Source: a virus. Taken from it: a stretch of 64,000 nt of DNA. Below the pieces are notes generated by a model. That model searched no databases. It saw nothing but the letters and a program-made list of their open reading frames with translations, and had not been told where the DNA came from. Where the stretch lies: UHGV virus genome UHGV-0382128. One strand, 5' to 3'. This document shows positions 1 to 64,000 of this stretch, in pieces (the stretch's first letter is position 1; each line of letters starts with the position of its first letter). The position numbers and the translations under genes are program-made.

Positions 1-59
1 CCGCTACACTCAGGGAGAAGAAGAATGCTAAAGCGCAGATGAGACGCATGAGTTACTCC

Positions 60-470
60 TTAAATTTTAAGTTTATCCATAGCTACAACGATAGGTTTTT
101 CCGAAGTGTCTAATATCCCTACCATCGGTACACCATTTTTGATTTCGAAGAACGGTTTGTTATTGCCAGAGCACAAACGTTTGTCGTTGTATTCGAGACG
201 TTGTGCCTTCCACGTTTCGAGGTTGAGTACGGACATAGGGCTGTCGTAGCACCAGGCCCCACCCTGCTCAACGATGAACACGTATCTGCTACCTTTGTAT
301 TTAAACAGGCTCTTCGCCTGACAGTACAGACCGTCAATTTCTGTACAGTAGAAATCGTCGGTACTATTGACGTACTTAATTCCAGCTGGCAATTGTGTTA
401 TTTTTGCTGATACGTTAACAGAGAACAGAATAGCAATTGCAATGAGAAGAGTGTTGATGATAGTTTTCAT
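60..470 (-). CDS. small secreted protein (N-terminal signal peptide), unknown function
   Basis: ORF 136 aa; hydrophobic N-terminus MKTIINTLLIAIAILFSVNVSA; AGGAG RBS upstream of ATG; four Cys. Confidence 0.6.
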   Translation of the reverse strand: MKTIINTLLIAIAILFSVNVSAKITQLPAGIKYVNSTDDFYCTEIDGLYCQAKSLFKYKGSRYVFIVEQGGAWCYDSPMSVLNLETWKAQRLEYNDKRLCSGNNKPFFEIKNGVPMVGILDTSEKPIVVAMDKLKI

Positions 471-480
471 GATAAACTCC

Positions 481-966
481 TTAGTATTTAGATTGTTCTA
501 CGTACTTCTTAACCAGATAACCGAATTCAGCAACGCCGATTTCGCCGAACCAAACCAGATAACCGGGGTCGATGTTGTAGTAATAACCGACGAGTTTCTT
601 GGTGTGTGGGTTGTATAGCGTTACGATATATTCCCAGCCACAAGCGTTAGCTTTACAGCCACCACTTTCAATCCAGATTTTGTTGTTGATATTTACCGGA
701 TACATGTTACCGCCAGGGCCATCCATGTAACCTTTAGAGCCGAACATTCCATCCAGCCCCACCGGATCTAGTGTTTTATCAACAACACCTTTAAATGACT
801 TATCGGTATCGTACAAGTCGTTGATGTTTGGACACGCATTTGGCTGACCTTCCCGAGCGTTCCCATCGCAGGTAAGTAATTCGTCTACGGAGGCCGCATC
901 TACAGTAGGTGTGGCACCGATAAACAAGAAAACCAGAAAGAACATCAGTGTATGTAAACGTTTCAT
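481..966 (-). CDS. small secreted Cys-containing protein, unknown function
   Basis: ORF 161 aa; signal-peptide-like N-terminus MKRLHTLMFFLVFLFIGATPTVDA; AAGGAG RBS 8 nt upstream. Confidence 0.6.
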   Translation of the reverse strand: MKRLHTLMFFLVFLFIGATPTVDAASVDELLTCDGNAREGQPNACPNINDLYDTDKSFKGVVDKTLDPVGLDGMFGSKGYMDGPGGNMYPVNINNKIWIESGGCKANACGWEYIVTLYNPHTKKLVGYYYNIDPGYLVWFGEIGVAEFGYLVKKYVEQSKY

Positions 967-984
967 TGTGACTACTCCTTTAGA

Positions 985-1377
985 TTATTCAGCAGGACGA
1001 TTTAAAGTAACTCGGCCAATTAATTCGGAGTTATGAAAGAAGTCCACAGCGGTATAGTTACCAACTGATAACGGATGTATGCTAACCGACATGACTTTTG
1101 GTTGTTCACAGGCGATATCGGTCAAACGTTGGTAGACTTGTGCACGGGTGTCAGCAATGAGTAATCCTGTACATGTTTCACCACGTACTAAACGATAAAC
1201 TTGCAGTTTACCGAAACTGCGCATTAACGTAGGTGTCTCATCCGGGTTGATAATCGGTGAGTCAGGAGCGGGTTCGTAATGGTTGACATCCGAACCGCCG
1301 AAAGCGTAAGTGCCAGTAATGCCGATTGCACAGAAAACAATGATAGTATAAAGTATAGTTCTAATATTCATTTTCAC
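985..1377 (-). CDS. small secreted protein, unknown function
   Basis: ORF 130 aa; signal-peptide-like N-terminus (ILYTIIVFCAIGITGTYA). Confidence 0.55.
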   Translation of the reverse strand: MKMNIRTILYTIIVFCAIGITGTYAFGGSDVNHYEPAPDSPIINPDETPTLMRSFGKLQVYRLVRGETCTGLLIADTRAQVYQRLTDIACEQPKVMSVSIHPLSVGNYTAVDFFHNSELIGRVTLNRPAE

Positions 1378-1399
1378 GCACTCTAAAAAAGATTAATAC

Positions 1400-1861
1400 T
1401 TATTTGTTAGGACGGGTGTGTCCACAGTTCTGGAAGAAAGTTTCAGATAGACGTTCGCCTTCTACGGTAAAGTTAGCGGCGTCATTACCATTGATACTCA
1501 CGCTGAAATTTTTGGCATTACCGATAGCATTAACGAAAGCAACCCAAGCGAGTTCTGCTTTGTCACTACCATCCACGGTAGGGATGTTATAGGTTTTGCC
1601 GTTTACGACAATATCCATCGTGTTATCTTCAGCGTTAGTTGCACCTACAGGTTCCCCGTAATACCAAACCATGCGACCGTAAAATTTGCGATTCGCGGTT
1701 TCAGTGTCACAGTTGATAGACAGTCCGTTTCCGGTGGTGTCTTCGATTTCGTAAACTGCCTGACCAGGGTTCTGTATTTGTTCCCAGCTGTTGATAGCGG
1801 CGTGTGCAGTATTGAATCCGAAAGTTAAAATGGTTACTAAGAACGCGATAAAAGTTTTCAT
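1400..1861 (-). CDS. small secreted protein, unknown function (start adjusted from track ORF 1400..1954)
   Basis: Internal ATG at 1861 gives MKTFIAFLVTILTFGFNTAHA signal peptide and is preceded by GAAGGAG RBS; upstream extension in the track lacks an RBS. Confidence 0.55.
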   Translation of the reverse strand: MKTFIAFLVTILTFGFNTAHAAINSWEQIQNPGQAVYEIEDTTGNGLSINCDTETANRKFYGRMVWYYGEPVGATNAEDNTMDIVVNGKTYNIPTVDGSDKAELAWVAFVNAIGNAKNFSVSINGNDAANFTVEGERLSETFFQNCGHTRPNK

Positions 1862-1907
1862 TGAAATGCTCCTTCGGGTTATGGGAAAGTTCCCACAAAT
1901 CATGAAA

Positions 1908-2279
1908 TTAAATGAGAAAGTGGGCAACTCTTTTAATCTGTCTATAACTATCATCGATACCTCTTATTATTTCCAGACGTTCTTCTGAAGAAAGGCATTG
2001 GTTAATGTCTTTGTCAAGATTGAACAATGTCATGAGTTTTGCAATCGAAACTGCCAGGTTGTCCGATAGCTCGTTGTTTTTACGCCATTCTTCGTTACGG
2101 AAAATACAGATAAGGTCTTTCACCTGGTTTTCAGCGAGCGGTTTGGCTAACTGTGCGTCGCGCTGTTCGAGAAGGTATGCTTCGTTGGTAAGTAATTGTT
2201 TCAGGTCTTCTGGGTAAAGGGCAGCGCGAGTAACGATCAGTAATACAACAAACGGGTCTTTGAACAATTCGTTTTTCAT
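1908..2279 (-). CDS. hypothetical protein (start adjusted; track ORF 1908..2330 begins at a GTG inside the leader hairpin)
   Basis: ATG at 2279 preceded by TAGGAGAA RBS; the upstream 17 codons overlap the conserved 5' leader hairpin. Confidence 0.55.
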   Translation of the reverse strand: MKNELFKDPFVVLLIVTRAALYPEDLKQLLTNEAYLLEQRDAQLAKPLAENQVKDLICIFRNEEWRKNNELSDNLAVSIAKLMTLFNLDKDINQCLSSEERLEIIRGIDDSYRQIKRVAHFLI

Positions 2280-2308
2280 CTTTAGTTCTCCTAAAATGGT
2301 TTCGTTAA

Positions 2309-2349
2309 GTGAGAGTAACTGAACTCTCACCTAAGTAATATATATCTGA
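2309..2349 (-). promoter_or_regulatory. conserved promoter-like motif CAGATATATATTACTTAGGTGAGAG plus 5' leader hairpin (GTGAGAGT-loop-ACTCTCAC), copy 1
   Basis: One of six copies of the same element, all on the minus strand immediately upstream of minus-strand genes; preceded by a terminator hairpin and T-run. Confidence 0.55.
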
Positions 2350-2367
2350 AATTATTTTTAATGTTGA

Positions 2368-2403
2368 CGAACAAAAAATAAAAGGTGGGGGTAAACCCCC
2401 ACC
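2368..2403 (-). terminator. rho-independent terminator-like hairpin
   Basis: GGTGGGGGTAAACCCCCACC hairpin directly after the stop of gene 2408..2986, followed on the minus strand by TTTTATTTTTTGT. Confidence 0.6.
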
Positions 2404-2407
2404 GACG

Positions 2408-2986
2408 TTATACATCGAACCGATACTGCCGGGAGTTAATGAGGAACTCAGTATTCAGCTCAATCCATTCGAGTAAATCCCCCAACGGTAATCGGTTTGG
2501 GTTTTCTAACTCGATAGATGCAACCGGATAAGAGTTTACTAATTCCGTAATCGCCTCAATGCCCTCTTGCGTTCCATCGTCTTCTAAGGTGATTGTAAAC
2601 GGCATATCGGTACGTTCCGCATTAGGATTGTACAAACTGACTTTCGTTGCTTGCACAAACGCAGTCAGGTCGTCTCGCATAATGCGAATATCTGGCGCTA
2701 GAACTACCCAGAGATGTTGCCCTGGCTGGAGTTTACGTTTTGCGTAGTTTACGAAAGGACTTGCCGTCAAGTTATCTAAACCACAACAGATGTTACGTAA
2801 ACGAATTCCGCGCGGATCTTTGTAATCCACGTCGAAAATCCCCACAGGTTCATTCGCTGCCCGCTTTATCAGAAAGGCTAATACCGTGTCCGCTCTTTCT
2901 GGTAAGGAAAGCTCTATTCCCTCAAGCTCCCCATCGACGAGATTTTCTAACCAAACGTCTTTTCGCATTTCTATTAATCGGTACAC
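2408..2986 (-). CDS. hypothetical protein
   Basis: ORF 192 aa, tightly packed with neighbours. Confidence 0.5.
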   Translation of the reverse strand: MYRLIEMRKDVWLENLVDGELEGIELSLPERADTVLAFLIKRAANEPVGIFDVDYKDPRGIRLRNICCGLDNLTASPFVNYAKRKLQPGQHLWVVLAPDIRIMRDDLTAFVQATKVSLYNPNAERTDMPFTITLEDDGTQEGIEAITELVNSYPVASIELENPNRLPLGDLLEWIELNTEFLINSRQYRFDV

Positions 2987-2998
2987 GGTTCCACCTCA

Positions 2999-3772
2999 CT
3001 AATAATTAAGTTTTACATCGGCAATAAACAGCAACTGTTTACCGTGTTGCTGCACTTCTTTCCAACCTAGTTTCATAGCAGCGTCAACAACATCTATCAT
3101 GCTGTAACGAGACATCAACGCGGTTGATTTTGTTCCTGACATTAAGTAAAGCGGCTCGTTGGGGCAACGGTCGCGTGCATCAGGAAGTTCCCGAGAGACT
3201 GCTGAGCCTTCGGGTACGGTAACAACATGAATCACGGTAAATGGTCTTTTGTGGGTTAAATAAATACGAAACCCAACGTGTTCAGACTCATGAAAGACTT
3301 TCTTTACAACCACATCTTTTAGTGTCGTCTGAACATCAATCCCAGGTAATATCGTGGATTCGCGAGAAACAAAACAACGACTATTTTCAACCATGGAGAA
3401 ATAATTACGTATCGGTAAACTGGCGTTATGATCGCGCAGTTTTTTGCTCAGTAGATCGAAGTTCAGTTCTTTAACTTTCTCTAGCCATTCTTTGGCTTGT
3501 TGTATGTAATAACTACCAACGGTGCGATAAGTCAATACCTTACCTGTGCTTACTTTCCAAAGTTTAACGCTTAGTGAATTCGGCTTATAGCGACGATACT
3601 CACCCCGCGTATAGTTGATGCGCTCGTAACGCTCTACATCGTCAACGGGCGCAGATTCGATCGATTGTAATTGCAACGTACGATCTAATCTATCGGCGAA
3701 TAGTAGTGATGTTAGCGGACCTTCGATCAAATACGGTTCGGTTTTAAAGATATCATCTAGATGGATTTTCAT
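2999..3772 (-). CDS. hypothetical protein, member of a 4-gene paralog family with conserved C-terminal motif (GW..V.K.G.QLLF.AD)
   Basis: C-terminus AMKLGWKEVQQHGKQLLFIADVKLNY aligns with the C-termini of ORFs 3840..4991, 5023..5577 and 5604..6338. Confidence 0.6.
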   Translation of the reverse strand: MKIHLDDIFKTEPYLIEGPLTSLLFADRLDRTLQLQSIESAPVDDVERYERINYTRGEYRRYKPNSLSVKLWKVSTGKVLTYRTVGSYYIQQAKEWLEKVKELNFDLLSKKLRDHNASLPIRNYFSMVENSRCFVSRESTILPGIDVQTTLKDVVVKKVFHESEHVGFRIYLTHKRPFTVIHVVTVPEGSAVSRELPDARDRCPNEPLYLMSGTKSTALMSRYSMIDVVDAAMKLGWKEVQQHGKQLLFIADVKLNY

Positions 3773-3839
3773 TTCTATTTCCTTCTTAACAAAAGCCGCG
3801 ACTAAAGCGCGGCAGTTAGAGAAAGTCTATTTTTACTTA

Positions 3840-4991
3840 TTAGAGGTCAGCAACAAACAACAGCTGGCAGCCGTACTTTTGTACGTCCGCCCAACCGTAG
3901 TCTTTTCCGATTATAGGTAGATGTAAAAAATCCAGCTTCTCGTCTTTCGCTTTTAGTTTCGCCATTAACGTATTGGACTCCTCAGCACTGAGCAGTAATG
4001 CGGGCTCTTTTTCAGTACGTCCTTCTGCGGTTGGGAAGAAATTGTAATAGCTGCGAGTAGGTAAATCGACAGAAAAACTACGATTGCCTATTCTGGCGAT
4101 GAACGCAACTCCTTCACAGTTAGCATCTACACTACACGACCATCCCGCCTCCGTTAAAAGGTCTTTTAACAGACACCACACTTTAAGTTGGTTCTTAGAA
4201 ACTGTACGGTAAATAGCAAGATGTTCAGGAAGTAAATGTACGCCCATAACCACGTTTTCAGATTTCTCGTCAAGCAACTCTGGATGCTGTATCGGGAACA
4301 ATAATTCAGTGATACCCACGTTATCAATTTTGTTAACAAAATCAGTTAATTCATCTTTTAAGGTACACACGGATTTTTCTCCTTTGTCTTCAATAATCAG
4401 GTGGGGTTCGCCGCTAATTAAAATGTGGTAAACGAGATCGTCAGTAGAACGGTAAGTGAGCTTGATTGCTTTATCACTTAATATTTCGTAGCGGAAGAAA
4501 CTTTCGTACCAACTTGAGCCGAAATCGTTTTGTGTGAGTTCCTGCTCAACTTTGATGGTTTTTGCTTCAAAGCCGATTAACTCGCTTAATAACGCGAGTT
4601 CTTGTTTAGTTAAAATAGCTACACCGTGAAAGGGCACTTGTTCAAGCTGAAAACATAACTTAGTGACTTCACCATTTGGGAAGACCTTAAACATAATCTT
4701 CCGGTTGCTACTCTTTTCCCTAACAACGAGTTTACGGTAATTTAGTCCACAATTTGTGTAAGCCGCGAACTGGTAACCTTCAATTTCTTCATCGGAAGTA
4801 CAGACATCGACAGGCGCGATAATCTCATCGTATTCACTAAGTACACAGCAGCCCAATTTATAACCAAACAACGTATGTTGTAAAAAATAGTCGAGGGTTA
4901 AGCTTGGTAGTGGCCAAGCCCGATTATAGCATCTGTCCATCAGTTCTTTTAGGTACTTGGCATGTCTTGGTTTAGAAATAATATTTCGCAT
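3840..4991 (-). CDS. hypothetical protein, same C-terminal-motif paralog family
   Basis: C-terminus KDYGWADVQKYGCQLLFVADL. Confidence 0.6.
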   Translation of the reverse strand: MRNIISKPRHAKYLKELMDRCYNRAWPLPSLTLDYFLQHTLFGYKLGCCVLSEYDEIIAPVDVCTSDEEIEGYQFAAYTNCGLNYRKLVVREKSSNRKIMFKVFPNGEVTKLCFQLEQVPFHGVAILTKQELALLSELIGFEAKTIKVEQELTQNDFGSSWYESFFRYEILSDKAIKLTYRSTDDLVYHILISGEPHLIIEDKGEKSVCTLKDELTDFVNKIDNVGITELLFPIQHPELLDEKSENVVMGVHLLPEHLAIYRTVSKNQLKVWCLLKDLLTEAGWSCSVDANCEGVAFIARIGNRSFSVDLPTRSYYNFFPTAEGRTEKEPALLLSAEESNTLMAKLKAKDEKLDFLHLPIIGKDYGWADVQKYGCQLLFVADL

Positions 4992-5022
4992 TTTTACTCT
5001 CCTTTAGGGGTTTTTTCGTTAC

Positions 5023-5577
5023 TTAAGCAGGGCAAGCTAAGAACAACAACTGCTGACCGATTTTACGTACGGTATACCAACCGTGGGCTTTAGCGACCGC
5101 GATCAACGTTTCCCAGTCATCAACATCACATTGCTCGTTCCGAAGTTTTGTAAAGAGTGCTTCGGCTTCGTCTTGGTTTAATAACTTACCTGGATTATCA
5201 GGGGTGGTGCCAGAAGGGGTTGGAAAGAAATCGTATTGACGCGCTAAGAGAAAATCAACCAGATACTTGGTGTTCTCTTTATAAACCAGCGTGGAAGTCT
5301 TCCCTTCGTGGAAGAAGCTGCCTGTTTTCCAAACGCTATCTTTCAGTAAGCTCTGAAGGTAATCTGTAAAGCCCGTTCTAAATGGGATATGCGTTTTACG
5401 CGTGATGTTGCGACGCAGCGGGGTTTCCTCTACAGCTTGTACACTTACCCCTACTATCATCGCACCTGGCTGGATAATGGTATTGGTCAGTACGGTATAA
5501 GGACGGACAAAGAAATGTTCGCCTACGCCTTTTTCAAGGGTTTGGATAATTTCATTTTTCAGTTCAGTTTGAAACAT
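5023..5577 (-). CDS. hypothetical protein, same C-terminal-motif paralog family
   Basis: C-terminus KAHGWYTVRKIGQQLLFLACPA. Confidence 0.6.
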   Translation of the reverse strand: MFQTELKNEIIQTLEKGVGEHFFVRPYTVLTNTIIQPGAMIVGVSVQAVEETPLRRNITRKTHIPFRTGFTDYLQSLLKDSVWKTGSFFHEGKTSTLVYKENTKYLVDFLLARQYDFFPTPSGTTPDNPGKLLNQDEAEALFTKLRNEQCDVDDWETLIAVAKAHGWYTVRKIGQQLLFLACPA

Positions 5578-5603
5578 GGTATATTCTCCTTTTAGGTTTT
5601 TAC

Positions 5604-6338
5604 TTACGCGGTTTTAATTAGCAGCAGATAGCCCTTCGTAATCTCAGCACAACTCCACCCTTTTACGGCAGCGACACCACGAAGGTAATTTTCTGTGTGA
5701 TACTGTAAAAACGGATCGTCTGGATTAATCTCAACTAGGTGAGTGGCTTTAGAAATCGTTTCCGCCTCTGGGATTTGTTTTGTTAAGCCTGATGCAATCA
5801 GTTCAATAACGCGGTATCCCTCTAACCAAGAAACATAGATACGTAAACCGTATAACTTACCGTTATCTTTTAAGGGATAAAGACTGATGTCCCGGCCGAG
5901 CAACGTTAATTCTACATCAGTGGGAAGGTTTTCTACATGCTTGATTAACCCTACCCCATGTCTAAACAGTGGGAAGTAAGAGTATAGCGTCAGCATACTG
6001 CTTCCTCCAATAAACGTAACATCGGAAACGGTAGGCGTGCTGGCAATGAGGCGAACATGTTCCGCTACGACTTCAAGTTCGGCGTCACTGATCAATTTAT
6101 AGAATAAAATGACGCTGGTTTCGGTATTAAGAACAAAGAAGAACCGGTTGGCGTGACTGCTTATCGTGTATTCGTCAACCATGCTGTCGATAACGTCACT
6201 GTCTGGATAATCTTCGGGTTTAATTGTTTCAGCAGAGACTAACTTAGCAGGTTGGGATTGCCCTATTAGTTCATTAACCACCGTAGAAGAAAGTTCTAAA
6301 CTGGTGTTAGTAAAGATATCGTCTAATAATTCTCTCAT
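5604..6338 (-). CDS. hypothetical protein, divergent member of the C-terminal-motif family
   Basis: C-terminus AVKGWSCAEITKGYLLLIKTA. Confidence 0.5.
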   Translation of the reverse strand: MRELLDDIFTNTSLELSSTVVNELIGQSQPAKLVSAETIKPEDYPDSDVIDSMVDEYTISSHANRFFFVLNTETSVILFYKLISDAELEVVAEHVRLIASTPTVSDVTFIGGSSMLTLYSYFPLFRHGVGLIKHVENLPTDVELTLLGRDISLYPLKDNGKLYGLRIYVSWLEGYRVIELIASGLTKQIPEAETISKATHLVEINPDDPFLQYHTENYLRGVAAVKGWSCAEITKGYLLLIKTA

Positions 6339-6545
6339 GATTTACTCGCTAATCTCAATAAAGGGGAGTCTATTATTATGGATTGTAAAAGAGGTATAAG
6401 GAAGTCACTACGTTCCTCTGGGAAGAGTATGTCGGTATACTACGTATACCTCCGCTATTTATATCCGTATACATAATGCCCCCTACCCCCTACCGGTATC
6501 CCGAGTAGCAGAATAAAGGGGCAGACTGTAAAATTTTAGTACCTG

Positions 6546-6626
6546 TTATCGGAAGGTACTAAATGGAGTGTAGTCTTTAAGCCGTTTGAGCAGCTCATTG
6601 AGACTTTCTTTCTTTTTAGTAGACAT
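6546..6626 (-). CDS. possible small ORF (26 aa, MSTKKKESLNELLKRLKDYTPFSTFR)
   Basis: Hand-translated; GGGGAGA RBS 6 nt upstream of ATG; lies downstream of promoter-motif copy 2 and its leader hairpin; too short to appear in the ORF track. Confidence 0.3.
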   Translation of the reverse strand: MSTKKKESLNELLKRLKDYTPFSTFR

Positions 6627-6680
6627 GATCTGTCTCCCCAAATGGTTTAATCAATCCGTTTCGAATGAAACGTGTCCGTA

Positions 6681-6731
6681 GGGGCTGAACTGGCACTTCA
6701 GCCCCTATTCACTTAAGTAATATATATCTGA
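6681..6731 (-). promoter_or_regulatory. conserved promoter-like motif CAGATATATATTACTTAAGTGA plus leader hairpin (GGGGCTGAA-loop-TTCAGCCCC), copy 2
   Basis: Same AT-rich core as the other copies; perfect 9-bp inverted repeat immediately downstream on the minus strand. Confidence 0.5.
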
Positions 6732-6759
6732 AATCAATTCCGATCTAAGGAACGTCCCG

Positions 6760-7725
6760 ATGGAGAAATCCAGTGTTGATTTTTTCTCAATTGGTATCGT
6801 CGCGGAAGACAAACCCCGTGGTACAGATCGGGTAAAAGTGATACCAATTGAAACCAACTTTGCTAACCCTACCGTGGTGCAATCTGTTTCTTCAGCAACT
6901 GAAAAGACGCATGAAACATCTGGTGCAACAGATAACCTAACCATTAAGACGGGTAACACGATAACAGCAAAGTGGTGGAAGTTTAACTCCAACCGAATTA
7001 ATTCCCCTGACGTTAAACGAGAAGATTACGTTATCTTGTTACGTTTGGGGAAAACCGATATTTATTTTTGGATTGATCTGAACTTCGCTAACGTTAAGCG
7101 ATTAGAGGATGCGGTTTACGCGTGGTCTGCTGACCCTGAAAACCAGATGGCGGATGACCTGTCCAATGCGTATGTGTTGAATATCTCGACGATTGACAAA
7201 CATATCACGCTAAGAACAAGTATGGTGAACGGTGAGAAAGCGGCGTGGTTGTTTCAGTTTGATAATGCAAACGGTACGTGGCAGTGTGTTGACCATAAAG
7301 GAAACAAGTATTACATTAACTCGGTTGAAGATGATCTCGGGTTTGAGAATGCGATGCTTTCAAAAGTGAACATCAACAAAGAAGATGCGTTCATTTATTC
7401 AAAGCGTTCTATTAACCTGGAAACGAAAACAATTAATGAAAAATGCGAAGTTCGCAATACGGAAGCAGCGAAATCCGTTACGTTTAAAACGCAAACCTGG
7501 TTAACGGAAGCAGGGAGTTCGACAACATTTAAAACGCCGAACTTTAAACAAGAAGGGAATGAAGCGATGTTCACCGGTAATCTGGAAATCGCTAAGAACT
7601 TCAAATACGGTGGTACGGGCAAAGGCGTCGGTGTCTTTACGGTTAAAGATGCCGTTATTTCTGGTATTACCTTTAGCGTTCACATTCACCAAGGTAAACA
7701 TGGCCCGACATCACCTCCACAGTAA
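6760..7725 (+). CDS. hypothetical protein (possibly virion-associated)
   Basis: ORF 321 aa; AAGGA upstream; first plus-strand gene after the divergent point at about 6740. Confidence 0.55.
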   Translation: MEKSSVDFFSIGIVAEDKPRGTDRVKVIPIETNFANPTVVQSVSSATEKTHETSGATDNLTIKTGNTITAKWWKFNSNRINSPDVKREDYVILLRLGKTDIYFWIDLNFANVKRLEDAVYAWSADPENQMADDLSNAYVLNISTIDKHITLRTSMVNGEKAAWLFQFDNANGTWQCVDHKGNKYYINSVEDDLGFENAMLSKVNINKEDAFIYSKRSINLETKTINEKCEVRNTEAAKSVTFKTQTWLTEAGSSTTFKTPNFKQEGNEAMFTGNLEIAKNFKYGGTGKGVGVFTVKDAVISGITFSVHIHQGKHGPTSPPQ

Positions 7726-7931
7726 TTCCCCTTTTTCTTACGTTGTTTTTATATATTGTGACCTGACGTTGGTAAAACTTTTTATCAACACTTTTCTTAA
7801 ACCCATCGTTTAGTTAAGCAGGCCACTTTTTTCGCGCACTCTACTCCTCCCTACGGGGAGGAGCTATCTTATGCTTCGGTTGTAACACACGTCGGTCTTA
7901 GACCACTAACCTTTTGAAATGGAGAGCTGTT

Positions 7932-8141
7932 ATGTCTATTAAAGAGTTCTCTTCTGCTGAGCATATTCCAGAAGAGTTTAAGAAAATCGGTAACGTCAGC
8001 GCTTTCGGCGATACCGTTGATCATGTAACTGGTAAACTGGCTGCTGAAGCCGAAAAAATTGGTGGTGACGCATTCAAAGTTATCGGTATTTCCGGCAACA
8101 ACAAACTGCACGGTAACGCGATTGTCTACAAAAAAGACTAA
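7932..8141 (+). CDS. DUF1471 (YhcN/BhsA/YdgH-like) domain protein lacking a signal peptide (start adjusted from 7914)
   Basis: C-terminal KIGGDAFKVIGISGNNKLHGNAIVYKK resembles the YhcN/BhsA family signature; GGAGAG RBS before ATG at 7932; no hydrophobic N-terminus. Confidence 0.5.
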   Translation: MSIKEFSSAEHIPEEFKKIGNVSAFGDTVDHVTGKLAAEAEKIGGDAFKVIGISGNNKLHGNAIVYKKD

Positions 8142-8146
8142 GCGAA

Positions 8147-8200
8147 AAAAAAACGTGCTACTCCTACCCTCTAAGAGGGTAGGAGGTTACTTTATTTTTT
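8147..8200. terminator. bidirectional rho-independent terminator
   Basis: Hairpin CTCCTACCCTC-TAA-GAGGGTAGGAG flanked by an A-run (5') and a T-run (3'), between convergent genes 7932..8141 (+) and 8192..9454 (-). Confidence 0.7.
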
Positions 8201-9454
8201 TCGTGCTCTAAAGCGATGCATTTCTAAATACACTTTTTCCCAGGGACCGAATGGACCAACGATTGCTTGAGCATCGTTAATCTTCTTCTGATTATACCAC
8301 CGGGCTTCACGAAAGACGTAGTTTTGACTGTCGAATTCGGTAGTGTTAAATACCCACTCACCTTCCTCCCACGTAGGCCAATAACCTACCGTCTTTCCAA
8401 ATCGATTATTTAAGTACCCTAATGGTTTTTCAGAATCAGGATCGTTGGGGTCCTTGAGATAACAGCGTCCCCAAACGGCGTTATGCGAAACACCCACAAC
8501 TTCTTCTTCTAAATACGGATTATCTACCGTAAAGATAAAAGAGGATTCGTGGAGTAAAAGTGCTTTTAGTGTTTCAGGGTTACGAATACGTTGAACGTTG
8601 GTAGGCGATGATAAATCCCCTACACCGATGCTATCCCAGTCGTAATAACGGCGGGTTTCCAGAACGGTCCGTGCAAGATCAAAATTCGGTAAAGAAATCA
8701 TGATCGCACGGTCAGAGAAATAACCGTCCGGTGGCAACCAACGTAGCAATCCGCCTATGACGAAACCCACGGTTTTTCCCGTAATAGACTCAGGCAGCGA
8801 TATCATTAACGTGGAGTAATAGTCGCGCGTAGTGTCGAGCTTGTTTAGCGTAAGGTTGGCGATTGGGTAAGTTTTAACATTCCCTAGCTGACCAAAAACC
8901 ATACAGCCAATATCTGGTGTACATGCTCTCCGTACGATTTTACCGGCCCCAGGCAATCGCACACCTACGGTATCCGTCTGGTGTGGTACCCATTGGCCGT
9001 TAATGTTGTACAGTACACTATTACGGTATTTGTCTTTCCACTTGTCCTCACAAACGACGACAACGTCATCAGCATCGTCTAGGCTGAAATCTTGACTGTG
9101 GTGGTACCCTGGTGGACACAGATATGTTTCGACAGGTACATCGGCATTAATTGATTGGTAATGTGCCCAACTGAATTCCAGTTTCGGCAATCCAGCCTTT
9201 AGAGTGGGAATGACGTTTCCGGCCTTTTCGTTTAACCAATCTTGTAAAGTGTCTGTTCGGTTTTGTAGTTCGGCAAGATGGTATTGACTGACTAACGTAT
9301 AGTCTTTACCAAGTGCACTTAAACCGATCTCAAAGGTGTGGTAGTCTGAACACAACGTAGTTAAAGGTTGCGTGACATCGATGGCTCCCCAGGTACGGGA
9401 CTCTCGAGAGAAGCCAAAAGCGCTGTCGGGCCGCACTTGATAAGCAGTAGTCAC
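8192..9454 (-). CDS. hypothetical protein, 420 aa (possibly structural)
   Basis: Long ORF diverging from the fibre operon; no recognisable motif. Confidence 0.55.
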   Translation of the reverse strand: MTTAYQVRPDSAFGFSRESRTWGAIDVTQPLTTLCSDYHTFEIGLSALGKDYTLVSQYHLAELQNRTDTLQDWLNEKAGNVIPTLKAGLPKLEFSWAHYQSINADVPVETYLCPPGYHHSQDFSLDDADDVVVVCEDKWKDKYRNSVLYNINGQWVPHQTDTVGVRLPGAGKIVRRACTPDIGCMVFGQLGNVKTYPIANLTLNKLDTTRDYYSTLMISLPESITGKTVGFVIGGLLRWLPPDGYFSDRAIMISLPNFDLARTVLETRRYYDWDSIGVGDLSSPTNVQRIRNPETLKALLLHESSFIFTVDNPYLEEEVVGVSHNAVWGRCYLKDPNDPDSEKPLGYLNNRFGKTVGYWPTWEEGEWVFNTTEFDSQNYVFREARWYNQKKINDAQAIVGPFGPWEKVYLEMHRFRARKK

Positions 9455-9523
9455 AGCTCTTTTTCCTCTATAGATTCAAGTCATAGTATGAACTTCGACG
9501 CCCACGGACTATAGGAGTAGATA

Positions 9524-12500
9524 ATGGCTGTCGTCTTAGACCCACACTTCAAAAAACCGGGGAATAAAATAACCGGTGAAGCGGTCGCCGTCATTGGTAC
9601 GAAATACCGAATGTTGGTACCTGCCCACGCCCCTTTTTTCACCACATCCCTGGTGGTCAAGAGCGGCGGCAAAATACTGACCTTAGGCGACGATTACGTT
9701 ATTACACACTCGTACGAGACTGGTATGTTGCGCACAGCCTATCTCATTCACGGGATGATTTGGATTGTTAATGACAAATACAAATCGAACTTTACTGTAG
9801 ATTACCATGCTGTTGGTTGTGGTGAAGCAACCCAAGAGCAGATTACCGCAGAGCGCGAGCTTAATAAAGGTAAATACCCCTCCGCGTGTCAGTGGGACAC
9901 CGTTATCGGAGACGTTTACTTTCCACCGGTCGATATCCAGTTCGATTGGGAGAATTGGAAAGGTGAACTGGAGCTAATGCAGGCCATTGCTGGGGTAGGC
10001 GATTCGTTAGGGGAAGTCGTGAGTCGTCTTAACCCAATCGCACGCAATACACTGGATTTGGAATATCGTGCTAATAGCAAGGTTATCACTTCCGAGCAGT
10101 ATGCTGCGTACGATAATAAAGGCGGTTTCACCTACAACACAGCTCGCCACCGTTATAGCCTGAGTTATAAAGCGACAACCTTTAACAACTATTCCCTGTC
10201 GGTGAAACACAGAATTCCTGCTATTCTGCCAGACATGACAAAGTTGAATCCGAACGAACAGATCGATTGGATGCTCTGTTATGCCAACGGCGGTGCAAGT
10301 ATTCTACGGTTACAGCTAAAACAGCGCAAAATCTCACTGGTCTTAACTGTCGCTATTGGCAGTGGTTCAACAAACTACGATTATACTTTAATCAACGGTT
10401 TAACTGACGATGAGTTAAAAAACGATATCGATTTTAGTGTAACCCGACAACCCGGAAACGGCGTTTACGTAATCGTAGTAAAAACAAATAAACAGACCAT
10501 GGATTATACGTTCAACGTAGATACGCCGCCTGATGAGTTCTCGGCAGGGTATTCGAAAACGGATGTAGCCAAATGGTTGAAGTCTAAAACGAACATTAAC
10601 CTGAACTGGTATGCGGCTGAAAACGATTATGTTCAAATTCGTTCTTTACCCGGCGCGCCGGAGCCTGACGTCGATAACGATGTTTACCAGTTAATAGTTA
10701 AGTATCATCAGTTGGTTGAGCAGCTGTATCGTAATGCGCCTGCGCACGAACACATCACACGTAAGGACAACCCACACACAGATACGTGGGGTCCGATCCG
10801 TGCGTTAGAGTTGAACGGTATTGCGTCGGATGCAGCATTAGCTTACGGAAAAACGAAGCCGCAGTTAACGGATTATGTTAATGCTAAGTATCCAACACAA
10901 GCGACGCTGACAGCACAAAAGAAACTATTGCGCACGTCAGCTACGAAAACGGCTAACGGAACTATTGGAACGCTGCCCGGTTTTACTTCGTTCACGACGG
11001 AAGTTGACCCGGTGTCAATGTCGAAATACGTGAGTCCTCGTTTTAGCGAAAGCTACGTTAGTAATGGTCACAGGTATCACGGTGCGCTTCGTTACACAGG
11101 AACGAAGAGTGGATTCGCCACTTCTTTTAATGCGGTACCTGCTAACCTGCAAGATATTGACTTTATTGTTACCGGACGTAAAACAGCGTCTGGTAATGAA
11201 GCTGTCGGTACGGTTAGCCTACGTTTCTATCAGAAACCTGGTACTAACTCTGGAAAATTTATCCAGCTTACAGGTGAAATTTCTGCGGGTAAAGTCGGCG
11301 TTAAGTTGGAACTGAACGGTTTTTCGAATCCCACACCGGAAGTTCAGTATCTTTCCCAAGCTCCTAATCCAGCAATACCGGATGGGGATTTTACGCTGCG
11401 TTTTCAACTGAAACGCACAGGGAACGTGTTTGATGTCGTTATTACCATAAACGGCAAGACATACAGTGCACGTGTTAACTTCACTAACATGGACGCTGCA
11501 CTAGAAGCATTGGAGAATAGCCACCACTTTAAATCATTGATCAGTAATGTTGCTGACAACGTCACTATTAGCTCGGGGAATAAAGGTAACACGGTTACCA
11601 TTAAGAAAGCGCCCGACGTCGTTGACGGGACCCGTTTAGGTGCCCAGTTTGTCGTTGACCCGAAATCCATTAAGTTTATTGGACAAGGTTCAACCGAGGT
11701 TAATGTGGGGAATAACCCGGTAACGTTTCAAGCAGGTATTAACCAGCTTATATTGTATCCTGATGATCGTGGATTACAGTGGCGTGGTAAGAAACTCTTA
11801 GACCCCACTACCGTGGCTCCGTATCTGCCAGGCAATACCGCGGGCGGTACGGGATTATTCTACGGTACATCTACAACCACGGTAGAGCTTACCGGTAGCG
11901 GGATAAAAGCATCGCCGTTCGTAGCGACTTTTATTCTCCCTACCGCGACAGATACAACAGCCCTGGCAGCTTGGCAGTTGACTGATGAGTTTGGTACCGC
12001 TGAAAACCTTGCAGCAACGCCAGCACTGATTGAAAAACTCGATGCGGAGTTCACCGGTAAATTAGTTGCGGTTAAATCGTACATTAACGATATGCAACTT
12101 ACCAGCTCGGTCACTATCGACAAAATTACCTTTGGTTTAGGTAACGTTGCGAATACACCCGATGTCAATTTACCGATTTCTACAGCACAACGTGCGGAGT
12201 TAGATAAATACTCGCCTAAAGTTCACCAACACCCGTTTACCGCTTTTGGTACTGGGAACGCAACCACAGCGAAACGTGGTCTGATTAAATTTGGTCTGGA
12301 TGTGGATGATGCGACTTTAGCACTCGATGGGAGTGTGGTAATGGCGCAGACCTCCCAGATTGAAAAATTGGAAAATGCTGTCGGTGGCGTTGACTCGGGT
12401 GCTCGCGTTGACATTATTCGTTTCGGCAAGTCTGGTGACGACTTAATTAACGTTACGGTTAAAGACAAAATTCTGGCTATGCTCCCCGCTTCAACGTACT

Positions 12501-13846
12501 TTGTTGGTGGTGAGACGTATGACGTACCGTTAATGTCGGTTAACGTCACTGAACGTTTCCCGAATCCGAAAACGTTGATCTACGCAGGAATTTTTGTTGA
12601 TATTGTTGACAACAAAGCGAAGTATGTTATCCACGACAGCTACAATCAGGCTGAAACGGATACCATGACGCGCGTGGGAAGACTCGTTGTCAATGAGCTT
12701 TCCGAAGTGGACGTAGTGGAATTGCGTAACGTGACACGATTAGGCGAATTCCACGAGCTGAAAGACCACATCGCTAATGACAACGCACACATTCAACGTT
12801 CTGCTTCGCGTGCAGTATTGGGGTTAAGTGATTTAACAGTAGGTGCACCTTGCTGGGCTTCTGGACTCCAGGCAGTAGTGCGTGGTGAAGCAGATTGGCG
12901 TTATGTTGTTCGTGGACAGTATAAAGCCTTAGACGGGGTGAAATACGACCAGATCGCATCAAAGTGGATTTTCGATGCGAAAGGGGTAAGTGACAACGTT
13001 CACGGGTTTATTCACAACTTATTCCCGACTTTCAAAAACGCAGGAATGCGGGTAAGTTGGGAAACAGAAAGCAACGCAAAAACCGGAACAGTGTTAGAAA
13101 CTGTTTTAGGTTGTTGGAAGAACAACGACGGCGAGTTTATGCGGTTGTCATTACTTATCACTCGCGGTTATCGTTTAACTGACAGTAACGGTGAATATTG
13201 TTACGCAGGGTTCGGTTTGAACTTCGGTAGCGGGAAATCGGTAGTGGTAGGTTTCACACCAACGAAGCGTGTTACGCCTGCACCGTGGAGTTCATTACGA
13301 CCTGACGTAACGTTTACCCACACCCGTGGTGCAAACAACGCAATAACGTTTAATGCATCGCTGACTTTAGCTGGCACTGTGTATACTATCGTGGTGTTTT
13401 TATCCGCGACAGATAAATACGTAAGCTGTACGGCGGCAGGGGGAACTACGCAGAAAATCCCATTAGCCGACCGTTTAACCGGGTTCAATATCGAACCTAT
13501 CGTTAATGATCCGTATACCCCTATTTACTACGGTTTAGGGGGACTTTATGAGGATGAGGTTCGTGCCAACATCCGCTCTACAGCAGACAGCGCAACTGCG
13601 AACAAAGTCTACGGTACGTTGTTGGACTATGTTAGCAACTATTCCTCATTAAATCGAGTACGCGTCATGGAATTGTCCGGTGTCAGCTCAGACCCCGAAA
13701 CGCTTAATGCGTTAGTGGCAACTGAATTTAATAACAACCTGGCAGATTACGCTGCGTTACCGATACCTCCTTATCTTAACAAGGAGCGCGTAATGTCGTT
13801 TATCGACACCGACAATAAAGTGCAGGCGGTAATCATTCGCGATTAA
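9524..13846 (+). CDS. large virion fibre-like protein (1440 aa)
   Basis: First of four consecutive large proteins sharing an N-terminal P-F-[FY] ... G-x-DY-x-[LI] motif (here PAHAPFFTTSLVV...GDDYVI). Confidence 0.6.
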   Translation: MAVVLDPHFKKPGNKITGEAVAVIGTKYRMLVPAHAPFFTTSLVVKSGGKILTLGDDYVITHSYETGMLRTAYLIHGMIWIVNDKYKSNFTVDYHAVGCGEATQEQITAERELNKGKYPSACQWDTVIGDVYFPPVDIQFDWENWKGELELMQAIAGVGDSLGEVVSRLNPIARNTLDLEYRANSKVITSEQYAAYDNKGGFTYNTARHRYSLSYKATTFNNYSLSVKHRIPAILPDMTKLNPNEQIDWMLCYANGGASILRLQLKQRKISLVLTVAIGSGSTNYDYTLINGLTDDELKNDIDFSVTRQPGNGVYVIVVKTNKQTMDYTFNVDTPPDEFSAGYSKTDVAKWLKSKTNINLNWYAAENDYVQIRSLPGAPEPDVDNDVYQLIVKYHQLVEQLYRNAPAHEHITRKDNPHTDTWGPIRALELNGIASDAALAYGKTKPQLTDYVNAKYPTQATLTAQKKLLRTSATKTANGTIGTLPGFTSFTTEVDPVSMSKYVSPRFSESYVSNGHRYHGALRYTGTKSGFATSFNAVPANLQDIDFIVTGRKTASGNEAVGTVSLRFYQKPGTNSGKFIQLTGEISAGKVGVKLELNGFSNPTPEVQYLSQAPNPAIPDGDFTLRFQLKRTGNVFDVVITINGKTYSARVNFTNMDAALEALENSHHFKSLISNVADNVTISSGNKGNTVTIKKAPDVVDGTRLGAQFVVDPKSIKFIGQGSTEVNVGNNPVTFQAGINQLILYPDDRGLQWRGKKLLDPTTVAPYLPGNTAGGTGLFYGTSTTTVELTGSGIKASPFVATFILPTATDTTALAAWQLTDEFGTAENLAATPALIEKLDAEFTGKLVAVKSYINDMQLTSSVTIDKITFGLGNVANTPDVNLPISTAQRAELDKYSPKVHQHPFTAFGTGNATTAKRGLIKFGLDVDDATLALDGSVVMAQTSQIEKLENAVGGVDSGARVDIIRFGKSGDDLINVTVKDKILAMLPASTYFVGGETYDVPLMSVNVTERFPNPKTLIYAGIFVDIVDNKAKYVIHDSYNQAETDTMTRVGRLVVNELSEVDVVELRNVTRLGEFHELKDHIANDNAHIQRSASRAVLGLSDLTVGAPCWASGLQAVVRGEADWRYVVRGQYKALDGVKYDQIASKWIFDAKGVSDNVHGFIHNLFPTFKNAGMRVSWETESNAKTGTVLETVLGCWKNNDGEFMRLSLLITRGYRLTDSNGEYCYAGFGLNFGSGKSVVVGFTPTKRVTPAPWSSLRPDVTFTHTRGANNAITFNASLTLAGTVYTIVVFLSATDKYVSCTAAGGTTQKIPLADRLTGFNIEPIVNDPYTPIYYGLGGLYEDEVRANIRSTADSATANKVYGTLLDYVSNYSSLNRVRVMELSGVSSDPETLNALVATEFNNNLADYAALPIPPYLNKERVMSFIDTDNKVQAVIIRD

Positions 13847-13856
13847 GGAGAATTTT

Positions 13857-16800
13857 TTGATGAAAGCGTATCCTTACGATCCTCGGGGGACGAAAACCGA
13901 GAATCACTTCTTAGAGGAGCGTATCATCGGGTCAGAAAACAACAACGATCGGGTGGTGATTTTAGACCATCGCCCGTTCTTTGAAGATTTAGTCGTCAGA
14001 CAACCAGGTTCAACCACCCCACTGAGTCGTGGGGTGGACTACGAACTGCAATATCAGCTGACGGAACTGGATGACTCGGTAGCAGCCAACGTGTATTGTG
14101 GGGTACACCTTATCAACCCTTCCATCAAAGGCATCGTAACCTTTGAAGGACAAATGCTCGGCGGTACGTTCTACGACCCGTTTGTTGATATTCTCGATGA
14201 GCTGGTGAAATATTTGAATAACCCAGTCAGCGCTGACTGGCTGTTATTAGACGGTAGACCGTCGTTATATCCAGCGACGCCTGCGGCAACGTCTTGGGCG
14301 GATTTGCTAAACAAAAAATATTTAGCGTCGGCAGTCCACGATGTTGAATTGAAAACCGATGACGCTAACCAGTTAATTAAAGATAAATTAGCCGAAGTTA
14401 AAGCGTTAGTCGCCGCGCTGGGTAAAGAAATCGAGGCATTTAACTACCCGGCACACATCGCGGAAACCAACCCGCACCAAACTACTTCTGCACAGATTAG
14501 CGCACATCCTGTTAACTTGAAAACACCCGACACCTTTATGGCGTACGGGTTAAAGTTGAAAGCACTGACGGATGAACTGAAAGCGTTTCGTTTACCACAG
14601 TCAGTTATCGACACGTATATCTCTCACTGGATTTCTTCGGAAGTACGGGGTGTGTTTAACTGCACGGTGTCAGGAAACCGTGCACAGTTCCGCTCAAAAA
14701 ACGGTGAGTCAGAAATCATTTTTGCGAATGATGGCTTTACGTTAAAATCCAACGGTTCTGTAGTGTTAGCGGTAGGGCATCTGGAAGGAACGGGTGCAGG
14801 ACGTTACATTAACTGGCGTGCTGGTAAAAACACGTTACGCATCGAGTCAACGGGCGATGCTTTAGGGATGAACAAACTTACCCTAAACGGTAACCCGTTA
14901 CTGACCACCACAGCATTGATGGAATACCAACAGGACCCGGATGCTGGCGGGAGCGGTGGCGGTGACCCTGACGACTCAAAGGTGTACATCGAAGGCCGTA
15001 ATGGGATTAGCTTCACCGGTAAAGGCTCTCGGACCGATCCTATCGTGGGTACTATCGAACCGACGAAAGCGACAACCACCGAAAAAGGTGTTGTTAAGCT
15101 TAAAACTGGTAAAGGTACAGAAATCGTTGGGGTTGCAGCAACTCCGGCTTCGTTAGCGCCATATGCGACCGACCTATCGGGGTATGTGGCTAAAACGACC
15201 ATGATTAACGGTAAGCCGATGAATGACGGCTCCAGGACAATCACGAAAGCTGACCTGGGGTTAGGGCAAGCGGATAATACCGCAGATCTTGACAAACCGT
15301 TGTCAACCAAGTTAACTGAGGCGGTTAGCGGTCTAGCAGATGTGGGCCATCATCACGATTGGTCGGAGTTAGGTATTTATAAAGCCTCTCAATCTGTTTA
15401 CGGTATCGGTCGTTATGCAACTAACCAGAACGGTTTGGTTGAAAACCGTGCAGTGGTACCGAACATCCTAAAAGAGCTTTCGGCACGTTTAAGTGTGGTC
15501 GCTGCGGCAATTGCAAATGCGAAAGAAGGAACAGTCACGGATTTCGCTGCTGTAAAAGGCGCAGACTGGCGATTTAATAGCCAGGGTACGGCAATCTCCG
15601 TTCAGGATTTGAAATATTTCTATTTGCTGGACGGCACGAAAGGTGACAGCACCGTTACCGGTGCGATTGACCTGCAAACCACTCCGATGTTTAACTGGTT
15701 CTCACCGAACAACCAACTTGAGCTGACTTGGCCTACGGGTAAGGTGAGTAAAGGTACCGGGATTAGTTGGGATGGAATTGTTGATCCCCCAACAATGGGG
15801 TTTCAGTCAGTTCCGGTAGGTAAAAGCGCCACCCAGATGGGCGTTCAGTCCGTTGTATCGGTACTGGCTAAAACGCGCGTCAAAGCTCGTCAGAAAAGGC
15901 TGTTTGTTTATGCCGCTGGCGGTGGGACAATAACCGTTTATGTAAATGGTGTTGTAGCCGCTACTGGTGCGTCGCCATTGTTAATGAACTATGGAACGTC
16001 TCCAGATGTTGAAAACTACACAATTGCTGTTAAAGCAGAGTGTAGTGACACGGCTAAATCTGCAGCGGTACAGTTCGAAGTTTACGATGGTGACTACCCC
16101 GTTTATTTCAGTGGTCCTGAAACGCGTGTAGATCTTCTCCAGGAGTTTGTCACAACGCATGTAGGTATTCGTCATTATTTGTACGTTAACATGCTCACAG
16201 GCTCTCTGTATTCGCGTGCTGAACCAGTTCAAGGATTTGAGGTCGATCCAGAACGCGGATATATCGGTTATGTTGATATCGTTCCTGGTCAGTCTTACGC
16301 GAATAAAACCGTGGGATTTGAAACCACGTTTGATTTCGGGAAAAGTGCGGAAGTTAGCGAGCATAATAGTATTCGTAAGGCACACGGTCTCAACGCTGCG
16401 GACTGGTCACTGACGGATAACCCACGGTTGCCGTTATTAAACCGTGCTATTGCCGAACCAAGAGCGTGTATCTTTAGGAAACCGTTAGCAACCGCTACAG
16501 GGGATGTTTTCCATCTTGTCAGTCGTGGCCTTTATACCTACGCACACAACCAAAACGTGAAGTCGAGTCTTCAATACGTTGTGATACCTGAAGGTGCTAC
16601 GCCGTATTGTTGGTTTACACCATTTAACCCGAAAGAAAACAACGCACCGACATTCGAAGGCTCGTTTGCGTTCGATGTTGACGATGTTGGTGGAACGCAA
16701 GCCCTTGCTGCTGCGCCGGATTTGGTTCTATGCACGTCAACGCAAGGTAGCAGCGTTAAACGTCGCTATCTACGCATTGACCTAACTACCAAAGCCTGTA

Positions 16801-18041
16801 GGCTGGGGATTGGTTCCCGTTCAGATTCTGCCGTTACAGATATTCCGTTAGTGATGGAGGAGTCTGGGGAAACGGCGGTGGTCGCAACGTTTAAGGATGT
16901 GTTGTTCAACGGCGAGGAAACCAACCCCGCGGCACTCGACTTGATAGGTTGGGGTGCCAGCCGAGATAAAATTTCTGCAAACCATGCACCTCGTGGCATG
17001 ATTCGCTATCGTTACAACGTAAACACTCGGGTATTACGTTTAGCACTGTCGTTCTCACAGTTCGGAACGACAACAGTTAAACATCGACAGCTGGAGATTC
17101 AATTCCCGTTCGATTTAGTGGATTATTTCACTGGCGACGGTGTGGGATTGTCGTTTAAAGAACTGTCTGCGAAATGCCGTGTAACGATTAGTCATGCACT
17201 GATTGATCCGGCTACGAGTAACGTCGACATTGATAAGTACCATTACTTACGTTCGTTGTTCGAATCGTATCTGGATTCGTCCGTTGGGTATTTGGCTGAT
17301 ACCAAAGACGTTGATTTTAGTCAGTCTGTGATTGACCCTGCGACTTACGAGGTTAGTCAAAAATACCGCGTTACAGAAAGCATCGCGCTGCCAACCGGCC
17401 AGGGAAGTGTTGCTGTTTCCCATGACGGCCAGTTGCCTGCGCAGTTCTTTGACCGTAAGCTGTCTCGTGGTGCCTTGATGGCCAAGAAAGGTGAACTCAA
17501 CACTTCCTGGAATAATGAGTGGAGCACGACTAAAGCTGCTGCGAGTCGTTATCGCCATAAACTCATTCTACGCTTTGCACAAGGTGCTGATAAACAGCAG
17601 TATCGCGTTGCAAAAGTGGCCGGGACGGTGAAGTCTAACTGGCCGGGTAAAGTGATTATCGGTGATGCCGGGAAGGACCCGTATGTATCGGCTATTGATA
17701 GCGTATCTTTTGCGCTTTCGACCGCCTCTGATACAGGTAAAGCGATTACTCTTACGCCAAAGGACTTACGTGTAGGTCAGGACATTTATATTGTCTTAGA
17801 ACCACCCGGCAATAATCCAGAAGGTTATGAACTTAACTTCACTTGTTCGTTAGATGTCACTGACGAGAAAAGTGTCCGTCAAGATCAACTCAATGCACAG
17901 AGTTTCGAACTCCGTAGCGGCGAAAGTCAGTTCTTAATGGAGAAACGCAACCCGTACCACATCACGAGTAAAGCGTGGAAGTGGATTCTGGCTGTACTGA
18001 AACGAGAACTTAACGGGAAGCAGTTAGGGGATCGTACTTAG
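13857..18041 (+). CDS. tail fibre protein (1394 aa)
   Basis: Shared N-terminal motif (RPFFEDLVV...GVDYEL); contains a tail-fibre-repeat-like segment TEKGVVKLKTGKGTEIVGVAATPASLAPY. Confidence 0.65.
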   Translation: MMKAYPYDPRGTKTENHFLEERIIGSENNNDRVVILDHRPFFEDLVVRQPGSTTPLSRGVDYELQYQLTELDDSVAANVYCGVHLINPSIKGIVTFEGQMLGGTFYDPFVDILDELVKYLNNPVSADWLLLDGRPSLYPATPAATSWADLLNKKYLASAVHDVELKTDDANQLIKDKLAEVKALVAALGKEIEAFNYPAHIAETNPHQTTSAQISAHPVNLKTPDTFMAYGLKLKALTDELKAFRLPQSVIDTYISHWISSEVRGVFNCTVSGNRAQFRSKNGESEIIFANDGFTLKSNGSVVLAVGHLEGTGAGRYINWRAGKNTLRIESTGDALGMNKLTLNGNPLLTTTALMEYQQDPDAGGSGGGDPDDSKVYIEGRNGISFTGKGSRTDPIVGTIEPTKATTTEKGVVKLKTGKGTEIVGVAATPASLAPYATDLSGYVAKTTMINGKPMNDGSRTITKADLGLGQADNTADLDKPLSTKLTEAVSGLADVGHHHDWSELGIYKASQSVYGIGRYATNQNGLVENRAVVPNILKELSARLSVVAAAIANAKEGTVTDFAAVKGADWRFNSQGTAISVQDLKYFYLLDGTKGDSTVTGAIDLQTTPMFNWFSPNNQLELTWPTGKVSKGTGISWDGIVDPPTMGFQSVPVGKSATQMGVQSVVSVLAKTRVKARQKRLFVYAAGGGTITVYVNGVVAATGASPLLMNYGTSPDVENYTIAVKAECSDTAKSAAVQFEVYDGDYPVYFSGPETRVDLLQEFVTTHVGIRHYLYVNMLTGSLYSRAEPVQGFEVDPERGYIGYVDIVPGQSYANKTVGFETTFDFGKSAEVSEHNSIRKAHGLNAADWSLTDNPRLPLLNRAIAEPRACIFRKPLATATGDVFHLVSRGLYTYAHNQNVKSSLQYVVIPEGATPYCWFTPFNPKENNAPTFEGSFAFDVDDVGGTQALAAAPDLVLCTSTQGSSVKRRYLRIDLTTKACRLGIGSRSDSAVTDIPLVMEESGETAVVATFKDVLFNGEETNPAALDLIGWGASRDKISANHAPRGMIRYRYNVNTRVLRLALSFSQFGTTTVKHRQLEIQFPFDLVDYFTGDGVGLSFKELSAKCRVTISHALIDPATSNVDIDKYHYLRSLFESYLDSSVGYLADTKDVDFSQSVIDPATYEVSQKYRVTESIALPTGQGSVAVSHDGQLPAQFFDRKLSRGALMAKKGELNTSWNNEWSTTKAAASRYRHKLILRFAQGADKQQYRVAKVAGTVKSNWPGKVIIGDAGKDPYVSAIDSVSFALSTASDTGKAITLTPKDLRVGQDIYIVLEPPGNNPEGYELNFTCSLDVTDEKSVRQDQLNAQSFELRSGESQFLMEKRNPYHITSKAWKWILAVLKRELNGKQLGDRT

Positions 18042-18079
18042 GACAGACTGCCTGCGGGCAGTTGTGTGTCCGTAGGTAA

Positions 18080-18118
18080 CCCCTCCCTGTAATGGGGAGG
18101 GGTATCCATTTTATTTAA
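18080..18118 (+). terminator. terminator-like hairpin between fibre genes
   Basis: CCCCTCCC-TGTAAT-GGGGAGGGG followed by TATCCATTTTATTT. Confidence 0.45.
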
Positions 18119-18135
18119 AAGTAGGAGTCTTTACG

Positions 18136-21100
18136 ATGCCGAGAGAAGACGCGGCGCAGTTTAACGGTACGCTAAGCACAACGACGTACCCTAACCGATT
18201 TAACGTGGTCATTCCGCCTGAAGGACCTTTTTATCGTATCGGATTAAAACTCACAGTAGCCGACGATACCGCGCCTAACGGACGTCGTACTCTGATTGAG
18301 GGGTTGGACTACTATTTAGGCTATTACTTTAAAGAACTCGCAGAAGCTGAACAAGATCAGATTTATGGCGGGTTTATGTTGCTTACTGCAACAGAAATCG
18401 AATATGAGATTTTAGGGGTAGCACGTCAATACCGTGTACCGCAATCTGAAATCGGTAAGTTCTTAGTTCGTACTGACCTGAAAGACCCACGTAACGTGGA
18501 CTGGTCGGAGTTAATGGCGTACGCGCCGGTTATTCAACCAATCGACCCCCCTGCTAACTTAGAAGAAGCTATTCTGAGGGACGAGGTCGTTAAAGCGTTG
18601 AACGATATCCGCAAGAAAATCATTCAGCGTTCAACAGAGTTAGATGCGGCCTTCACCGAAGTCACTAACCTGATTTACGAGAACGGTAAAAAGATTTTCG
18701 ATGAAGAACTATACCAACACCACCTTAATCCTAACGCTCACCAGTATACGACCAATGACGTTGGGGCCCTTCCGGTTTTAGGACGTGCTGTTGACGCTAC
18801 AAAAGCGTTTGGGTTGACAATTGACCAACTGGCTACGCTGATGGGTTCGGCGGGCATTGAGCAATCAGACGTTGAACAGCTAATGGGTGAAGCCCTCGGT
18901 ACCGTTTACGGTCGTTGGGGCACCACGAACGGTAACGAACTAACGTTTAAAACACCGGGTGGACACATCATCAGCATCCGTGGTGATAAGTGGTTAATTA
19001 CCTCCCCGCAACCGTTAGTGATTAAAGCAGACCAAGACAACAACGAATCCGGTTTGGCGGTTGAGTTTAGTGCGGGACTGAATACGCTTTGGGTACACTC
19101 TGGGTCAGAACAGGATGTATTAGCACCGGTCTATAACTCTGTGTATCTCGTTACACCAGAAATGGTGAACATGTACCTGACGTCTGTAACGTTACTTGAA
19201 GCGAATGCCTATTTCAAACCGTCAGACACCGTAAAACCGTACGGTACAGCGAAGCAGTCTAACCCACTAACGTTGAACGCGAATATTCCCACAGCAACCG
19301 AGTCGGTTTATGGGGTGTTTTCGATTACGAATATCGCAACCTCTGTAGCGCTAGGCACTGCTATTTCCCAAAAGGCTGTGACCGAGTTAAAAAACCGGTT
19401 GGACTTGTACGTTGACGACGACTACACGGTTAACGGTAAAGGGTTTGTTAAGACAGGCGACAACATGGTGTTAACCTTAACGAAGGCCGATTTCGGTATC
19501 GATAAGATGAATAACACCGCACCCATCGCTAAACCGGTAACAAAAGCATTAGCGAACGTGCTGAAAAATAAAAGTTTGAAGGTTCACACGCACACTACCG
19601 CTGATTTGGATAATGTCCCGATTGGTAGCGCAACAGTGGACGGTATCTTACAGCTGTGGGATGCGATTGATACCACGAATGATAAAGCCGTCACATCACG
19701 CCAAGGGTGGCTGTTCGCAAAAGAGATTAAGAAGGTCTCTGATAAACTGAATACCCTCTTGCCCGCATGGACAACGGCCGGGAGCAAATATACCAACAAT
19801 TCGATATTGCCGATCTTGTCGATGGGTAATTACGAAGGTTATGGTAAAAACATGGATGCGCTCCAGATGGTTATAGGGGTACAACAAGGTAAGCTTTATG
19901 CTTTAATTAGCTCTAAATCCGCCCTTCCGGGAACTGAGGGTATTTATTACGCTGTTGCTGGGTTAAAAAACGACAAAAGTCTCGGTGAAATTTACAAAAC
20001 AACTTTCCGTTATAAGCCGAAAGGGTTAGAGACGAATTATCCGGGGGTGGAACTAAAAGAAATTACCGTTACTGGTACCGAAGCATTTATAGCGAAGGGC
20101 AGCGACGATAATTATTATTTAGTTAAACTGAACGGTTCAATGGATTACACCAAACATACCGATGTCAGGTTGGTAACTTTCTCAGAATTTGTTTCAGAAA
20201 CAACATGGGAATTTGTGCCGAATATGTTCATGGATCGTGTGGTCATAGCCGATAACGGCGTCTATGTTTTGCGTACGATGCTAATGGCCGATCTGAAAAA
20301 CAATACTCTGGTGGACTACATTAAGGATACCCCACAACCCATGTTCCGTGTTGGCTTATTGCGGCTTAATAAAACCGATCGGTTTGAACAGGTTGATTTA
20401 AGGTCTACACGAAAAATCGGTAAGTGTGCCGATTTGGTTGAACCTGGCGCGTTCGATGTAGATAATCCGAATACGAAGCGTCTTGCCTACTTCACTGCGG
20501 AAGGCAAAGCGTTGTGGACAGTGAACTTACAATTAACTAGAGGGTCGTCAAGATGGATAACGCCCGTTGTTAAGGACGGTCACTTGTTAACCGTCGGCGT
20601 GTCTGGTGTTTGTCTTGGTTTTTCTTCAACGAAAGGTACCACATTCGGGCCATGGAATGGTGCTTATCGTCTTGACCTATTAACCGGGGAGGTTGGGTTA
20701 GAGACAACTAACGTCTTCCCAATTAAAATCGATACTACAGGTTGTTACTTAAAAGACGGAACAAAAATAGAGCTGAAATGGAAATGGGCTACTCGAAGTT
20801 CTGGCTATATGGCCGACAATAGAATCTGTGTCGGTGATATGGTTTATTCTTGCTGCTGTTCGACAGAAAAACAACTTGCACCATCTCTCCATTACCAGAA
20901 ACTCCCAGAAGGAGTTAGTTATCTGGACTATGTTAAGTTGAGTGTGGGGTATGAGGGGCAATCTACGTTTGAAAATCGGATAAACCCTGTGGTGGGTTCG
21001 GTGTGGAAACCGTCTATGACCTTCCCATTGTTCTTCCCAGGAACAAACAAAGTATGGCTTAAACATCAAAAATCGGCTTATTTCATTGAAGCCGAATATG

Positions 21101-23322
21101 ATAAAAATACGACCTATGGTTATCCTGGATACGGTGGTTTTGGACCAACATCCCGCCGTGTTGAAAAAACAGCGAACGAATACGGCATATTGACAAATAT
21201 ACCGCTGGTTGTTACGCCAGAAATACCGAACGGCCTACTAGAAGGGGCTTATTTTATCGGTGCCGAAAGTAAACCGTGTACAGTTGTTTACGGTACCACT
21301 ACGGTGGGTAGTGATCGGTTGTCTATCGATGCGGCAGAATGGGCGAAGCTGACTAATATTGTTCAGTCCAGCCAGTTCTCCGGGGCATCTAACGGCAACG
21401 CCTATGAGCGGATTAGCGTAGCTAAGACCAAAAAGAACAACTACAGTTTGTCCTTTTGGGTGCTTGGTCAAACGATGTCTGGTGGTCCGCTTTGTATCGC
21501 GATAGTGAGTCTTATCTATAAAGACACTGACGGGGTAAATAAGTTTGCTTTTTACTTCTTTCAGGTAAAACCGACTATAACCAACGGGGTCATAAGGTTC
21601 GTTAGTTCGGAAGCGAGATTGATGACGTTTAGGGAAAAAGTGGCCAGTAACGCCATTAATCTCTCACCCACAGCTTTTAATGGTGAACTTAAACAACGCT
21701 CCGGTCAAGTTTTCCTTTATTCGCAAGACGGACAAAAGTTCAGATTCTCAATACATAACCTGGTTGGTGGGAATCTTGTAGGATCAGAGATTTCTTTTGC
21801 TTTTGGGATAAACTTGACTAAAAAAGGCGAATGGTTTACCGGCGAAATTCATCGGGCGTGGGGCTATACGTATACGCTGAATAATACATCTGAAGTCTAT
21901 ATACCCGATCTCTCGGGCATCGCGCTATTGACTTGTAACTCGGAAGATTTAAACGAGTTGTATCTCGGTGGCGAACAGTATAGAATCTCTGATTTGTTTA
22001 ACAAAAAATATACTGTTATCGATAAGATTATTATTGGCGGCGTACAAACACAGAGCGGTTGGAATTTCTATCTGACGGAGGAAACCGAGTTAAGTTTTGG
22101 AAATAAAAGATATACCGTTCCAAGATGGTCCGTTGATTTAAGCGATGAATTCCCGACTAATCATGCTAACCAGACGTTCTACGTTTATGCTGAAGTGGTC
22201 GGTTCTACTGCCCAATACCGCATCGGTTTAGAGCAGTTAGCTGATACCTCGTCGAGACTGTTTGTTGGGACTGTAACCACTGATTCGAACCGTATTACGG
22301 ATATCAGTATCGATAAAGTAAAACGGTTAGGTCGCGTAAAAGAGCTGGAAAATCATGCCTCGATTGTTGATCAACACGATGTGGCGCAGGCATTCGACAG
22401 GAAAACTGGCCCACTATTAACGCTGGTTAATAAACCCGTTAAAGTCGTTACAGCATCTGCGAGCAAGGGTGCTGGGTATGTCGATGGTCAGAAATGGAAT
22501 ACGTTGTCCGGGATTACAACACGTTCCAGGTTGCCGGTACAGGAAACCTATTCAGGTTATAAAAGTATCAGCAGGGTGGCGTATGAGAACTGCGCTGACC
22601 AGTTCTGGCAGAAAGCGGTTGCTGCGAACGTTGCAGCGGCTACTGCTTCTGAGAACAAACAAGCAGCAACCGCGAACATGAAGTGGTTGGGCGCGTATAC
22701 GAAACCGACTGTCGGTGCGAATGTGTGTCTGGTATTGAGTCTACGTGTTAAAGTGCCTGGTAATCCCGGCACCGCTAATCGTAAACTAAAAATCAGATTC
22801 GCGGCTCCGACAGGTATAACTGATGTTAGTTACGGGCTAAATCAGTCTGGCGGTTCGATGGCTGAACAGACAGTAACGCTAACTGCTAACAGTTATCTGG
22901 AAAAAGAACATGCCGGATTTAAGCCAGCCGAAGAAGTCCGTCTTCATGCTACGTTTTACATTCCAACAAATGAATACGATAGTTACCGTACGAAGTTCGG
23001 TGCTGTTCAGCTGATTGACGTTGAGACGAACACTGTCATTAAACAGACAGATATCGACACACCGTTTATCGTGTACACCGCCACAGAGCAAGCGGCACAA
23101 TCTGGTTTGGTCTATAAAGCGGTTAAGAGTCAGTTTCGTCAACTCCCGGCTCAACCTGTCGTCATTGTAACTGATGGACAGACAGGGACTACACCACCGG
23201 TGAAAACCGCGTATTCTGACGGCACGTTAACGGTCTATGTGGCAACCACGTACGATGCGGTTAACCCAGCACAAACTCGCGATATCGATAAACTCCAGTT
23301 CAATCTTATGTTTACATCTTAA
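18136..23322 (+). CDS. tail fibre protein (1728 aa)
   Basis: Shared N-terminal motif (PPEGPFYRIGL...GLDYYL); fibre-repeat-like segment TESVYGVFSITNIATSVALGTAISQKAV. Confidence 0.65.
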   Translation: MPREDAAQFNGTLSTTTYPNRFNVVIPPEGPFYRIGLKLTVADDTAPNGRRTLIEGLDYYLGYYFKELAEAEQDQIYGGFMLLTATEIEYEILGVARQYRVPQSEIGKFLVRTDLKDPRNVDWSELMAYAPVIQPIDPPANLEEAILRDEVVKALNDIRKKIIQRSTELDAAFTEVTNLIYENGKKIFDEELYQHHLNPNAHQYTTNDVGALPVLGRAVDATKAFGLTIDQLATLMGSAGIEQSDVEQLMGEALGTVYGRWGTTNGNELTFKTPGGHIISIRGDKWLITSPQPLVIKADQDNNESGLAVEFSAGLNTLWVHSGSEQDVLAPVYNSVYLVTPEMVNMYLTSVTLLEANAYFKPSDTVKPYGTAKQSNPLTLNANIPTATESVYGVFSITNIATSVALGTAISQKAVTELKNRLDLYVDDDYTVNGKGFVKTGDNMVLTLTKADFGIDKMNNTAPIAKPVTKALANVLKNKSLKVHTHTTADLDNVPIGSATVDGILQLWDAIDTTNDKAVTSRQGWLFAKEIKKVSDKLNTLLPAWTTAGSKYTNNSILPILSMGNYEGYGKNMDALQMVIGVQQGKLYALISSKSALPGTEGIYYAVAGLKNDKSLGEIYKTTFRYKPKGLETNYPGVELKEITVTGTEAFIAKGSDDNYYLVKLNGSMDYTKHTDVRLVTFSEFVSETTWEFVPNMFMDRVVIADNGVYVLRTMLMADLKNNTLVDYIKDTPQPMFRVGLLRLNKTDRFEQVDLRSTRKIGKCADLVEPGAFDVDNPNTKRLAYFTAEGKALWTVNLQLTRGSSRWITPVVKDGHLLTVGVSGVCLGFSSTKGTTFGPWNGAYRLDLLTGEVGLETTNVFPIKIDTTGCYLKDGTKIELKWKWATRSSGYMADNRICVGDMVYSCCCSTEKQLAPSLHYQKLPEGVSYLDYVKLSVGYEGQSTFENRINPVVGSVWKPSMTFPLFFPGTNKVWLKHQKSAYFIEAEYDKNTTYGYPGYGGFGPTSRRVEKTANEYGILTNIPLVVTPEIPNGLLEGAYFIGAESKPCTVVYGTTTVGSDRLSIDAAEWAKLTNIVQSSQFSGASNGNAYERISVAKTKKNNYSLSFWVLGQTMSGGPLCIAIVSLIYKDTDGVNKFAFYFFQVKPTITNGVIRFVSSEARLMTFREKVASNAINLSPTAFNGELKQRSGQVFLYSQDGQKFRFSIHNLVGGNLVGSEISFAFGINLTKKGEWFTGEIHRAWGYTYTLNNTSEVYIPDLSGIALLTCNSEDLNELYLGGEQYRISDLFNKKYTVIDKIIIGGVQTQSGWNFYLTEETELSFGNKRYTVPRWSVDLSDEFPTNHANQTFYVYAEVVGSTAQYRIGLEQLADTSSRLFVGTVTTDSNRITDISIDKVKRLGRVKELENHASIVDQHDVAQAFDRKTGPLLTLVNKPVKVVTASASKGAGYVDGQKWNTLSGITTRSRLPVQETYSGYKSISRVAYENCADQFWQKAVAANVAAATASENKQAATANMKWLGAYTKPTVGANVCLVLSLRVKVPGNPGTANRKLKIRFAAPTGITDVSYGLNQSGGSMAEQTVTLTANSYLEKEHAGFKPAEEVRLHATFYIPTNEYDSYRTKFGAVQLIDVETNTVIKQTDIDTPFIVYTATEQAAQSGLVYKAVKSQFRQLPAQPVVIVTDGQTGTTPPVKTAYSDGTLTVYVATTYDAVNPAQTRDIDKLQFNLMFTS

Positions 23323-23362
23323 CGCCACGAGACAAGGACGTCTCGGATTAAGGAGAGTGGCC

Positions 23363-24562
23363 ATGGCCTCCATTGTATACCAATACCCTTTAGATTTAAC
23401 GGGAACCCTAACCTCTAACGCCGTGGAGCGTCAGATTACGTTAGGTACAGGCAAAGTTAACCGTGCGTTTGCTTTCCCTGATGGTCCGTTTTATGCCGAT
23501 ACGTTCCGCTTGCGGGTTGCCAATCGACCTGGAGCGACATATGAGCGTGGAACGGACTATGAACTGATTTTTGCACACCCGGCTTATGAGAAATTGACGA
23601 AGAACCGGGAAGTGGTAATGGCGGTTGTTGTAACGAACACCGCGATTCCGACCGATATCACGGTATCGGCGCAAGTAGTTGGTGGTCCTCAGTCTGCAAA
23701 TGTGACCGCGATTGAGCAAGCGATTGCCGAGTTGAAACTCGATAATCGAACTGTTGGCTTTAAAGACTTGCGAAATGTGCCGGACACGTTTCCTTCAGCA
23801 CCAACGTATAAAGACGTCGGTGATATTTACGGCTTCGAATATATCATTACAGTGCTCGCTGGCATTAAAGATGCGATAACTGCGGGTGATGCTGTACAGC
23901 TTGAGAACATCAAAGCGATTCTCGATAGCCTGAAAAACGATTTCCTGGACGCGCTGAACGCGCACATTAACTCTACTGGTAATGTCCACCATCTGGATAT
24001 TCATCAGGTTAACGGGTTAACGGAAACGGAGATCCGCGCTTTAATTCGCAGTGTTCAGACAGCCATTGATGCAACGATTGCCGATATCAATGCATTGAAG
24101 AAAGCGGACGAAGCGTTAGGAAAACGTATTGATGCTGTTGTCAAATCTCTGGAAGCGTGGAACGACCAACTTAACGTCGTTGCACAAAACTATCAGAAAA
24201 TGGCACTGGCGCTGGCGAACCTAAACTCGTTAGTGTTACAGTTACAGAAAAATATCAACGATCTGAACACCAAACTCAACCAAGCGATTCAGCGCATTGC
24301 TGCGTTAGAACAGCGGGGTAATGAGACCGATCAGAAAATTGATAATCTGCAACAAAACTTGGATGCGCTTAAACAACAGGTTGCGAATAACACGAACGCA
24401 ATCAGTCAGGCGAATCAGAACCTACAAAACCATATTGCGGCAGATAACCCACACACAGGTTATCTCCACAAGAAATACGGTGGTGTGGTTCAGGCTTCAG
24501 TACACGTTAACGCTAACCTGACGTCCCGTGATGACGTTCAGGCAGAAGCAGGTACGAAATAA
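23363..24562 (+). CDS. coiled-coil fibre protein (about 399 aa; start adjusted from track ORF 23237)
   Basis: ATG at 23363 preceded by AAGGAGAG RBS; N-terminal FPDGPFYADTFRL...GTDYELIF motif shared with the three upstream proteins; long heptad-like C-terminal region. Confidence 0.6.
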   Translation: MASIVYQYPLDLTGTLTSNAVERQITLGTGKVNRAFAFPDGPFYADTFRLRVANRPGATYERGTDYELIFAHPAYEKLTKNREVVMAVVVTNTAIPTDITVSAQVVGGPQSANVTAIEQAIAELKLDNRTVGFKDLRNVPDTFPSAPTYKDVGDIYGFEYIITVLAGIKDAITAGDAVQLENIKAILDSLKNDFLDALNAHINSTGNVHHLDIHQVNGLTETEIRALIRSVQTAIDATIADINALKKADEALGKRIDAVVKSLEAWNDQLNVVAQNYQKMALALANLNSLVLQLQKNINDLNTKLNQAIQRIAALEQRGNETDQKIDNLQQNLDALKQQVANNTNAISQANQNLQNHIAADNPHTGYLHKKYGGVVQASVHVNANLTSRDDVQAEAGTK

Positions 24563-24629
24563 TTTAATTACAGGAGGAACTATGTTTATGGACGTAGTCC
24601 TCCATTCTTTTTTATTTTAAGGATACGTG

Positions 24630-25022
24630 ATGGCGATCAGTGTTAAAAATGTGCGTGACCGAATCACCAACGTAGAGAACCAAATGGCAACTGGCCCACG
24701 TGTTGATCCGCAAGTTGCGTCGAAAGCACATAATGCTGCTGATTCATTTTCAGGTTGGACACCCGGTCGATTAGATTGTGGAGGTAGCTGTAGCTGGACG
24801 TGCTCAAACGGTTGTACGCATGGTTGTACGAGTTGTTCAGGTACATGTACATCGGTGTGCGTAGGAAGCTGTTCCTCTGCGTGTGGTAATCAATGCAGTG
24901 GTTGTAGCGGAACGTGTTCTGGTGGTTGTTCAGGATGTAGCGGGACTTGTAGTGGGGGATGTGCTGGACGTTGTTCCTCGGGGTGTAGCGGTTCTTGTGC
25001 AGGTGGTTGTTCTAACCCATAA
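24630..25022 (+). CDS. Cys/Ser/Gly-rich precursor-like protein 1 (leader plus (C-x2-3)n core, about 22 Cys)
   Basis: Cys-free N-terminal about 50 aa then CGGSCSWTCSNGCTHGCTSCSGTC...; leader and junction (HY(D/N)C.G.CSW.CS) shared with two downstream paralogs; next gene is a radical SAM enzyme. Confidence 0.6.
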   Translation: MAISVKNVRDRITNVENQMATGPRVDPQVASKAHNAADSFSGWTPGRLDCGGSCSWTCSNGCTHGCTSCSGTCTSVCVGSCSSACGNQCSGCSGTCSGGCSGCSGTCSGGCAGRCSSGCSGSCAGGCSNP

Positions 25023-25041
25023 AAAATAAGGATCAATTCGA

Positions 25042-25956
25042 ATGGAAGAACTTACTAGACCGACGGTATCCGATAAGCTCTACAGTAATCCGAGAACGTT
25101 AAACGTGATTACAACATCCAAATGTAATCTGGACTGTAGCTTCTGCGGCGGAGCCTATTACATGCATAGAGAGGATACAACCGCAGAAGTACAAAAGGAA
25201 AGTATTATCGAGGCGCTGGAAAATAACCCGACTATCACAAATATCCAATGGTCAGGGGGCGAACCATTACTTGCCACGCGTAAAATTGATACCCTTATAG
25301 AAGAGATAAGGGAGAAGTATCCTCGTTGCGAACATTACCTGTATACCAATGGTTTAAAAATGCGTAAATCGCATCTACCGTTGTTAAAGGGTTTTGATAG
25401 TATCTTTTTTAGCATGGATGGATTCAAAGAATCAGAGCGTCCGTTCATGCGGATTATCGAAGAAAAACAATACGAGGTTTTGGAGACAATTTACGAATTG
25501 AAAAATATTCGTACTTGGGCGGTTTTGACGCGCGAGCGTATTGGGGATAAACGTTGGTACGAAGATATAATTGCGTTACATAACCACATTTACCATTATG
25601 GTTTTTGTGAGATGTCGCTGGTTTTGGACAAAAACATGCCAAAACCGTTATCTCCCGATCACGTTATGAACTTTATTTACGGGTATTTTAGAATTCAGGA
25701 GAATATAGAAAGACTGAATTCGTCCAATCGAAGCGAATGTGCGTTTACGCTAAATGCGTTATTTGATGAACCCTGTAACACATGTAGTCGTTGTTTTCGC
25801 ATTGAGTCTGACGGTGCCCAGAACCAAGTAAAGAACGTTGAAATCGTAACGCAACACGGCTGTAGTGACTTGGCCAGAAAGGTTGGATTAGATGCTTACG
25901 ACTATATACGTCGTGTGGTAGGGGCTAAGAATAGAGTCTCAGAAAAACTACGATAA
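25042..25956 (+). CDS. radical SAM enzyme (Cx3Cx2C; extra C-terminal Cys cluster), paralog 1
   Basis: TSKCNLDCSFCGG motif; GGEPLL glycine-rich motif; C-terminal Cys cluster (C..C.TC.RC...C) suggesting an auxiliary Fe-S domain. Confidence 0.75.
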   Translation: MEELTRPTVSDKLYSNPRTLNVITTSKCNLDCSFCGGAYYMHREDTTAEVQKESIIEALENNPTITNIQWSGGEPLLATRKIDTLIEEIREKYPRCEHYLYTNGLKMRKSHLPLLKGFDSIFFSMDGFKESERPFMRIIEEKQYEVLETIYELKNIRTWAVLTRERIGDKRWYEDIIALHNHIYHYGFCEMSLVLDKNMPKPLSPDHVMNFIYGYFRIQENIERLNSSNRSECAFTLNALFDEPCNTCSRCFRIESDGAQNQVKNVEIVTQHGCSDLARKVGLDAYDYIRRVVGAKNRVSEKLR

Positions 25957-26014
25957 TTTTACAGAAAGTGAATTATAATGTGTCCTAGGGGGCACTAAAC
26001 CAGTAGGTATTAAA

Positions 26015-26413
26015 ATGGCGATTGGTTTATCTTCTTTAAAGGCCCGGCTAGATAACATAGACTCTACTGCATTAAAAAATACAGGTGCGGTGCAGAACTA
26101 TATTCGTGGTAAAGCCACTAATAATAGCGATCTGTTTGGAGGACAGCCGAGAAATCACTATGACTGCGGAGGTAGCTGTAGCTGGACGTGCTCAAGTTGT
26201 TCGGGCGGCTGTACCGGCAACGCCTCCGGCGGCTGCGGTTCTTCCTGTTCAGCGAACTGTGTTTCAGGATGTAGTACAGGTTGCACAGGTTGTAGCAGTA
26301 CCTGCTCAGGAGGGTGCACAGGTAATTGCTCGGGCGGTTGTTCAAGTAGTTGCACCGGAACATGTTCAGGTTCATGTCGAGGCGGATGTCAGCAATCGTG
26401 TACTGGAAGATAA
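26015..26413 (+). CDS. Cys/Ser/Gly-rich precursor-like protein 2
   Basis: Leader MAIGLSSLKARLDNID..., junction HYDCGGSCSWTCSS, core rich in C-x3-C; 28-nt block identical to precursor 1 (24780-24807 = 26168-26195). Confidence 0.6.
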   Translation: MAIGLSSLKARLDNIDSTALKNTGAVQNYIRGKATNNSDLFGGQPRNHYDCGGSCSWTCSSCSGGCTGNASGGCGSSCSANCVSGCSTGCTGCSSTCSGGCTGNCSGGCSSSCTGTCSGSCRGGCQQSCTGR

Positions 26414-26416
26414 GAA

Positions 26417-27083
26417 ATGATAAGTCTTAAAAACATACGCGACAGATTAGTGACGGCGGAGGGATATATCACCACCGCTAATGCAAACAACTATATTGCA
26501 AACCAAGGAACGGTTTCCTCAACCAACAATCTCGCAGGATTACCTTTAAGTCATTATAATTGTAATGGCGGATGTAGTTGGTCGTGCAGCGGTAGCTGTA
26601 GTAAGGGGGCGGGGGGGGGTAAGTAAGCCCTCTAGCGGTGGTTCTACGCCAACCCCTTCAAGACCAACCTACGACAACAAAGCCGTTGTTTATGTTGAGT
26701 CTAAGCTACACGCTAAAGATACTGTTCGTATCAATTTCTCTACTGGGGCTGTCTTTATTCAATGCGTAACGTCAACCGGTAGAGAGAAACCGATAAGGGT
26801 CTTTAAATCGTTACTGTCTGGAAAGTCCTACGCCTACCCTCAAGTTGCAATGGGTAATGGTATCACTGTTAATTTTACAGACGCGGCTAGTTTTAAGATA
26901 GACTCTATCGGTAATGCATCTTCTGCTTCTATCTCATTAGAAGTATTAAGTAATTCCGGCGGAAGCATGGCGATTACGCAGCAACCGAGTAAATCAAACG
27001 GCTTTACTGCAGAATTTGAAGTTACCGGCAGGCAATGGCGTGGCGGGTTCTATACCTTGAACGTCAGATTGACCGTAAAATAA
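26417..27083 (+). CDS. Cys-rich precursor-like module 3 apparently fused to a C-terminal domain; reading frame interrupted at a G-tract (26605-26619)
   Basis: ORF 26417..26626 (leader plus short core ...HYNCNGGCSWSCSGSCSKGAGGGK*) and ORF 26565..27083 join into one frame if the G9 run is 8 or 11 long, continuing into a Pro/Ser/Thr linker (SKPSSGGSTPTPSRPT) and a domain of about 150 aa. Confidence 0.45.
26605..26619 (+). repeat. homopolymeric tract GGGGGCGGGGGGGGG inside coding sequence
   Basis: G5-C-G9 counted directly; coincides with the frame change between ORFs 26417..26626 and 26565..27083. Confidence 0.9.
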
Positions 27084-27095
27084 TTGGAGTAATCA

Positions 27096-27983
27096 ATGAA
27101 AAACGATTTGCATTTAGCCTATAAAACAATTTTCAACCACCCACTTCATATTTCTTCCCCCGATTCAATACGCGCTCATTTGGAAGATAAAGTTCGTTTG
27201 TTAACCCAGTTACCTGGCGAATGGCCCAAAGTGCGTGGTCGTTTTTTTACCGATCGCAATAACTATTCAGTAGAAAACACTTTTAAAATACGCGATCTGA
27301 CAGCAGAAAGCGTAGTGGTGTTTACCGGTGATTCAGATTTACGCGGTAAATTGGTTGACGGTAAATATTTCTTTAGTGACGGTATTCTGAATAATTCTGT
27401 AGATTTGGAATTGTTCTTTACGCCATTTAAAGAGTTGAATGCGAAGCCTGTAGCACGACGTTGGTGGTCTCCAGACTATCTTGGTTCATTCCCGTACTTT
27501 TATGCCCTGGTTCCTGTAGAAACAAAAAACTATGTTGATACTGAACCGTATATTGAAATAGAAGGTTACGAGGAACTTGGCATCAACTGTTTAGCAGATC
27601 TGATGGCGTACAGTTACAAATTTATGTGGGATCGTGAACGTTCAGTATGGGTTGCCCTTACAGATGAACATGAAATCACAAAACGTATTCGTAAACCATG
27701 GATGCAGCATTTAATTCAAACACGTATTGGTGAACATCCGTCATCGGAAGCAGATTTAGCGAAACTTGTTAGTTTCTTAATGACGAAAGTCACGTTAACT
27801 GATGAAGAAAAAGCGGCAGTGTCGGCGGTATTGGAACGTAACGTAACGTTAGCGGATCTAGAACGTTTAAACGTGCGTTATAAAGACCTTAATCGTATTA
27901 TTGAGGCTTACAATTCACCGTTTGTATTAAAACCTGGAGTTAACGCTTACGACGATCCTTTGTTATCCATTGGCTATATTTAA
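27096..27983 (+). CDS. hypothetical protein (295 aa) inside the radical-SAM cluster
   Basis: GGAG RBS; no recognisable motif; position between precursor 3 and rSAM paralog 2. Confidence 0.55.
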   Translation: MKNDLHLAYKTIFNHPLHISSPDSIRAHLEDKVRLLTQLPGEWPKVRGRFFTDRNNYSVENTFKIRDLTAESVVVFTGDSDLRGKLVDGKYFFSDGILNNSVDLELFFTPFKELNAKPVARRWWSPDYLGSFPYFYALVPVETKNYVDTEPYIEIEGYEELGINCLADLMAYSYKFMWDRERSVWVALTDEHEITKRIRKPWMQHLIQTRIGEHPSSEADLAKLVSFLMTKVTLTDEEKAAVSAVLERNVTLADLERLNVRYKDLNRIIEAYNSPFVLKPGVNAYDDPLLSIGYI

Positions 27984-27989
27984 AAATAG

Positions 27990-28928
27990 ATGGACTCACC
28001 TGCAATGACAACCGACGTAGAGCCAAGGTTATCGAATCGTTTATACAATAAACCCACCGTATTGTCCGTAGTTGCTACATCCAAATGTAATCTGGACTGT
28101 AGCTTCTGCGGCGGAGCCTATTACATGCATCGTGAAGATTCTCCGCGAGAGTTTCAACGTGAACGAATTTTGAAAGCGTTGGCGTCTAACCCAACCATTA
28201 CTGAAATTCAGTGGACTGGCGGTGAACCGCTACTGGCAACTCGAAAGATTGAGGCGTTTGTCGACGAATTAAAAACGATCCGTCCTGAACTCAAACACCA
28301 GATGTTCACGAACGGTTTAAAAATGCGTAAATCGCATCTACCGTTGTTAAAACAATTCGATGGTATATATGTTAGCATCGATGGGTTTAATCTTTCTGAA
28401 CGGCCTTTTAAGCGCTTTATTGATGATAATTGTCATGAAGCGTTAGAAGTAATTTACAGCTTGAATAATGTTAACACCTGGGCTGTTGTTACGAGGGAGA
28501 ATTTATCCAATAAAAGATGGCATGAAGATATCATTCAATTACATACTGCTATCTATCATTACGGTTTTCGTTCCATGTCCTTATTACTAGATAAAAACAT
28601 GCCAAAACCGTTATCTCCCGATCACGTTATGAACTTTATTTACGGGTATTTTAGAATTCAGGAGAATATAGAAAGATTAAACGTTCTAAATTCTAGAGAC
28701 TGCGGTTTTATTGTAAACAGATTCTTCGATCATGCTTGTAATGTCTGTAGCGAAAGTCTCAGGATAGACGCGGACGGGGAAGAAAACCAACTTAAAAATG
28801 TACCAATAACTACAAAAGCAGGGTGTAACCAACTAGCCTCCTCAATAGGTGTAGAAGCTTACGAGTACATTCGTCGTGTAGTGATGGCAGAGCGTAATAG
28901 AGGGGCGGAAAATGAGTCAAGAAAATAG
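27990..28928 (+). CDS. radical SAM enzyme, paralog 2
   Basis: TSKCNLDCSFCGG; three blocks of 100 percent nucleotide identity with rSAM paralog 1 (54, 38 and 84 nt). Confidence 0.75.
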   Translation: MDSPAMTTDVEPRLSNRLYNKPTVLSVVATSKCNLDCSFCGGAYYMHREDSPREFQRERILKALASNPTITEIQWTGGEPLLATRKIEAFVDELKTIRPELKHQMFTNGLKMRKSHLPLLKQFDGIYVSIDGFNLSERPFKRFIDDNCHEALEVIYSLNNVNTWAVVTRENLSNKRWHEDIIQLHTAIYHYGFRSMSLLLDKNMPKPLSPDHVMNFIYGYFRIQENIERLNVLNSRDCGFIVNRFFDHACNVCSESLRIDADGEENQLKNVPITTKAGCNQLASSIGVEAYEYIRRVVMAERNRGAENESRK

Positions 28929-30234
28929 TTATCCTAAACAACTGACTTATCAAATTGTTACAAATTTATCGTGTAACTTGGACTGTGAGTATTGTTACGA
29001 ACGTAAGTATCCCCGTAATAACAAAGCGGCGGATATTGTTGATTTTCTACACGCTTGTTTTGAACGAGATAAAGATCTGACAAACATCGAGGTCGTTATC
29101 GATATCATCGGTGGTGAGCCGTTTATGCAGCCTAAACTATTAAAGGCGGCATTTGAAACCGCAGAAGAGTTATGCGAAAAACATAATCGGCCGTTTATGT
29201 TTAGCATCTCTACTAACGGAACGTTGTTAGATAGACCTTTGAATAGAGAAATTATTGAACGTTGGAAAGACAGGCTTTCTATCGGCGTGTCTATTGATGG
29301 ATTGCCCGAATCGCACGATAAGTACCGGATTTTTACAACAACTCGTGAAGGATCTTACGAGGCCGCTGTGCGGGGCTATAACTACTTAAAAGAAGTCGGT
29401 ATTGCAGAACTTGGTGTAAAAGCGACCTTTACGTTGGAAACGTTACCGTTCTATGCTGCTGGAATGAAATCATTAATTGATATTACTGGCGGCGGAACTA
29501 TTTCTGGCAACGTAACCTTCGAAGACATTATGCCACGGAGCATGGCTACTTCAATCGCATTGCAGATGATGGACGTGGTAGATTATTGGGTTGAGAAGGG
29601 CTTACACACCAACCCACGTAACACTTTGTCGCACATCATTCCAGACGGGTTAGATTTTGATACTATCTGGGAACCAAACTGGCGTGATCAGTTATTGTAT
29701 AACGATACTGTACGTTTGAATCCAGAACGTTTACGCCCGTTCTGCGGTACGTTAACACACATGACATGCTTAGGATTTGATCGTAAGATCTTCGGTTGTA
29801 ACCGTTTCATGTCAACCGTAACATCACGTTCTGCCGTATTTGAATTAGTTGGGCGGGAATTTGTTAGCTTAGATGACGGGAAATTGCTGGAAGAGATTCA
29901 GACGCAATACACCAACTATCCTGAAACCTGTTTAGGTTGTCCAATGAAGCACGCTTGTGGTAGTTGTGCGGCTGCATCTTACGAGAATGGAGAAGGGACG
30001 CTAGAAGATCGCAAAGCTTATCACGCTGAACGCCGTCAATGTGGCTGGACAACTGCAAAGTTGATGGTTGCGGAATATTGGAAACAGAAAATGGGCACGA
30101 CGTCAGTGAAAGATTTTCATGACAATAGCATGTGTTATTGCCCTCGTTGCGTACGTGAACGTACCCAGAAAGAAAAACAATTGAGAGAAACCAAAGATGA
30201 AGCCAATTCTGATCCACAATATTACGAAGCGTAA
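28912..30234 (+). CDS. radical SAM enzyme with SPASM-like C-terminal Cys-rich domain (anSME-like architecture)
   Basis: N-terminal SCNLDCEYC (Cx3Cx2C); C-terminal CLGCPMKHACGSCAAASYENGEG and further Cys; start overlaps the stop of rSAM 2 by 17 nt. Confidence 0.75.
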   Translation: MSQENSYPKQLTYQIVTNLSCNLDCEYCYERKYPRNNKAADIVDFLHACFERDKDLTNIEVVIDIIGGEPFMQPKLLKAAFETAEELCEKHNRPFMFSISTNGTLLDRPLNREIIERWKDRLSIGVSIDGLPESHDKYRIFTTTREGSYEAAVRGYNYLKEVGIAELGVKATFTLETLPFYAAGMKSLIDITGGGTISGNVTFEDIMPRSMATSIALQMMDVVDYWVEKGLHTNPRNTLSHIIPDGLDFDTIWEPNWRDQLLYNDTVRLNPERLRPFCGTLTHMTCLGFDRKIFGCNRFMSTVTSRSAVFELVGREFVSLDDGKLLEEIQTQYTNYPETCLGCPMKHACGSCAAASYENGEGTLEDRKAYHAERRQCGWTTAKLMVAEYWKQKMGTTSVKDFHDNSMCYCPRCVRERTQKEKQLRETKDEANSDPQYYEA

Positions 30235-30769
30235 ATTCCGTTTTCTGGAAAAATTTTTAGAAACTACAAAATTGTTTGGTTGTTATGTGCAAATTAATGG
30301 TGAAGACTTCACTGACGATGTTAAACGATTATTAATTCGTCACGGAGTAACTGTAGTTATCCCAATGTATTGCACAGAACTCACCGATCTTTCAGTTACA
30401 GAAATTGAGAAACGGAATCCTGGGTTTGAACAACGTGTACTAGATTTTCCACGACATAAAATCGTGCTATTACGCAGGGCCTTGCAAGAACCAAGCGTCG
30501 AATCTATAACAGCATTAGGATTATCCTTTCCGGGCATCACGATTTACGCAATGCGGAATCCAGATTCTACTATCGATGGATTTTACGAGGAACGTGAAGC
30601 GTTCCATGATTTAATTTATCCTGAACTTACCGATGAAGAACGACAAGGATTACACATCGATTGGGATTCTGGTTTTGATAACAAATTTCGCCAAATCGAT
30701 TTTGAATTGTTAATTGAACTGGGTTTAGTTAAAGGGGAAGATGAATGTCTGTTATTGACGAAGGCTTAA
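30197..30769 (+). CDS. hypothetical protein (190 aa), translationally coupled to the rSAM genes
   Basis: Overlaps the previous gene by 38 nt. Confidence 0.5.
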   Translation: MKPILIHNITKRKFRFLEKFLETTKLFGCYVQINGEDFTDDVKRLLIRHGVTVVIPMYCTELTDLSVTEIEKRNPGFEQRVLDFPRHKIVLLRRALQEPSVESITALGLSFPGITIYAMRNPDSTIDGFYEEREAFHDLIYPELTDEERQGLHIDWDSGFDNKFRQIDFELLIELGLVKGEDECLLLTKA

Positions 30770-31419
30770 CGAAAGAGGAAATACGTCAACGTTATTTCTC
30801 ACGAGGGCTTCCAATCGATCGCCACGGTAATTACATGGAACGAATTGGCAACGAGGATCGTGGTCGTGCGGGTTTTTGTGCGCTTCTACACTACAAATTA
30901 ATCGATGGGTTGGAAGATAAGGCCGCAATCGAACAGATGCGTAGTTACGATATGTCGGAGATTGAGGCTAATTTCACTCTACAGAAAGCGAAAGAATTTA
31001 TCGCTGATGTTCTTGAGATTGATTTAGAAGAAATACGAAACAACGTTCGATCAACTGCACGTTATATCTATCAAGATGTTCAGAAAATCATGATAGAGAT
31101 GGAACGTCTTTATGAGGAACAGCGTTATGCACCCATTAAGTTAAATGGGTGTTATTTCCAAACAGACGACGCATCGCGACAGATGTTAAGTCAGTATATT
31201 CAGTCTGAAACCGCCCCGGAATATTGGTTGGATACGTCGAATGCACGAATAGAACCGTTCACGTTGGAACAATGCAAAGAACTGATGGCAGCGATTGTGA
31301 AACGTGATCAGAAATTGCATGGGCAGAAAACCGAGCAGAAAAAAGAGCTTCGGCTTTTAGCCGAGCGGCGTGATTATGATACCATCCGAGCGTACGCTTT
31401 GGAAATGGGGATAAAATAA
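30745..31419 (+). CDS. hypothetical protein (224 aa), last gene of the plus-strand cluster
   Basis: Overlaps the previous gene; followed by a strong terminator. Confidence 0.5.
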   Translation: MSVIDEGLTKEEIRQRYFSRGLPIDRHGNYMERIGNEDRGRAGFCALLHYKLIDGLEDKAAIEQMRSYDMSEIEANFTLQKAKEFIADVLEIDLEEIRNNVRSTARYIYQDVQKIMIEMERLYEEQRYAPIKLNGCYFQTDDASRQMLSQYIQSETAPEYWLDTSNARIEPFTLEQCKELMAAIVKRDQKLHGQKTEQKKELRLLAERRDYDTIRAYALEMGIK

Positions 31420-31468
31420 AAAAGTACCTACCTCCTTTACGGAGGTAGGTAAACTTATTATTTTTTTT
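31415..31468. terminator. bidirectional rho-independent terminator
   Basis: TACCTACCTCC-TTTAC-GGAGGTAGGTA hairpin flanked by A-run and T8 run, between convergent genes. Confidence 0.75.
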
Positions 31469-31490
31469 GTTATAGTAGTTGACTTAGCGA

Positions 31491-32021
31491 TTAAGCAGTA
31501 AAGCCGTCAAGTTCACCGTCGGTGGTGGCCAGGTCAATACGATTATCAACAACTTTCGGCGTAATTACGAAAGTTGCCATTACACCCGGTTTATAACGGA
31601 GGTTCTTTTCAGTAACGGTACACGTTACCGTACGCAGAGTGACGCTATCGTGTTCGTCTTTCTGGTCTTCGGTGGTGTACTCAACGTCACCAGGTGCGAT
31701 AGAGTCGTCAGGTTTTACTTTATTGATGTAAAACTGTAATCGGTCGCGTAGTTCGTTTTCTCCAGTCCAGAGAGCCAAATCGTCCGTTACCTCAATGCGT
31801 CCGACAACGCCAGGTTCCAGACGATCGTAATGCAGTTCGATTGCGCCTTTAAAATTTTCAGACTCTGTACGTGCGGTCATGGTAACTTTGGTATTTTTAT
31901 CGCCCTTTTCAAGAGCGACAGGTTGACCAAAAGTTACCTCTTTATCAGTGACCTGATGCGGTAGCTCTGTGTTAGCAGCATTATAAAGCGCAACTAACAT
32001 CATCTGGTTAGTAGCTGCCAT
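31491..32021 (-). CDS. small beta-rich protein, member of a 6-copy paralog family (putatively virion or fibre associated)
   Basis: Shares N-terminal pattern and C-terminal GELDGFTA with 32090..32620; weaker similarity to 35297, 35775, 46811 and 53418. Confidence 0.55.
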   Translation of the reverse strand: MAATNQMMLVALYNAANTELPHQVTDKEVTFGQPVALEKGDKNTKVTMTARTESENFKGAIELHYDRLEPGVVGRIEVTDDLALWTGENELRDRLQFYINKVKPDDSIAPGDVEYTTEDQKDEHDSVTLRTVTCTVTEKNLRYKPGVMATFVITPKVVDNRIDLATTDGELDGFTA

Positions 32022-32072
32022 TATCTTAAATCCTTAAAATGAAAGTTAAAGAAATATCGGGGGAGGTTACCA

Positions 32073-32082
32073 CCCCCCCCCC
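32073..32082 (+). repeat. C10 homopolymer (G10 on the coding minus strand), intergenic
   Basis: Counted directly; lies between the stop of 32090..32620 and the RBS of 31491..32021. Confidence 0.9.
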
Positions 32083-32089
32083 GAATCAA

Positions 32090-32620
32090 TTACTCTTTAG
32101 GCGCTGGTGCGGTGAAGCCATCCAGTTCACCTTCCAAACCGTTCAGTGCTACTTTCTCAATAGCCGGAGGAGTAACTTTATACGTTGCAACAGTACCTGG
32201 CAGGAACTTCAGGTGTCCAGCCACAACAGTTACTACGTAAATGGTTTTGCCTTCTTCTTCACGAGAAATAGTTTGCAGGTCGTTTTCACCGAATTCGTCA
32301 TCGGTGTACCCCTTCTCAACCATGGCTGCGTTAACTTTTGCCAGGATTTTCGTTGGTGAATCGAAATCGGTAGTAGGTGCAGTTACTTCAACTTCACCAA
32401 CGATGTCGCAGGAAAGACGAGTATAGTGGAATTCTTTCTCGCCTTTGAAGTTCTGGCTTTCTGCCTTGGCGGTCAGAGTAATTTTAGTGTTGCGGCCAGC
32501 TTCTCCGGTGAAGTCAGCGACAGCACTAAAGTCAACATCAGCTACGGTGAGAGCGGAGTTCAGAGAGCTGTTTTTAGTGTTAATAAGTTCGATAAGCTGC
32601 TGTTGAAAAGTTTTAGCCAT
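32090..32620 (-). CDS. small beta-rich protein, same paralog family
   Basis: 176 aa; C-terminal GELDGFTAPAPKE; pattern LIELINT...TKITLTAKAESQNFKG...HYTRL. Confidence 0.55.
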   Translation of the reverse strand: MAKTFQQQLIELINTKNSSLNSALTVADVDFSAVADFTGEAGRNTKITLTAKAESQNFKGEKEFHYTRLSCDIVGEVEVTAPTTDFDSPTKILAKVNAAMVEKGYTDDEFGENDLQTISREEEGKTIYVVTVVAGHLKFLPGTVATYKVTPPAIEKVALNGLEGELDGFTAPAPKE

Positions 32621-32752
32621 TGTTTTTTACCTCGTAAGTAGTATGGGTGGTTTGCATAGTATTGTTCGGATTATAGAAGCGGTGTTAATAGTTATGACAG
32701 GCGGCAGAAGGGTTGCTTGTAAAATTAATTAACTTTAACTTTTTTATAAAAG

Positions 32753-33244
32753 GTGAAAAGTATGATAAAACGTTTTCTTATTGTTATGGTTGGTGTTTTT
32801 TCATTGGCAGGATGTGCCTTACAACCGAATGGTGACGGCCAATTCTCGACTGTGCCGGTGGAGCCACATGATATGGTTATTTACACCTGTATGGGTGCAG
32901 AGCAAGATTTTGCAAATTACAAACCTGTCGTCAGCTCGACTAATATAATGTTAGGGTCAGTAACTGTACTCGATACTGGTGCTAACTGGGTAGCCACTTG
33001 GCCAAATGGTAAGATTGAGTCGCCGCAACTTTATAAAGATTTATTAGGTAAAGTTAATGGGAATATTGATCCTATCACAGGACAACGTTACTATCGTGTA
33101 AATGGTTTACTTTCAAAAACGCCAACGTTTGCGTATTCTACTTTAGAATATAAAACGGGTGATGGTAAAGGCATTACTTTCTTCCACTGTAAAGAAGGTG
33201 TAGCGTCTGACACTGGAACAATGCTCCATCCTGCGGAACAATAA
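32753..33244 (+). CDS. lipoprotein (163 aa)
   Basis: Signal peptide with lipobox LAGC (MKSMIKRFLIVMVGVFSLAGCALQ); isolated plus-strand gene with its own terminator. Confidence 0.6.
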   Translation: MKSMIKRFLIVMVGVFSLAGCALQPNGDGQFSTVPVEPHDMVIYTCMGAEQDFANYKPVVSSTNIMLGSVTVLDTGANWVATWPNGKIESPQLYKDLLGKVNGNIDPITGQRYYRVNGLLSKTPTFAYSTLEYKTGDGKGITFFHCKEGVASDTGTMLHPAEQ

Positions 33245-33250
33245 AAACTA

Positions 33251-33286
33251 CCCTACTCCTTATCGGGAGTAGGGTATATTCATTTT
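33251..33286 (+). terminator. rho-independent terminator
   Basis: CCCTACTCC-TTATCG-GGAGTAGGG hairpin followed by TATATTCATTTT. Confidence 0.6.
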
Positions 33287-33359
33287 AACCGCCAAATCGT
33301 GCGTAAAACGCATTCTGAGCGTCTTTATACAAAATAAGGTATAAACACCTTAGAAATAG

Positions 33360-33875
33360 TTAAATCTCGACTAAGGCGCTCCAATCGATTGGTTTTTGCT
33401 TAACAACTTTCACAGTACCGCGATTTGGTGACCAGAAAGTAATGTTAGGCTGGTTACGAACGTCAATGTGCAACCAACTGATGTCACATTCAATAAAGTG
33501 AATGAACGGAAACTCGTCAGGGTTAGCAGCGATATAGTCGTGAACCTGTTTTACGGTGCTATCCAACAACGTTGCATCAATGGCGTTACCGAATTTGTGT
33601 TGACTTCCTGAATCGGCGTAAAGCTGCAACGCACGTTGTTTATAACTACCACCCTTAGGCTTTTCTTGATTAATAAAGAAATCTAAGGTTCTTAGTCCAC
33701 GTTGTTGTGCGGCAGTTGAGTTAATCACCATTCTACCGAAACGGTTACGAATCTGTTGTAGGGAAATCATTAGCAACGGATTCATAAACCGAATTGCGGA
33801 ATCGCCGTATTTGGCAATATAGGACTGTGGTACTAACTCTCTGAGTTTAAAGTTACTCGGATTTGGATGAAACAT
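33360..33875 (-). CDS. peptidase M15-family-like cell-wall hydrolase (putative lysin)
   Basis: SQHKFGNAIDA (S.H..G.A.D) and WLHIDVR (H.D) motifs typical of the M15 zinc peptidase fold. Confidence 0.5.
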   Translation of the reverse strand: MFHPNPSNFKLRELVPQSYIAKYGDSAIRFMNPLLMISLQQIRNRFGRMVINSTAAQQRGLRTLDFFINQEKPKGGSYKQRALQLYADSGSQHKFGNAIDATLLDSTVKQVHDYIAANPDEFPFIHFIECDISWLHIDVRNQPNITFWSPNRGTVKVVKQKPIDWSALVEI

Positions 33876-34527
33876 CTTCCCTCCCAGACAGAAAAGCCCG
33901 TTTGATGTTCAGGTATTTGACATTAACGGGACAATCTGTGGTGATATCAATACGTTCGTGGTCAGGGATTGCAGGTTCCTTAAACTCGCGAACGAATAAA
34001 TAGTTTCGATTGTAATCTAACGTACGAAACGCGTTAGTGTTGTAGGATGGCTTTGCATTAGGATCTACGTAGGCATCCCAGCCGAAATCAACAACGGCCT
34101 TATAAAATGTTTGGCAGATATAAGGCGAGATTTCCAACGACTGCATAATACGCAGGAAAGTTAAGTCAGAAAACTCTTTATCGATAAAACGCGAAACGTT
34201 ACCACCCGGTGTCATGGGATAGCTACGCTCCGTGTTGCATTTTTGATAGAGTAAGTCGTGAATACAGGCCGCAGGTGCCCACGGTCCGTCAGGATGGAAA
34301 ATTCCCTGGAGGTGATCAGGAATTGACGCTAAATCGGTAACGAACCCTTTCGGTGCTGTTAACCACAGTTGTGTGTCAGGCAATACACCCGTTAAATAAA
34401 CCGCACGGTCTAAGTGTACGTGGTCGTGATAAATCTCGCGTAACGTAAACGGATAATGGTAATCCTCCGTTAATACAAACCACTTATTGTCTAAACGTTT
34501 ATATTGAAGCTTCTCCATTACCCACAC
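33853..34527 (-). CDS. DUF1353-like protein
   Basis: GFVTDLASIP ... AACIHDLLYQ resembles the F.TD..SIP / HD..Y signature recalled for DUF1353. Confidence 0.4.
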   Translation of the reverse strand: MWVMEKLQYKRLDNKWFVLTEDYHYPFTLREIYHDHVHLDRAVYLTGVLPDTQLWLTAPKGFVTDLASIPDHLQGIFHPDGPWAPAACIHDLLYQKCNTERSYPMTPGGNVSRFIDKEFSDLTFLRIMQSLEISPYICQTFYKAVVDFGWDAYVDPNAKPSYNTNAFRTLDYNRNYLFVREFKEPAIPDHERIDITTDCPVNVKYLNIKRAFLSGREDVSSKSE

Positions 34528-34533
34528 CTTCCC

Positions 34534-34638
34534 TTATAGAAACCAGAAAAATTCGTACCCACGCTTTTCGTCTTTACGTTTCCGTCCAGACGTTAACGCT
34601 TTCCACAATAGTGCTAAGAGTTTAGCAAACCAATTCAT
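34534..34638 (-). CDS. possible small ORF (34 aa, MNWFAKLLALLWKALTSGRKRKDEKRGYEFFWFL)
   Basis: Hand-translated; ATG overlaps the GH108 stop (AAATGA); hydrophobic then basic segment; not in the ORF track. Confidence 0.25.
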   Translation of the reverse strand: MNWFAKLLALLWKALTSGRKRKDEKRGYEFFWFL

Positions 34639-35225
34639 TTTACTAACCCCGCCTTCACTACATAATCCGGCATTTCCCTGTACACGCGTCCGTACCAGCC
34701 GTAAGCGAATTTTTCATTCTTCTTACGCTTTTCGGAGATTTCTGTGTAGTAGGTTACCTGGTGTGAGATTAACGCAAAGATTAAGATGCCTAATCCCTCG
34801 CCTTTACGGTAATTCAGATAAGCATTCAGAGCACCTAGTGTTTTAGGTCCCATACCACCGTCGGTGTCAATATCTGCGTAAAGTTTCCCTTCGTTATTTA
34901 AAACGTTGAGAATACGTTGTAATGATTTCACACAGTTAACACGACCAGAGTTAATACCAAAATCAAACATCCTGTCGGCGAGTATCGGCGAGATAGCGAA
35001 AATCTCATCGAGTTTAAGTTTCTTCCACCAACCACGATCGTAAATATCAAACGCTTGCGCACGGGTCAGATCTTTCATTCTTCCTTTGTACCCGTATTCG
35101 CGTGCAGTTGTCAGTGTTACCCCGTGACAGGTTTCCCCACCTTTATCGTCAGGGTCATTGACGTACCCACCCTCTAAATCTGTTTTCGAAGCAATAATGC
35201 CTTCTTTAGTCCAACGTTCGGCCAT
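34635..35225 (-). CDS. GH108-like muramidase with peptidoglycan-binding domain (putative endolysin)
   Basis: EGGYVNDPDDKGGETCHGVT matches the GH108 N-terminal signature; C-terminal GWYGR typical of the associated PG-binding domain; AGGAG RBS. Confidence 0.65.
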   Translation of the reverse strand: MAERWTKEGIIASKTDLEGGYVNDPDDKGGETCHGVTLTTAREYGYKGRMKDLTRAQAFDIYDRGWWKKLKLDEIFAISPILADRMFDFGINSGRVNCVKSLQRILNVLNNEGKLYADIDTDGGMGPKTLGALNAYLNYRKGEGLGILIFALISHQVTYYTEISEKRKKNEKFAYGWYGRVYREMPDYVVKAGLVK

Positions 35226-35246
35226 TTTGTTTAACTCCTCTTTTAC

Positions 35247-35282
35247 ACAAAAAAAGAAAAGAGGGTGGGATTACCCCACCCT
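35247..35282 (-). terminator. rho-independent terminator
   Basis: GGGTGGGATTACCCCACCC hairpin followed on the minus strand by a T-rich run. Confidence 0.65.
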
Positions 35283-35296
35283 GTAGTTATTTCTTC

Positions 35297-35761
35297 TTAG
35301 CGAGATGGCTTGGCTGGCGCTGCGGCGACAGACGGTTTACGCGCAACACGCACTGTAAAACCACCGACCCAGGTTAGACACTCGGGGCGGAAGAAAATAC
35401 CGTGCTCGATTGCACTGCCGTCTAGCGGTAACGCACCAACCTGCTCTACCCATACATCGTCTTCTGTAAGGGTTAAGCCATACTGCTCGTTAATTACAGG
35501 CAGCAAGTCCGCAGTCGTGGTTGCTGCCTCAACTAACAGTTTCGGCAATACGTTGTGGAAATACAAACCTGCATCAATGCGGTTATACTGGAACGTTTGC
35601 TTATTAACATAACCGAGATTCTTAACCGGCACAACCGTAATTTCGGTGTTGTACGTACCGGTACTTACGACGGGCTCACCCAATGTGACTTTGGCGGTGT
35701 CGAGCTCGGCGTCTGGGTTAGCCTTTTTAATAAGGTCGAAGATAGTTTCTTGACTGGTCAT
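35297..35761 (-). CDS. small beta-rich protein, paralog family member
   Basis: 154 aa; pattern IFDLIKKANP...VTLGEPV...TEITVVP..F.YNRI. Confidence 0.5.
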   Translation of the reverse strand: MTSQETIFDLIKKANPDAELDTAKVTLGEPVVSTGTYNTEITVVPVKNLGYVNKQTFQYNRIDAGLYFHNVLPKLLVEAATTTADLLPVINEQYGLTLTEDDVWVEQVGALPLDGSAIEHGIFFRPECLTWVGGFTVRVARKPSVAAAPAKPSR

Positions 35762-35774
35762 TACTGTAATCCTC

Positions 35775-36623
35775 TTAATCTAAGAATCCAGGTAAGACCG
35801 AATTAGTCTTGGCTAATTCAATCTTCGACTTCGGACGATCGGTTCCGTTAAAGTGAATTAACAGTTTACCGGTCAGGTTAGAACACATACCGCTTAGGGC
35901 GAGTACCAGCACACGCGTGTACTTCGCATTTGCGCCTTCGAAACCTGCGGTAGGGCCATCGTAGATAACCTTAGCACCGAACAAGTTATTAGCAGCGTTC
36001 TTAGGTACGCTTACCCATTTCTCATCAACAACGTTAGTCAGTTTAGTAGCTAACTCTACTAAGTCTACGGTGCCGTTGATGGTAATTGGATCAAGGTAAT
36101 CTTTTTCTGCGGTGAAGTCAATTGGGTAAGAATAAACCGCAGCGTTACCTTTCTTAGTGGACGGATACTCTACCAGGTTTTCTAATTGAGTAACAGGCAG
36201 CAATTTAGCCAGATCAATAGGATCGCGTAGCGTAAGCGTCACTTCGCCACACCACTCGTAAGATTTCTCGTTAGCGGTAAGTTGGTGGGTTTTACCTTCA
36301 ACTTTCGCATCAACGATATCCGATGGCAGAATATTTAAATCGTATTTTGCGTTGATTGCGTTAAGCAAATCTGAGGCGGTTACAACACCGTCGTTACCGA
36401 ATACCAACTCACCTGTTAGGTATTCGGGCAAATTACGACGATGGTAAGTCACCGTTAAAGTAGTAGACTCATCGCCTTTGAGTTTAGAAGTCAGAACCAC
36501 CTGGGTATCAACCCCAGTACCAGTAGGTTCGCCGATATCAACATCACTGAAGGTCAATGGCGGAACAATATTGTTTTCAGTGTTGATGAGTTTTAGCAGT
36601 TTCTGTTTTGACGTAAGAGACAT
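35775..36623 (-). CDS. paralog family member with C-terminal extension (282 aa)
   Basis: N-terminal LLKLINTENN...FSDVDIGEP...LTVTYHRR pattern. Confidence 0.5.
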   Translation of the reverse strand: MSLTSKQKLLKLINTENNIVPPLTFSDVDIGEPTGTGVDTQVVLTSKLKGDESTTLTVTYHRRNLPEYLTGELVFGNDGVVTASDLLNAINAKYDLNILPSDIVDAKVEGKTHQLTANEKSYEWCGEVTLTLRDPIDLAKLLPVTQLENLVEYPSTKKGNAAVYSYPIDFTAEKDYLDPITINGTVDLVELATKLTNVVDEKWVSVPKNAANNLFGAKVIYDGPTAGFEGANAKYTRVLVLALSGMCSNLTGKLLIHFNGTDRPKSKIELAKTNSVLPGFLD

Positions 36624-36724
36624 CGCGTTAACTCACAATAAGTAAAAAGGTTTAAGAGGTCGTTTTACATCCCTCAGCCAGCATAGGAATAGTCGAGTAG
36701 AAGGTAAGTAAAGTAGCGTCAAAA

Positions 36725-36782
36725 TAACAAAAAAGAAAAGGGAAAGAAAATTAATTCCGCTATAGACCGAAGTCTATAGCGG
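36725..36782 (-). terminator. rho-independent terminator (UUCG-loop hairpin)
   Basis: CCGCTATAGAC-TTCG-GTCTATAGCGG perfect 11-bp stem followed on the minus strand by a T-rich tract. Confidence 0.7.
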
Positions 36783-36789
36783 AGAGAGC

Positions 36790-37221
36790 TTAACGAACGT
36801 TGTGTGCTAAGTACATGAGCTGTCGTGTGTCTACTGCTCGAGCAGTTGGTGACAGTTGTTGCAGTATCGTACGTGTAGCATGATCGTTGTTAATACGAGT
36901 AATCCATTCATCAACCATATCTGGCACGCTGTCAGTGGTTAGTGGGTAATTAAGACTTTCTAAAACATACTCGGTAAATTCAAAAGCTAAATTTTGGTCA
37001 CGATGCATAGTGTCGCCTAGGTCACCGACCGGATATTCGTCTCGTGGTCTCTTACCTTGACAAACTATGAAACCGCAATGAGCTTCCACAACGGCTTTAA
37101 ACTGTGCTAGTTCGATTTTATCAAACTCAGCTATTGGTGTACAGAAAGTAACTAAAACGGCCAGAGCAACTGGATTATTGCGAACATAATCACGAAATTC
37201 ATCATTTAATACGAAAAACAT
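36790..37221 (-). CDS. hypothetical protein, paralog of 38468..38896
   Basis: Shared L..DLRDYIR..P...VL ... YP.GD.G..M motif. Confidence 0.55.
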   Translation of the reverse strand: MFFVLNDEFRDYVRNNPVALAVLVTFCTPIAEFDKIELAQFKAVVEAHCGFIVCQGKRPRDEYPVGDLGDTMHRDQNLAFEFTEYVLESLNYPLTTDSVPDMVDEWITRINNDHATRTILQQLSPTARAVDTRQLMYLAHNVR

Positions 37222-37239
37222 TTTAATACTCCTTTAGGT

Positions 37240-37272
37240 AAATACAATAATAGAGGGGTGGTAAACCACCCC
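37240..37272 (-). terminator. terminator-like hairpin (weak T-run)
   Basis: AGGGGTGGTTTACCACCCCT hairpin after the stop of 37291..38445. Confidence 0.4.
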
Positions 37273-37290
37273 TTGTACGAATTTAGTTAA

Positions 37291-38445
37291 TTAACGATGT
37301 TTCTGACAAGCAGGGCAAACGCAGACTACGCCAGAAGATATTTCTCTAAAGAGCGCGTCGATCGTGTGCTCATTATCCTTAAGAAAACGAACTGACCGCA
37401 AGTCACTCAGATGAGTTTTTAACTTTCCAATAATACCGGGTTCATAGTTGAGCATAATGGTAAGTGTATTGTTTGTGTAAGTCCACTGACGGACTTTCTC
37501 AGGAAACCAACGAGTGATATCACGCATAAACGTATCGGCATCTTCTTTTCCAATAGCAATGATTGTCAGAAGACGTAGCCGATCGTTAACAATATCGTCA
37601 ATGAGATCACGAATTTCATCTCCCAGAGAAAGGTCGTCTAACGGGAGTTTAATGGTGAGCTGTTCGCCCTCGAGTTTAGTTTCTACCCTGCTGGAGTAGA
37701 ATGCTGCCAAGGTATCATTAATATCTTTGGCTTCTGGGCCAGTATAATTAATGGCATCCTGTCTTTCGCCGCATTTACGGGAATTTTTCTTTATTAACTC
37801 ATCCATACGGGTGCGTAGCTGATTAATAACAACAGGGTCTTTATCAACAAGTACAGTTAGAGTGTCGCGAACATAATTAGACTGGTGAATTTTCTCCTTG
37901 TGTTCGTGAACAGCCCCACGCATGAATTCGTCCGCTTCACTTTTTCCGATACCTTGAAACGAAATAAGTAGAACGGCGCCGTTATCGATCAGCTCAGCGA
38001 TAGAACGTACTTCTTCCATGAAGTTACGATCGTCTTTCTTCAATCGAACGACGAGTTTGCTGTTATCCCAGTAAATACCTAAATCGCCGGGATAGAAGGT
38101 CTCTAACACCTTTTTAATTTGTTCAATATTTTCGCCTTCGTACCAGAGGACGTGAGGTTCGTCTTTCTGCTGTTCTTTGACTTTCGGTTGCTCTGTCTCG
38201 GCCGCTTTTGCCTTGGCGTTTGCGGCTACCGGGTTGAGCAACTCACCGATTTCCACCGCAATAGTGTCAGAAACGTACTCACTGCTGTCAGTCCAGTAGA
38301 ATACGATGCTTTCATCGTTGACCTGCTCTACACGGAAATGTACACCTTTATCCAGGAATATGCGATAAAGTTGATCAAGTAACTGTGCTTCAGGAACCGG
38401 ACGGATTTCAGTTTTAACGAGCGGAGTAATTTCGATATTAAACAT
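37291..38445 (-). CDS. hypothetical protein with internal duplicated domain (384 aa)
   Basis: Two similar segments (about aa 150-215 and 290-350); domain recurs in 42416..43258. Confidence 0.55.
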   Translation of the reverse strand: MFNIEITPLVKTEIRPVPEAQLLDQLYRIFLDKGVHFRVEQVNDESIVFYWTDSSEYVSDTIAVEIGELLNPVAANAKAKAAETEQPKVKEQQKDEPHVLWYEGENIEQIKKVLETFYPGDLGIYWDNSKLVVRLKKDDRNFMEEVRSIAELIDNGAVLLISFQGIGKSEADEFMRGAVHEHKEKIHQSNYVRDTLTVLVDKDPVVINQLRTRMDELIKKNSRKCGERQDAINYTGPEAKDINDTLAAFYSSRVETKLEGEQLTIKLPLDDLSLGDEIRDLIDDIVNDRLRLLTIIAIGKEDADTFMRDITRWFPEKVRQWTYTNNTLTIMLNYEPGIIGKLKTHLSDLRSVRFLKDNEHTIDALFREISSGVVCVCPACQKHR

Positions 38446-38467
38446 GTCATTTTTTCCTTTTGGTAAA

Positions 38468-38896
38468 TTAGCTGTAATTGTGCTTAAAGAACTCTAAAGC
38501 ACGCTGGTCGTTTGTAATCGCCGTTGTGGACATTCGTTTTAACGCCTGTCGGCAGTAAGCGTCGCTCAGAATACGTTGCTGCCAAGCGTTGACTATTTCC
38601 GTCACTGTTTCCCCTTCTACAGCAGTGTTAAGTTTATCGAGGCAGTGTCGCCCTAACAGAAATGCAACCGCATAATCTGTAAACATCTCGGTGCCGAAAT
38701 CCCCGTCGGGATAATCGCAACGTTTACGTACTGACGTTGCGGTAATGGAGTTATAAGCGGTTTTTATTATCTCGTGGAACTGTTCCACCGTTAAGATGTT
38801 AACGTCAGTACCTGAAAGCGTAAGCGAAGCCAGTACAGGAATACTGGCTGGGTACTGACGGATGTAATCACGCAAATCTGAATTGAGCGTTTTCAT
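38468..38896 (-). CDS. hypothetical protein, paralog of 36790..37221
   Basis: See 36790..37221. Confidence 0.55.
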   Translation of the reverse strand: MKTLNSDLRDYIRQYPASIPVLASLTLSGTDVNILTVEQFHEIIKTAYNSITATSVRKRCDYPDGDFGTEMFTDYAVAFLLGRHCLDKLNTAVEGETVTEIVNAWQQRILSDAYCRQALKRMSTTAITNDQRALEFFKHNYS

Positions 38897-39644
38897 TCAT
38901 GAACCCTTTTGTTTTTATCCAATATAAGCAATTTGCACCAACCTGAACTGGCTCGATCCTATCAAGTTCTTCCATCAGAGCCAGATAAGTTTGCCAAACG
39001 GTTTGACGTTCGAAGAAAAATGATGTTGTGCCATTAGACCTAAGACATGCACGTACTAAGTGCTCGGTTTGTGAAAACTGAATATTAACGTTGTTCAGGA
39101 CACGTTGAATAGTATCAGAATCGTAATGCGCGAAACGATCTTTGTGTACCAGAACCATCTCTATAGGCGTGGAATCGTCATTGACTGAAAAAGGTTCGTC
39201 AATGCGAATAAGGTTATTCCGGTGAGGTACTCCATCGTAACCGAGCGTATAGACATCCATACCTTCCCCCGGGTTACAGTCGAAATACTCCAGAATTTTA
39301 TCAGCGTTTTTCTCCGCCGAACGTTTAAAGTAAACAATATAAACGGTATGACTAATCTTCTCAACTTCGTATACTTTTTCGGAGAACGATCTGAAAATTG
39401 CCATGACGTTTAATCTTCCTTTGTCTTTAGCAACGTAACATGCAACTAAACACGTTGCTTCACCACGAAGAACATCGTCAATGAACTCTTTTGCTCGTTT
39501 TAATTCATCCTCGTTAAAACCACCGATAGTGAGCTCATTCCCATAAATCTGATAAGCAAGATGTGGAGTAACGTTTTTCAGGAAACTCGTAATGATGTGC
39601 GTGTATGCCCAAAGACTACTATTCTTAAACTCGATAGTTTTCAT
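38868..39644 (-). CDS. hypothetical protein (258 aa)
   Basis: ORF with overlapping stop/start arrangement. Confidence 0.5.
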   Translation of the reverse strand: MKTIEFKNSSLWAYTHIITSFLKNVTPHLAYQIYGNELTIGGFNEDELKRAKEFIDDVLRGEATCLVACYVAKDKGRLNVMAIFRSFSEKVYEVEKISHTVYIVYFKRSAEKNADKILEYFDCNPGEGMDVYTLGYDGVPHRNNLIRIDEPFSVNDDSTPIEMVLVHKDRFAHYDSDTIQRVLNNVNIQFSQTEHLVRACLRSNGTTSFFFERQTVWQTYLALMEELDRIEPVQVGANCLYWIKTKGFMNENAQFRFA

Positions 39645-39688
39645 TTTATTTTCCTTTTGGTTTTACAAGCTGAAGCGTTAATTTACGC

Positions 39689-40183
39689 TTAGAGGTGTTT
39701 TCCGATAACTTCCGAAACTAATTCGTAAAGGTCATCGTCACTGCACACGTCTACGCTAATTCCGATATCGATACTACGACTGCGGAACCCTACTTTGAGC
39801 GTTTTACCGAATTCGGTTTGTAGGGCTTTATAGAGTCTATTCTTATCTTCTTTAAAGAGAGGAACAGGTAGTCTAACAGTGAACTTGTAATGTTCTTTCG
39901 AAACAAGTTCGTTAGAATAATTAAAACGTTTAGCCACACGAGTTCCGATAATCTGTGTTATCAGCTTAAACATTTCTTCGTCGCTATACGGTGTTGCACC
40001 ATAACCGATATCAATAGAATTTCTACGGAATCCTGCGCAGAATAATGCACCGAATTGCTCACGGAATTCTTTGTGTAGAATATCTTTTTCTACGTCCCAC
40101 AGCCCGTAACCCAAGTCAATCGTGAATTTGTATTTTTCTTTGTCGACTAATTCGTTAGTGTAATCAAGTCTAGTGAAGTTCAT
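39689..40183 (-). CDS. hypothetical protein built from two tandem repeats of about 80 aa (start adjusted from 40234)
   Basis: Repeats NELVDKEKYKFTIDLGYGLW...SIDIGYGATPYSDEEMFKLITQIIG and NELVSKEHYKFTVRLPVPLF...SIDIGISVDVCSDDDLYELVSEVIG; ATG at 40183 preceded by TAGGAGAA. Confidence 0.55.
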   Translation of the reverse strand: MNFTRLDYTNELVDKEKYKFTIDLGYGLWDVEKDILHKEFREQFGALFCAGFRRNSIDIGYGATPYSDEEMFKLITQIIGTRVAKRFNYSNELVSKEHYKFTVRLPVPLFKEDKNRLYKALQTEFGKTLKVGFRSRSIDIGISVDVCSDDDLYELVSEVIGKHL

Positions 40184-40212
40184 GGTATATTCTCCTAAAA
40201 TGGTTTCGTTAA

Positions 40213-40253
40213 GTGAGAGTAACTGAACTCTCACCTAGGTAATATATATCTGA
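40213..40253 (-). promoter_or_regulatory. conserved promoter-like motif plus leader hairpin, copy 3 (leader nearly identical to copy 1)
   Basis: CAGATATATATTACCTAGGTGAGAGTTCAGTTACTCTCACTTAACGAAACCATTTTAGGAGAA. Confidence 0.55.
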
Positions 40254-40264
40254 AAATATTTTTA

Positions 40265-40546
40265 TTAAAAACCCGCAATAAAACTGCCTAGCGAGACACG
40301 CTGTAGGTATTTGGGCTTACGGGCCAGGTAACAGTTCTTAGGATTACCTATTGCCATCTGCGCAACTGCACGTTCTAAACGCGGTGCTTCTAAGATGGCA
40401 CGATAGTTCCCTTCGTAATGCATTAACCACGCACACTCTTCAACGAAACGTTTTGCTTCGCGATAATCTAACGTACGAATTAACTTCTTGCCCCGGTATT
40501 GTTTTACATCACCGTTTTGACAAAATACAATAGTTTCACGATTCAT
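40265..40546 (-). CDS. hypothetical small protein (start adjusted to ATG at 40546)
   Basis: GGGAGA RBS 6 nt upstream of the internal ATG; the track start at 40567 is GTG. Confidence 0.4.
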   Translation of the reverse strand: MNRETIVFCQNGDVKQYRGKKLIRTLDYREAKRFVEECAWLMHYEGNYRAILEAPRLERAVAQMAIGNPKNCYLARKPKYLQRVSLGSFIAGF

Positions 40547-40877
40547 TGATAATCTCCCAGAATTCACGTACTAAATTACTTTTATAGCCTTCAACCTCGG
40601 CACGACAACCTTTTGAGATTTTCTCAAGCAGTGCCAGGCCACCCTCTTTAGATAGCTTACCTTCGCAGATCAATTCAGATATTGCACAGAGCTTGTAATA
40701 AAGTTCCCATTGTTCGGAGATTGATTTCGACTGTACCTTGATCAGTTCATCTTGCGTAGCAATAAGTTTTTCACTGATCTCGCAGACATCGCATTTCTTA
40801 CGTTTAAAGAATTCTATTAGTTTAAAAACCACTGTCACCTCCTCTGGCAATCCAGGTCGCCACACGCACATGGGCAT
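40536..40877 (-). CDS. hypothetical small protein
   Basis: ORF 113 aa; overlaps the upstream ORF by 56 nt, so the start is uncertain. Confidence 0.4.
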   Translation of the reverse strand: MPMCVWRPGLPEEVTVVFKLIEFFKRKKCDVCEISEKLIATQDELIKVQSKSISEQWELYYKLCAISELICEGKLSKEGGLALLEKISKGCRAEVEGYKSNLVREFWEIINES

Positions 40878-41133
40878 CTTGAAAAGATGAGATTAATAAG
40901 ATCACACCACCTAACGTACGAGGTACGCGTAAGGCTTCGAAACGTCGGCAGTAAGAGCGTACACAATACTCGGAACCTAAGATAACGATTTCGCAGTATT
41001 CTGAACGAATAGGCAGTAGTTGAGAAACGAGTTTATCGCACGTTTCTTTGTTGTCTTCTAATAACCCGCCTCTGAGAATATAATTGACAATGTTCTCAGG
41101 TACCGATGTGTTCGCGATTTTATTTTCCATCAT
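40822..41133 (-). CDS. hypothetical small Cys-containing protein
   Basis: ORF 103 aa. Confidence 0.4.
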   Translation of the reverse strand: MMENKIANTSVPENIVNYILRGGLLEDNKETCDKLVSQLLPIRSEYCEIVILGSEYCVRSYCRRFEALRVPRTLGGVILLISSFQDAHVRVATWIARGGDSGF

Positions 41134-41531
41134 TAAACTCCTATTGTGATCTCCGTAATGTGCATTCTTCGCATCTCACGGGTCATTCTGTCCATTGCTC
41201 GTTGACACTCGAATAAATTGTCGTAGTATTTCTGGGCGGTAACATTGAATAAAACTCGACCATCTTTCAATTGTTTAGCAGCGACTCTTATAGTTTCCGA
41301 TTCAAACAACCGACCGCCACCCCTACCAACCTTAACCATAACGTCACGAATAGTAACGTTTATAAGTTCACCGTTAGGGGAAGTCACAACCTCCGTATAC
41401 CAGTCGCCTTCTTTAACGACATATTGTACCCTTTTACCGCACAGCCAGTTTTTAACTTTCTCGTTAACAAACAGTTGGACTTTTAATGACAAACGCCTTT
41501 TTAAGTAAACTAAACGTATCATGTAAATCAC
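41133..41531 (-). CDS. hypothetical protein
   Basis: ORF 132 aa. Confidence 0.45.
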   Translation of the reverse strand: MIYMIRLVYLKRRLSLKVQLFVNEKVKNWLCGKRVQYVVKEGDWYTEVVTSPNGELINVTIRDVMVKVGRGGGRLFESETIRVAAKQLKDGRVLFNVTAQKYYDNLFECQRAMDRMTREMRRMHITEITIGV

Positions 41532-41565
41532 CTTATCTCCCTCGGTGTTCCCGAGGGAGAGCTAA

Positions 41566-41847
41566 TCACAGTTTCTCTTCTATTGTATCTAATCGAACTA
41601 ACGCATCGTGACTGACTTTCCGTGCGTGTCCGATTGTCCCACCGAGGGCTTTTGTTGTTGGGTCTAAGGTATTCAGACGGTGATACTGATAATCGATATC
41701 ACGTATACAACGCGCCTGTTGTTTTACCATCCGAATTAATTGTCGTTTGGTTTGACGATTGTTACTAAGCTCCTGCCGTAATCGCGTGTTTTCTTTATAA
41801 AGCTCCTGTTGACGTGAGTTAATTAAACCCAACAACCAATCTAACAT
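41566..41847 (-). CDS. hypothetical coiled-coil protein
   Basis: ORF 93 aa, heptad-like polar/basic composition. Confidence 0.45.
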   Translation of the reverse strand: MLDWLLGLINSRQQELYKENTRLRQELSNNRQTKRQLIRMVKQQARCIRDIDYQYHRLNTLDPTTKALGGTIGHARKVSHDALVRLDTIEEKL

Positions 41848-41849
41848 TT

Positions 41850-42365
41850 TTACCCCCGGTGCAAGAAAATACGGTTAGTGTTTTCGAATTTCGGTTCTGT
41901 CCACTCCAGTTCCCAGTAAGCCTGGTTAATATCGCGAGACGTGAGTTTCAAATTCGAAACGCCGGGGATTTCGATCTGCTGCAGTAAATTAATAATCGTC
42001 ACCAGCTCTTTACGAGGACGGTTCCAGATAACTTCAAGATACTCTTTCAGACGCTCTGGGTAAGCAACGGGGCGAATATAAACTAGCCCAGTGGGATACT
42101 CAATTGCTGAGGGTGTTCTTGGCACTAACCAAACCCAGTCTTTTAATAGCGGCCCTGAGTGGTAGTTAGAGAGTTGAGTAAGCGCATTTGCGACCGAACA
42201 ACAACGGAAGTAGGTGATATCCCAATCGTGTTCATGGCAATTTCGCGCAACGATAACTTTTAAACGGTCAATAGGTTTACCGTCGATGGTCGTAACACCA
42301 GGTTGATTCGCCAGAATCTGACGTTCACGTTTAGTATAAAGATTCATGTTAATATTTACTGACAT
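41850..42365 (-). CDS. hypothetical protein
   Basis: ORF 171 aa. Confidence 0.5.
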   Translation of the reverse strand: MSVNINMNLYTKRERQILANQPGVTTIDGKPIDRLKVIVARNCHEHDWDITYFRCCSVANALTQLSNYHSGPLLKDWVWLVPRTPSAIEYPTGLVYIRPVAYPERLKEYLEVIWNRPRKELVTIINLLQQIEIPGVSNLKLTSRDINQAYWELEWTEPKFENTNRIFLHRG

Positions 42366-42391
42366 TTAATGCTCCTTTAGGTAAATGGTGT

Positions 42392-42401
42392 GGGGGGGGG
42401 G
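42392..42401 (+). repeat. G10 homopolymer (C10 on the coding minus strand), intergenic
   Basis: Counted directly; between the stop of 42416..43258 and the RBS of 41850..42365. Confidence 0.9.
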
Positions 42402-42415
42402 TAGTTAATGCTTCG

Positions 42416-43258
42416 TTATTTAAGATTCTGAATTTCTCTCATCTCGTTACAAAACTTATCAAACAACTGGGCGTATTTGTCAATGTGATTTTCGAACTCC
42501 CCAAAAAGGTGGCGTGAAAGGCGTTCGCTGACTTCCTTTTCGTATTTCTCGAGAAGTTGTTTAAAATATTCACTGTCTCTCTTAATTTTCTTCACATGGG
42601 ATTCCAAAACTTTAAGAATCCATGATTCGTTTCTGATCAAGAGATTCAAATTACCTTCAAGATATTTGCTTTGATAAATCATAAATTCGCGGCCTTCGAG
42701 TTCATCTTTCACGCGTCGGATAAACTCGCCAGCATTGGCTTCGCTAATATCTTCAACTGTAAATACCAGAACATTTTCTCCCTCTATGTCTTCCAATAGT
42801 TGATTTAAAAGAACACGATAGCTAGTATATTCATAGTTCACCCTAAGTACGTTGTTTTCAACCAGATAAGTGAATTTGTCGCTGTAAAAAAGGTATAATA
42901 TCGATCCAATTTTACCTGCTTGTTTGGGGGTAAGCGGAATCTCGTCTGTGAAGTAAGCGACGTCTTTTGCGGTGGGCTTGTCTTTTAGCCTACAAGTCAT
43001 TTGATCGGGTATTTCTTGCCCTTTAGGCATCTCAACAGGCCGTACCAAAATATCCATAACTGCACTAATGAGCTTGTTAGAGAAATCGACCTCGCCTTCT
43101 ACCCAGAAAATATTAAATGTTTCCGATTTAACTTTATAGTAAAAGGTGTACGTTTTTTGTAACTCAGCGATTTCCTTAATTTGTTCTTCAGTGGGGATAG
43201 GGGAGATCTTAAACCTGCTGATGACTTTTTCTTCTTCGGTGAGTTCGAACTGTAACAT
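42416..43258 (-). CDS. hypothetical protein sharing a repeated domain with 37291..38445
   Basis: Segment VFTVEDISEANAGEFIRRVKDELEGREFMIYQSKYLEGNLNLLIRNESW resembles the repeat in 37291..38445. Confidence 0.5.
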   Translation of the reverse strand: MLQFELTEEEKVISRFKISPIPTEEQIKEIAELQKTYTFYYKVKSETFNIFWVEGEVDFSNKLISAVMDILVRPVEMPKGQEIPDQMTCRLKDKPTAKDVAYFTDEIPLTPKQAGKIGSILYLFYSDKFTYLVENNVLRVNYEYTSYRVLLNQLLEDIEGENVLVFTVEDISEANAGEFIRRVKDELEGREFMIYQSKYLEGNLNLLIRNESWILKVLESHVKKIKRDSEYFKQLLEKYEKEVSERLSRHLFGEFENHIDKYAQLFDKFCNEMREIQNLK

Positions 43259-43269
43259 GTTATAGTTCC

Positions 43270-43713
43270 TTAAATCATACCTGGGAATTCGAAATCGATT
43301 TTATCTAAAAGTTTGTAGTCGTCTTTTAGTTGAAGCATTAGTGTATTCTTAAACAGTTCAAGTGAACCGATAAAGTAAGCCGTATAGCAGCTACCACGAA
43401 CAGAAGAGGAAAGACCCAAGTCTCTTAAACACTGTTTCAAGATTTCATGTTCTTCAGCGGTACCGAAAAGTTGGAAATTGATAACGGTAATATGTTTATT
43501 AATGATTGCCGATAACCATTCTTTAATTCTTCTCGTGGTTATACGTTCTTTGAAATCACTAGCTTCTGGCAACCAGGTAATGTGAACAAACGGTGCATCG
43601 TAATCCACGAGAACTTTCTGCTGCCAACGTACTTGCATCAAACCACGAATACGGTTTGCTAACGTTTCAGAATCACAAAGCAACATAATGCCATTAGTAG
43701 TATTTGGTTTCAT
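43270..43713 (-). CDS. hypothetical protein
   Basis: ORF 147 aa. Confidence 0.45.
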   Translation of the reverse strand: MKPNTTNGIMLLCDSETLANRIRGLMQVRWQQKVLVDYDAPFVHITWLPEASDFKERITTRRIKEWLSAIINKHITVINFQLFGTAEEHEILKQCLRDLGLSSSVRGSCYTAYFIGSLELFKNTLMLQLKDDYKLLDKIDFEFPGMI

Positions 43714-44561
43714 AATTGCCCTTCCTTCTTAATGTAATCTTCAACCAACTTATCAAACACGATTTTTATCTTCTCGCGTTCTTCTTCACCCAATTCACCA
43801 GAACAGGTCAGCCCATTTATCTTCCCGTACCGTAATTCCAACACATATTTCAACCGATGACGTAAGGCTTGTTCAAAATGTGTCGGGATATAGATCGGTT
43901 CGAAGTTGTGCAATAAAATAAAATCGTCTTCGGTGTGTTTAGGGGGTTCGAATTTTACTCTATCTAAGATAGTAAGCCAGCGTTGTCTGTCGACTAGCCG
44001 ATCGTCCCAATAAACAGGTTTTGTTTTAGAGGGGGTAAGTGTATTGTAGTTACTGGAATCGGAGATACGGAAATTTGCTGTGACGTAAGTCTTCGTGAGT
44101 AACGAGAGAAGACAGATCGTTCCTTCTTCAGAGTAGCTTAAACCCTCCTCGAGTACGTCTTTAGCTTTCTTGAAGTAGTCTTCAATATAGTCTTCAGCAA
44201 TTGGTTGAATCTCTACTTCTATAGCGCTAATTTGAGGTCCGTCTATCCGTAAAGGAAATTTTAGCTCAGCAATATACTGCCTATCCGATGTATAGGCGCG
44301 TGTAACAATAGGGTAAGTAACAGGCTTAGCCAAATGACGATATTCATCATCTCTAATGACTGAGTAACGTCCAAACCCACCTTTATTCGATTTTGAAAAA
44401 GCGTAAAGGTCTTTTAGATACTCTAGATACTGGCCATCTGTCATTTCATCGGTATTAAATTCACGAATATAAAGTCGTTCAACAAATCCCTTTGTTTGTT
44501 CGTAGTAATAACTGGGATCCCTATTTGCTAGAATGCGCGGGAGATAATACGGGTGTGACAT
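43710..44561 (-). CDS. hypothetical protein
   Basis: ORF 283 aa. Confidence 0.5.
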   Translation of the reverse strand: MSHPYYLPRILANRDPSYYYEQTKGFVERLYIREFNTDEMTDGQYLEYLKDLYAFSKSNKGGFGRYSVIRDDEYRHLAKPVTYPIVTRAYTSDRQYIAELKFPLRIDGPQISAIEVEIQPIAEDYIEDYFKKAKDVLEEGLSYSEEGTICLLSLLTKTYVTANFRISDSSNYNTLTPSKTKPVYWDDRLVDRQRWLTILDRVKFEPPKHTEDDFILLHNFEPIYIPTHFEQALRHRLKYVLELRYGKINGLTCSGELGEEEREKIKIVFDKLVEDYIKKEGQL

Positions 44562-44589
44562 CTAATCCTCCTTTTCGGCTATAACTAAT

Positions 44590-44636
44590 GGAGTGAACGT
44601 AAATTTCACTCTCTCTCCTAGGTAATATATATCTGA
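44590..44636 (-). promoter_or_regulatory. conserved promoter-like motif plus leader stem-loop, copy 4
   Basis: TTCTCAGATATATATTACCTAGGAGAGAGAGTGAA...; preceded by terminator hairpin 44649-44683. Confidence 0.5.
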
Positions 44637-44683
44637 GAAAAAATATAAAAACCGTAGGATGGACTTAGTCCATCCTACGGTTT
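44637..44683 (-). terminator. rho-independent terminator
   Basis: AAACCGTAGGATGGAC-TAAG-TCCATCCTACGGTTT hairpin then TTATATTTTTT on the minus strand, after the tailspike gene. Confidence 0.7.
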
Positions 44684-44686
44684 AAA

Positions 44687-46807
44687 TTAAATAACTACCC
44701 AGCTTTTACCATCGGAACCAATCTGCATTAGCGTAATACTTTCATTGGTATCAATGGGTTTGGCAAGACCTTCTGTCCCACTCTTTGGAGTGATGAGAAC
44801 GTTTGAATTTTCCGGTTTAACGGTGATCTTACCAGCCTTATTTGCCACGATCTGAATATTTCTGCCCACGCTATATTCTAGATCAGGAATAGTAAGTTGG
44901 CCGCCACGGTTGGTGGGTGGGAAATACACATAAGACGACACATCTTCCTCAGATAACACTATGCTACCAGAATCACGATTGACCGAGATCTCAAACTTAG
45001 AAATATCGATATCATAGGCAGTAACTTTCGTAATATCCGTCAGAACCAATTCGTTCAAATCGGTCTTAGCTGGACTGTTCGCCAGATCAAATGGAGTACC
45101 ATTCGTACCGTCCAGCACAGGTGTGACTGTGGTTTTATTGGCACCAGGATAAATGATTTCAAGCGTATGCCAGTTATTATCGTACGCACCAAAAGTTCCT
45201 AATTTCGCATTCTGCTTTTTATGATGCATCAGATTAAGATTCTTAGCGTCGGTCTGTAAGAAAAAAGACATTAGGTACGGGTTTGTATCAGCCACACTAG
45301 CGTCAGCAAGTGTAGTACCAGAAGGTAGGTCGGACGCGGAGATACGCCAATAAAGCCCTAAGCCGAAACGATTTTCTGCTAAATCACCTTTTAGTCTAAA
45401 AGTAACGGTCAGTCGTCCACCGTAACGTATCATGTCCGCAGCAGATGTCATTGACTTAGTTACATTCCAAGGTTTCATCGTTACAGCCTTTCTTAATTCG
45501 ACGAAATGCCCGTTTCCATCCTCAGAATCTTGCACGGTTACGTTACAATCAACGATATTGTTCCAACCCTGCCCTTTCAGGGAACCATCTCCACGACGTC
45601 CGTTATAACCCACAGACTCTACTAATGGGGTATAGCTTCTTACCACATTCATATTGTCTTTGAGCTCTTTAGTGTCGTTCTTCGTCAGGAGCATTGCACC
45701 ATTCGCTGTTCTTGATAATATCTCAGCAGCTATTCTCTCTGAGATAATACCGCGTCGTGCCCAAGAACTGAAATGGCTATTCCTTGTTTCAGACGTCCAG
45801 TTTTTATTACTACGGGTGGCAGCACCGTAGTAGGCAGCACCAGCGATATCAGGATCGTCAGTGGGATCATTAGTCGGTACACGTTGGCCATTATCGTCGT
45901 ACATGAATGGAACAAAAAAGATATTTTTTTGTTCATTGTTACGATAATTACCGTATATGGTTTCATATTGAACAGGATATTTTTCCTTCCAATAGTAGGT
46001 AGTGTCCCCGCAGATCCATGGTACTTCGGCGGTGTCGTACTCGGGCATCTGAGAGAGATGGTCAGAGAGATCAGTTCGGAAACGCTCTACCATTGCCATA
46101 AATAACGCTGGTTGTTGTGCGTAACCTACTTTAGTCAGATCATACTCCCCCTGCATCCACACTACAGCCAAGAGTTTATTTTTAGGATTAACGTCCAGAG
46201 CTTTTTTGGTCCGGCTAACTAAATCTTTATAAAGAGGTTTTTCCACCCCCCATACCGATGACGTCGCAGAGGCTCCTGTGGCTTCATCGAAGGTACCTTC
46301 TGCACCACCCGTGAAAGCAGAACCGCCGCGTGCGCAGGGTACTAGTAAGATACCAGCGTTGCTAGGAATATACGGGAGAAGACGCTTCGCGATGTGTAGA
46401 CCTTGACCCACACATCCGTATTCACCTTTGTCCAAATTGGCTTTGGGGTGCGAGAATACGGACATATCTTGCACGTCGTGCAGACAGTGATCCGCTGGAA
46501 TGACGTCGTTATACTTACAATCAGCCCCGTTAGGCGTTACCTTCGCACGGCGCGCCATCTGTTTAATTCGCGGATCGGGAGCGTCCAACGTCGCCGGTAG
46601 AGGCAACCCTTCACCATAACTCATCGCATTAGATTGCCCGGCTATAGGAATCACGAAGTAATACTCCGGCTCCGTCGTGCCCTGAAGTTTTGCAATATCA
46701 ATTTTATATTCTTTTTCTTCCTTAGAAAGAAGAACTAACGCACCTTTGAGATCGCCAGAGAAATTGTCGAGTTCATGGATACGTTTCTTTCCAATTGGCT
46801 GACTCAT
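44687..46807 (-). CDS. tailspike/fibre protein with SGNH (GDSL-type) esterase-like domain
   Basis: GQSNA motif at about residue 56; N-terminal KKRIHELDNFSGDLKGALVLLSKEEKEYK shared with the 1479-aa fibre (KKIRLHDLHPYTGDIGEGVLLFSKDEKDYK), suggesting a common attachment domain. Confidence 0.6.
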   Translation of the reverse strand: MSQPIGKKRIHELDNFSGDLKGALVLLSKEEKEYKIDIAKLQGTTEPEYYFVIPIAGQSNAMSYGEGLPLPATLDAPDPRIKQMARRAKVTPNGADCKYNDVIPADHCLHDVQDMSVFSHPKANLDKGEYGCVGQGLHIAKRLLPYIPSNAGILLVPCARGGSAFTGGAEGTFDEATGASATSSVWGVEKPLYKDLVSRTKKALDVNPKNKLLAVVWMQGEYDLTKVGYAQQPALFMAMVERFRTDLSDHLSQMPEYDTAEVPWICGDTTYYWKEKYPVQYETIYGNYRNNEQKNIFFVPFMYDDNGQRVPTNDPTDDPDIAGAAYYGAATRSNKNWTSETRNSHFSSWARRGIISERIAAEILSRTANGAMLLTKNDTKELKDNMNVVRSYTPLVESVGYNGRRGDGSLKGQGWNNIVDCNVTVQDSEDGNGHFVELRKAVTMKPWNVTKSMTSAADMIRYGGRLTVTFRLKGDLAENRFGLGLYWRISASDLPSGTTLADASVADTNPYLMSFFLQTDAKNLNLMHHKKQNAKLGTFGAYDNNWHTLEIIYPGANKTTVTPVLDGTNGTPFDLANSPAKTDLNELVLTDITKVTAYDIDISKFEISVNRDSGSIVLSEEDVSSYVYFPPTNRGGQLTIPDLEYSVGRNIQIVANKAGKITVKPENSNVLITPKSGTEGLAKPIDTNESITLMQIGSDGKSWVVI

Positions 46808-46810
46808 CTA

Positions 46811-47323
46811 CTACTCTCCAAAAGTTAAGATTTTATTGTCAAACGTCAACACGACAGAATCATCACCGATGCCACACGGTGTTTCATCTGGGCCGAAAAC
46901 CACCACGGAGAACTGTCCTTTATAAGCGATGGAATTCGGAGCGATGCTAAGCGTTACCGCGTCTTTACCTACCGTGAACGACTGGTCGGTTAAATCGTCG
47001 GTTTGTAAGTTAGCACCACAAACGGCATTGACGGATTCGATAAGATCGTGTGCATTAAACCCTTCACCTCTTACTTTTACCAGAATAGGTTGTTGGTTTA
47101 ACCACCGCTCTGCGGTTAAACGGTTGTAGTAGATTTGCAACGTTCTGTTTCCAGGACGTTTAATCTTTACAATGGCAGTGGAGTCACGATCCATTTCATC
47201 ACTGGTTTTTACGTCACTGACTTCAACCTCGTTCTCTTGCAAGTCAAGTTGGAGGTCATGGTTAACCAGTGAAATAACCATGTTAAGTGAAGTTAGTGAT
47301 AAATCTGGTGTGAATTTTTCCAC
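46811..47323 (-). CDS. small beta-rich protein, paralog family member (GTG start)
   Basis: Pattern LSLTSLNMVISLVNHD ... IYYNRL; paralog 53418..53978 sits in the equivalent position upstream of the other fibre. Confidence 0.5.
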   Translation of the reverse strand: MEKFTPDLSLTSLNMVISLVNHDLQLDLQENEVEVSDVKTSDEMDRDSTAIVKIKRPGNRTLQIYYNRLTAERWLNQQPILVKVRGEGFNAHDLIESVNAVCGANLQTDDLTDQSFTVGKDAVTLSIAPNSIAYKGQFSVVVFGPDETPCGIGDDSVVLTFDNKILTFGE

Positions 47324-47377
47324 GTATGTTTACCTCCTACGGTTGGGGGTCATAAAATATTGACTAAAAAACATTCA

Positions 47378-47387
47378 CCCCCCCCCC
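47378..47387 (+). repeat. C10 homopolymer (G10 on the coding minus strand), intergenic
   Basis: Counted directly; follows a 12-bp AT-rich stem-loop (47389-47420) after the stop of 47422..47865. Confidence 0.9.
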
Positions 47388-47421
47388 ACGATTATTTTCA
47401 ACCGCTTTCAGTTGAAAATAA

Positions 47422-47865
47422 TTAGCTAATTCTCAAATCACGCAGTGCGCCTGTCGATTTCATCACGTTTTGGAACGCGCCACTGATGTTATTAGTCCAG
47501 TAATAATGCTGTCCGTTAATAACCTGCTGATAGGCCAGCGCGCAGGTGTTACCACCTAAATTTACGGTAATGTTAGAGGCTCTGCCTCCTTGTAAGTAAA
47601 CCGCTAAAGTAGGCTTTGCGTTGGCAACTATCGTCGTTAACTGTAACTCAATACCTACTAAAGTTCCCACCCCGCAGTTACCCGCGTTTTGAATGGTTCC
47701 CTGATTTTTCTGGTTTAACGGCCAGCTTGGTCCTACCGCGCCCCATTTCTTACCTAAAGAATCGCTATATGCAGCGGTTGCAATTTTACAGCCCATAGAT
47801 CGTCCCACCATTTGACTCATCATAAAAGGTCTACCCAATCCTAATTTACTACCAGCAGCGCTCAT
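47422..47865 (-). CDS. receptor-binding-like protein, paralog of 48184..48729; true start probably upstream at 47930 but frame broken by a G10 tract
   Basis: Track ORF starts at an internal ATG; an upstream ATG (47930) with AGGAG RBS is followed by 10 G then TAA. With 8 or 11 G the frame reads MGGGVTGSWVGSSAKNETGEQW-MSAAGSKL..., matching the paralog N-terminus MGVASGWVGSSAKAVTGQEW-MSVAGNKL. Confidence 0.55.
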   Translation of the reverse strand: MSAAGSKLGLGRPFMMSQMVGRSMGCKIATAAYSDSLGKKWGAVGPSWPLNQKNQGTIQNAGNCGVGTLVGIELQLTTIVANAKPTLAVYLQGGRASNITVNLGGNTCALAYQQVINGQHYYWTNNISGAFQNVMKSTGALRDLRIS

Positions 47866-47918
47866 CCATTGTTCGCCCGTTTCGTTCTTGGCCGAAGAAC
47901 CGACCCACGAACCGGTTA

Positions 47919-47928
47919 CCCCCCCCCC
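47919..47928 (+). repeat. C10 homopolymer (G10 on the coding strand) directly after the start codon of the receptor-binding-like paralog
   Basis: Counted directly; length determines whether the N-terminal 22 codons are in frame. Confidence 0.9.
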
Positions 47929-47942
47929 ATCGCGATCTCCTG

Positions 47943-48173
47943 TTAAGATTTTCTACATGTTATTGAATCGAAAGCACCACGCCCAACCCAACGCCAATTA
48001 TAATGATGATCAGCTTTATAAAGTGTGTATCTGCCCTGCTTTTTTACGTCGAAAATATTGATCGTAGTCTCTTCATTACCCAGCTTAGCTGTGCCGTAAC
48101 ATACAGGTTCGGGTAGTTGTTGACATCCACTTACTGTAAGCAATGCGAAACCCAGTAAAACTTTTCTTAACAT
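47943..48173 (-). CDS. small lipoprotein (76 aa)
   Basis: MLRKVLLGFALLTVSGC lipobox-type signal; located between the two receptor-binding-like paralogs. Confidence 0.5.
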   Translation of the reverse strand: MLRKVLLGFALLTVSGCQQLPEPVCYGTAKLGNEETTINIFDVKKQGRYTLYKADHHYNWRWVGRGAFDSITCRKS

Positions 48174-48183
48174 CTTTCTGTCC

Positions 48184-48729
48184 TTAGACTACACTTATTG
48201 AAATTGTTGCGCCGTTCTGATTAAATAACCAGTTGGTTGCCGTCTTAGCCTCATAGCGCCGGACGCCGTTACTGTAAGAGTACGGTAGAAAAGTAATCTT
48301 CGTTCCGTTAAACGAAAGCGTAATATTCTGATTTGGTCCATTGGTTAGGGCCATGTAGATAATACCAGTATTTTGTACTTGGCTAAGATGTGTGACGCTA
48401 CAACCCAAGATCGAACCTGACACCGAACCGGCCGCATTTTGTGTTTGCACACGATTCGATACTGTAGAACCAGCACCCGTTGTTGTAGAGTTGTTCGAAT
48501 ACCCCCCATACGTATTTGTAATAGGAACCCACTGCGTGTTCGTAGCCTGCACCAAAACAACATAGGTTGATCGGCCTACAACGAGTTTAAGATCCTCTAC
48601 GCTACGCCCGACCATCTGCGACATGTTAAATGGCGTGCTCAGTTTAAGCTTATTACCTGCCACACTCATCCACTCCTGACCGGTTACTGCCTTTGCTGAG
48701 CTTCCAACCCAGCCGGATGCTACCCCCAT
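48184..48729 (-). CDS. receptor-binding-like protein (181 aa), intact paralog
   Basis: N-terminal MGVASGWVGSSAKAVTGQEWMSVAGNKLKLSTPFNMSQMVGRS conserved with 47422..47865; GGAGG RBS; immediately downstream of the 1479-aa fibre gene. Confidence 0.55.
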   Translation of the reverse strand: MGVASGWVGSSAKAVTGQEWMSVAGNKLKLSTPFNMSQMVGRSVEDLKLVVGRSTYVVLVQATNTQWVPITNTYGGYSNNSTTTGAGSTVSNRVQTQNAAGSVSGSILGCSVTHLSQVQNTGIIYMALTNGPNQNITLSFNGTKITFLPYSYSNGVRRYEAKTATNWLFNQNGATISISVV

Positions 48730-48743
48730 AAATCCTCCAAACT

Positions 48744-48771
48744 AAGATAGGGGGATTACTCCCCCTATCTT
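48744..48771 (-). promoter_or_regulatory. intercistronic stem-loop (perfect 12-bp stem) between fibre gene and downstream receptor-binding-like gene
   Basis: AAGATAGGGGGA-GTAA-TCCCCCTATCTT overlapping the fibre stop codon and just upstream of the RBS of 48184..48729. Confidence 0.45.
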
Positions 48772-51700
48772 TAATTCCCCTTGAGTTCTTTAAGCTCTCG
48801 GCGAAGAGACTTCATACCCTCTACTAACAGCGCAATAACGCCATTGTAATTTAGACGTAAACGTTTTTCGCCTGAAATGGCATCGTCGTCCTCGGACACA
48901 AGTTCAGGTAACGCTTCTAAAGCGTCCTGAGCAATTAGACCTACAGAAGTCTGCCAGCCGTCGTCAGGATGCTGAATTTCGTACAAATACCCTGTTAGTA
49001 ACTCTAACCGATCCAAAGCTTTATCCAGCTTCACCAGATTACGTTTGTTACGACGGTCAGAACGAATCTGTACGTCGTTAAACGAACCGTTACCGTTGCC
49101 AGTAACGTTATGTCCAAAGTTTACTTGACCGTTGGAATTATTAAAAGACAACGGACGTAATCCGTTCCAGGAACCCGCTGCGGCTTGTCCGGCATCGGTT
49201 ACTAAGAAATAGGTATTGGCACCATCGTTACGTAAAATAAAACCGTAGGTACCGTAAGCGATTCGAAAATCAGGGTATTTAGTGGCCAATTTACCGTTAA
49301 CGGTTAAATCGCCGCCTATAGTACCGCCCCCCGAAGGTAGTGCACCCACTTCCGCAGCAGTTGGCTTGTTTCTCGTATTGTAAGCACGACGCCAGCCTGG
49401 TGAGTATCCATCGCCGTTAAATACGTAGATAAACTCCGCATTAGTGAGTGCTCCGCCGACGCTCGTCGTTGTGGCGGTCGTTATACGGATCGTGTAGTTG
49501 TTTGTGCTGTTGCCGTTACTAATGACTTCTATAACGGCCCCAGCTAACGGAATGACACCACAACCCGTCTCGCTGTGAGGTATGGACGCACTGGCGGCAT
49601 AAGCCCACGCACAGCGAGCAACCCACGATCTTGTGGTAAATGCGCCGTTATTTTTCAATAACGTCACTAGCTGTGCTGTAGTTATTGCACCGCCATCAGC
49701 GCCAGTTTCTAACCAACCACTAGGTGATGCCGGACAACCTATTTCGGCTGGCCCTAACGATATATTTCTAGTGCCATCAAACGCAATACCATTGATGGTT
49801 CTTGCGGTTTGCAACTTTGTTGCCGTGGCTGCGTTTCCGGTGGTCGACTGATTCCCTGTTTGGTTTACTCCAGGTAAACTGATGTCTTTAGTACCATCAA
49901 AAGCCACGCCACCTATATTTCGCGCAGTCTGGAGCTTAGTCGCTGTCGCCGCATTCCCCGTAGTCGATTGGTTACCGGTTTGGTTTACGCCAGGAAGATT
50001 AACGTCTTTTGTCCCATCGAACACCACACCGCCGATCTTACGTGCGGTTTGTAACTTAGTAGCGGTCGCTGCATTACCTGTCGTATTCTGGTTGCCTTGC
50101 TGGTTAACGCCCGGTAAATTGATGTCACCTGTACCGTCAAAGCTAACGCCTCCGATCCTGCGAGCGGTTTTCAGTTTCGTCGCGGTAGCGGCGTTGCCGG
50201 TAGTATCCTGATTACCTGTGGCATTTACACCAGGAATGCTATCACGGGCAGTATAAACTTGTGCCCAATCTGACCACGGCGCATCAGCAGTATCACGTCG
50301 ACTACGAATATAAACGGGTGCGTGCGCACCGCTCGTCCCCGACCATCCGATTAACAGTTCTCCTTCGCCTAGCGCAGCAGAACCGCCCAAATGCAGTAAG
50401 TTACCATAAGCGGTTGGATAACCGTTATTGTAAACTTCGTACATCTGAATACCGGGTGTACCTTTGTTTGATCCAGTCAGTGCAGTAACACGTCCACGTC
50501 CTACCAACGTGTTGATATTGATGTCTCTAGACCCATCAAATTTCACACCGTTGATGTTTCGAGCCGTTTGTAATTTGGTTGCGGTTCCCGCGTTCCCAGA
50601 GGTGTTTTGATTACCCTGTTGGTTTACACCAGGGAGGCTAATGTCTCCGCTACCGTCGAAACTTACACCGCCGATTAAACGGGCTGTTTTCAGTTTCGTT
50701 GCCGTAGCAGCATTGCCTGTTAACTCACCTGATAACCCTTTTGCAAAGGTCTGTTTTTCTGCCCACGTATGCGCTGCATTCAATACGGGCATCTGGCGGC
50801 TAGTAATAGTACGTTTACCCTTTTCACCAGCGACGCGAACAGCAAAGAAGCGATAGTTAGCAGTAGACACTGTACCACGCCAGACCAACATACTCCGGCC
50901 AGTACCGGTGTCCTCCGACGCCCCTACAAGAATAGTGACCAAGTTACCGTCGATAACACCCCAATCCATTCCCGCAGGAATGTTTTTCATGGTATTCAAT
51001 GGTGTACTTATCATCTGGCCAGGAACGAAGTCGAAGGTTTGCCAGTCTAACGGATCGACCTTAGCAGCAACCCCACCGATCCCTAAAGTCAACGGGAGTG
51101 AATAGGATGTGAAAATTTCTCGCCATTCGCTCCAGGCGTTTCCTGTACGAATTCGTTGGAACTTGCGACCTTTCGAAGTTGCGCCTGTACCGTATGTGGT
51201 ATAATTTTGTTCAACACCTGAACCGTCTAAGCGTAAGGTAACTTCGCAAACACCTAGCAAGGTTGCGCCAGCAGAGTCTGTTAACGGACTGTCTGTAGCC
51301 TCACCGGTAACACTAAAGCGACCCGGTTTAGTTAAGTCGTTAAAGCTACCCTTATAGTAGGCACCGTCTACCTGATACCCAACCTGAATCCAATCTTCCC
51401 ACTGCGGATTAGACGAATCCCAAGTCGCAGTCAAACCACGGACATACATCGTACCACGTCGTGTGGTGTATCGTTGCAACCGTCCGTAAAGACCACCTTC
51501 CATGACTTCTAATACGCCTTGCGCATTACCGCCCTCTTCAGGATAATGTCTGTCGAACACCGCTAACGAACTGGACGAGTTACGCCAGTTACCCATGTGC
51601 TCAGCGCCGCCTAAGGAGTTCAGATCGATCGATGTAGATAACGGACGTACACCGGTAGTTACCATTCTCCACGGTGACCACGGGCCATTAGTTCCGTTCC

Positions 51701-53210
51701 ACGCACCTGACAACATACGGTTGTACACGTTACCATTACGACAGGTAAAACGTTGCGCACCGCTATAGTTACCCGCTTTATACACTTCTAGATAACCTAC
51801 CGCACCGTCTTCCGGGAAGTGTTTTGCTATTGATGCGTTTGTTGATGTCGACTTGGACCATGTTCCTGTGTAATTGGCATCTGGAGCAAATGTGTTAATA
51901 TCAGCATCTGCGGGCATTTCACCACGGAAACGCAGATAGGTATCAGGAGATAGACCAATATTGCGAGCAAAGGTTTCTTTATTGGGGATATCAGCACCGT
52001 TAGAGTTTTTCTGTAACGCAGCGTTCGCTTTATCTACAGTGGCTTTTAATCCCAAGAAATTGATGATATCCGCAGTTGTCCCTTTTGCTAACAAGGTTCT
52101 GGCGGTTTCTGTAAAGTCAGTTAACCCGACTTTATTAGTGCCAGTGAAATAAGGGAGCTTGTTTGCTGCGGTTGTGACTGCGGCAATAGCAGTAAGTAGT
52201 GGACTGATAGGTTGCTTCTGTGCAAGTTTCTCAGTAATCGTTGTTGCGAAGTTAGGGTCATTACCTAACGCCGTAGCTAATTCCGCTAAGGTATCTAACG
52301 TCTCAGGTGAAGAACCAACCAATTCCGCGATAGCAGCACGCACCCAGGCCGTTGTGGAGATGCTCGTGTCATTCGAGTCCTTTGGGGGCGTTGGTGATGT
52401 CGGGTTACCCGTAAAATTCGGCGAATGTTTATCGGCTTTTAACTGTAATTCGTCGTTCAGCTGTTTAACCGTGGACGGTGTGGCAGCCTCCGTCACGGAT
52501 TCGCTAGTCAGGGTATTGTTAAGTTTAACGATACCTTTACCGGTCGTACTAGCGTCAACTAAACCCTGTGCAGCGATTTTCTCCGCACGCAGAGCGGCTG
52601 ACTCCGAGCGTGTAGCTGCGCCTTCTGAGCTTTCTTTATCTTTCGTAACCTGCGCAGCAACCTTCTCCACCGCGCCCTTACTGGCCTCAATTGAAGCCGC
52701 AGTATTTGCGATACTGGTAGCGGTCTGTTGAACCTGTCCGGCCCGTTGCGTAACCGTTTCTGCTTTCTTAGTTACATCAGCCGCTACAGCTGTCACAGAT
52801 TGTTCGCTTGCGGCGACAGCTTGAGCCTTCTCATTTACTGATTGTGAAACAGTATCTACGGCAGTTTTTGCTGCTAAAACTTCAGCGTGTTTTTTGTTAA
52901 CCTCCGCAGTTTTAGTGGCGACGGTTCCCGCTTGCTCATTAACTGTGGAAGCTAAAGTGGTGGTCTGTTGCTTCGCTGTTTCTGCTAAATCTTTAGCTTT
53001 CGTAGCTTCTGTTGCGGACTGTTGTGATTTGGCCGCAGCCGTTTGTGCATCAGCAACCGCACTTCTGACGGTGTCAATGTCCGCAACGATCTCGCGGACG
53101 GGTAACTTATAATCTTTTTCGTCTTTCGAAAAAAGTAAAACGCCTTCACCGATATCCCCGGTGTACGGATGTAAGTCGTGTAAACGTATTTTCTTTACCG
53201 CTTTAGCCAT
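48771..53210 (-). CDS. long tail fibre protein (1479 aa) with tandem about 39-aa repeats and C-terminal intramolecular chaperone (peptidase S74-like) domain
   Basis: C-terminus SDRRNKRNLVKLDKALDRLELLTGYLYEIQHPDDGWQTSVGLIAQDALEALPELVS fits the S74 auto-cleaving chaperone signature; six repeats of GNQ.TTGNAATATKLQTAR.IGGV.FDGT.DI.LPGVNQ; fibre-repeat-like TTGKGIVKLNNTLTSESVTEAATPSTV. Confidence 0.8.
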   Translation of the reverse strand: MAKAVKKIRLHDLHPYTGDIGEGVLLFSKDEKDYKLPVREIVADIDTVRSAVADAQTAAAKSQQSATEATKAKDLAETAKQQTTTLASTVNEQAGTVATKTAEVNKKHAEVLAAKTAVDTVSQSVNEKAQAVAASEQSVTAVAADVTKKAETVTQRAGQVQQTATSIANTAASIEASKGAVEKVAAQVTKDKESSEGAATRSESAALRAEKIAAQGLVDASTTGKGIVKLNNTLTSESVTEAATPSTVKQLNDELQLKADKHSPNFTGNPTSPTPPKDSNDTSISTTAWVRAAIAELVGSSPETLDTLAELATALGNDPNFATTITEKLAQKQPISPLLTAIAAVTTAANKLPYFTGTNKVGLTDFTETARTLLAKGTTADIINFLGLKATVDKANAALQKNSNGADIPNKETFARNIGLSPDTYLRFRGEMPADADINTFAPDANYTGTWSKSTSTNASIAKHFPEDGAVGYLEVYKAGNYSGAQRFTCRNGNVYNRMLSGAWNGTNGPWSPWRMVTTGVRPLSTSIDLNSLGGAEHMGNWRNSSSSLAVFDRHYPEEGGNAQGVLEVMEGGLYGRLQRYTTRRGTMYVRGLTATWDSSNPQWEDWIQVGYQVDGAYYKGSFNDLTKPGRFSVTGEATDSPLTDSAGATLLGVCEVTLRLDGSGVEQNYTTYGTGATSKGRKFQRIRTGNAWSEWREIFTSYSLPLTLGIGGVAAKVDPLDWQTFDFVPGQMISTPLNTMKNIPAGMDWGVIDGNLVTILVGASEDTGTGRSMLVWRGTVSTANYRFFAVRVAGEKGKRTITSRQMPVLNAAHTWAEKQTFAKGLSGELTGNAATATKLKTARLIGGVSFDGSGDISLPGVNQQGNQNTSGNAGTATKLQTARNINGVKFDGSRDININTLVGRGRVTALTGSNKGTPGIQMYEVYNNGYPTAYGNLLHLGGSAALGEGELLIGWSGTSGAHAPVYIRSRRDTADAPWSDWAQVYTARDSIPGVNATGNQDTTGNAATATKLKTARRIGGVSFDGTGDINLPGVNQQGNQNTTGNAATATKLQTARKIGGVVFDGTKDVNLPGVNQTGNQSTTGNAATATKLQTARNIGGVAFDGTKDISLPGVNQTGNQSTTGNAATATKLQTARTINGIAFDGTRNISLGPAEIGCPASPSGWLETGADGGAITTAQLVTLLKNNGAFTTRSWVARCAWAYAASASIPHSETGCGVIPLAGAVIEVISNGNSTNNYTIRITTATTTSVGGALTNAEFIYVFNGDGYSPGWRRAYNTRNKPTAAEVGALPSGGGTIGGDLTVNGKLATKYPDFRIAYGTYGFILRNDGANTYFLVTDAGQAAAGSWNGLRPLSFNNSNGQVNFGHNVTGNGNGSFNDVQIRSDRRNKRNLVKLDKALDRLELLTGYLYEIQHPDDGWQTSVGLIAQDALEALPELVSEDDDAISGEKRLRLNYNGVIALLVEGMKSLRRELKELKGN
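49770..50720 (-). repeat. tandem coding repeats (about 117 nt units) inside the 1479-aa fibre gene
   Basis: Repeating nucleotide units readable on the plus strand (e.g. ...gccgtggctgcgtttccggtggtcgactgattccctgtttggtttac...) corresponding to the protein repeats; two runs separated by a non-repeat segment at about 50230-50500. Confidence 0.7.
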
Positions 53211-53417
53211 GATATTTAATTCTCTATCGGGAGCTAAAAGATCTGGGGAGGTACTTTACCCCCCGCCCAATATTTTTATAAGCGGATTATTATACTGGTT
53301 TTAATCCATCATCTTCTAACGTGAAAGTGATGCCCAACTCCGCGTTCTCATGATCTGGGTTTACTAAGTCTTGATAAACGTTTGCTTTGGCCTCCATTAC
53401 CAGAAAAACCGTCAAGT

Positions 53418-53978
53418 TCATGTAGCCGGGTTTTCTTCAGCGGAGTCTCCATCTGGAACCTCAAATGTAAGAACAGCATCGTCACCAATACAGAAGATTG
53501 CATCTTCTTCGTTTGCTAATGCCCGTTCAGTTGTATCAAATAACGTCACCATAAACGCATTCATCCACGCAGGAGAATCGTCAGCAACGTTGACAGCAAT
53601 AGGATCGTTACCTAAAGTGATATCTGAAGCACGTAAATCCTCGGGTTGTAAGTTCGTTCCGCAGAATTCATTTACAACACCTAAAATGTCGCGTACGTTG
53701 TCTTCGGTACCATCTAACGAAATCAAAATAGGTTCGGACGCTAACACTTTGTCCGCATCCAAACGGTCGTAATAAACAACTACAGAAGCACCATCAGGTT
53801 TCCTGATTTTTGTAATCTCTGTCAGTGTGTTACGACGCGAAGTGGTCGGGGATGGGTTTGCCGTAGTGTTGCTAATACGGATTTCGCTTAGAGACAACCG
53901 TGAACCGTTATCGTGGTTGATTAAAGCGACCACTAGTTCGGCTGAGGACAAACTTAAATCAGGTACGTAAGCAGTCAC
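53418..53978 (-). CDS. small beta-rich protein, paralog family member (GTG start at 53978 with GGGAGG RBS)
   Basis: MTAYVPDLSLSSAELVVALINHDNG parallels MEKFTPDLSLTSLNMVISLVNHDLQ of 46811..47323. Confidence 0.5.
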   Translation of the reverse strand: MTAYVPDLSLSSAELVVALINHDNGSRLSLSEIRISNTTANPSPTTSRRNTLTEITKIRKPDGASVVVYYDRLDADKVLASEPILISLDGTEDNVRDILGVVNEFCGTNLQPEDLRASDITLGNDPIAVNVADDSPAWMNAFMVTLFDTTERALANEEDAIFCIGDDAVLTFEVPDGDSAEENPAT

Positions 53979-53992
53979 TAAAACCTCCCAGA

Positions 53993-54040
53993 TCAAAAAA
54001 AATAAAAACACCTACCGCCCCATAGAATCGGGCGGTAGGC
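53993..54040 (-). terminator. rho-independent terminator
   Basis: CCTACCGCCC-loop-GGGCGGTAGG 10-bp stem followed by T-rich run on the minus strand. Confidence 0.65.
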
Positions 54041-54065
54041 GGTCATTTTACAGCTAAATATCAAA

Positions 54066-54476
54066 TCAGACCGTTAGTTCTCCACATAACTCAACGTCGA
54101 TACCGAACGTCATTCCCACTTCTTGAAGTTTGTTCGCCAGTAGGTGACGATGACAAAACTTACCTGCGGGACAATAGCACATCAAAACCAAATCTTCGTG
54201 TCTAAGCAACGAGACCAACGTTTCGGCATCGGCATCTAACAGTCGTTCGAGTTTGTACAAATACTTTATCGTGTATTCACGCTCAGCGGCAGCGTCTTGG
54301 GCAGAATTTTTATACGCCATTAGGAAATCCCAGTCGGGGGCGAGTTCCTTTCGCCCTGACTTCACAGTGATATCCACTGCGTGAAATCCTTTCTGCTTAG
54401 CTAATCGCCACTTAGCGAGTTGTAGCGTCCAGATTCGCATTAGGAACGAGTCTGCGATTCGGCCATCAGTGCACAA
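54066..54476 (-). CDS. hypothetical protein with C-terminal Cys/His motif (DUF4326-like)
   Basis: LVLMCYCPAGKFCHRHLLANKL resembles the C.C....CH signature recalled for DUF4326; start uncertain. Confidence 0.35.
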   Translation of the reverse strand: MCTDGRIADSFLMRIWTLQLAKWRLAKQKGFHAVDITVKSGRKELAPDWDFLMAYKNSAQDAAAEREYTIKYLYKLERLLDADAETLVSLLRHEDLVLMCYCPAGKFCHRHLLANKLQEVGMTFGIDVELCGELTV

Positions 54477-54637
54477 CTTTTTACAGCCTGTGCATGAAGC
54501 TCTGTACCTGGTGTGTAATCCTTTATACAGTCCTGATACAGTTCGCGCTTTGTTTCTAAAACACGATTATCGTACTCAGCACTTGCTAGTGCTCCTGCGA
54601 TAAGGATAAAAACTAGAATCGGTAACCAAATTTTCAT
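54440..54637 (-). CDS. small membrane or secreted protein
   Basis: MKIWLPILVFILIAGALASA hydrophobic N-terminus; paralogous to 54634..54846 (ELY.DC ... C motif). Confidence 0.45.
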   Translation of the reverse strand: MKIWLPILVFILIAGALASAEYDNRVLETKRELYQDCIKDYTPGTELHAQAVKSCALMAESQTRS

Positions 54638-54846
54638 CCTCCACCTCTCATTCGTTTAGCGTAATCCGTACACGCCATTACCAATTCAGCGTAGCGTGGA
54701 TTATCTACCGTAGTACCTGCCATACATTCACGATAAAGAGATTCTTTACGTGATTCGTCGGAAGTCTTAACGTAGAACATCAACATTGTTACAATCAGCG
54801 CAGTTGAAACAATTGCCGAGATGATATATCCGTCATTTATTTTCAT
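54634..54846 (-). CDS. small membrane protein, paralog of 54440..54637
   Basis: Transmembrane-like IISAIVSTALIVTMLMFYV; ATGA overlap with downstream gene. Confidence 0.45.
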   Translation of the reverse strand: MKINDGYIISAIVSTALIVTMLMFYVKTSDESRKESLYRECMAGTTVDNPRYAELVMACTDYAKRMRGGG

Positions 54847-55363
54847 CTATAAAACACCATGGTTCTGGATAAAACTCTGTAAGTAAATCAACGTAAAAAC
54901 TATGTAAATTTGTTAGCCTTATAACACGCCCTAACAAATCATTCTCAGTACGGTGATAAATCACTACAGAAGTTTCTGATACCCGTTTAACATGTATATG
55001 GCCCACGTCTTTAATGCATCGATAGAATCGTCCGAAATCAACTGTACCGACCGCATCAGATGAATCCGCAACCGAGAACTGTATGCGTGGGGTTTCATTG
55101 CCCGCCATCGATAAAAATTTCTCTGCGGTTATTGCATAAACCTGCCCTGAAAAAGATAGGTGGGGAATTACCTGTTTACGTAAAGCACTACTTGAAATCT
55201 TAGCAAAGACCTGAGTTTCCTTTAGGCGCATTATTTCGCCCAATCTCTTCAAGTCTTTGTTATAGTTCAGAAAAGCAACCACCTTTTCATCGTGCGTAAT
55301 AGGCGGCCATTCGACCGCCTTTGCCCGACGTTGCTTAAACCAACTCGCAAGTCGCGCTATCAC
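54833..55363 (-). CDS. hypothetical protein
   Basis: ORF 176 aa. Confidence 0.45.
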   Translation of the reverse strand: MIARLASWFKQRRAKAVEWPPITHDEKVVAFLNYNKDLKRLGEIMRLKETQVFAKISSSALRKQVIPHLSFSGQVYAITAEKFLSMAGNETPRIQFSVADSSDAVGTVDFGRFYRCIKDVGHIHVKRVSETSVVIYHRTENDLLGRVIRLTNLHSFYVDLLTEFYPEPWCFIDENK

Positions 55364-55365
55364 GT

Positions 55366-56058
55366 TTAGTAATCCTCTTCCTGATTGACTACCGATTGGA
55401 TACGCGTTGCGACTTCGCTAGTGTCCAGGTCAGTTTCGTCGACCTTATCCACAAGTTTCTGTACTTTACGTACATGGGATTCGGTAACATCAAAACGACC
55501 ACGATCGGCTAACAGCAACGTTACCATATCCTTACGTGTAACCATCAGTTCTTCTTCAGGTAAGTGTAGGGATTTGTCTAACAGCCCAGAATGCATGAAG
55601 TTTTCCAGTAAGCGTTCTTCTCCCTGGTCAAAATCATAACGTTCATTAGGTGCAGCAACAAAAGCATAACCGAAGTAGTTTTCTTCTGTCTCACGTAGCG
55701 ATTTAATGATTTTGTCACCGTGTTGGCAGAAATCACTTAACGTGTAGTCGTCAAGTGTTGCCACGATGGTTTCTGCCTGTACACCATTATCCGTTTCGTA
55801 GAGATGCGCAACCCAAAGTTTCCAGTTACGCGGTTCGTCAAACAAACCACCGATTAACATATCAGTCGCCGCCATGCGCATACGCGGTGACGTTGTAAAC
55901 TGGAAACCACGGCCCGCGTACGGACCGATAGGACGAATAGAGCTACCGACGAAGGTAATGCGGTTTAACGCATTTTCAGCAATGGTATGCGCGGTACGGT
56001 TAGCAGCCGCTTTCGGGTTATACTTTTTGTTACGAGGTTTCTTTTGTTTAGTAGCCAT
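55366..56058 (-). CDS. hypothetical protein with basic N-terminus
   Basis: ORF 230 aa; MATKQKKPRNKKYNPKAAANR. Confidence 0.45.
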   Translation of the reverse strand: MATKQKKPRNKKYNPKAAANRTAHTIAENALNRITFVGSSIRPIGPYAGRGFQFTTSPRMRMAATDMLIGGLFDEPRNWKLWVAHLYETDNGVQAETIVATLDDYTLSDFCQHGDKIIKSLRETEENYFGYAFVAAPNERYDFDQGEERLLENFMHSGLLDKSLHLPEEELMVTRKDMVTLLLADRGRFDVTESHVRKVQKLVDKVDETDLDTSEVATRIQSVVNQEEDY

Positions 56059-56540
56059 TATTTATTCTCAACTAATACTGTGCGAAATGCTTTATAAAGA
56101 GCCTGTCGTGCCTCAATTAATACTGGACGATTAATCAAGCACATGTATCCGATTTTCCAAGACCAGTAAGACGTGTCGTCGGTGTTTAGCCCGTAATCAG
56201 GTTCAAGATATACCAAATCCGTGTATGCATCTGGTATATAAAGACGACACAAACTAAGATTCCAAAAATTAGGTAAATCCGACTTTGCAAGTTCGGACAT
56301 AACCTGCATTGGAAGCTGGCTTCCGATACCATCTGTTGCAAAAACAATATGCAAGTTTCCTGGCGATTTAGAATACATACCGTGCCCTTCACAACTCCAC
56401 ATTGTCGCCAGATGCGGATGGTCGTTGACTAGTTTACAGGTTTCACGAACACCTTTTTCAATATAGCCGTTTTTAACTGCAAACTGAGCACGGTCTTTAA
56501 ATGACGCCAATCTTTCTGCGTCAACAGAAAATTGAATCAT
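56058..56540 (-). CDS. hypothetical protein
   Basis: ORF 160 aa. Confidence 0.45.
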   Translation of the reverse strand: MIQFSVDAERLASFKDRAQFAVKNGYIEKGVRETCKLVNDHPHLATMWSCEGHGMYSKSPGNLHIVFATDGIGSQLPMQVMSELAKSDLPNFWNLSLCRLYIPDAYTDLVYLEPDYGLNTDDTSYWSWKIGYMCLINRPVLIEARQALYKAFRTVLVENK

Positions 56541-57001
56541 ATCGGATTCTTCCCTAAAATTATCTCGCGCATTTCCAGGTAGGTGTCAAACGGCACCACA
56601 GTGTCTTTATAACGTAGCGTTACGTAGGTTACGAAGTGTTGTGGTGCCAGGAAAGCACGTTTTGGCGACCCGTCGTGGTTGTAATACTGTTTCGGACGAT
56701 AGTTGTTGAAAATGTCTTCCCGTGGGAATAATGATTTCTGAATAACCACTTCCCAACGGTGTGGCGTTTCCAAGAGTCCAATACGGATCAGCATAGCATC
56801 TACCCACCGGCTCATGTTTTCGGTTAATACGAAACTGACGTGGTGGTGCTGTACCTCTGCTAACGCGACTTCGGGTTCTTTATCCAGTCGCATTAATACC
56901 GCAAACAGAGGACGATAGTCAGAATCGTACAGGTCACGGAAAGCGGTTTTCTCACGCTGCTTAAACAACTCAACAATTTCTTTAGATTCAAAACATTTCA
57001 T
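56537..57001 (-). CDS. hypothetical protein
   Basis: ORF 154 aa. Confidence 0.45.
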   Translation of the reverse strand: MKCFESKEIVELFKQREKTAFRDLYDSDYRPLFAVLMRLDKEPEVALAEVQHHHVSFVLTENMSRWVDAMLIRIGLLETPHRWEVVIQKSLFPREDIFNNYRPKQYYNHDGSPKRAFLAPQHFVTYVTLRYKDTVVPFDTYLEMREIILGKNPI

Positions 57002-57046
57002 TTTCTTTTCTCCTAATCATTAGAATAGCCGCAGTTGTAAAAAAGA

Positions 57047-57568
57047 CTAAGGATTAAAAGGTAGCGGCTTGCAACCCCGCTTTTTCAACTCCTCTACTAG
57101 CTCAGGTAATGTACACCAACGTTTAAATTTGTTGTTGGCTTTAAAGTGACTAAGAATTTCCTCTACACGTTCAATCGACCACTTCCCTTTACCCACGTTA
57201 TCTAAATCTTTACGTAGCGAGAGCGTCTCAATGGTAAACGCTAATTCAGAACTGTCCGAGTGCTCGTACAGCAGTCTTACCGGTGTGGCTTGATGTAGCG
57301 TAACGCGCCAACCTGACTCCTTAGTCCAGTAGACATCTTTAATTCGGCCACTGGCGTCAATTACGGAACTGATATAAGTCCAATCGGTATCCAATTTGTT
57401 CTTTTCGGCGGTTAATGCATCTTCTAATCGTAAAGAGTTAGGGGACGGAATCCACCAACCGTACTTACCGTAATAATCGTCTATTACAGTAATACCTTCG
57501 TAATACAAATATTGTGTTTTTGTGTTAACAAATAATTCATCGCCAATTAAAACCGCATTTATCTTCAT
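57047..57568 (-). CDS. hypothetical protein
   Basis: ORF 173 aa. Confidence 0.45.
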   Translation of the reverse strand: MKINAVLIGDELFVNTKTQYLYYEGITVIDDYYGKYGWWIPSPNSLRLEDALTAEKNKLDTDWTYISSVIDASGRIKDVYWTKESGWRVTLHQATPVRLLYEHSDSSELAFTIETLSLRKDLDNVGKGKWSIERVEEILSHFKANNKFKRWCTLPELVEELKKRGCKPLPFNP

Positions 57569-58056
57569 CGTAAACCCTTCCTGTAAAACAAGTCGTAAGT
57601 GGTCGAGCTAGACGGATCAATAGAACCTACCAATGGCATAATTTTCTTTTCTGATATTCCAGTTGCCCAAGCAGCCCGCGCAAATCCCCCACCAGAACCC
57701 GTTGCCCAAACCGCATTTTTATTTATTACAAACGTTTTAAACTTATCTGCCGCCAATGTCAGCCAATGTGTTTCTCTAGCCGTAAAAATGACGATTTGAT
57801 CGAATATTCGCTCTTTTTCGAAAAGATCTGCAAGCAAGGGCTCAACTTTCTGACGTTTATCCTCGTCTAAATATTCTTCTATAGCAGCGGTAATCGATAT
57901 TTTCCAAAATTCGGTGTCCAGTACACGTTCTCCCGTGTAGAAAACAAACTTGTTTTTGTGTTTGTGCAGTTTGGGCAATTCTTTAACCGTGCCGCCATAA
58001 TCCACAAGTCGGTCAGCTAAAATGTAATCCTTTGTTACTAATACCGTTGTCATCAC
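57565..58056 (-). CDS. hypothetical protein
   Basis: ORF 163 aa; contains ATGSGGGFARAAW glycine-rich segment. Confidence 0.45.
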   Translation of the reverse strand: MMTTVLVTKDYILADRLVDYGGTVKELPKLHKHKNKFVFYTGERVLDTEFWKISITAAIEEYLDEDKRQKVEPLLADLFEKERIFDQIVIFTARETHWLTLAADKFKTFVINKNAVWATGSGGGFARAAWATGISEKKIMPLVGSIDPSSSTTYDLFYRKGLR

Positions 58057-58063
58057 ACACCTC

Positions 58064-58104
58064 GAAGAAAAATAAAAAGTACCCTCTCTCCGTTAGGAGA
58101 GAGG
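58064..58104 (-). terminator. rho-independent terminator
   Basis: CCCTCTCTCC-GTTA-GGAGAGAGGG hairpin followed by T-rich run on the minus strand. Confidence 0.65.
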
Positions 58105-58112
58105 GGCACTGC

Positions 58113-58382
58113 TTAAATCTTACGACTGCTACCGTAGCATCCACGACCAGCTGTCGTCTTCGCAGCACTGACGGGTGCTAACGCAACCATCGTACCATCG
58201 GCCTTAACAATGTGTAAGTTACCTGCACGAGTCAGACCTTTAAAGGTAATCTTCACACCCTTGCGTAAACTCTTCACATCGAAACCGTCGAGTTTGAGTG
58301 TTTTGATTTTCTCAGGTTTACCTTCTTCGTAATAAGAAAGTACATTACCTGCACGTTTTTCAACAATATAGATCTTAGCCAT
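58113..58382 (-). CDS. hypothetical small basic protein
   Basis: ORF 89 aa; preceded by divergent promoter-motif copy 6 and leader hairpin. Confidence 0.45.
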   Translation of the reverse strand: MAKIYIVEKRAGNVLSYYEEGKPEKIKTLKLDGFDVKSLRKGVKITFKGLTRAGNLHIVKADGTMVALAPVSAAKTTAGRGCYGSSRKI

Positions 58383-58405
58383 TTTAGATTACTCCATTTA
58401 GTTAA

Positions 58406-58440
58406 GTGAGAATTCTCACATAGATGAAATATATCTTAAA
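58406..58440 (-). promoter_or_regulatory. divergent copy of the promoter-like motif plus leader hairpin (GTGAGAATTCTCAC), copy 6
   Basis: AAGATATATTTCATCTATGTGAGAATTCTCAC; weaker match to the consensus. Confidence 0.35.
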
Positions 58441-58455
58441 TTTTTTAGACAGCCA

Positions 58456-58764
58456 TTAACATAGCGCAATATTAACAGACTTACCAGGCAGCGGGAAATG
58501 CTGAAGTTCTATCGATAGAAGTTTCCTGTCAATAGTCAGTATTTCATCAACGTTGGGTGTAAGGCGGAACACAGTGCGCGGTAACGTGAAAGGCACGTTC
58601 GTTGAGCAGTTTTTTAACAGTAACTGATCATGAGGATAGTCAATTTCTACCACCCTCCCAATTACCCAACGTTCGTGAACCTCACCACCTAGCGGTGCAG
58701 TTAGTGTCCGTTGCAAGCGCTGTAAATTCGTTTCGTCGGTATTAGTGTGGTTTTGGTTCGACAT
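58456..58764 (-). CDS. hypothetical protein (start adjusted to internal ATG)
   Basis: Track ORF 58456..58875 overlaps 58742..59059 extensively; internal start reduces the overlap to 23 nt. Confidence 0.35.
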   Translation of the reverse strand: MSNQNHTNTDETNLQRLQRTLTAPLGGEVHERWVIGRVVEIDYPHDQLLLKNCSTNVPFTLPRTVFRLTPNVDEILTIDRKLLSIELQHFPLPGKSVNIALC

Positions 58765-59059
58765 AGATTTCCCCAAACACGTATGCGGTTCCGGCTTCAT
58801 TTGTCGGTTTAGCAACACACCATTTCCATTCTTTAGTTTCAGGGATTTGCCAGGATAACAAAAGAGAACCCTCACAGATTTCAGAGGTATCGACCTCAGG
58901 GTGGAACAACATGAATTCGTTTTCGTTGTCGTCTACTACGACGAATTGACCTTCTTCTACCCTTTCGAACTTAGCAACACCTACTACAGTTGCTGGTTCC
59001 CCAACGGTAAATACCATTTCTTGTTTTGGTAAATCACGGTGAATCGCACTTAACCACAT
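58742..59059 (-). CDS. hypothetical protein
   Basis: ORF 105 aa. Confidence 0.4.
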   Translation of the reverse strand: MWLSAIHRDLPKQEMVFTVGEPATVVGVAKFERVEEGQFVVVDDNENEFMLFHPEVDTSEICEGSLLLSWQIPETKEWKWCVAKPTNEAGTAYVFGEIYVEPKPH

Positions 59060-59156
59060 TTAAGCTGTTCCTCAATTAATTTGTTTACGTGTGCATAATT
59101 AGACGCGGAAGCGTAAAAATAAATTCTCCCTCCCTCCAAACGGAGAGAGGGGAAGT

Positions 59157-59663
59157 TTACAGTACGTTTTCTTCGCGATCGTCTACTAACACAGAAGTAA
59201 TCACATAACGCGCTAAGCGATTACGTGCTTCTTCCGTTTCTTCTTCAGAAGGTAGCTGTTCGCCCGCAGGCGCACACAACGTTAGCCCAGACTCACGAAG
59301 CTGTTCGGCATAGTCTTCTACGGCTGTGTCGAACGTACCACGAATACCTGCTACCGCATCCATAATTTCGTCGTTCGGAATAATGGATTCTTTTAGCACA
59401 GCGTGGGCATCTGTAGGCTCCACCATTTGCAGGTTCTGTTCTACCAGCAATGCCTGTTTCGCTAAGCTGTCTGTGATAAAGCAAGACAGAATCTTTTCGA
59501 AATCGTCTAACGAGAATTCTGTGTCTTCAGATGCCCCGGTAATCAATTGCCCGTAGCGATTAAAGAATTCTTTACAACGTGTTTCGTAGTCAGCTTCTAA
59601 GTCGCGAACACCGAGATCAAAATCGTGCTGCTCCAGCTGATTAAAATCCAGAGTCTCTTTCAT
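59157..59663 (-). CDS. hypothetical acidic protein
   Basis: ORF 168 aa, Glu/Asp-rich. Confidence 0.45.
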   Translation of the reverse strand: MKETLDFNQLEQHDFDLGVRDLEADYETRCKEFFNRYGQLITGASEDTEFSLDDFEKILSCFITDSLAKQALLVEQNLQMVEPTDAHAVLKESIIPNDEIMDAVAGIRGTFDTAVEDYAEQLRESGLTLCAPAGEQLPSEEETEEARNRLARYVITSVLVDDREENVL

Positions 59664-59701
59664 CTCTAAGTCTCCAGTTAAGAGGTCATATTACCTGCTG
59701 G

Positions 59702-59929
59702 CTAGAGTACCAACGTTAACCCGGTATGGGTTTGTGCTGAACCAACACCATCACGCGCTTTTGCTTTGGCGATAAGTTTGTCAATCACACGTTGATGACT
59801 GCGAGTAATATCTTTACCTGGATAACCGATAATCAGCACGTTCTCAGCATTAATAACCGCCGAGAACTCGTTATCACCTGCAACATAAGCAATCTTTTTG
59901 TCTTTGGTTACAATACGTTTGATTTCCAT
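59702..59929 (-). CDS. hypothetical small protein
   Basis: ORF 75 aa. Confidence 0.4.
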   Translation of the reverse strand: MEIKRIVTKDKKIAYVAGDNEFSAVINAENVLIIGYPGKDITRSHQRVIDKLIAKAKARDGVGSAQTHTGLTLVL

Positions 59930-59938
59930 TCAATGTCC

Positions 59939-60712
59939 TTAAAAGATAAAATGACCAGTTAATGCTTCTGCTTCAACACCAGGCATCGATGGAGGTGCTG
60001 AATATGGAAAAGTAAGACGCACGGTTGCGTCCTTTAAATACGCAATACGGTAGTACGTGGTCAAGAGCGCATTCCCGTAAGTACAATCGTTATAGAAGAA
60101 ACCTTCGGTGGCAAACGTCTTTTCGTTGATTTTCGAATAGACTAAGATACCTTCAACTTTACCATCTTTACGGCAGCACAAACCTTCTGCTGCACCAATC
60201 GCTAACAATTCCAGGCAGCGCGTATCCAAGCTGACATTAACCACCTTAGTGATCGTAAACGTTTCTTCTAACGTTAGAGATTCAATATCATCTACATCAG
60301 GCAAATCGGTGCGAACTTCAGGTTTTTCAGTAAACGTCAGCTCATAATCGATGAACGACGGCTGCATACGCAAGAACGCCATTAACTGATCGCGACGTTT
60401 TAGGTCATTGGCAGGGTATGTGACATCAAACACCTCTACATTTAACAAACGTTTGAGTTGTGCGAAATTAATTTTCTTCTTCGCAAACACAACGATTGCC
60501 GACATGTAGAAAATCTTACCATCGGCGCGACCGGAGAAGACACATTGCAGCTGATTCGTGTTCGAAAGAATGATAAAGGTCGGATCTTCAGATTCGCGAA
60601 TGATGTCTTTTTCTATCAACCCTTTTCGTAGACGGGTTAGCGAAACTATTCTACCACCCACACCAATTGCTAAATGGTCATTACGATAATCGTCAATATC
60701 CACTATACGCAT
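59939..60712 (-). CDS. hypothetical protein
   Basis: ORF 257 aa; start overlaps the Dam stop (TAATG). Confidence 0.5.
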   Translation of the reverse strand: MRIVDIDDYRNDHLAIGVGGRIVSLTRLRKGLIEKDIIRESEDPTFIILSNTNQLQCVFSGRADGKIFYMSAIVVFAKKKINFAQLKRLLNVEVFDVTYPANDLKRRDQLMAFLRMQPSFIDYELTFTEKPEVRTDLPDVDDIESLTLEETFTITKVVNVSLDTRCLELLAIGAAEGLCCRKDGKVEGILVYSKINEKTFATEGFFYNDCTYGNALLTTYYRIAYLKDATVRLTFPYSAPPSMPGVEAEALTGHFIF

Positions 60713-61527
60713 TAGAGCACTCCCAGTAATTCAGTCACCGTTTTCCGAGTAGCGCCAGACGCACCCATATAGCGACCAACCTCAATACTGCGCCACTCAA
60801 AACCGTAATAAATTTCTCGGGTGAGTAGGGTGTCTGCATTTGACAACACGACACTGTTGCCACGTTCCACCTGTTGCTGTAGTAACTTGGCCAATTCACG
60901 ATGATCCGTTTGTGAGAATTCTTTACGGTGGTATTGCGCATGTTTCGCAGTATCCGATAACGGAATATACGGAGGATCAGCATAAATCACAGCATCCTCA
61001 GGTGTCCGTGCTAATACAGAACGAAAGTCCTCACAAACAATTTCCAGATAATCAACTTCCGCACAACGTTTAGCCCAGTCACGAATTTCTTCTAATGGAT
61101 AATAAACCCCATTCGGGTAACGTCCAAACGGAACATTGAACCCACCGCTACTGTTATAGCGACACATACCGTTATAACCGTGACGCATTAAGTATAAAAA
61201 CATCGCAGCACGCTCAACTTCTGACATCGATTTACCGCTATTAAACAGCTCACGACGCTCCATATACTTTACAGTAGTATTACCGTCTAAGAACAACGGC
61301 TGCGACGCAGCGATCAGTTCTTCAGGCTGTTCACGCGCAACACAAAGTAAGCGTATCAAATCAGGGTTAGAATCCGATAAAATATACCGGCTGTAATTCG
61401 TATTTAGGAAAACAGACCCTGCACCCACAAACGGTTCTACAAAGGTTGTACGTTTAGGCAAGACCTTTTGTAATTCCCCTAAAACACGTGTTTTCCCACC
61501 CATCCACTTAATAATTGGTTTCCGCAT
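60712..61527 (-). CDS. dam: DNA adenine methyltransferase (Dam family, GATC-type N6-adenine MTase)
   Basis: KWMGGK, VEPFVGAGSVFLNTNYSRYILSDSNPDLI and DPPY motifs closely match E. coli Dam as recalled. Confidence 0.85.
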   Translation of the reverse strand: MRKPIIKWMGGKTRVLGELQKVLPKRTTFVEPFVGAGSVFLNTNYSRYILSDSNPDLIRLLCVAREQPEELIAASQPLFLDGNTTVKYMERRELFNSGKSMSEVERAAMFLYLMRHGYNGMCRYNSSGGFNVPFGRYPNGVYYPLEEIRDWAKRCAEVDYLEIVCEDFRSVLARTPEDAVIYADPPYIPLSDTAKHAQYHRKEFSQTDHRELAKLLQQQVERGNSVVLSNADTLLTREIYYGFEWRSIEVGRYMGASGATRKTVTELLGVL

Positions 61528-62506
61528 TATATCCGCCTTGTAACGATGATACTTCGTCGCCTAACACCAGCTCGACACGATTTTTCCGACGCTCCCAACT
61601 GACGACGTCATCGTCGCGCACTAAAACAAATTCGTACTCGTAGGACCGAAATTTAAATAATTCGACGACCAGGTGTCTAAATGCAGGGTTGTTATTGAAA
61701 CACCCTATCTCCAATGGTGCCGCTGTTGTCGATGCAATCTGCAGAGCACGGTATAACAAAGTCCGTCCGATACCACGCCCCCGATGTGTTTCACTTACCG
61801 CAATGGCTTTTAATTCACACTCGTTAAGATTACGCAATTTAACTTGCACCACGCCCACAACATCGTTGCCGTCCATCCAAACGTAGGTGTGGTGGTTGAC
61901 GTGACGTACTAACTCCACCAACGTTTCGACTTGTGGCATGATTTGTCGTGAGCGGCCCACAGGGTCAGCGTTGATGTTTTCAACTACGCTCGCGCCTAAA
62001 AGCAACATAAGCTGTTCTCGTTGTGCAGCGGTTAACTCTTTATAAAAATCACCAGAGATGTTCTTCACGTTCGTTGGTAGAGCGATATCCAATAACGAGC
62101 GTGTACCTAAACGGTATGTGGTGTGGGTGTGTCTAAATCCTAAGTCATTAAGCTCAGAGATTTCTTCTACACCACTGGCGATTCGATTAAGATACGTAAA
62201 ACCGGTGTAGTCGAGTACCAGTAGTAGGTTCAGTTTGTTCAAACAACCTGGTACAATTTCATGCATATACAAGCAGTGTAACGTTGGATCGCCGTAAATG
62301 TGTTTTGTGATGATAAACCCTTGAATTGTTTTTCCTTTTTGTAAAGAGAACGTATTCAGTTCACTATTGCACAACGCCTCACGAATCACCGCACCGTTAG
62401 GGCCCGATAAACAAGCCTGAAGTTGAGGGTTGCGAATATCTCTACGTGCTAACCGACCTACTGTTAAATCCGTGGCGGTACGTTCTATAGTCTTCCTAAA
62501 AGCCAT
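61508..62506 (-). CDS. two-domain protein with C-terminal GNAT-type acetyltransferase motif
   Basis: ELKAIAVSETHRGRGIGRTLL matches the GNAT acetyl-CoA-binding motif; N-terminal about 200 aa unknown; overlaps Dam by 20 nt. Confidence 0.55.
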   Translation of the reverse strand: MAFRKTIERTATDLTVGRLARRDIRNPQLQACLSGPNGAVIREALCNSELNTFSLQKGKTIQGFIITKHIYGDPTLHCLYMHEIVPGCLNKLNLLLVLDYTGFTYLNRIASGVEEISELNDLGFRHTHTTYRLGTRSLLDIALPTNVKNISGDFYKELTAAQREQLMLLLGASVVENINADPVGRSRQIMPQVETLVELVRHVNHHTYVWMDGNDVVGVVQVKLRNLNECELKAIAVSETHRGRGIGRTLLYRALQIASTTAAPLEIGCFNNNPAFRHLVVELFKFRSYEYEFVLVRDDDVVSWERRKNRVELVLGDEVSSLQGGYNAETNY

Positions 62507-62600
62507 GTTAATTACTCCTTAAAAGGTCGTCTCAAAACAATACGCTAAAGCTGTAAAAACAAAAAAGAAAGGGGAACCGAAGTTCCCCAATTATTGAACA

Positions 62601-63257
62601 TCATGCAAAAGGGGCGGAGCTTGTGAAAGCAAGATTGGGTGTCATGCCAGCTTTCCCTAATTTTTCATACAGGTAATTGAAAAATCTGAGATGGACCTCG
62701 TAGTGGCCAGTCGCTACTCGCTGGCCGTAAACTTCTACCAAGTCAGGCGAAAACTTAATATGGCAGTTTTGTCTAGAGAACAAAGGTTGTTGCACCCCAC
62801 CCTTAATTAAGATGCGATACTTTTTACCATCGTCTGTTACGGCGTGAAGAATATTTGTATTGAAATGGAAATAGATAGAAGGGTTAAAACTCAACCAGTC
62901 GGCAGCATTGACTAGTAGGTCAGCTAACTTAACACCGATTTTGTCAAGTTCAGGCCCTTCAAACTTATGCATTAACCGCAGGAGAATTTCAGTAATAACC
63001 GTACCTGTAAGTAACTTGTCTCTATTAAGGCCAGGCGCAACCGCCAAAATGTCGCCATTATAAGTGCAGACAAGTGTGAATAAGTTGAAAGGCTGGTCTT
63101 GATAAAAATCGAAAACCAGGTCAGTATACGGATTAAAAGTTAAGAATTTCACCCCAATTATTTCATTAACGCAGGGTAAAAGTTCAACCTTCGCAGCCGG
63201 TTGAACTTCGTTGGCTTTAGTCTCGTTCTTTACAGTTTCTTTAGTTTTCGGTGCCAT
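62601..63257 (-). CDS. hypothetical protein
   Basis: ORF 218 aa. Confidence 0.5.
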   Translation of the reverse strand: MAPKTKETVKNETKANEVQPAAKVELLPCVNEIIGVKFLTFNPYTDLVFDFYQDQPFNLFTLVCTYNGDILAVAPGLNRDKLLTGTVITEILLRLMHKFEGPELDKIGVKLADLLVNAADWLSFNPSIYFHFNTNILHAVTDDGKKYRILIKGGVQQPLFSRQNCHIKFSPDLVEVYGQRVATGHYEVHLRFFNYLYEKLGKAGMTPNLAFTSSAPFA

Positions 63258-63278
63258 GATATTACTCCTTCAGGTTGA

Positions 63279-63638
63279 TTAGTGTGTTACAGTGTTAGTG
63301 ATAAAACGCACATTCTTCTTGGTACGTTTAATGGACGTGTTTGCAACGTAGTCCAATGCGGACTCTACGTGAACGGTTACTGAGCAACGACCCTTAACGG
63401 AATTAAAACTAATCTGATATTTCAGACGAATCGCATCAGCAACTTTCATCATAATCGGCAAGCTTAAACGTTCTACGCGTTCGTTCTTAATAGATGAGAT
63501 AACGGGTTGTGAAACTTTCGCAAGCTGGGCAAGCTCACGCTGGGTAATGTCTTTCGTGGTCAAATGACAAACTACGTAAGACAAATGAAGCCCAAATTTA
63601 CGTTTTGCCAGAACGATGGAATTGTGATTGTAAGCCAC
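63279..63638 (-). CDS. helix-turn-helix DNA-binding protein (putative transcriptional regulator), GTG start
   Basis: ITQRELAQLAKVSQPVISSIKN resembles an XRE-type HTH; AAGGAG RBS; follows promoter-motif copy 5. Confidence 0.5.
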   Translation of the reverse strand: MAYNHNSIVLAKRKFGLHLSYVVCHLTTKDITQRELAQLAKVSQPVISSIKNERVERLSLPIMMKVADAIRLKYQISFNSVKGRCSVTVHVESALDYVANTSIKRTKKNVRFITNTVTH

Positions 63639-63674
63639 GGTAATACTCCTTTAGGTTAACAAGTCGGTGTAAAG

Positions 63675-63712
63675 AGTTAATTGTAACTCTCACCTAAGTA
63701 ATATATATCTGA
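63675..63712 (-). promoter_or_regulatory. conserved promoter-like motif plus leader, copy 5
   Basis: TTCTCAGATATATATTACTTAGGTGAGAGTTACAATTAACTC; preceded by terminator 63727-63752 and T-run. Confidence 0.55.
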
Positions 63713-63752
63713 GAAAAAATAAAATATAGGTACCACCGTTGGGTGGTACCTA
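63711..63752 (-). terminator. rho-independent terminator
   Basis: TAGGTACCACC-loop-GGTGGTACCTA hairpin followed by TATATTTTATTTTTT on the minus strand. Confidence 0.65.
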
Positions 63753-63757
63753 AGCGG

Positions 63758-64000
63758 TTAGTTTGCTAAAATGTGCGTAACAATCTCTGCGGCTTTCAAA
63801 CGGTAATCGTCATTCTGCGTTACCGGTAATAACGTGTGAAGACAACCGCCTTCTGTTAAGATGTGGTGCGCGAATCGATAATGGTCGCGTAAGCCATCCC
63901 AACATTGGTTGTCTTTTAGATACTTAACTGTAAGTACCTCATCATCCCAATTCTTACCTTGTTCTTCTACACGTTTCTTAAATCGCGCTAACGCTGTTGG
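63758..64000 (-). CDS. 3' end of a minus-strand gene extending beyond the window (partial CDS)
   Basis: Hand-translated open frame ...KYLKDNQCWDGLRDHYRFAHHILTEGGCLHTLLPVTQNDDYRLKAAEIVTHILAN* ending at TAA 63758-63760, followed by a terminator. Confidence 0.45.
   Translation of the reverse strand, partial: PTALARFKKRVEEQGKNWDDEVLTVKYLKDNQCWDGLRDHYRFAHHILTEGGCLHTLLPVTQNDDYRLKAAEIVTHILAN

What the first reader, a model, noticed from the sequence alone, without database searches (positions are those of the whole stretch)
9524..24562. Four consecutive fibre-like proteins (1440, 1394, 1728 and about 399 aa) share an N-terminal motif
All four begin with a related segment (PFF/PFY ... G-x-DY-x-L/I within the first about 80 aa) and then diverge completely; two carry tail-fibre-repeat-like segments (T..G.V.L ... 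AATP) and the last is a long coiled coil. The arrangement suggests a shared N-terminal attachment module carrying different distal domains, i.e. a multi-fibre adsorption apparatus.
Basis: partly seen in the sequence, partly recalled or inferred. Interest (0 to 1): 0.45.

Follow-up and report, generated by a model that had tools for sequence, protein, structure and literature searches.

The report
Jumbo-phage baseplate fibre gene set
These four neighbouring genes are the baseplate-fibre proteins of a giant phage related to Salmonella phage SPN3US and Pseudomonas phage phiKZ; they share an N-terminal docking domain, a family already described and recently imaged in phiKZ, so this is a real but largely ordinary finding.

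Summary
Four consecutive + strand genes (P1 9524-13846, P2 13860-18041, P3 18136-23322, P4 23363-24562) each begin with the same ~165-residue domain. A profile built without the window sequences hits only these four of 257 ORFs (E 1e-30 to 1e-53).

It is a known family. The window comes from an SPN3US/Asesino-like jumbo phage. The genes are orthologues of SPN3US gp170/169/168/167 and members of the phiKZ gp131-135 paralogue family. As in phiKZ, they lie next to a divergently transcribed gp130 homologue (8192-9454, - strand). In the phiKZ cryo-EM atlas, gp130 is the platform under which six gp131-like N-domains and a six-helix bundle anchor each fibre.

- P1-P3 do not "diverge completely". They share a colinear ~560-residue proximal part, including fibre repeats and one HxH motif each, plus a ~120-residue module.
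- All three large proteins carry the fibre repeats, not two.
- P4 is a conserved coiled-coil partner, not a carrier of a variable head.

My own additions, by inference: the N-domains split into a gp131 side (P1-P3) and a gp135 type (P4). Gene counts per genome are mostly 1+1, 1+3 or 3+1, which fits a base made of two trimers. P3 carries a swapped ~700-residue cassette.

The parts
8192..9454 (-). gp130-like fibre-docking (platform) protein, 420 aa, transcribed divergently from the fibre genes
   Evidence: BLASTP to phiKZ gp130 over the full length, E 2e-12. 80% identical to Asesino gp191. PHROG 3337 E 4e-144. The SPN3US orthologue gp171 is an essential tail protein with phiKZ ORF130 as its homologue (PMC5105663). 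In phiKZ the fibre-attachment sites lie beneath gp130 (PMC13250141).
9524..13846 (+). P1, 1440 aa, gp131-side fibre protein (orthologue of SPN3US gp170, Asesino gp190, pVa-21 gp125)
   Evidence: PHROG 7557. tblastn 53% to SPN3US gp170. N-domain clade with pVa-21 gp125 has 93-95% bootstrap.
9524..10021 (+). P1 N-terminal gp131-like docking domain (aa 1-166)
   Evidence: HMM without window sequences E 1.2e-48, aa 5-165. BLASTP of the first 230 aa to phiKZ gp131, E 3e-10.
10022..10675 (+). P1 insertion 1 (aa 167-384), between the N-domain and the helix/H..NPH segment; absent from P2/P3
   Evidence: hhalign block map of P1 against P2. No significant similarity to insertion 2 (BLASTP E 0.87).
11006..11635 (+). 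P1 insertion 2 (aa 495-704); absent from P2/P3 and largely absent from the Asesino and SPN3US orthologues
   Evidence: hhalign block map. Gapped 100-aa blocks in the alignments with Asesino gp190 and SPN3US gp170.
11636..12433 (+). P1 part of the shared proximal shaft (aa 705-970), with the fibre-repeat region and HxH at aa 901-903 (12224-12232)
   Evidence: Alignment A5 of P1/P2/P3, motif scan, PHROG tail-fibre hits at aa 842-912.
12431..12790 (+). P1 copy of a ~120-aa module shared with P3 (and weakly with P2), ending in an H..N.H motif
   Evidence: hhalign P1 970-1089 ~ P3 1294-1414, probability 98.3%, E 1.3e-14; against P2 730-842, E 2e-4. The same module occurs in many other jumbo phages.
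13860..18041 (+). P2, 1393 aa (1394 from TTG 13857), gp131-side fibre protein (orthologue of SPN3US gp169, Asesino gp189)
   Evidence: PHROG 8078 over the full length. 51% identical to Asesino gp189. The start is supported by the RBS and by gene calls on related contigs.
13860..15563 (+). P2 proximal part shared with P1 and P3 (aa 1-568): N-domain 1-170, helix, H..NPH at 199-207, fibre repeat at 405-429, HxH at 497-499
   Evidence: hhalign, A5 alignment, motif scan.
18079..18103 (+). Strong hairpin (11-bp stem, 7 GC pairs) followed by a T-rich tail, between P2 and P3; terminator-like
   Evidence: Sequence and terminator scan. Function not tested.
18136..23322 (+). P3, 1728 aa, gp131-side fibre protein (orthologue of SPN3US gp168, Asesino gp188, pVa-21 gp123)
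   Evidence: PHROG 7449 over the full length, tblastn, clade bootstrap 98-99%. SPN3US gp168 is a tail protein (PMC5105663).
18205..19806 (+). P3 proximal part shared with P2/P1 (aa 24-557), with HxH at aa 484-486
   Evidence: hhalign P2 32-570 ~ P3 24-557, E 3e-40; motif scan.
19933..22035 (+). P3 hypervariable central cassette (about aa 600-1300), candidate receptor-binding region
   Evidence: Only 21-45% identical to the close relative L006, whose P1, P2 and P4 are 91-92% identical. The P3 flanks are 89-99% (N-terminal) and 74-89% (C-terminal) identical. This is also the least conserved stretch against Asesino and SPN3US.
23363..24562 (+). P4, 399 aa, gp135-type member (orthologue of SPN3US gp167, Asesino gp187, pVa-21 gp121, Goslar gp25; closest phiKZ paralogue gp135)
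   Evidence: tblastn 79% to SPN3US gp167 and a hit on phiKZ gp135. BLASTP of the first 230 aa to gp135, E 1e-16. gp135-type clade has 100% bootstrap.
23363..23887 (+). P4 N-terminal docking domain (aa 1-175): beta-sandwich at about aa 10-108, then a helix from aa 152
   Evidence: AF2 model me9ab47d5b8b9, pLDDT about 90-95 for aa 10-110. BFVD Foldseek gives 54 hits at E<=1e-3; the listed hits that carry a name are jumbo-phage structural, YomR or tail-fibre proteins or metagenomic Myoviridae structural proteins.
24023..24439 (+). P4 long helix / coiled coil (aa 221-359), flanked by H..N.H motifs at aa 201-209 and 357-364
   Evidence: AF2 model, Pfam and NCBIfam coiled-coil families only, motif scan.

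Best explanation
The four genes encode the gp131-family baseplate fibre proteins of an SPN3US-like, phiKZ-related jumbo phage.

Each protein starts with a ~165-residue beta-sandwich domain, followed by an alpha-helix and an H..N.H motif. By homology with phiKZ, this module docks the proteins under the gp130-like platform protein at the baseplate periphery. That platform protein is encoded divergently just upstream. The module also bundles six chains per attachment site (six N-domains plus a six-helix bundle).

P1, P2 and P3 (the gp131 side) continue with a common ~560-residue proximal shaft. It contains P2/T4-like fibre repeats and one HxH motif each. They then carry different, fast-evolving distal parts of 800-1150 residues. 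These are the likely host-recognition elements; in P3, a ~700-residue central cassette is swapped between close relatives.

P4 (the gp135 type) is short and uniformly conserved. It consists of the docking module plus a ~140-residue coiled coil, and it is most likely the structural partner that completes the hexameric base.

Shown here: homology, synteny, domain map and conservation gradient. Taken from the literature on orthologues: virion and tail location, docking under gp130, and the hexameric base. Inferred: receptor binding by the distal parts, and the 3 x gp131-side + 3 x P4 composition.
For: Family and synteny:
- Nearest DNA and protein relatives are Erwinia phage Asesino gp190-187 and SPN3US gp170-167, in the same order.
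- The upstream minus-strand ORF is a gp130 homologue.
- The layout 'gp130 homologue | N-domain genes' is found in all 12 genomes examined.

N-domain homology:
- HMM hits are limited to the four ORFs.
- The same HMM hits phiKZ gp131, 133, 134 and 135 at E 8e-45 to 6e-23, but not gp132, gp145 or gp146.
- 3216 representative proteins carry the domain; in all 150 best matches listed it is at or near the N-terminus.

Structure and location from the literature:
- SPN3US gp168-170 form 'paralog family C', described as baseplate/fibre candidates that are absent from a tailless mutant (PMC5694885).
- SPN3US gp171 is essential, and gp168 is a tail protein (PMC5105663).
- SPN3US gp167 is detected in virions.
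- phiKZ gp131-135 tolerate no transposon insertions (PMC12676376).

Anatomy and evolution:
- Proximal shaft homology.
- AF2 models.
- Conservation gradient of 76-85% N-terminal against 16-45% distal, with P4 at 77% and the gp130-like protein at 80% throughout.
- The swapped P3 cassette.
Against: - Nothing in this window has been tested experimentally. Location and function are transferred from orthologues that are 40-80% identical (SPN3US) or about 22-27% identical (phiKZ).
- The phiKZ fibre base was modelled by rigid-body fitting of AlphaFold3 N-termini into 4.4-4.6 A maps, and its authors call it a 'candidate' hetero-hexamer.
- The fibre N-terminal chains are not in the PDB sequence copy, so I could not compare my model with coordinates.
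- The distal parts have no recognisable receptor-binding or enzymatic domain. Pfam and NCBIfam give nothing. PDB profile searches give nothing for P1 and P3, and only a marginal lectin hit for P2 (E 0.006).
- They lack the seven-bladed propeller of gp131 (no 4GBF hit).
- PHROG labels these families 'head and packaging', which conflicts with the tail location. The SPN3US tailless-mutant proteome contradicts that label.
Confidence: 0.8

Rival explanations
1. Four independent homo-oligomeric fibres or spikes. Each protein would form its own homotrimer and use the shared N-domain as an interchangeable adaptor at its own baseplate site. This resembles the tailspike sets of CBA120/G7C-type phages or the T7 gp17 anchor, with no co-assembly of paralogues.
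Against: The phiKZ maps show six N-domains and a six-helix bundle per site, fitted with different paralogues. phiKZ has two kinds of site (unit1 and unit2), which does not accommodate four kinds of homo-oligomer symmetrically. P4 has no distal head. The N-domains fall into two robust types, and at least one gene of each is present in every genome examined. That argues for obligatory partnership rather than interchangeable adaptors.
Confidence: 0.2
2. Purely architectural baseplate proteins. The four proteins would be struts of the very large peripheral baseplate with no role in host recognition. Adsorption would be done by other proteins in the window: the T4-like 1479-aa fibre, the SASA-esterase protein and the DUF7941 proteins.
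For: The window encodes a classical fibre with Phage_fiber_2, Gp34_trimer and Peptidase_S74 domains (48771-53210, - strand), a carbohydrate-esterase protein (44687-46807, - strand) and four DUF7941 proteins. No known receptor-binding domain was found in P1-P3.
Against: The steep N-to-C conservation gradient and the cassette swap in P3 between 91-92% identical relatives are signatures of host-range proteins, not of struts. The phiKZ authors place the gp131 C-terminal domain at the distal, cell-facing end of the fibres. P2 gives a weak lectin-like hit.
Confidence: 0.08
3. Chance or compositional resemblance of the N-termini, with no common origin.
For: Some pairwise BLASTP values are not significant: P1-P4 E 2.8, P1-P2 N-terminus E 0.24, P3-P4 E 0.029.
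Against: Independent profiles detect all four at E 1e-30 or better, and detect nothing else in the window. PHROG 2163 gives E 9e-16 to 1e-103. hhalign probabilities reach 98-100% for several pairs.
Confidence: 0.01

Closest known systems
phiKZ gp131 paralogue family (gp131, gp133, gp134, gp135) with the gp130 platform; the hetero-hexameric fibre complex of the phiKZ structural atlas (PMC13250141); crystal structure of the gp131 C-terminus, 4GBF
   Same: Homologous N-terminal domain, helix and H..NPH motif. Same gene layout next to a divergent gp130 homologue. Four N-domain genes. P4 is the counterpart of gp135, and P1-P3 group on the gp131 side of the tree.
   Different: The proteins here are much larger (1440, 1393 and 1728 aa, against 771 and about 460 aa). 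There is no gp131-type seven-bladed propeller (no 4GBF hit) and no gp132-like small gene. The paralogue numbers are reversed: three on the gp131 side and one of gp135 type here, against one and three in phiKZ.
SPN3US 'paralog family C' (gp168, gp169, gp170) plus gp167 and gp171 (Thomas laboratory; PMC5694885, PMC5105663); the same set in Erwinia phages Asesino/phiEaH2 and Vibrio phage pVa-21
   Same: One-to-one orthologues in the same order. Identities to SPN3US are P1 55%, P2 49%, P3 42% and P4 79%. Identities to Asesino are P1 50%, P2 53%, P3 45%, P4 77% and the gp130-like protein 80%. In SPN3US these are virion and tail proteins present at similar low abundance.
   Different: The window phage is not in the GenBank phage collection at the DNA level; the best hit covers 5% at 78% identity. 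P1 has an extra ~200-aa insertion. The distal parts are only 16-45% identical. The SPN3US papers list three family members; gp167 is not in the PSI-BLAST-defined family, whereas profiles here place its orthologue P4 firmly in it.
N-terminal anchor domains of other phage fibres and spikes (T7 gp17 N-terminus, 7BOZ/8E4G; CBA120 TSP4 N-terminus, 7RFV)
Trimeric phage fibres with P2/T4-type fibre repeats and HxH metal sites (for example T4 gp12/gp37; from my own knowledge of these families)
   Same: P1-P3 share a 'T..G.V.L...AATP' repeat, a '(T/D)K..FGLG..NT.D..(K/L)P(L/I/V)(S/T)' stretch and a single aligned HxH. PHROG tail-fibre families hit these segments (E 1e-3 to 6e-6).
   Different: Pfam Phage_fiber_2 does not reach E 0.1 on P1-P3, although it does hit the separate 1479-aa fibre. 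Metal binding and the oligomeric state were not tested.

Membership tests
phiKZ gp131-like baseplate fibre family | N-terminal gp131-like domain homologous to those of phiKZ gp131/133/134/135 | tested here: met
   An HMM of 36 non-window members hits P1-P4 (E 1e-30 to 1e-53) and phiKZ gp131, 133, 134 and 135 (E 8e-45 to 6e-23). BLASTP gives P2-gp131 2e-11, P1-gp131 3e-10 and P4-gp135 1e-16.
phiKZ gp131-like baseplate fibre family | Alpha-helix after the N-domain that can contribute to the six-helix bundle, followed by the H..NPH motif | tested here: met
   AF2 predicts a helix at aa 152-202 in P4. An aligned helical segment and H..N.H motif are present in all four proteins and in the phiKZ paralogues. 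In P1 it is displaced by a 218-aa insertion. Formation of a bundle itself was not tested.
phiKZ gp131-like baseplate fibre family | Genes clustered next to a divergently transcribed gp130 homologue (the attachment platform) | tested here: met
   Window 8192-9454 (- strand) against phiKZ gp130, E 2e-12 over the full length. The same layout is seen in 12 genomes.
phiKZ gp131-like baseplate fibre family | Location at the baseplate periphery or fibres in the virion | not testable with these tools
   Known only for orthologues: phiKZ cryo-EM, and SPN3US mass spectrometry with a tailless mutant.
phiKZ gp131-like baseplate fibre family | Hetero-hexameric base (six N-domains from different paralogues) | not testable with these tools
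   No multimer prediction is available. Indirect support only: there are two N-domain types, with gene counts of 1 or 3 per type in 10 of 12 genomes.
gp131 proper (C-terminal seven-bladed beta-propeller, PDB 4GBF) | C-terminal propeller domain homologous to gp131 residues 374-771 | tested here: not met
   phmmer of P1, P2 and P3, and profile searches of their orthologue alignments against PDB sequences, do not find 4GBF. gp131 itself finds it at E 2e-280.
SPN3US paralog family C (gp168-170) | Orthology with SPN3US gp170, gp169 and gp168 in the same gene order | tested here: met
   tblastn and global alignments give 55%, 49% and 42% identity with colinear coverage. Clades have 100% bootstrap.
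Classical P2/T4-type tail fibre (Pfam Phage_fiber_2 / Gp34_trimer / Peptidase_S74) | Significant match to these Pfam models | tested here: not met
   No Pfam family reaches E<=0.1 for P1-P3. Only PHROG tail-fibre families match weakly over the repeat region. The models do hit another window protein, 48771-53210.
T7 gp17-type N-terminal fibre anchor | Significant structural match of the N-domain | tested here: inconclusive

The most novel reading that the evidence does not exclude
The fibre base of phiKZ-like phages is built from two trimers, one of gp131-side chains and one of gp135-type chains. Either trimer can be a homotrimer (one gene) or a heterotrimer (three genes).

In the 12 genomes compared:
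- phiKZ and Noxifer have 1+3.
- The window phage, SPN3US, Asesino and pVa-21 have the mirror image, 3+1.
- Goslar, RSF1, Eowyn and FLC9 have 1+1.
- Ea35-70 and OBP have three genes: one on the gp131 side and two in an unresolved group.

On this reading each fibre of the window phage would be one composite object. P1, P2 and P3 would be held in register by their common ~560-residue shaft and a shared HxH site, and clamped by a P4 coiled-coil trimer. The fibre would then split into three different receptor-binding heads. A single fibre could therefore read three receptors, and each head (for example the P3 cassette) could be swapped independently.
Probability: 0.35. Interest if true: 0.55.

Novelty: new member of a known kind. 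Interest (0 to 1): 0.27.

Why it matters
Fibre proteins decide which bacteria a phage can infect, and SPN3US-like jumbo phages are being considered against Salmonella, Erwinia and related hosts.

This locus gives a clean domain map of the fibre set:
- a conserved docking module;
- a common shaft;
- variable distal parts, with a sharply delimited swapped cassette in P3.

That map shows where host range could be re-engineered without disturbing assembly.

The reciprocal paralogue counts (3+1 here, 1+3 in phiKZ) offer a simple, testable rule for how the unusually complex fibres of chimallivirus-type phages are put together. However, the family itself, its location and its N-terminal anchoring role are already published.

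Tried and rejected
- Pfam and NCBIfam scans of P1-P4 gave nothing except coiled-coil noise for P4.
- phmmer of each protein, and hmmsearch of the three orthologue alignments, against PDB sequences found nothing useful. There was no fibre N-terminal chain of phiKZ, and only a marginal lectin hit for P2.
- The word-indexed homologue search with P2 residues 1-560 returned almost nothing (7 hits). The exhaustive profile search was needed instead.
- I suspected that the two ~210-aa insertions in P1 were duplicates of one domain. BLASTP gives E 0.87, so this is not supported.
- I tested whether small ORFs downstream of P4 are fibre-assembly chaperones like pVa-21 gp120/gp122 or Goslar gp27/gp28. There is no similarity.
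- I tested whether phiKZ gp145/gp146, which a SPN3US paper lists as the homologue of gp168, carry the N-domain. They do not.
- SPN3US spectral counts were examined as a stoichiometry test. Spectral counts per kDa (SC/M) are 1.9 for gp167 against 1.0-1.4 for gp168-170. Both the heterotrimer and the homotrimer models predict the same ratio, so this is uninformative.
- Sigma-70 promoter scanning was no better than shuffled sequence, and these phages use their own polymerases.
- The structure-prediction quota went on P4 and on the N-domain, so the distal domains of P1-P3 remain unmodelled.


Full report
**What is there**

The region holds four consecutive + strand genes.
- P1 is 9524-13846 (1440 aa).
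- P2 is 13857-18041 (1394 aa from TTG). ATG 13860 lies 9 nt behind an AAGGAG and is the start used by gene callers on identical and near-identical contigs, giving 1393 aa.
- P3 is 18136-23322 (1728 aa).
- P4 is an ORF of 441 aa whose real start is ATG 23363 behind AAGGAG, giving 399 aa like its orthologues.
- A strong hairpin with a T-rich tail lies between P2 and P3 at 18079-18103.

**Is the shared N-terminus real?**

Yes. Direct pairwise BLASTP is uneven: P2-P3 E 3e-19, P2-P4 4e-7, but P1-P2 0.24 and P1-P4 2.8. Profiles settle the matter.
- PHROG 2163, the P4 family, matches the N-termini of all four (E 9e-16, 2e-29, 7e-40, 1e-103).
- An HMM built from 36 family members that excludes the window sequences hits exactly these four of 257 window ORFs of at least 60 aa, each at its N-terminus (E 1e-30 to 1e-53). 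Nothing else scores at E<=10.
G-x-DY) coincides with the few columns that are at least 90% conserved in a 40-sequence alignment of diverse members.
- A profile of the four window N-termini finds 3216 proteins (2148 at E<=1e-10) among 1.84 billion cluster representatives. In all 150 best matches listed the domain lies at or near the N-terminus of proteins of 159 to 2488 aa.

The proteins do not diverge completely after ~80 residues. Profile-profile alignment of orthologue sets gives the following:
- P1 1-970 ~ P2 1-568 (E 2e-33);
- P2 32-570 ~ P3 24-557 (E 3e-40);
- P1 ~ P3 (E 4e-23);
- P2 2-214 ~ P4 6-217 (E 3e-14).

So the three large proteins share a colinear proximal part of about 560 residues. 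It comprises the N-domain, a helix, an H..N.H motif, a beta-rich stretch, the fibre-repeat region ('T..G.V.L...AATP' and 'TK..FGLG..NT.D..KP.S'), and one HxH at aligned positions (P1 901, P2 497, P3 484).

P1 has two extra insertions of about 210 residues each, at 167-384 and 495-704. The second is largely missing from the Asesino and SPN3US orthologues.

A further ~120-residue module is shared by P1 (970-1089) and P3 (1294-1414) at E 1e-14, and weakly by P2. It recurs in tail proteins of many other jumbo phages.

All three large proteins carry the fibre repeats, not two. P4 is indeed a docking module followed by a long helix at residues 221-359.

**What it is**

The window comes from a jumbo phage of the SPN3US/Asesino group. 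The fibre region has only patchy DNA matches: 78% identity over 5% of the query, to Erwinia phage Asesino. At the protein level the genes are one-to-one orthologues, in the same order, of Asesino gp190-187 and SPN3US gp170-167. Identical or 91-92% identical copies exist only in metagenome and SRA assemblies.

The divergent upstream gene (8192-9454, - strand) is the homologue of phiKZ gp130 (E 2e-12 over the full length) and of SPN3US gp171. That is the phiKZ layout: gp130 on the minus strand, then gp131-gp135 on the plus strand. The N-domain HMM hits phiKZ gp131, 133, 134 and 135, but not gp132, 145 or 146.

**What the literature says**

- SPN3US gp168, gp169 and gp170 are 'paralog family C'. 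They are low-abundance virion proteins similar to phiKZ gp131, they are missing from a tailless mutant, and they are called baseplate/fibre candidates (PMC5694885).
- gp171 is essential and tail-associated, with ORF130 as its phiKZ homologue (PMC5105663).
- gp167 is detected in virions.
- In phiKZ, gp131-135 tolerate no transposon insertions (PMC12676376).
- The 2026 cryo-EM atlas of phiKZ finds fibre-attachment sites beneath gp130. [quoted passage not shown] There are twelve fibres per virion (PMC13250141).
- The Goslar structure preprint could not resolve this region.

The phiKZ model, however, suggests co-assembly of the paralogues rather than four separate fibres.

**Structure**

AF2 on P4 with 34 homologues gives a beta-domain at residues 10-108, a helix at 153-202, a loop carrying the H..N.H motif, and a helix at 221-359. 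The N-domain alone, with a deeper alignment, is confident: pLDDT is about 90-95 for residues 10-110.

- Foldseek against BFVD finds 54 matches at E<=1e-3. The listed ones that carry a name are jumbo-phage 'virion structural', 'YomR' or 'tail fibre' proteins, or metagenomic Myoviridae structural proteins.
- Against solved structures nothing is significant by Foldseek. The best hits, at E 0.06-0.2, include the T7 gp17 N-terminus and Kp9 fibre adaptors.

This is a resemblance, not membership. The phiKZ fibre N-terminal chains are not in the PDB sequence copy; only 4GBF, the gp131 C-terminal propeller, is there.

**Function of the distal parts**

No known domain is found in P1-P3. Pfam and NCBIfam give nothing. 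PDB profile searches are empty for P1 and P3 and give a marginal lectin hit for P2 profile positions 610-728 (E 0.006). They lack the gp131 propeller.

Evolution nevertheless points to host recognition.
- Against Asesino, the first 100 residues are 76-85% identical, while distal blocks fall to 16-45%.
- P4 (77%) and the gp130-like protein (80%) are evenly conserved.
- In the close relative L006, the P2 and P4 orthologues (and the 91%-identical P1 representative P0059, assigned to the same lineage by its length and identity) are 91-92% identical. P3 shows 89-99% in its first 500 residues, then 21-45% over residues ~600-1300, then 74-89% to the end. That is a sharply bounded cassette exchange.

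**An added inference**

A neighbour-joining tree of N-domains from 12 genomes gives a 'gp135-type' clade with 100% bootstrap. It contains P4, SPN3US gp167, Asesino gp187, pVa-21 gp121, Goslar gp25, one gene each of RSF1, Eowyn and FLC9, and three each of phiKZ and Noxifer.

P1, P2 and P3 each pair with one pVa-21 gene (bootstrap 93-95%, 68-72% and 98-99%). They sit on the other side of the tree, with phiKZ gp131.

Gene counts (gp131 side + gp135 type) are:
- 1+1 in four genomes;
- 1+3 in two (phiKZ, Noxifer);
- 3+1 in four (window, SPN3US, Asesino, pVa-21);
- 1+2 in two (Ea35-70, OBP, with the two extra genes in an unresolved group).

Only ±14-20 kb around one hit was scanned in each genome, so copies elsewhere would be missed.

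This fits a base made of two trimers, each homo- or heterotrimeric. It predicts P1+P2+P3 plus 3 x P4 here. The underlying events are few, however: two triplications and one duplication. SPN3US spectral counts cannot separate a P1·P2·P3 heterotrimer from three kinds of homotrimer each paired with a P4 trimer; spectral counts per kDa are 1.9 for gp167 and 1.0-1.4 for gp168-170. I rate this reading at about 0.35.

**Verdict**

This is a real feature, correctly spotted, and a new member of a known and recently visualised family. The N-terminal anchoring role is published. The useful additions here are the corrected domain map, the placement of the gp167-type protein in the family, the swapped P3 cassette, and the reciprocal paralogue counts.

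Noticed in passing
window 24627-25022 (+), 26015-26413 (+), 25042-25956 (+), 27990-28928 (+), 28912-30234 (+): Directly downstream of P4 lie two paralogous ~131-aa proteins whose C-terminal ~85 residues are almost entirely Cys/Gly/Ser/Thr (for example ...CGGSCSWTCSNGCTHGCTSCSGTCTSVC...). They are interleaved with three radical-SAM genes (PF04055 + Fer4_12). This looks like a RiPP-like precursor plus maturase cassette in a jumbo phage. SPN3US, Asesino and Ralstonia phage RSF1 also have radical-SAM genes after their fibre genes. A literature search for 'radical SAM' + 'jumbo phage' + 'cysteine-rich' found nothing.
   Followed up: partly
window 48771-53210 (-): A fifth large fibre protein (1479 aa) of classical type, with Phage_fiber_2, the Gp34 trimerisation domain and a C-terminal Peptidase_S74 chaperone, and many PHROG tail-fibre hits. 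It lacks the gp131-like N-domain, so it must attach to the virion in another way.
   Followed up: partly
window 44687-46807 (-): A 706-aa protein with a SASA carbohydrate (sialate O-acetyl-type) esterase domain and DUF6645. It may be a receptor-modifying enzyme of the virion.
   Followed up: no
window 31491-32021, 32090-32620, 35297-35761, 35775-36623 (all -): Four DUF7941 proteins. The Goslar structure preprint proposes that this family forms head-to-tail filaments (a 'fibre cloud') on the peripheral baseplate. This is a second adsorption-related paralogue family in the same window.
   Followed up: partly
window 18079-18103 (+): An 11-bp GC-rich hairpin with a T-rich tail lies between P2 and P3. 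It suggests that P1-P2 and P3-P4 may be separate transcription units. Similar hairpins lie at 8161-8185 and 7844-7863.
   Followed up: no
window 19933-22035 (P3 aa ~600-1300), compared with L006 4777-9960: This segment is only 21-45% identical between two phages that are otherwise 91-92% identical in the neighbouring fibre genes, and it has sharply conserved flanks. That indicates a recombinational cassette swap inside the fibre gene, not at its C-terminus.
   Followed up: yes
window 11006-11635 (P1 aa 495-704): A ~200-aa insertion in the shaft of P1. It is present in the 91%-identical P1 representative P0059 but largely absent from SPN3US gp170 and Asesino gp190, so it is a lineage-specific domain acquisition. 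Its fold is unknown.
   Followed up: partly
window about 15690-16050 (P2 profile positions 610-728): A marginal profile match (E 0.006) to lectin structures 6T0Q, 6T1D and 6KBJ. It may indicate a carbohydrate-binding jelly-roll in P2. Pfam does not confirm it.
   Followed up: no
window 6760-7725 (+): A 321-aa protein of PHROG 3216 ('baseplate assembly protein'), with a weak match to P2 gpV (TIGR01644, E 0.002). It is probably a baseplate hub or spike component near the fibre locus.
   Followed up: no
P1 aa 410-422 and 1082-1090; P2 199-207; P3 195-204; P4 201-209 and 357-364: A short 'H-x(2-8)-N-x-H' motif recurs at the end of helical segments in all four proteins, at both ends of the P4 coiled coil, and in the phiKZ paralogues ('HI.D..NPH'). 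It may be a metal site or a structural punctuation. No explanation was tested.
   Followed up: no

What the first reader, a model, noticed from the sequence alone, without database searches (positions are those of the whole stretch)
26417..27083. Third Cys-rich module is joined to a 150-aa C-terminal domain only through a frame change at a G5-C-G9 tract
ORF 26417..26626 ends GAGGGK* inside the run GGGGGCGGGGGGGGG (26605-26619), while the overlapping ORF 26565..27083 in another frame continues as a Pro/Ser/Thr linker (SKPSSGGSTPTPSRPT) and a beta-rich domain. With 8 or 11 G instead of 9 they form one protein of about 221 aa: leader, short Cys core, linker, domain. This is either a homopolymer sequencing error, programmed frameshifting or transcriptional slippage, or a phase-variable switch between a short precursor and a domain-fused form.
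Basis: seen in the sequence. Interest (0 to 1): 0.7.

Follow-up and report, generated by a model that had tools for sequence, protein, structure and literature searches.

The report
Slippery G-run switches a phage domain
A run of nine G's in a giant gut-bacteria virus sits exactly between a small cysteine-rich tail-region gene and an extra 150-residue domain, and its length varies between otherwise identical genomes. The virus can therefore make either the short protein or, rarely, a domain-carrying version; the same trick also switches one of its host-recognition adhesins.

Summary
ORF 26417..26626 (69 aa) ends just after G5-C-G9 (26605-26619). The linker plus all-beta domain (26622..27083) lies in the +1 frame, and G8 or G11 gives a 221/222-aa fusion.

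- **Not a one-off error.** Near-identical ~225-kb phage genomes in public assemblies carry G9, G10, G11 (a natural 222-aa fusion) or interrupted runs. These states occur in backgrounds with 0-1 substitutions over 5 kb.
- **Short form in both off frames.** Both out-of-frame states stop in the TAAGTAAG that follows the run. They give the 68/69-aa module that stands alone in all GenBank SPN3US-like relatives.
- **The domain is selected but cannot start alone.** It has no usable start of its own, is under purifying selection (dN/dS about 0.08-0.2), and moves between lineages together with the run as a ~600-bp cassette.
- **The in-frame state is rare.** It is about 1 in 21 sampled genomes.
- **Other runs.** The window has four more G/C10 runs. 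One switches a Gp38-like tail-fibre adhesin, which is ON in about one third of genomes.

Best reading: this is a hypermutable polyG switch that produces a minor domain-fused form of a radical-SAM-associated CXXX-repeat module. RNA-level or ribosomal slippage is not excluded. It is a new variant of a kind known from Campylobacter phages.

The parts
26417..26626 (+). Module 3, short form (69 aa in the G9 state). It has a conserved ~48-aa N-terminal region shared with modules 1 and 2, then the core, then SKGAGGGK*.
   Evidence: phrog_6085, E 8e-25, profile positions 2-66 only. A 68-aa stand-alone homologue is present in 50 GenBank phage records.
26561..26599 (+). Minimal CXXX-repeat core C-NGG-C-SWS-C-SGS-C (Cys 49, 53, 57, 61).
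   Evidence: Read directly from the translation. Modules 1 and 2 reach the TIGR04114 Cxxx-repeat cut-off; module 3 does not.
26605..26619 (+). G5-C-G9 tract. The hypervariable part is the G9 run at 26611-26619.
   Evidence: Relatives carry G9, G10, G11, G4AG5 and (inferred from P0004) G7AG2. In the L003 lineage the run is GCA+G11.
26620..26627 (+). TAAGTAAG, giving a TAA in each of the two non-domain frames. TAA 26620-22 is used in the G10 state and TAA 26624-26 in the G9 state. The third frame reads GTA AGT AAG (V S K) into the linker.
   Evidence: The sequence is invariant in all relatives that have the domain.
26622..26669 (+). Pro/Ser/Thr/Gly linker SKPSSGGSTPTPSRPT. It is variable between relatives and predicted disordered.
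   Evidence: pLDDT below 50 for residues 1-18; dN/dS 0.20.
26670..27083 (+). About 137-aa all-beta (sandwich or jelly-roll-like) domain plus its stop codon. It has no start codon of its own before an internal Met in the middle of the fold.
   Evidence: dN/dS 0.075-0.12; constant 459 nt with no stops in 15 sequences; 10 strands, pLDDT 66.7, pTM 0.64; in the G10 state only 6 open codons upstream and no start.
26530..27130 (+). Cassette of Cys core, run, linker and domain, shared between two diverged phage lineages. Identity is 80-93% here against 55-70% in the flanks.
24630..25022 (+). Module 1, a CXXX-repeat protein (phrog_6085).
   Evidence: (TIGR04114, 20.1 bits against cut-off 20).
25042..25956 (+). 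Small radical SAM protein (304 aa). This extra copy is absent from JN03, SPN3US and the L003 lineage.
26015..26413 (+). Module 2, a CXXX-repeat protein (phrog_6085).
   Evidence: (TIGR04114, 22.3 bits).
27096..27983 (+). Conserved 295-aa protein of unknown function (phrog_8030). It directly follows module 3 in relatives that lack the domain.
28005..28928 (+). Small radical SAM protein, called as 307 aa in relatives.
28912..30234 (+). 440-aa radical SAM peptide maturase. Its best NCBIfam match is the CXXX-repeat target family TIGR04115.
   Evidence: E 3.4e-34, 118.9 bits, below the 350-bit cut-off.
47422..47930 (-). Second coding polyG switch, in a Gp38-like tail-fibre adhesin. An AGGAG Shine-Dalgarno site is followed by ATG (47930-47928), whose G starts a G10 run (47928-47919), then TAA. 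The window state reads MGGG* (OFF). A run of 11 or 8 gives a 169/168-aa adhesin.
   Evidence: corrected in note 7; 59% identity to the Stx-phage Gp38-type adhesin from residue 2; G7-G10 after the ATG in relatives; the truncated ORF matches only Gp38_N positions 21-40.

Best explanation
**What it is.** The G9 run at 26611-26619 is a genuine hypermutable homopolymer, a contingency tract. It sits on the junction between two coding segments:
- a conserved about 68-aa CXXX-repeat 'module 3' gene, the third of three paralogues that accompany radical SAM maturases in the baseplate/tail-fibre region of SPN3US-like jumbo phages;
- a lineage-specific segment encoding a flexible linker and a ~137-aa all-beta domain that cannot be translated on its own.

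**How the switch works.** Slipped-strand mispairing changes the run length.
- In two of the three frames, translation stops at one of the two TAA codons of the TAAGTAAG that follows the run. This gives the ancestral-type short module (68 or 69 aa).
- In the third frame (G8 or G11), the module is fused through the linker to the domain (221/222 aa).

**How the fusion is kept.** Consensus genomes are almost always out of frame, so the fused form is a minor product. It would come from the in-frame minority of genome copies. It could also come from RNA polymerase or ribosome slippage on the same run. This is enough to keep the domain under purifying selection.

**What is shown and what is inferred.**
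- Shown: the anatomy, the run polymorphism, a natural fused allele, selection on the domain, cassette exchange, and a second coding polyG switch in a Gp38-like adhesin.
- Inferred: that replication slippage rather than RNA-level slippage is the main route.
- Also inferred: that the domain is a surface or host-binding module displayed on a radical-SAM-modified, virion-associated peptide.
For: 1. **Run polymorphism in identical backgrounds.** In a sample drawn through the downstream 295-aa gene, the states were G9 in 4 loci (+6 similar), G10 in 4 (+3), G11 in 1 and G4AG5 in 1 (+2). Three pairs differ in the run but barely elsewhere:
   - L008 (G10) vs L014 (G9): 0 substitutions in 4.9 kb.
   - L005 (G10) vs L007 (G9): 1 substitution in 5.9 kb.
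   - L006 (G4AG5) vs L012 (G9): 0 substitutions.
2. **Natural fused alleles exist.** These are L011 (222 aa, on a 225-kb scaffold) and P0030/P0031.
3. **The short form is ancestral.** JN03, SPN3US, SPAsTU, pEa_SNUABM_29, Asesino and pEa_SNUABM_4 (three genera) have a 68-aa stand-alone ORF. Where read, in JN03 and Asesino, it ends GAGNR*. The next gene follows 13-27 nt later. The JN03 sequence GGA GCG GGG AAT CGA TAA marks the junction.
4. **The domain is selected.** dN/dS is 0.075-0.12 at dS up to 0.67, and 15 sequences have no indel or stop.
5. **No independent start.**
   - The ATG at 26565 arises from Asn-Gly codons of module 3, lacks a Shine-Dalgarno site, and is replaced by AAC GGT in L035.
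   - In the G10 state the domain frame is open for only 6 codons with no start.
   - In the overlap, the module-3 frame is conserved (2 of 19 residues differ) while the other frame is not (8 of 19).
6. **The run and domain travel together.** They form a cassette of 80-93% identity in flanks of 55-70%.
7. **The in-frame state is under-represented.** It is 1 of 21 (binomial against 1/3, p = 0.002). By contig counts the states are G9 37, G10 38, G11 1.
8. **The run is non-random.** There are 14 G/C 8-mers against 0.51 expected, and the syntenic 25 kb of JN03 has no G/C run of 7 or more.
9. **A second coding run switches a Gp38-like adhesin.** It is ON in 8 of 24 genomes, again differing between identical backgrounds.
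10. **Precedents.**
    - PolyG tracts giving phase-variable receptor-binding-protein expression in Campylobacter phages: Sorensen 2021, Cell Rep 35:109214, as cited in PMC10579305 and PMC10877375.
    - Frameshift-dependent C-terminal domain extensions of phage structural proteins: PMC5009743.
Against: - No read-level, RNA or protein data are available. PolyG runs are error-prone in short-read sequencing, and one assembly (GCA_013957665.1) breaks exactly at the run.
- Intergenic control runs vary similarly (32073: G9 to G11; 47378: G9 to G11). The polymorphism is therefore generic to long G runs, not specific to this site.
- The in-frame state is rare. A widespread sub-lineage has an interrupted run (inferred G7AG2, 43 contigs). 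The switch may therefore be dispensable or mostly off.
- Within the lineage the domain has the highest pN/pS of the cluster (0.22). This fits either relaxed constraint or a host-interaction role.
- The function of the CXXX modules, and whether they are virion components, is unknown.
Confidence: 0.62

Rival explanations
1. RNA-level recoding is the real mechanism. The genome is meant to be out of frame, and a fixed small fraction of transcripts (RNA polymerase slippage on the G run) or ribosomes (+1 slippage on GGG_GGG_GGU in the G9 state, -1 in the G10 state) yields the fusion in every infection. The DNA length polymorphism between G9 and G10 is then a nearly neutral by-product.
For: - In-frame consensus genomes are rare, while both out-of-frame states are equally common (G9 37 contigs, G10 38, G11 1). 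This is what one expects if the short module must remain the major product.
- The domain is under purifying selection although it is out of frame in nearly all genomes.
- AAGGGGG just upstream is Shine-Dalgarno-like, as in the prfB +1 site (my own knowledge).
- Runs of 9 or more identical bases support transcriptional slippage in bacteria (PMC5009743).
- The local RNA folds somewhat better than shuffles (z = -2.5).
Against: - A dedicated ribosomal frameshift signal has a fixed direction. Here +1 and -1 states alternate between identical genomes.
- The documented bacterial transcriptional slippage sites are A/T runs.
- No conserved downstream stimulator was found.
- The adhesin run in the same phage behaves like a plain DNA-level ON/OFF switch, ON in one third of genomes.
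- This rival is not exclusive of the best explanation.
Confidence: 0.25
2. Sequencing or assembly artefact. The true gene is a continuous 221/222-aa ORF, and the G9 run in this window is a homopolymer miscall.
For: - PolyG is a known weak spot of short-read chemistry.
- One assembly breaks at the run.
- All long G runs examined vary between assemblies.
Against: - Out-of-frame lengths dominate in dozens of independent assemblies from different projects and assemblers (37 + 38 contigs against 1).
- The same frame offset holds in a diverged lineage with a different run (GCA+G11).
- The TAAGTAAG double stop and the conserved stand-alone 68-aa homologues show that the short product is a real protein.
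- Interrupted runs (G4AG5) are substitutions, not length miscalls.
Confidence: 0.04
3. The domain is an independent small gene, a moron inserted after module 3. It is translated from its own start, either the ATG at 26565 or an internal or non-canonical start, so the G run is irrelevant to its expression.
For: - ORF 26565..27083 exists in the G9 state.
- A different ~150-aa insert at the same site in another lineage (L047) does have a plausible GGAGG-N7-GTG start.
Against: - There is no Shine-Dalgarno site before 26565.
- The ATG is lost in L035.
- No start at all is available in the G10 state, which is as common as G9.
- The overlap is constrained only in the module-3 frame.
- The first downstream in-frame Met would cut the fold in half.
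- A P/S/T/G linker at an N-terminus makes little sense.
Confidence: 0.05
4. Decaying remnant. An ancestral in-frame fusion was inactivated by a frameshift, and the domain is a young pseudogene.
For: - Consensus genomes are nearly always out of frame.
- Within-lineage pN/pS of the domain (0.22) is higher than in neighbouring genes.
Against: - dN/dS is 0.075 over dS 0.61, with no stop or indel in 15 sequences.
- The cassette has been exchanged between lineages and retained.
- The G run is maintained against codon bias.
Confidence: 0.04

Closest known systems
Hypermutable polyG tracts in Campylobacter phages (Fletchervirus/Firehammervirus), giving phase-variable receptor-binding-protein expression. 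Source: Sorensen et al. 2021, Cell Rep 35:109214, cited in PMC10579305 and PMC10877375; the paper itself was not readable here.
   Same: - A lytic phage carries several G runs of about 9-11 in or next to host-recognition genes.
- Run length varies within and between stocks and switches reading frames.
- The adhesin run at 47919-47928 is a direct parallel.
   Different: - The host is Enterobacteriaceae and the phage is a phiKZ/SPN3US-type jumbo phage.
- The run at 26611 does not switch a whole gene ON or OFF. It chooses between a conserved short product and a C-terminally extended one, with stops placed in both other frames.
- The partner is a radical-SAM-associated Cys-repeat peptide, not a classical fibre protein.
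Frameshift-dependent C-terminal (often Ig-like) extensions of phage structural proteins: T3/T7 gp10B, Lactobacillus phage A2, Listeria phages A118, A500 and PSA. Reviewed in PMC5009743.
   Same: - One gene gives a major short product and a minor C-terminally extended product carrying a beta-sandwich-type domain.
- The review notes that domains moved by non-homologous recombination can land out of frame and then be expressed through frameshifting. This fits the cassette seen here.
   Different: - Those cases use a fixed ribosomal slippery site with one direction.
- Here the junction is a 9-11-nt homopolymer whose DNA length itself varies, so +1, -1 and 0 states coexist.
- The domain is not a recognisable Ig or Pfam family.
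Intragenic G-tract replication slippage in Bifidobacterium breve sortase-dependent pilus genes (Penno et al. 2022, PMC9187656).
   Same: - An intragenic G tract leaves the consensus gene out of frame.
- A range of lengths in the population allows production of the full-length surface protein.
- That paper faced the same problem of separating real slippage from sequencing error, and solved it by maximum-depth sequencing.
   Different: The case is a bacterial chromosome rather than a phage. It is an ON/OFF switch of a whole pilus subunit rather than a short/long alternative.
CXXX-repeat peptide / radical SAM maturase systems (NCBIfam TIGR04114 target repeat, TIGR04115 maturase).
   Same: - Small proteins carry Cys at every fourth position and are encoded next to radical SAM peptide maturases.
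- TIGR04115 is the best match of the 440-aa enzyme.
- Modules 1 and 2 reach the TIGR04114 cut-off.
   Different: - The maturase scores 118.9 bits against a 350-bit cut-off, so it is not a member by NCBI's criterion.
- Module 3 has only four Cys and no HMM hit.
- The setting is a phage tail-gene context with a conserved 48-aa N-terminal region.
- No chemistry has been shown for either system, to my knowledge.
T-even-type Gp38 tail-fibre adhesins (Pfam Gp38_N), relevant to the second run.
   Same: The ORF downstream of the long tail fibre aligns from residue 2 with an annotated Stx-phage 'tail fiber adhesin / Gp38' (59% identity). It also has the Gp38_N domain.
   Different: Here there are two tandem Gp38-like genes, and the second has a polyG run in codons 2-5 that leaves it OFF in the window.

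Membership tests
Homopolymer contingency (phase-variable) locus | A long mononucleotide run inside or at the 5' end of a coding sequence, over-represented relative to composition. | tested here: met
   There is a G9 run at 26611-26619. G/C 8-mers occur 14 times against 0.51 expected, with 0 of 100 shuffles reaching that number. GGG is 17.6% of Gly codons.
Homopolymer contingency (phase-variable) locus | Run length differs between very closely related genomes, indicating recurrent change. | tested here: met
   G9, G10, G11 and G4AG5 occur in backgrounds with 0-1 substitutions per 5 kb. Caveat: these are consensus assemblies, not reads.
Homopolymer contingency (phase-variable) locus | Length changes toggle an otherwise intact, selected ORF. 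| tested here: met
   G8 or G11 gives a 221/222-aa fusion. A natural fused allele exists (L011). Domain dN/dS is 0.075-0.12 with no stops.
Homopolymer contingency (phase-variable) locus | Length heterogeneity within a clonal population, and switching of phenotype. | not testable with these tools
   This needs reads or error-corrected amplicon sequencing, plus adsorption and host-range assays.
Programmed ribosomal frameshift site | A fixed frame relationship between the two ORFs, conserved among relatives. | tested here: not met
   +1 (G9; GCA+G11), -1 (G10) and 0 (G11) states all occur among near-identical genomes.
Programmed ribosomal frameshift site | A slippery site with a conserved stimulatory element (Shine-Dalgarno-like sequence, hairpin or pseudoknot). 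| tested here: inconclusive
   The G run allows tRNA-Gly re-pairing and AAGGGGG lies upstream. The local fold has z = -2.5, with the run pairing to GCCCUC. No covariation test was possible because the region is nearly invariant.
Productive transcriptional slippage site | A homopolymer of about 9 or more in the template, and heterogeneous transcript lengths. | not testable with these tools
   The length criterion is met. Transcript heterogeneity needs cDNA sequencing. The bacterial precedents in PMC5009743 are A/T runs.
CXXX-repeat radical SAM target / maturase system (TIGR04114 / TIGR04115) | The target protein has Cys at every fourth residue and reaches the TIGR04114 cut-off. | tested here: inconclusive
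   Modules 1 and 2 score 20.1 and 22.3 bits against a cut-off of 20. Module 3 has no hit, although its core reads CxxxCxxxCxxxC.
CXXX-repeat radical SAM target / maturase system (TIGR04114 / TIGR04115) | The maturase reaches the TIGR04115 equivalog cut-off. | tested here: not met
   TIGR04115 is the best hit, but at 118.9 bits against a cut-off of 350 (E 3.4e-34).
Ig-like / known carbohydrate-binding decoration domains of phages | Sequence or fold membership of the C-terminal domain. | tested here: not met
Gp38-type tail-fibre adhesin (second run) | A Gp38_N domain and a position downstream of a long tail-fibre gene. | tested here: met
   The ON-frame protein is 59% identical to the annotated adhesin over 170 aa. 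ON alleles carry Gp38_N, while the truncated window ORF matches only profile positions 21-40. The gene lies downstream of the fibre gene 48771..53210(-), which carries Phage_fiber_2, Gp34_trimer and Peptidase_S74.

The most novel reading that the evidence does not exclude
SPN3US-like jumbo phages build radical-SAM-crosslinked CXXX-repeat peptides into their baseplate/fibre apparatus. In this gut-associated ~225-kb lineage, a mobile 'Cys core - polyG - linker - beta-sandwich' cassette stochastically equips a minority of those peptides with a host- or mucus-binding domain. It would be one arm of a multi-locus polyG contingency system (with a Gp38-like adhesin and G10 runs upstream of DUF7941/esterase modules) that diversifies host recognition within a single burst. 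That would be the first link between RiPP-type maturation and phase-variable phage host recognition, and the first polyG contingency system in an enterobacterial phage.
Probability: 0.2. Interest if true: 0.85.

Novelty: new variant of a known kind. Interest (0 to 1): 0.62.

Why it matters
- **Wider distribution of the mechanism.** If confirmed, homopolymer contingency switching, so far documented for phages only in Campylobacter phages in the literature I could search, also operates in a widespread enterobacterial jumbo phage. That phage turns up in Salmonella, E. coli and Shigella isolate assemblies and in metagenome assemblies (projects not identified here).
- **Heterogeneous lysates.** A 'clonal' lysate of such a phage would be heterogeneous in its host-recognition proteins. 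This matters for host-range testing and phage therapy.
- **Annotation.** Gene callers currently split or truncate these genes, giving 172-, 96- and 77-aa fragments or a 147-aa adhesin stub. In GenBank relatives they annotate wrong-frame ORFs over the Cys-rich modules.
- **An unexplored system.** The finding flags the conserved trio of CXXX-repeat peptides plus radical SAM enzymes in the tail region of SPN3US-like phages. The optional domain fusion gives a handle for localising these peptides.

Tried and rejected
- **Searches for the domain in other collections.**
  - tblastn against 50,697 GenBank phages found no match.
  - IMG/VR found nothing by protein or DNA pattern.
  - Pfam, NCBIfam and PHROGs gave no family.
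  - A PDB sequence search gave nothing below E = 1.
- **Structure.**
- **Look-ups and scans.**
I sampled through neighbouring window genes instead.
  - The JGI metagenome scan for GGGGGTAAGTAAGCCCTC gave four chance hits and one true relative, L035.
  - The exact look-up of the 147-aa adhesin stub found nothing.
- **Independent initiation at ATG 26565: rejected.** There is no Shine-Dalgarno site, the start is not conserved, and it is absent in the G10 state.
- **A promoter or terminator between module 3 and the domain.** None was found on the + strand.
- **An RNA stimulator.** There is only a modest fold signal, dominated by the G run itself.
- **Comparing the domain's dN/dS with its neighbours across lineages.** This failed because the neighbours are saturated. 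That failure revealed the cassette exchange.
- **An error of mine.** In one search I dropped the T of TAACC when rebuilding the adhesin variants. The states are corrected in notebook entry 7 and in this report. The alignment is unaffected from residue 4 onward.
Full report
**1. The observation**

The window reads AGT AAG GGG GCG GGG GGG GGT AAG TAA at 26600-26626. This contains G5 (26605-09), C (26610) and G9 (26611-19), followed by TAAGTAAG.

ORF 26417..26626 encodes a 69-aa protein ending SCSKGAGGGK*. ORF 26565..27083 is in the +1 frame and, after the run, reads VSKPSSGGSTPTPSRPT and then a beta-rich sequence.

Rebuilding the locus with other run lengths gives these products:

| Run | Product |
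|---|---|
| G7 | 67 aa |
| G8 | 221-aa fusion |
| G9 | 69 aa |
| G10 | 68 aa |
| G11 | 222-aa fusion |

The run is not a chance feature.
- G/C 8-mers occur 14 times in the window, in five runs of 9-10, against 0.51 expected. None of 100 shuffles reaches this number.
- There are no G/C runs of 7-8.
- GGG is only 17.6% of Gly codons.

The one imprecision is that the stop lies 5 nt after the run, not inside it.

**2. Context**

The window comes from a phiKZ/SPN3US-type jumbo phage.
- The only megablast hit in GenBank phages is Salmonella phage JN03 (Seoulvirus), at 75% identity over the large radical SAM gene.
- The 1728-aa ORF upstream corresponds to SPN3US gp168. This is a tail protein similar to phiKZ gp131 at the baseplate periphery (PMC5105663).

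Downstream lie three paralogous small Cys-rich proteins, all matching phrog_6085. They start at 24627/24630, 26015 and 26417.
- All three share a ~48-aa N-terminal region.
- All three have Cys at every fourth position.
- Modules 1 and 2 just reach the NCBIfam TIGR04114 'Cxxx repeat radical SAM target' cut-off.
- Module 3 has only C-NGG-C-SWS-C-SGS-C.

Three radical SAM proteins accompany them. The 440-aa one has TIGR04115 (CXXX-repeat-target maturase) as its best match, but far below the cut-off. No promoter-like or terminator-like site on the + strand separates these genes, apart from one weak promoter-like match at 27057-27084 at the very end of the domain ORF.

**3. The short form is ancestral**

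Fifty GenBank records contain module 3. I examined six phages in three genera:
- JN03, SPN3US, SPAsTU and pEa_SNUABM_29 (Seoulvirus)
- Asesino (Erskinevirus)
- pEa_SNUABM_4 (Machinavirus)

In all six it is a 68-aa stand-alone ORF followed 13-27 nt later by the conserved 295-aa gene. In the two I read, JN03 and Asesino, it ends GAGNR*. None of the six has the extra domain. JN03 reads GGA GCG GGG AAT CGA TAA at the point where the window has the G run. The run therefore sits exactly on the 5' junction of a ~460-bp insertion.

**4. Relatives that have the domain**

The domain has no match in GenBank phages or IMG/VR. It does occur in three clusters of the large protein collection. These come from Salmonella, E. 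coli and Shigella isolate assemblies and from metagenome scaffolds of about 225 kb.

Cluster members include the following:

| Product | Length | Contigs |
|---|---|---|
| ORF1 ending GAGGGK* | 69 aa | 37 |
| ORF1 ending GAGGG* | 68 aa | 38 |
| ORF1 ending GAGGR* | 68 aa | 43 |
| Domain fragments (depends on which frame is open) | 172, 96 or 77 aa | varies |
| True fusions (P0030, P0031, P0038) | 222 aa | 1 each |

I drew an unbiased sample through the downstream 295-aa gene:

| Run state | Loci shown | Similar places not shown |
|---|---|---|
| G9 | 4 | 6 |
| G10 | 4 | 3 |
| G11 (L011, fused) | 1 | 0 |
| G4AG5 | 1 | 2 |

Run length differs between otherwise identical sequences:
- L008 (G10) vs L014 (G9): 0 substitutions in 4.9 kb.
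- L005 (G10) vs L007 (G9): 1 substitution in 5.9 kb.
- L006 (G4AG5) vs L012 (G9): 0 substitutions.

In 5.9 kb the only indels among 11 genomes are at this run and at two short intergenic A runs. In a second lineage (L002/L003) the junction is GGA GCA + G11, again in the +1 relation. A JGI record (L035) has GGA GCG + G8, which also makes a run of nine G.

**5. The domain is a real, selected coding sequence that cannot start on its own**

Selection on the domain:
- All 15 sequences are 459 nt long with no stop.
- dN/dS is 0.075 for the fold and 0.20 for the linker between the two lineages, at dS about 0.6.

No independent start:
- The only upstream start in the G9 state, ATG 26565, arises from the Asn-Gly codons of module 3.
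- It has no Shine-Dalgarno sequence.
- In L035 it is replaced by AAC GGT.
- In the overlap the module-3 frame is conserved (2 of 19 differences) while the other frame is not (8 of 19).
- In the G10 state the domain frame is open for only six codons with no start.
- The next in-frame Met lies in the middle of the fold.

The TAAGTAAG after the run supplies a TAA in each of the two non-domain frames. Both out-of-frame states therefore yield a short module like the ancestral one.

**6. Cassette exchange**

Between the window lineage and the L003 lineage the flanking genes are saturated at synonymous sites. Their dN values are 0.11 to 0.38. The segment from about 26530 to 27130 is 80-93% identical, against 55-70% in the flanks. 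This segment covers the Cys core, the run, the linker, the domain and the start of the next gene.

The core-run-domain unit has therefore moved between lineages as a cassette and been retained.

Within the lineage the domain is the most polymorphic segment of the cluster. Its pooled pN/pS is 0.22, against 0 to 0.04 for the radical SAM genes. This fits part-time expression or a host-interaction role.

**7. Frequency of states**

The in-frame state is rare.
- It is 1 of 21 in the unbiased sample (binomial against 1/3, p = 0.002).
- It is 1 of 76 by contig counts for the window-type ORF1.
- G7, G8, G12 and G13 versions are absent from the collection.

Contigs are not independent samples, so these p-values are only indicative. 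The two out-of-frame states are equally common. This suggests that they are equivalent and that a constitutively fused genotype is disfavoured.

**8. Other runs in the window**

*Intergenic runs.*
- 32073-82 lies on the gene strand between two DUF7941 genes. It is followed by CTCCCCC and a T-rich stretch. It is G10 in 7 of 10 relatives, G9 in 1 and G11 in 2.
- 47378-87 lies upstream of another DUF7941 gene and a SASA-esterase protein. It is G9 in 4 relatives, G10 in 3 and G11 in 2.
- 42392-401 was not followed up.

*The coding run at 47919-28, on the minus strand.*
- The sequence is AGGAG-N7-ATG, with the G of the ATG starting a run of ten, then TAA. The window therefore reads MGGG* (corrected in notebook entry 7).
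- With a run of 11 or 8 the ATG is in frame with ORF 47422..47865. The resulting 169/168-aa protein aligns from residue 2 with the annotated Gp38-type tail-fibre adhesin of Shigella phage 75/02 Stx (59% identity, E 3e-71).
- The truncated window ORF matches only positions 21-40 of Pfam Gp38_N.
- In ten ~225-kb scaffolds the run after the ATG is G7, G8, G9 or G10. It again differs between identical backgrounds. The adhesin is ON in 3 of 10 shown and 8 of 24 when similar places are counted. This differs from the module-3 fusion (Fisher p = 0.025).

The syntenic 25 kb of JN03 has no G/C run of 7 or more. The polyG runs are therefore a trait of this lineage.

**9. Nature of the domain**

- With a 13-row alignment that includes remote ~100-aa repeat units, AlphaFold gives a 10-strand all-beta model with a disordered 18-residue linker. 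The repeat units come from uncharacterised secreted proteins and share the motif QQPxxxNGFTA...Y.L. The model has pLDDT 66.7 and pTM 0.64.

I call it a beta-sandwich-type domain and nothing more.

**10. Mechanism**

*Shown:*
- A hypervariable G run joins a conserved short gene to a selected domain that has no start of its own.
- All three frame states occur in nature.
- Both off frames stop at once.
- The fused state is rare.

*Inferred:*
- Slipped-strand mispairing during phage DNA replication generates a minority of in-frame genome copies. Their product mixes into the burst.
- RNA polymerase or ribosome slippage on the same run may add to this or even dominate.

A dedicated ribosomal frameshift signal is unlikely, because the required direction changes between identical genomes. 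The closest precedents are:
- the polyG tracts of Campylobacter phages (Sorensen 2021, cited in PMC10579305 and PMC10877375);
- the frameshift-dependent C-terminal domain extensions of phage capsid and tail proteins (PMC5009743);
- the B. breve pilus G tracts (PMC9187656).

**11. Caveats**

- All length data come from consensus assemblies. PolyG is error-prone in short reads, and one assembly breaks at the run.
- The function and location of the CXXX modules are unknown.
- A large sub-lineage carries an interrupted run.
- No transcript or protein evidence exists.

**12. Verdict**

This is a real feature, correctly read by the first stage. Most likely it is a polyG contingency junction that yields a minor domain-fused form of a radical-SAM-associated Cys-repeat module. 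It belongs to a wider polyG strategy in this phage's host-recognition genes. I rate it a new variant of a known kind, with interest 0.62.

Noticed in passing
window 47422-47930 (- strand); run at 47919-47928: A second coding polyG switch. The second of two tandem Gp38-like tail-fibre adhesin genes starts AGGAG-N7-ATG, with the ATG's G opening a G10 run followed by TAA. It therefore reads MGGG* (OFF) in the window. A run of 11 or 8 restores a 169/168-aa adhesin that is 59% identical to an annotated Stx-phage Gp38-type adhesin. Relatives show G7 to G10 after the ATG, with ON in about one third.
   Followed up: yes
window 32073-32082, 42392-42401, 47378-47387: Three intergenic G10/C10 runs. Two lie about 50 nt upstream of DUF7941 genes, one of which precedes a SASA-esterase/DUF6645 protein at 44687..46807. 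Those two vary from G9 to G11 between near-identical genomes. 32073 is followed by CTCCCCC and T-rich sequence, which is hairpin- or terminator-like. These may be phase-variable regulatory tracts; 42392 was not examined in relatives.
   Followed up: partly
whole window; loci L005-L014, L037-L046, L035: This ~225-kb phage lineage is absent from the GenBank phage collection searched; the best hit is JN03 at 75% over one gene. It appears as near-complete 220-230-kb contigs in many Salmonella, E. coli and Shigella isolate assemblies. It is also among the top-numbered scaffolds of many metagenome assemblies (labels VATA22-2, VALL22-1, YERS23-1, AUGU21-1).
   Followed up: partly
L047 2184-2682 (equivalent to window 26600-27095): Another lineage (P0040, at least 24 contigs) has a different, unrelated ~150-aa ORF inserted at the same site after module 3, again in the +1 frame. 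The junction is GGC GGA GGG GGG AGG GAT. There, GGAGG lies 7 nt before a GTG, so that insert may initiate on its own. L049 instead has a 23-aa in-frame extension. The site after module 3 is an insertion hot spot.
   Followed up: partly
L030 4154-4489 (SPN3US_0166); L001 9543-9878 (JN03 QNI20864); L016 920-1504 (Asesino gp184-186): In GenBank relatives the Cys-rich modules are largely unannotated or replaced by wrong-frame or antisense ORF calls over the GC-rich Cys/Gly repeats. Virion proteomics against those annotations would therefore have missed the modules.
   Followed up: partly
window 25042-25956: An extra small radical SAM gene sits between modules 1 and 2. It is a paralogue of 28005..28928 and is absent from JN03, SPN3US and the L003 lineage.
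   Followed up: partly
window about 31420-31455 (between 30745..31419 and 31491..32021): A strong hairpin, TACCTACCTCC-loop-GGAGGTAGGTA followed by T7, has its 5-nt loop inverted (GTAAA against TTTAC) in some otherwise near-identical genomes (L020, L026 against the others).
   Followed up: no
window 48771-53210 (- strand): The long tail-fibre gene (Phage_fiber_2, Gp34_trimer, Peptidase_S74) is 1479 aa in most near-identical scaffolds but 1439 aa in three. The difference is a 120-nt in-frame indel in its C-terminal part.
   Followed up: no
window 25015-25022 and 27981-27987: Short A runs next to the stop codons of module 1 and of the 295-aa gene differ by one A (A6/A7 and A5/A6) between near-identical genomes. 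Apart from the G run, these are the only other indels in 5.9 kb.
   Followed up: no
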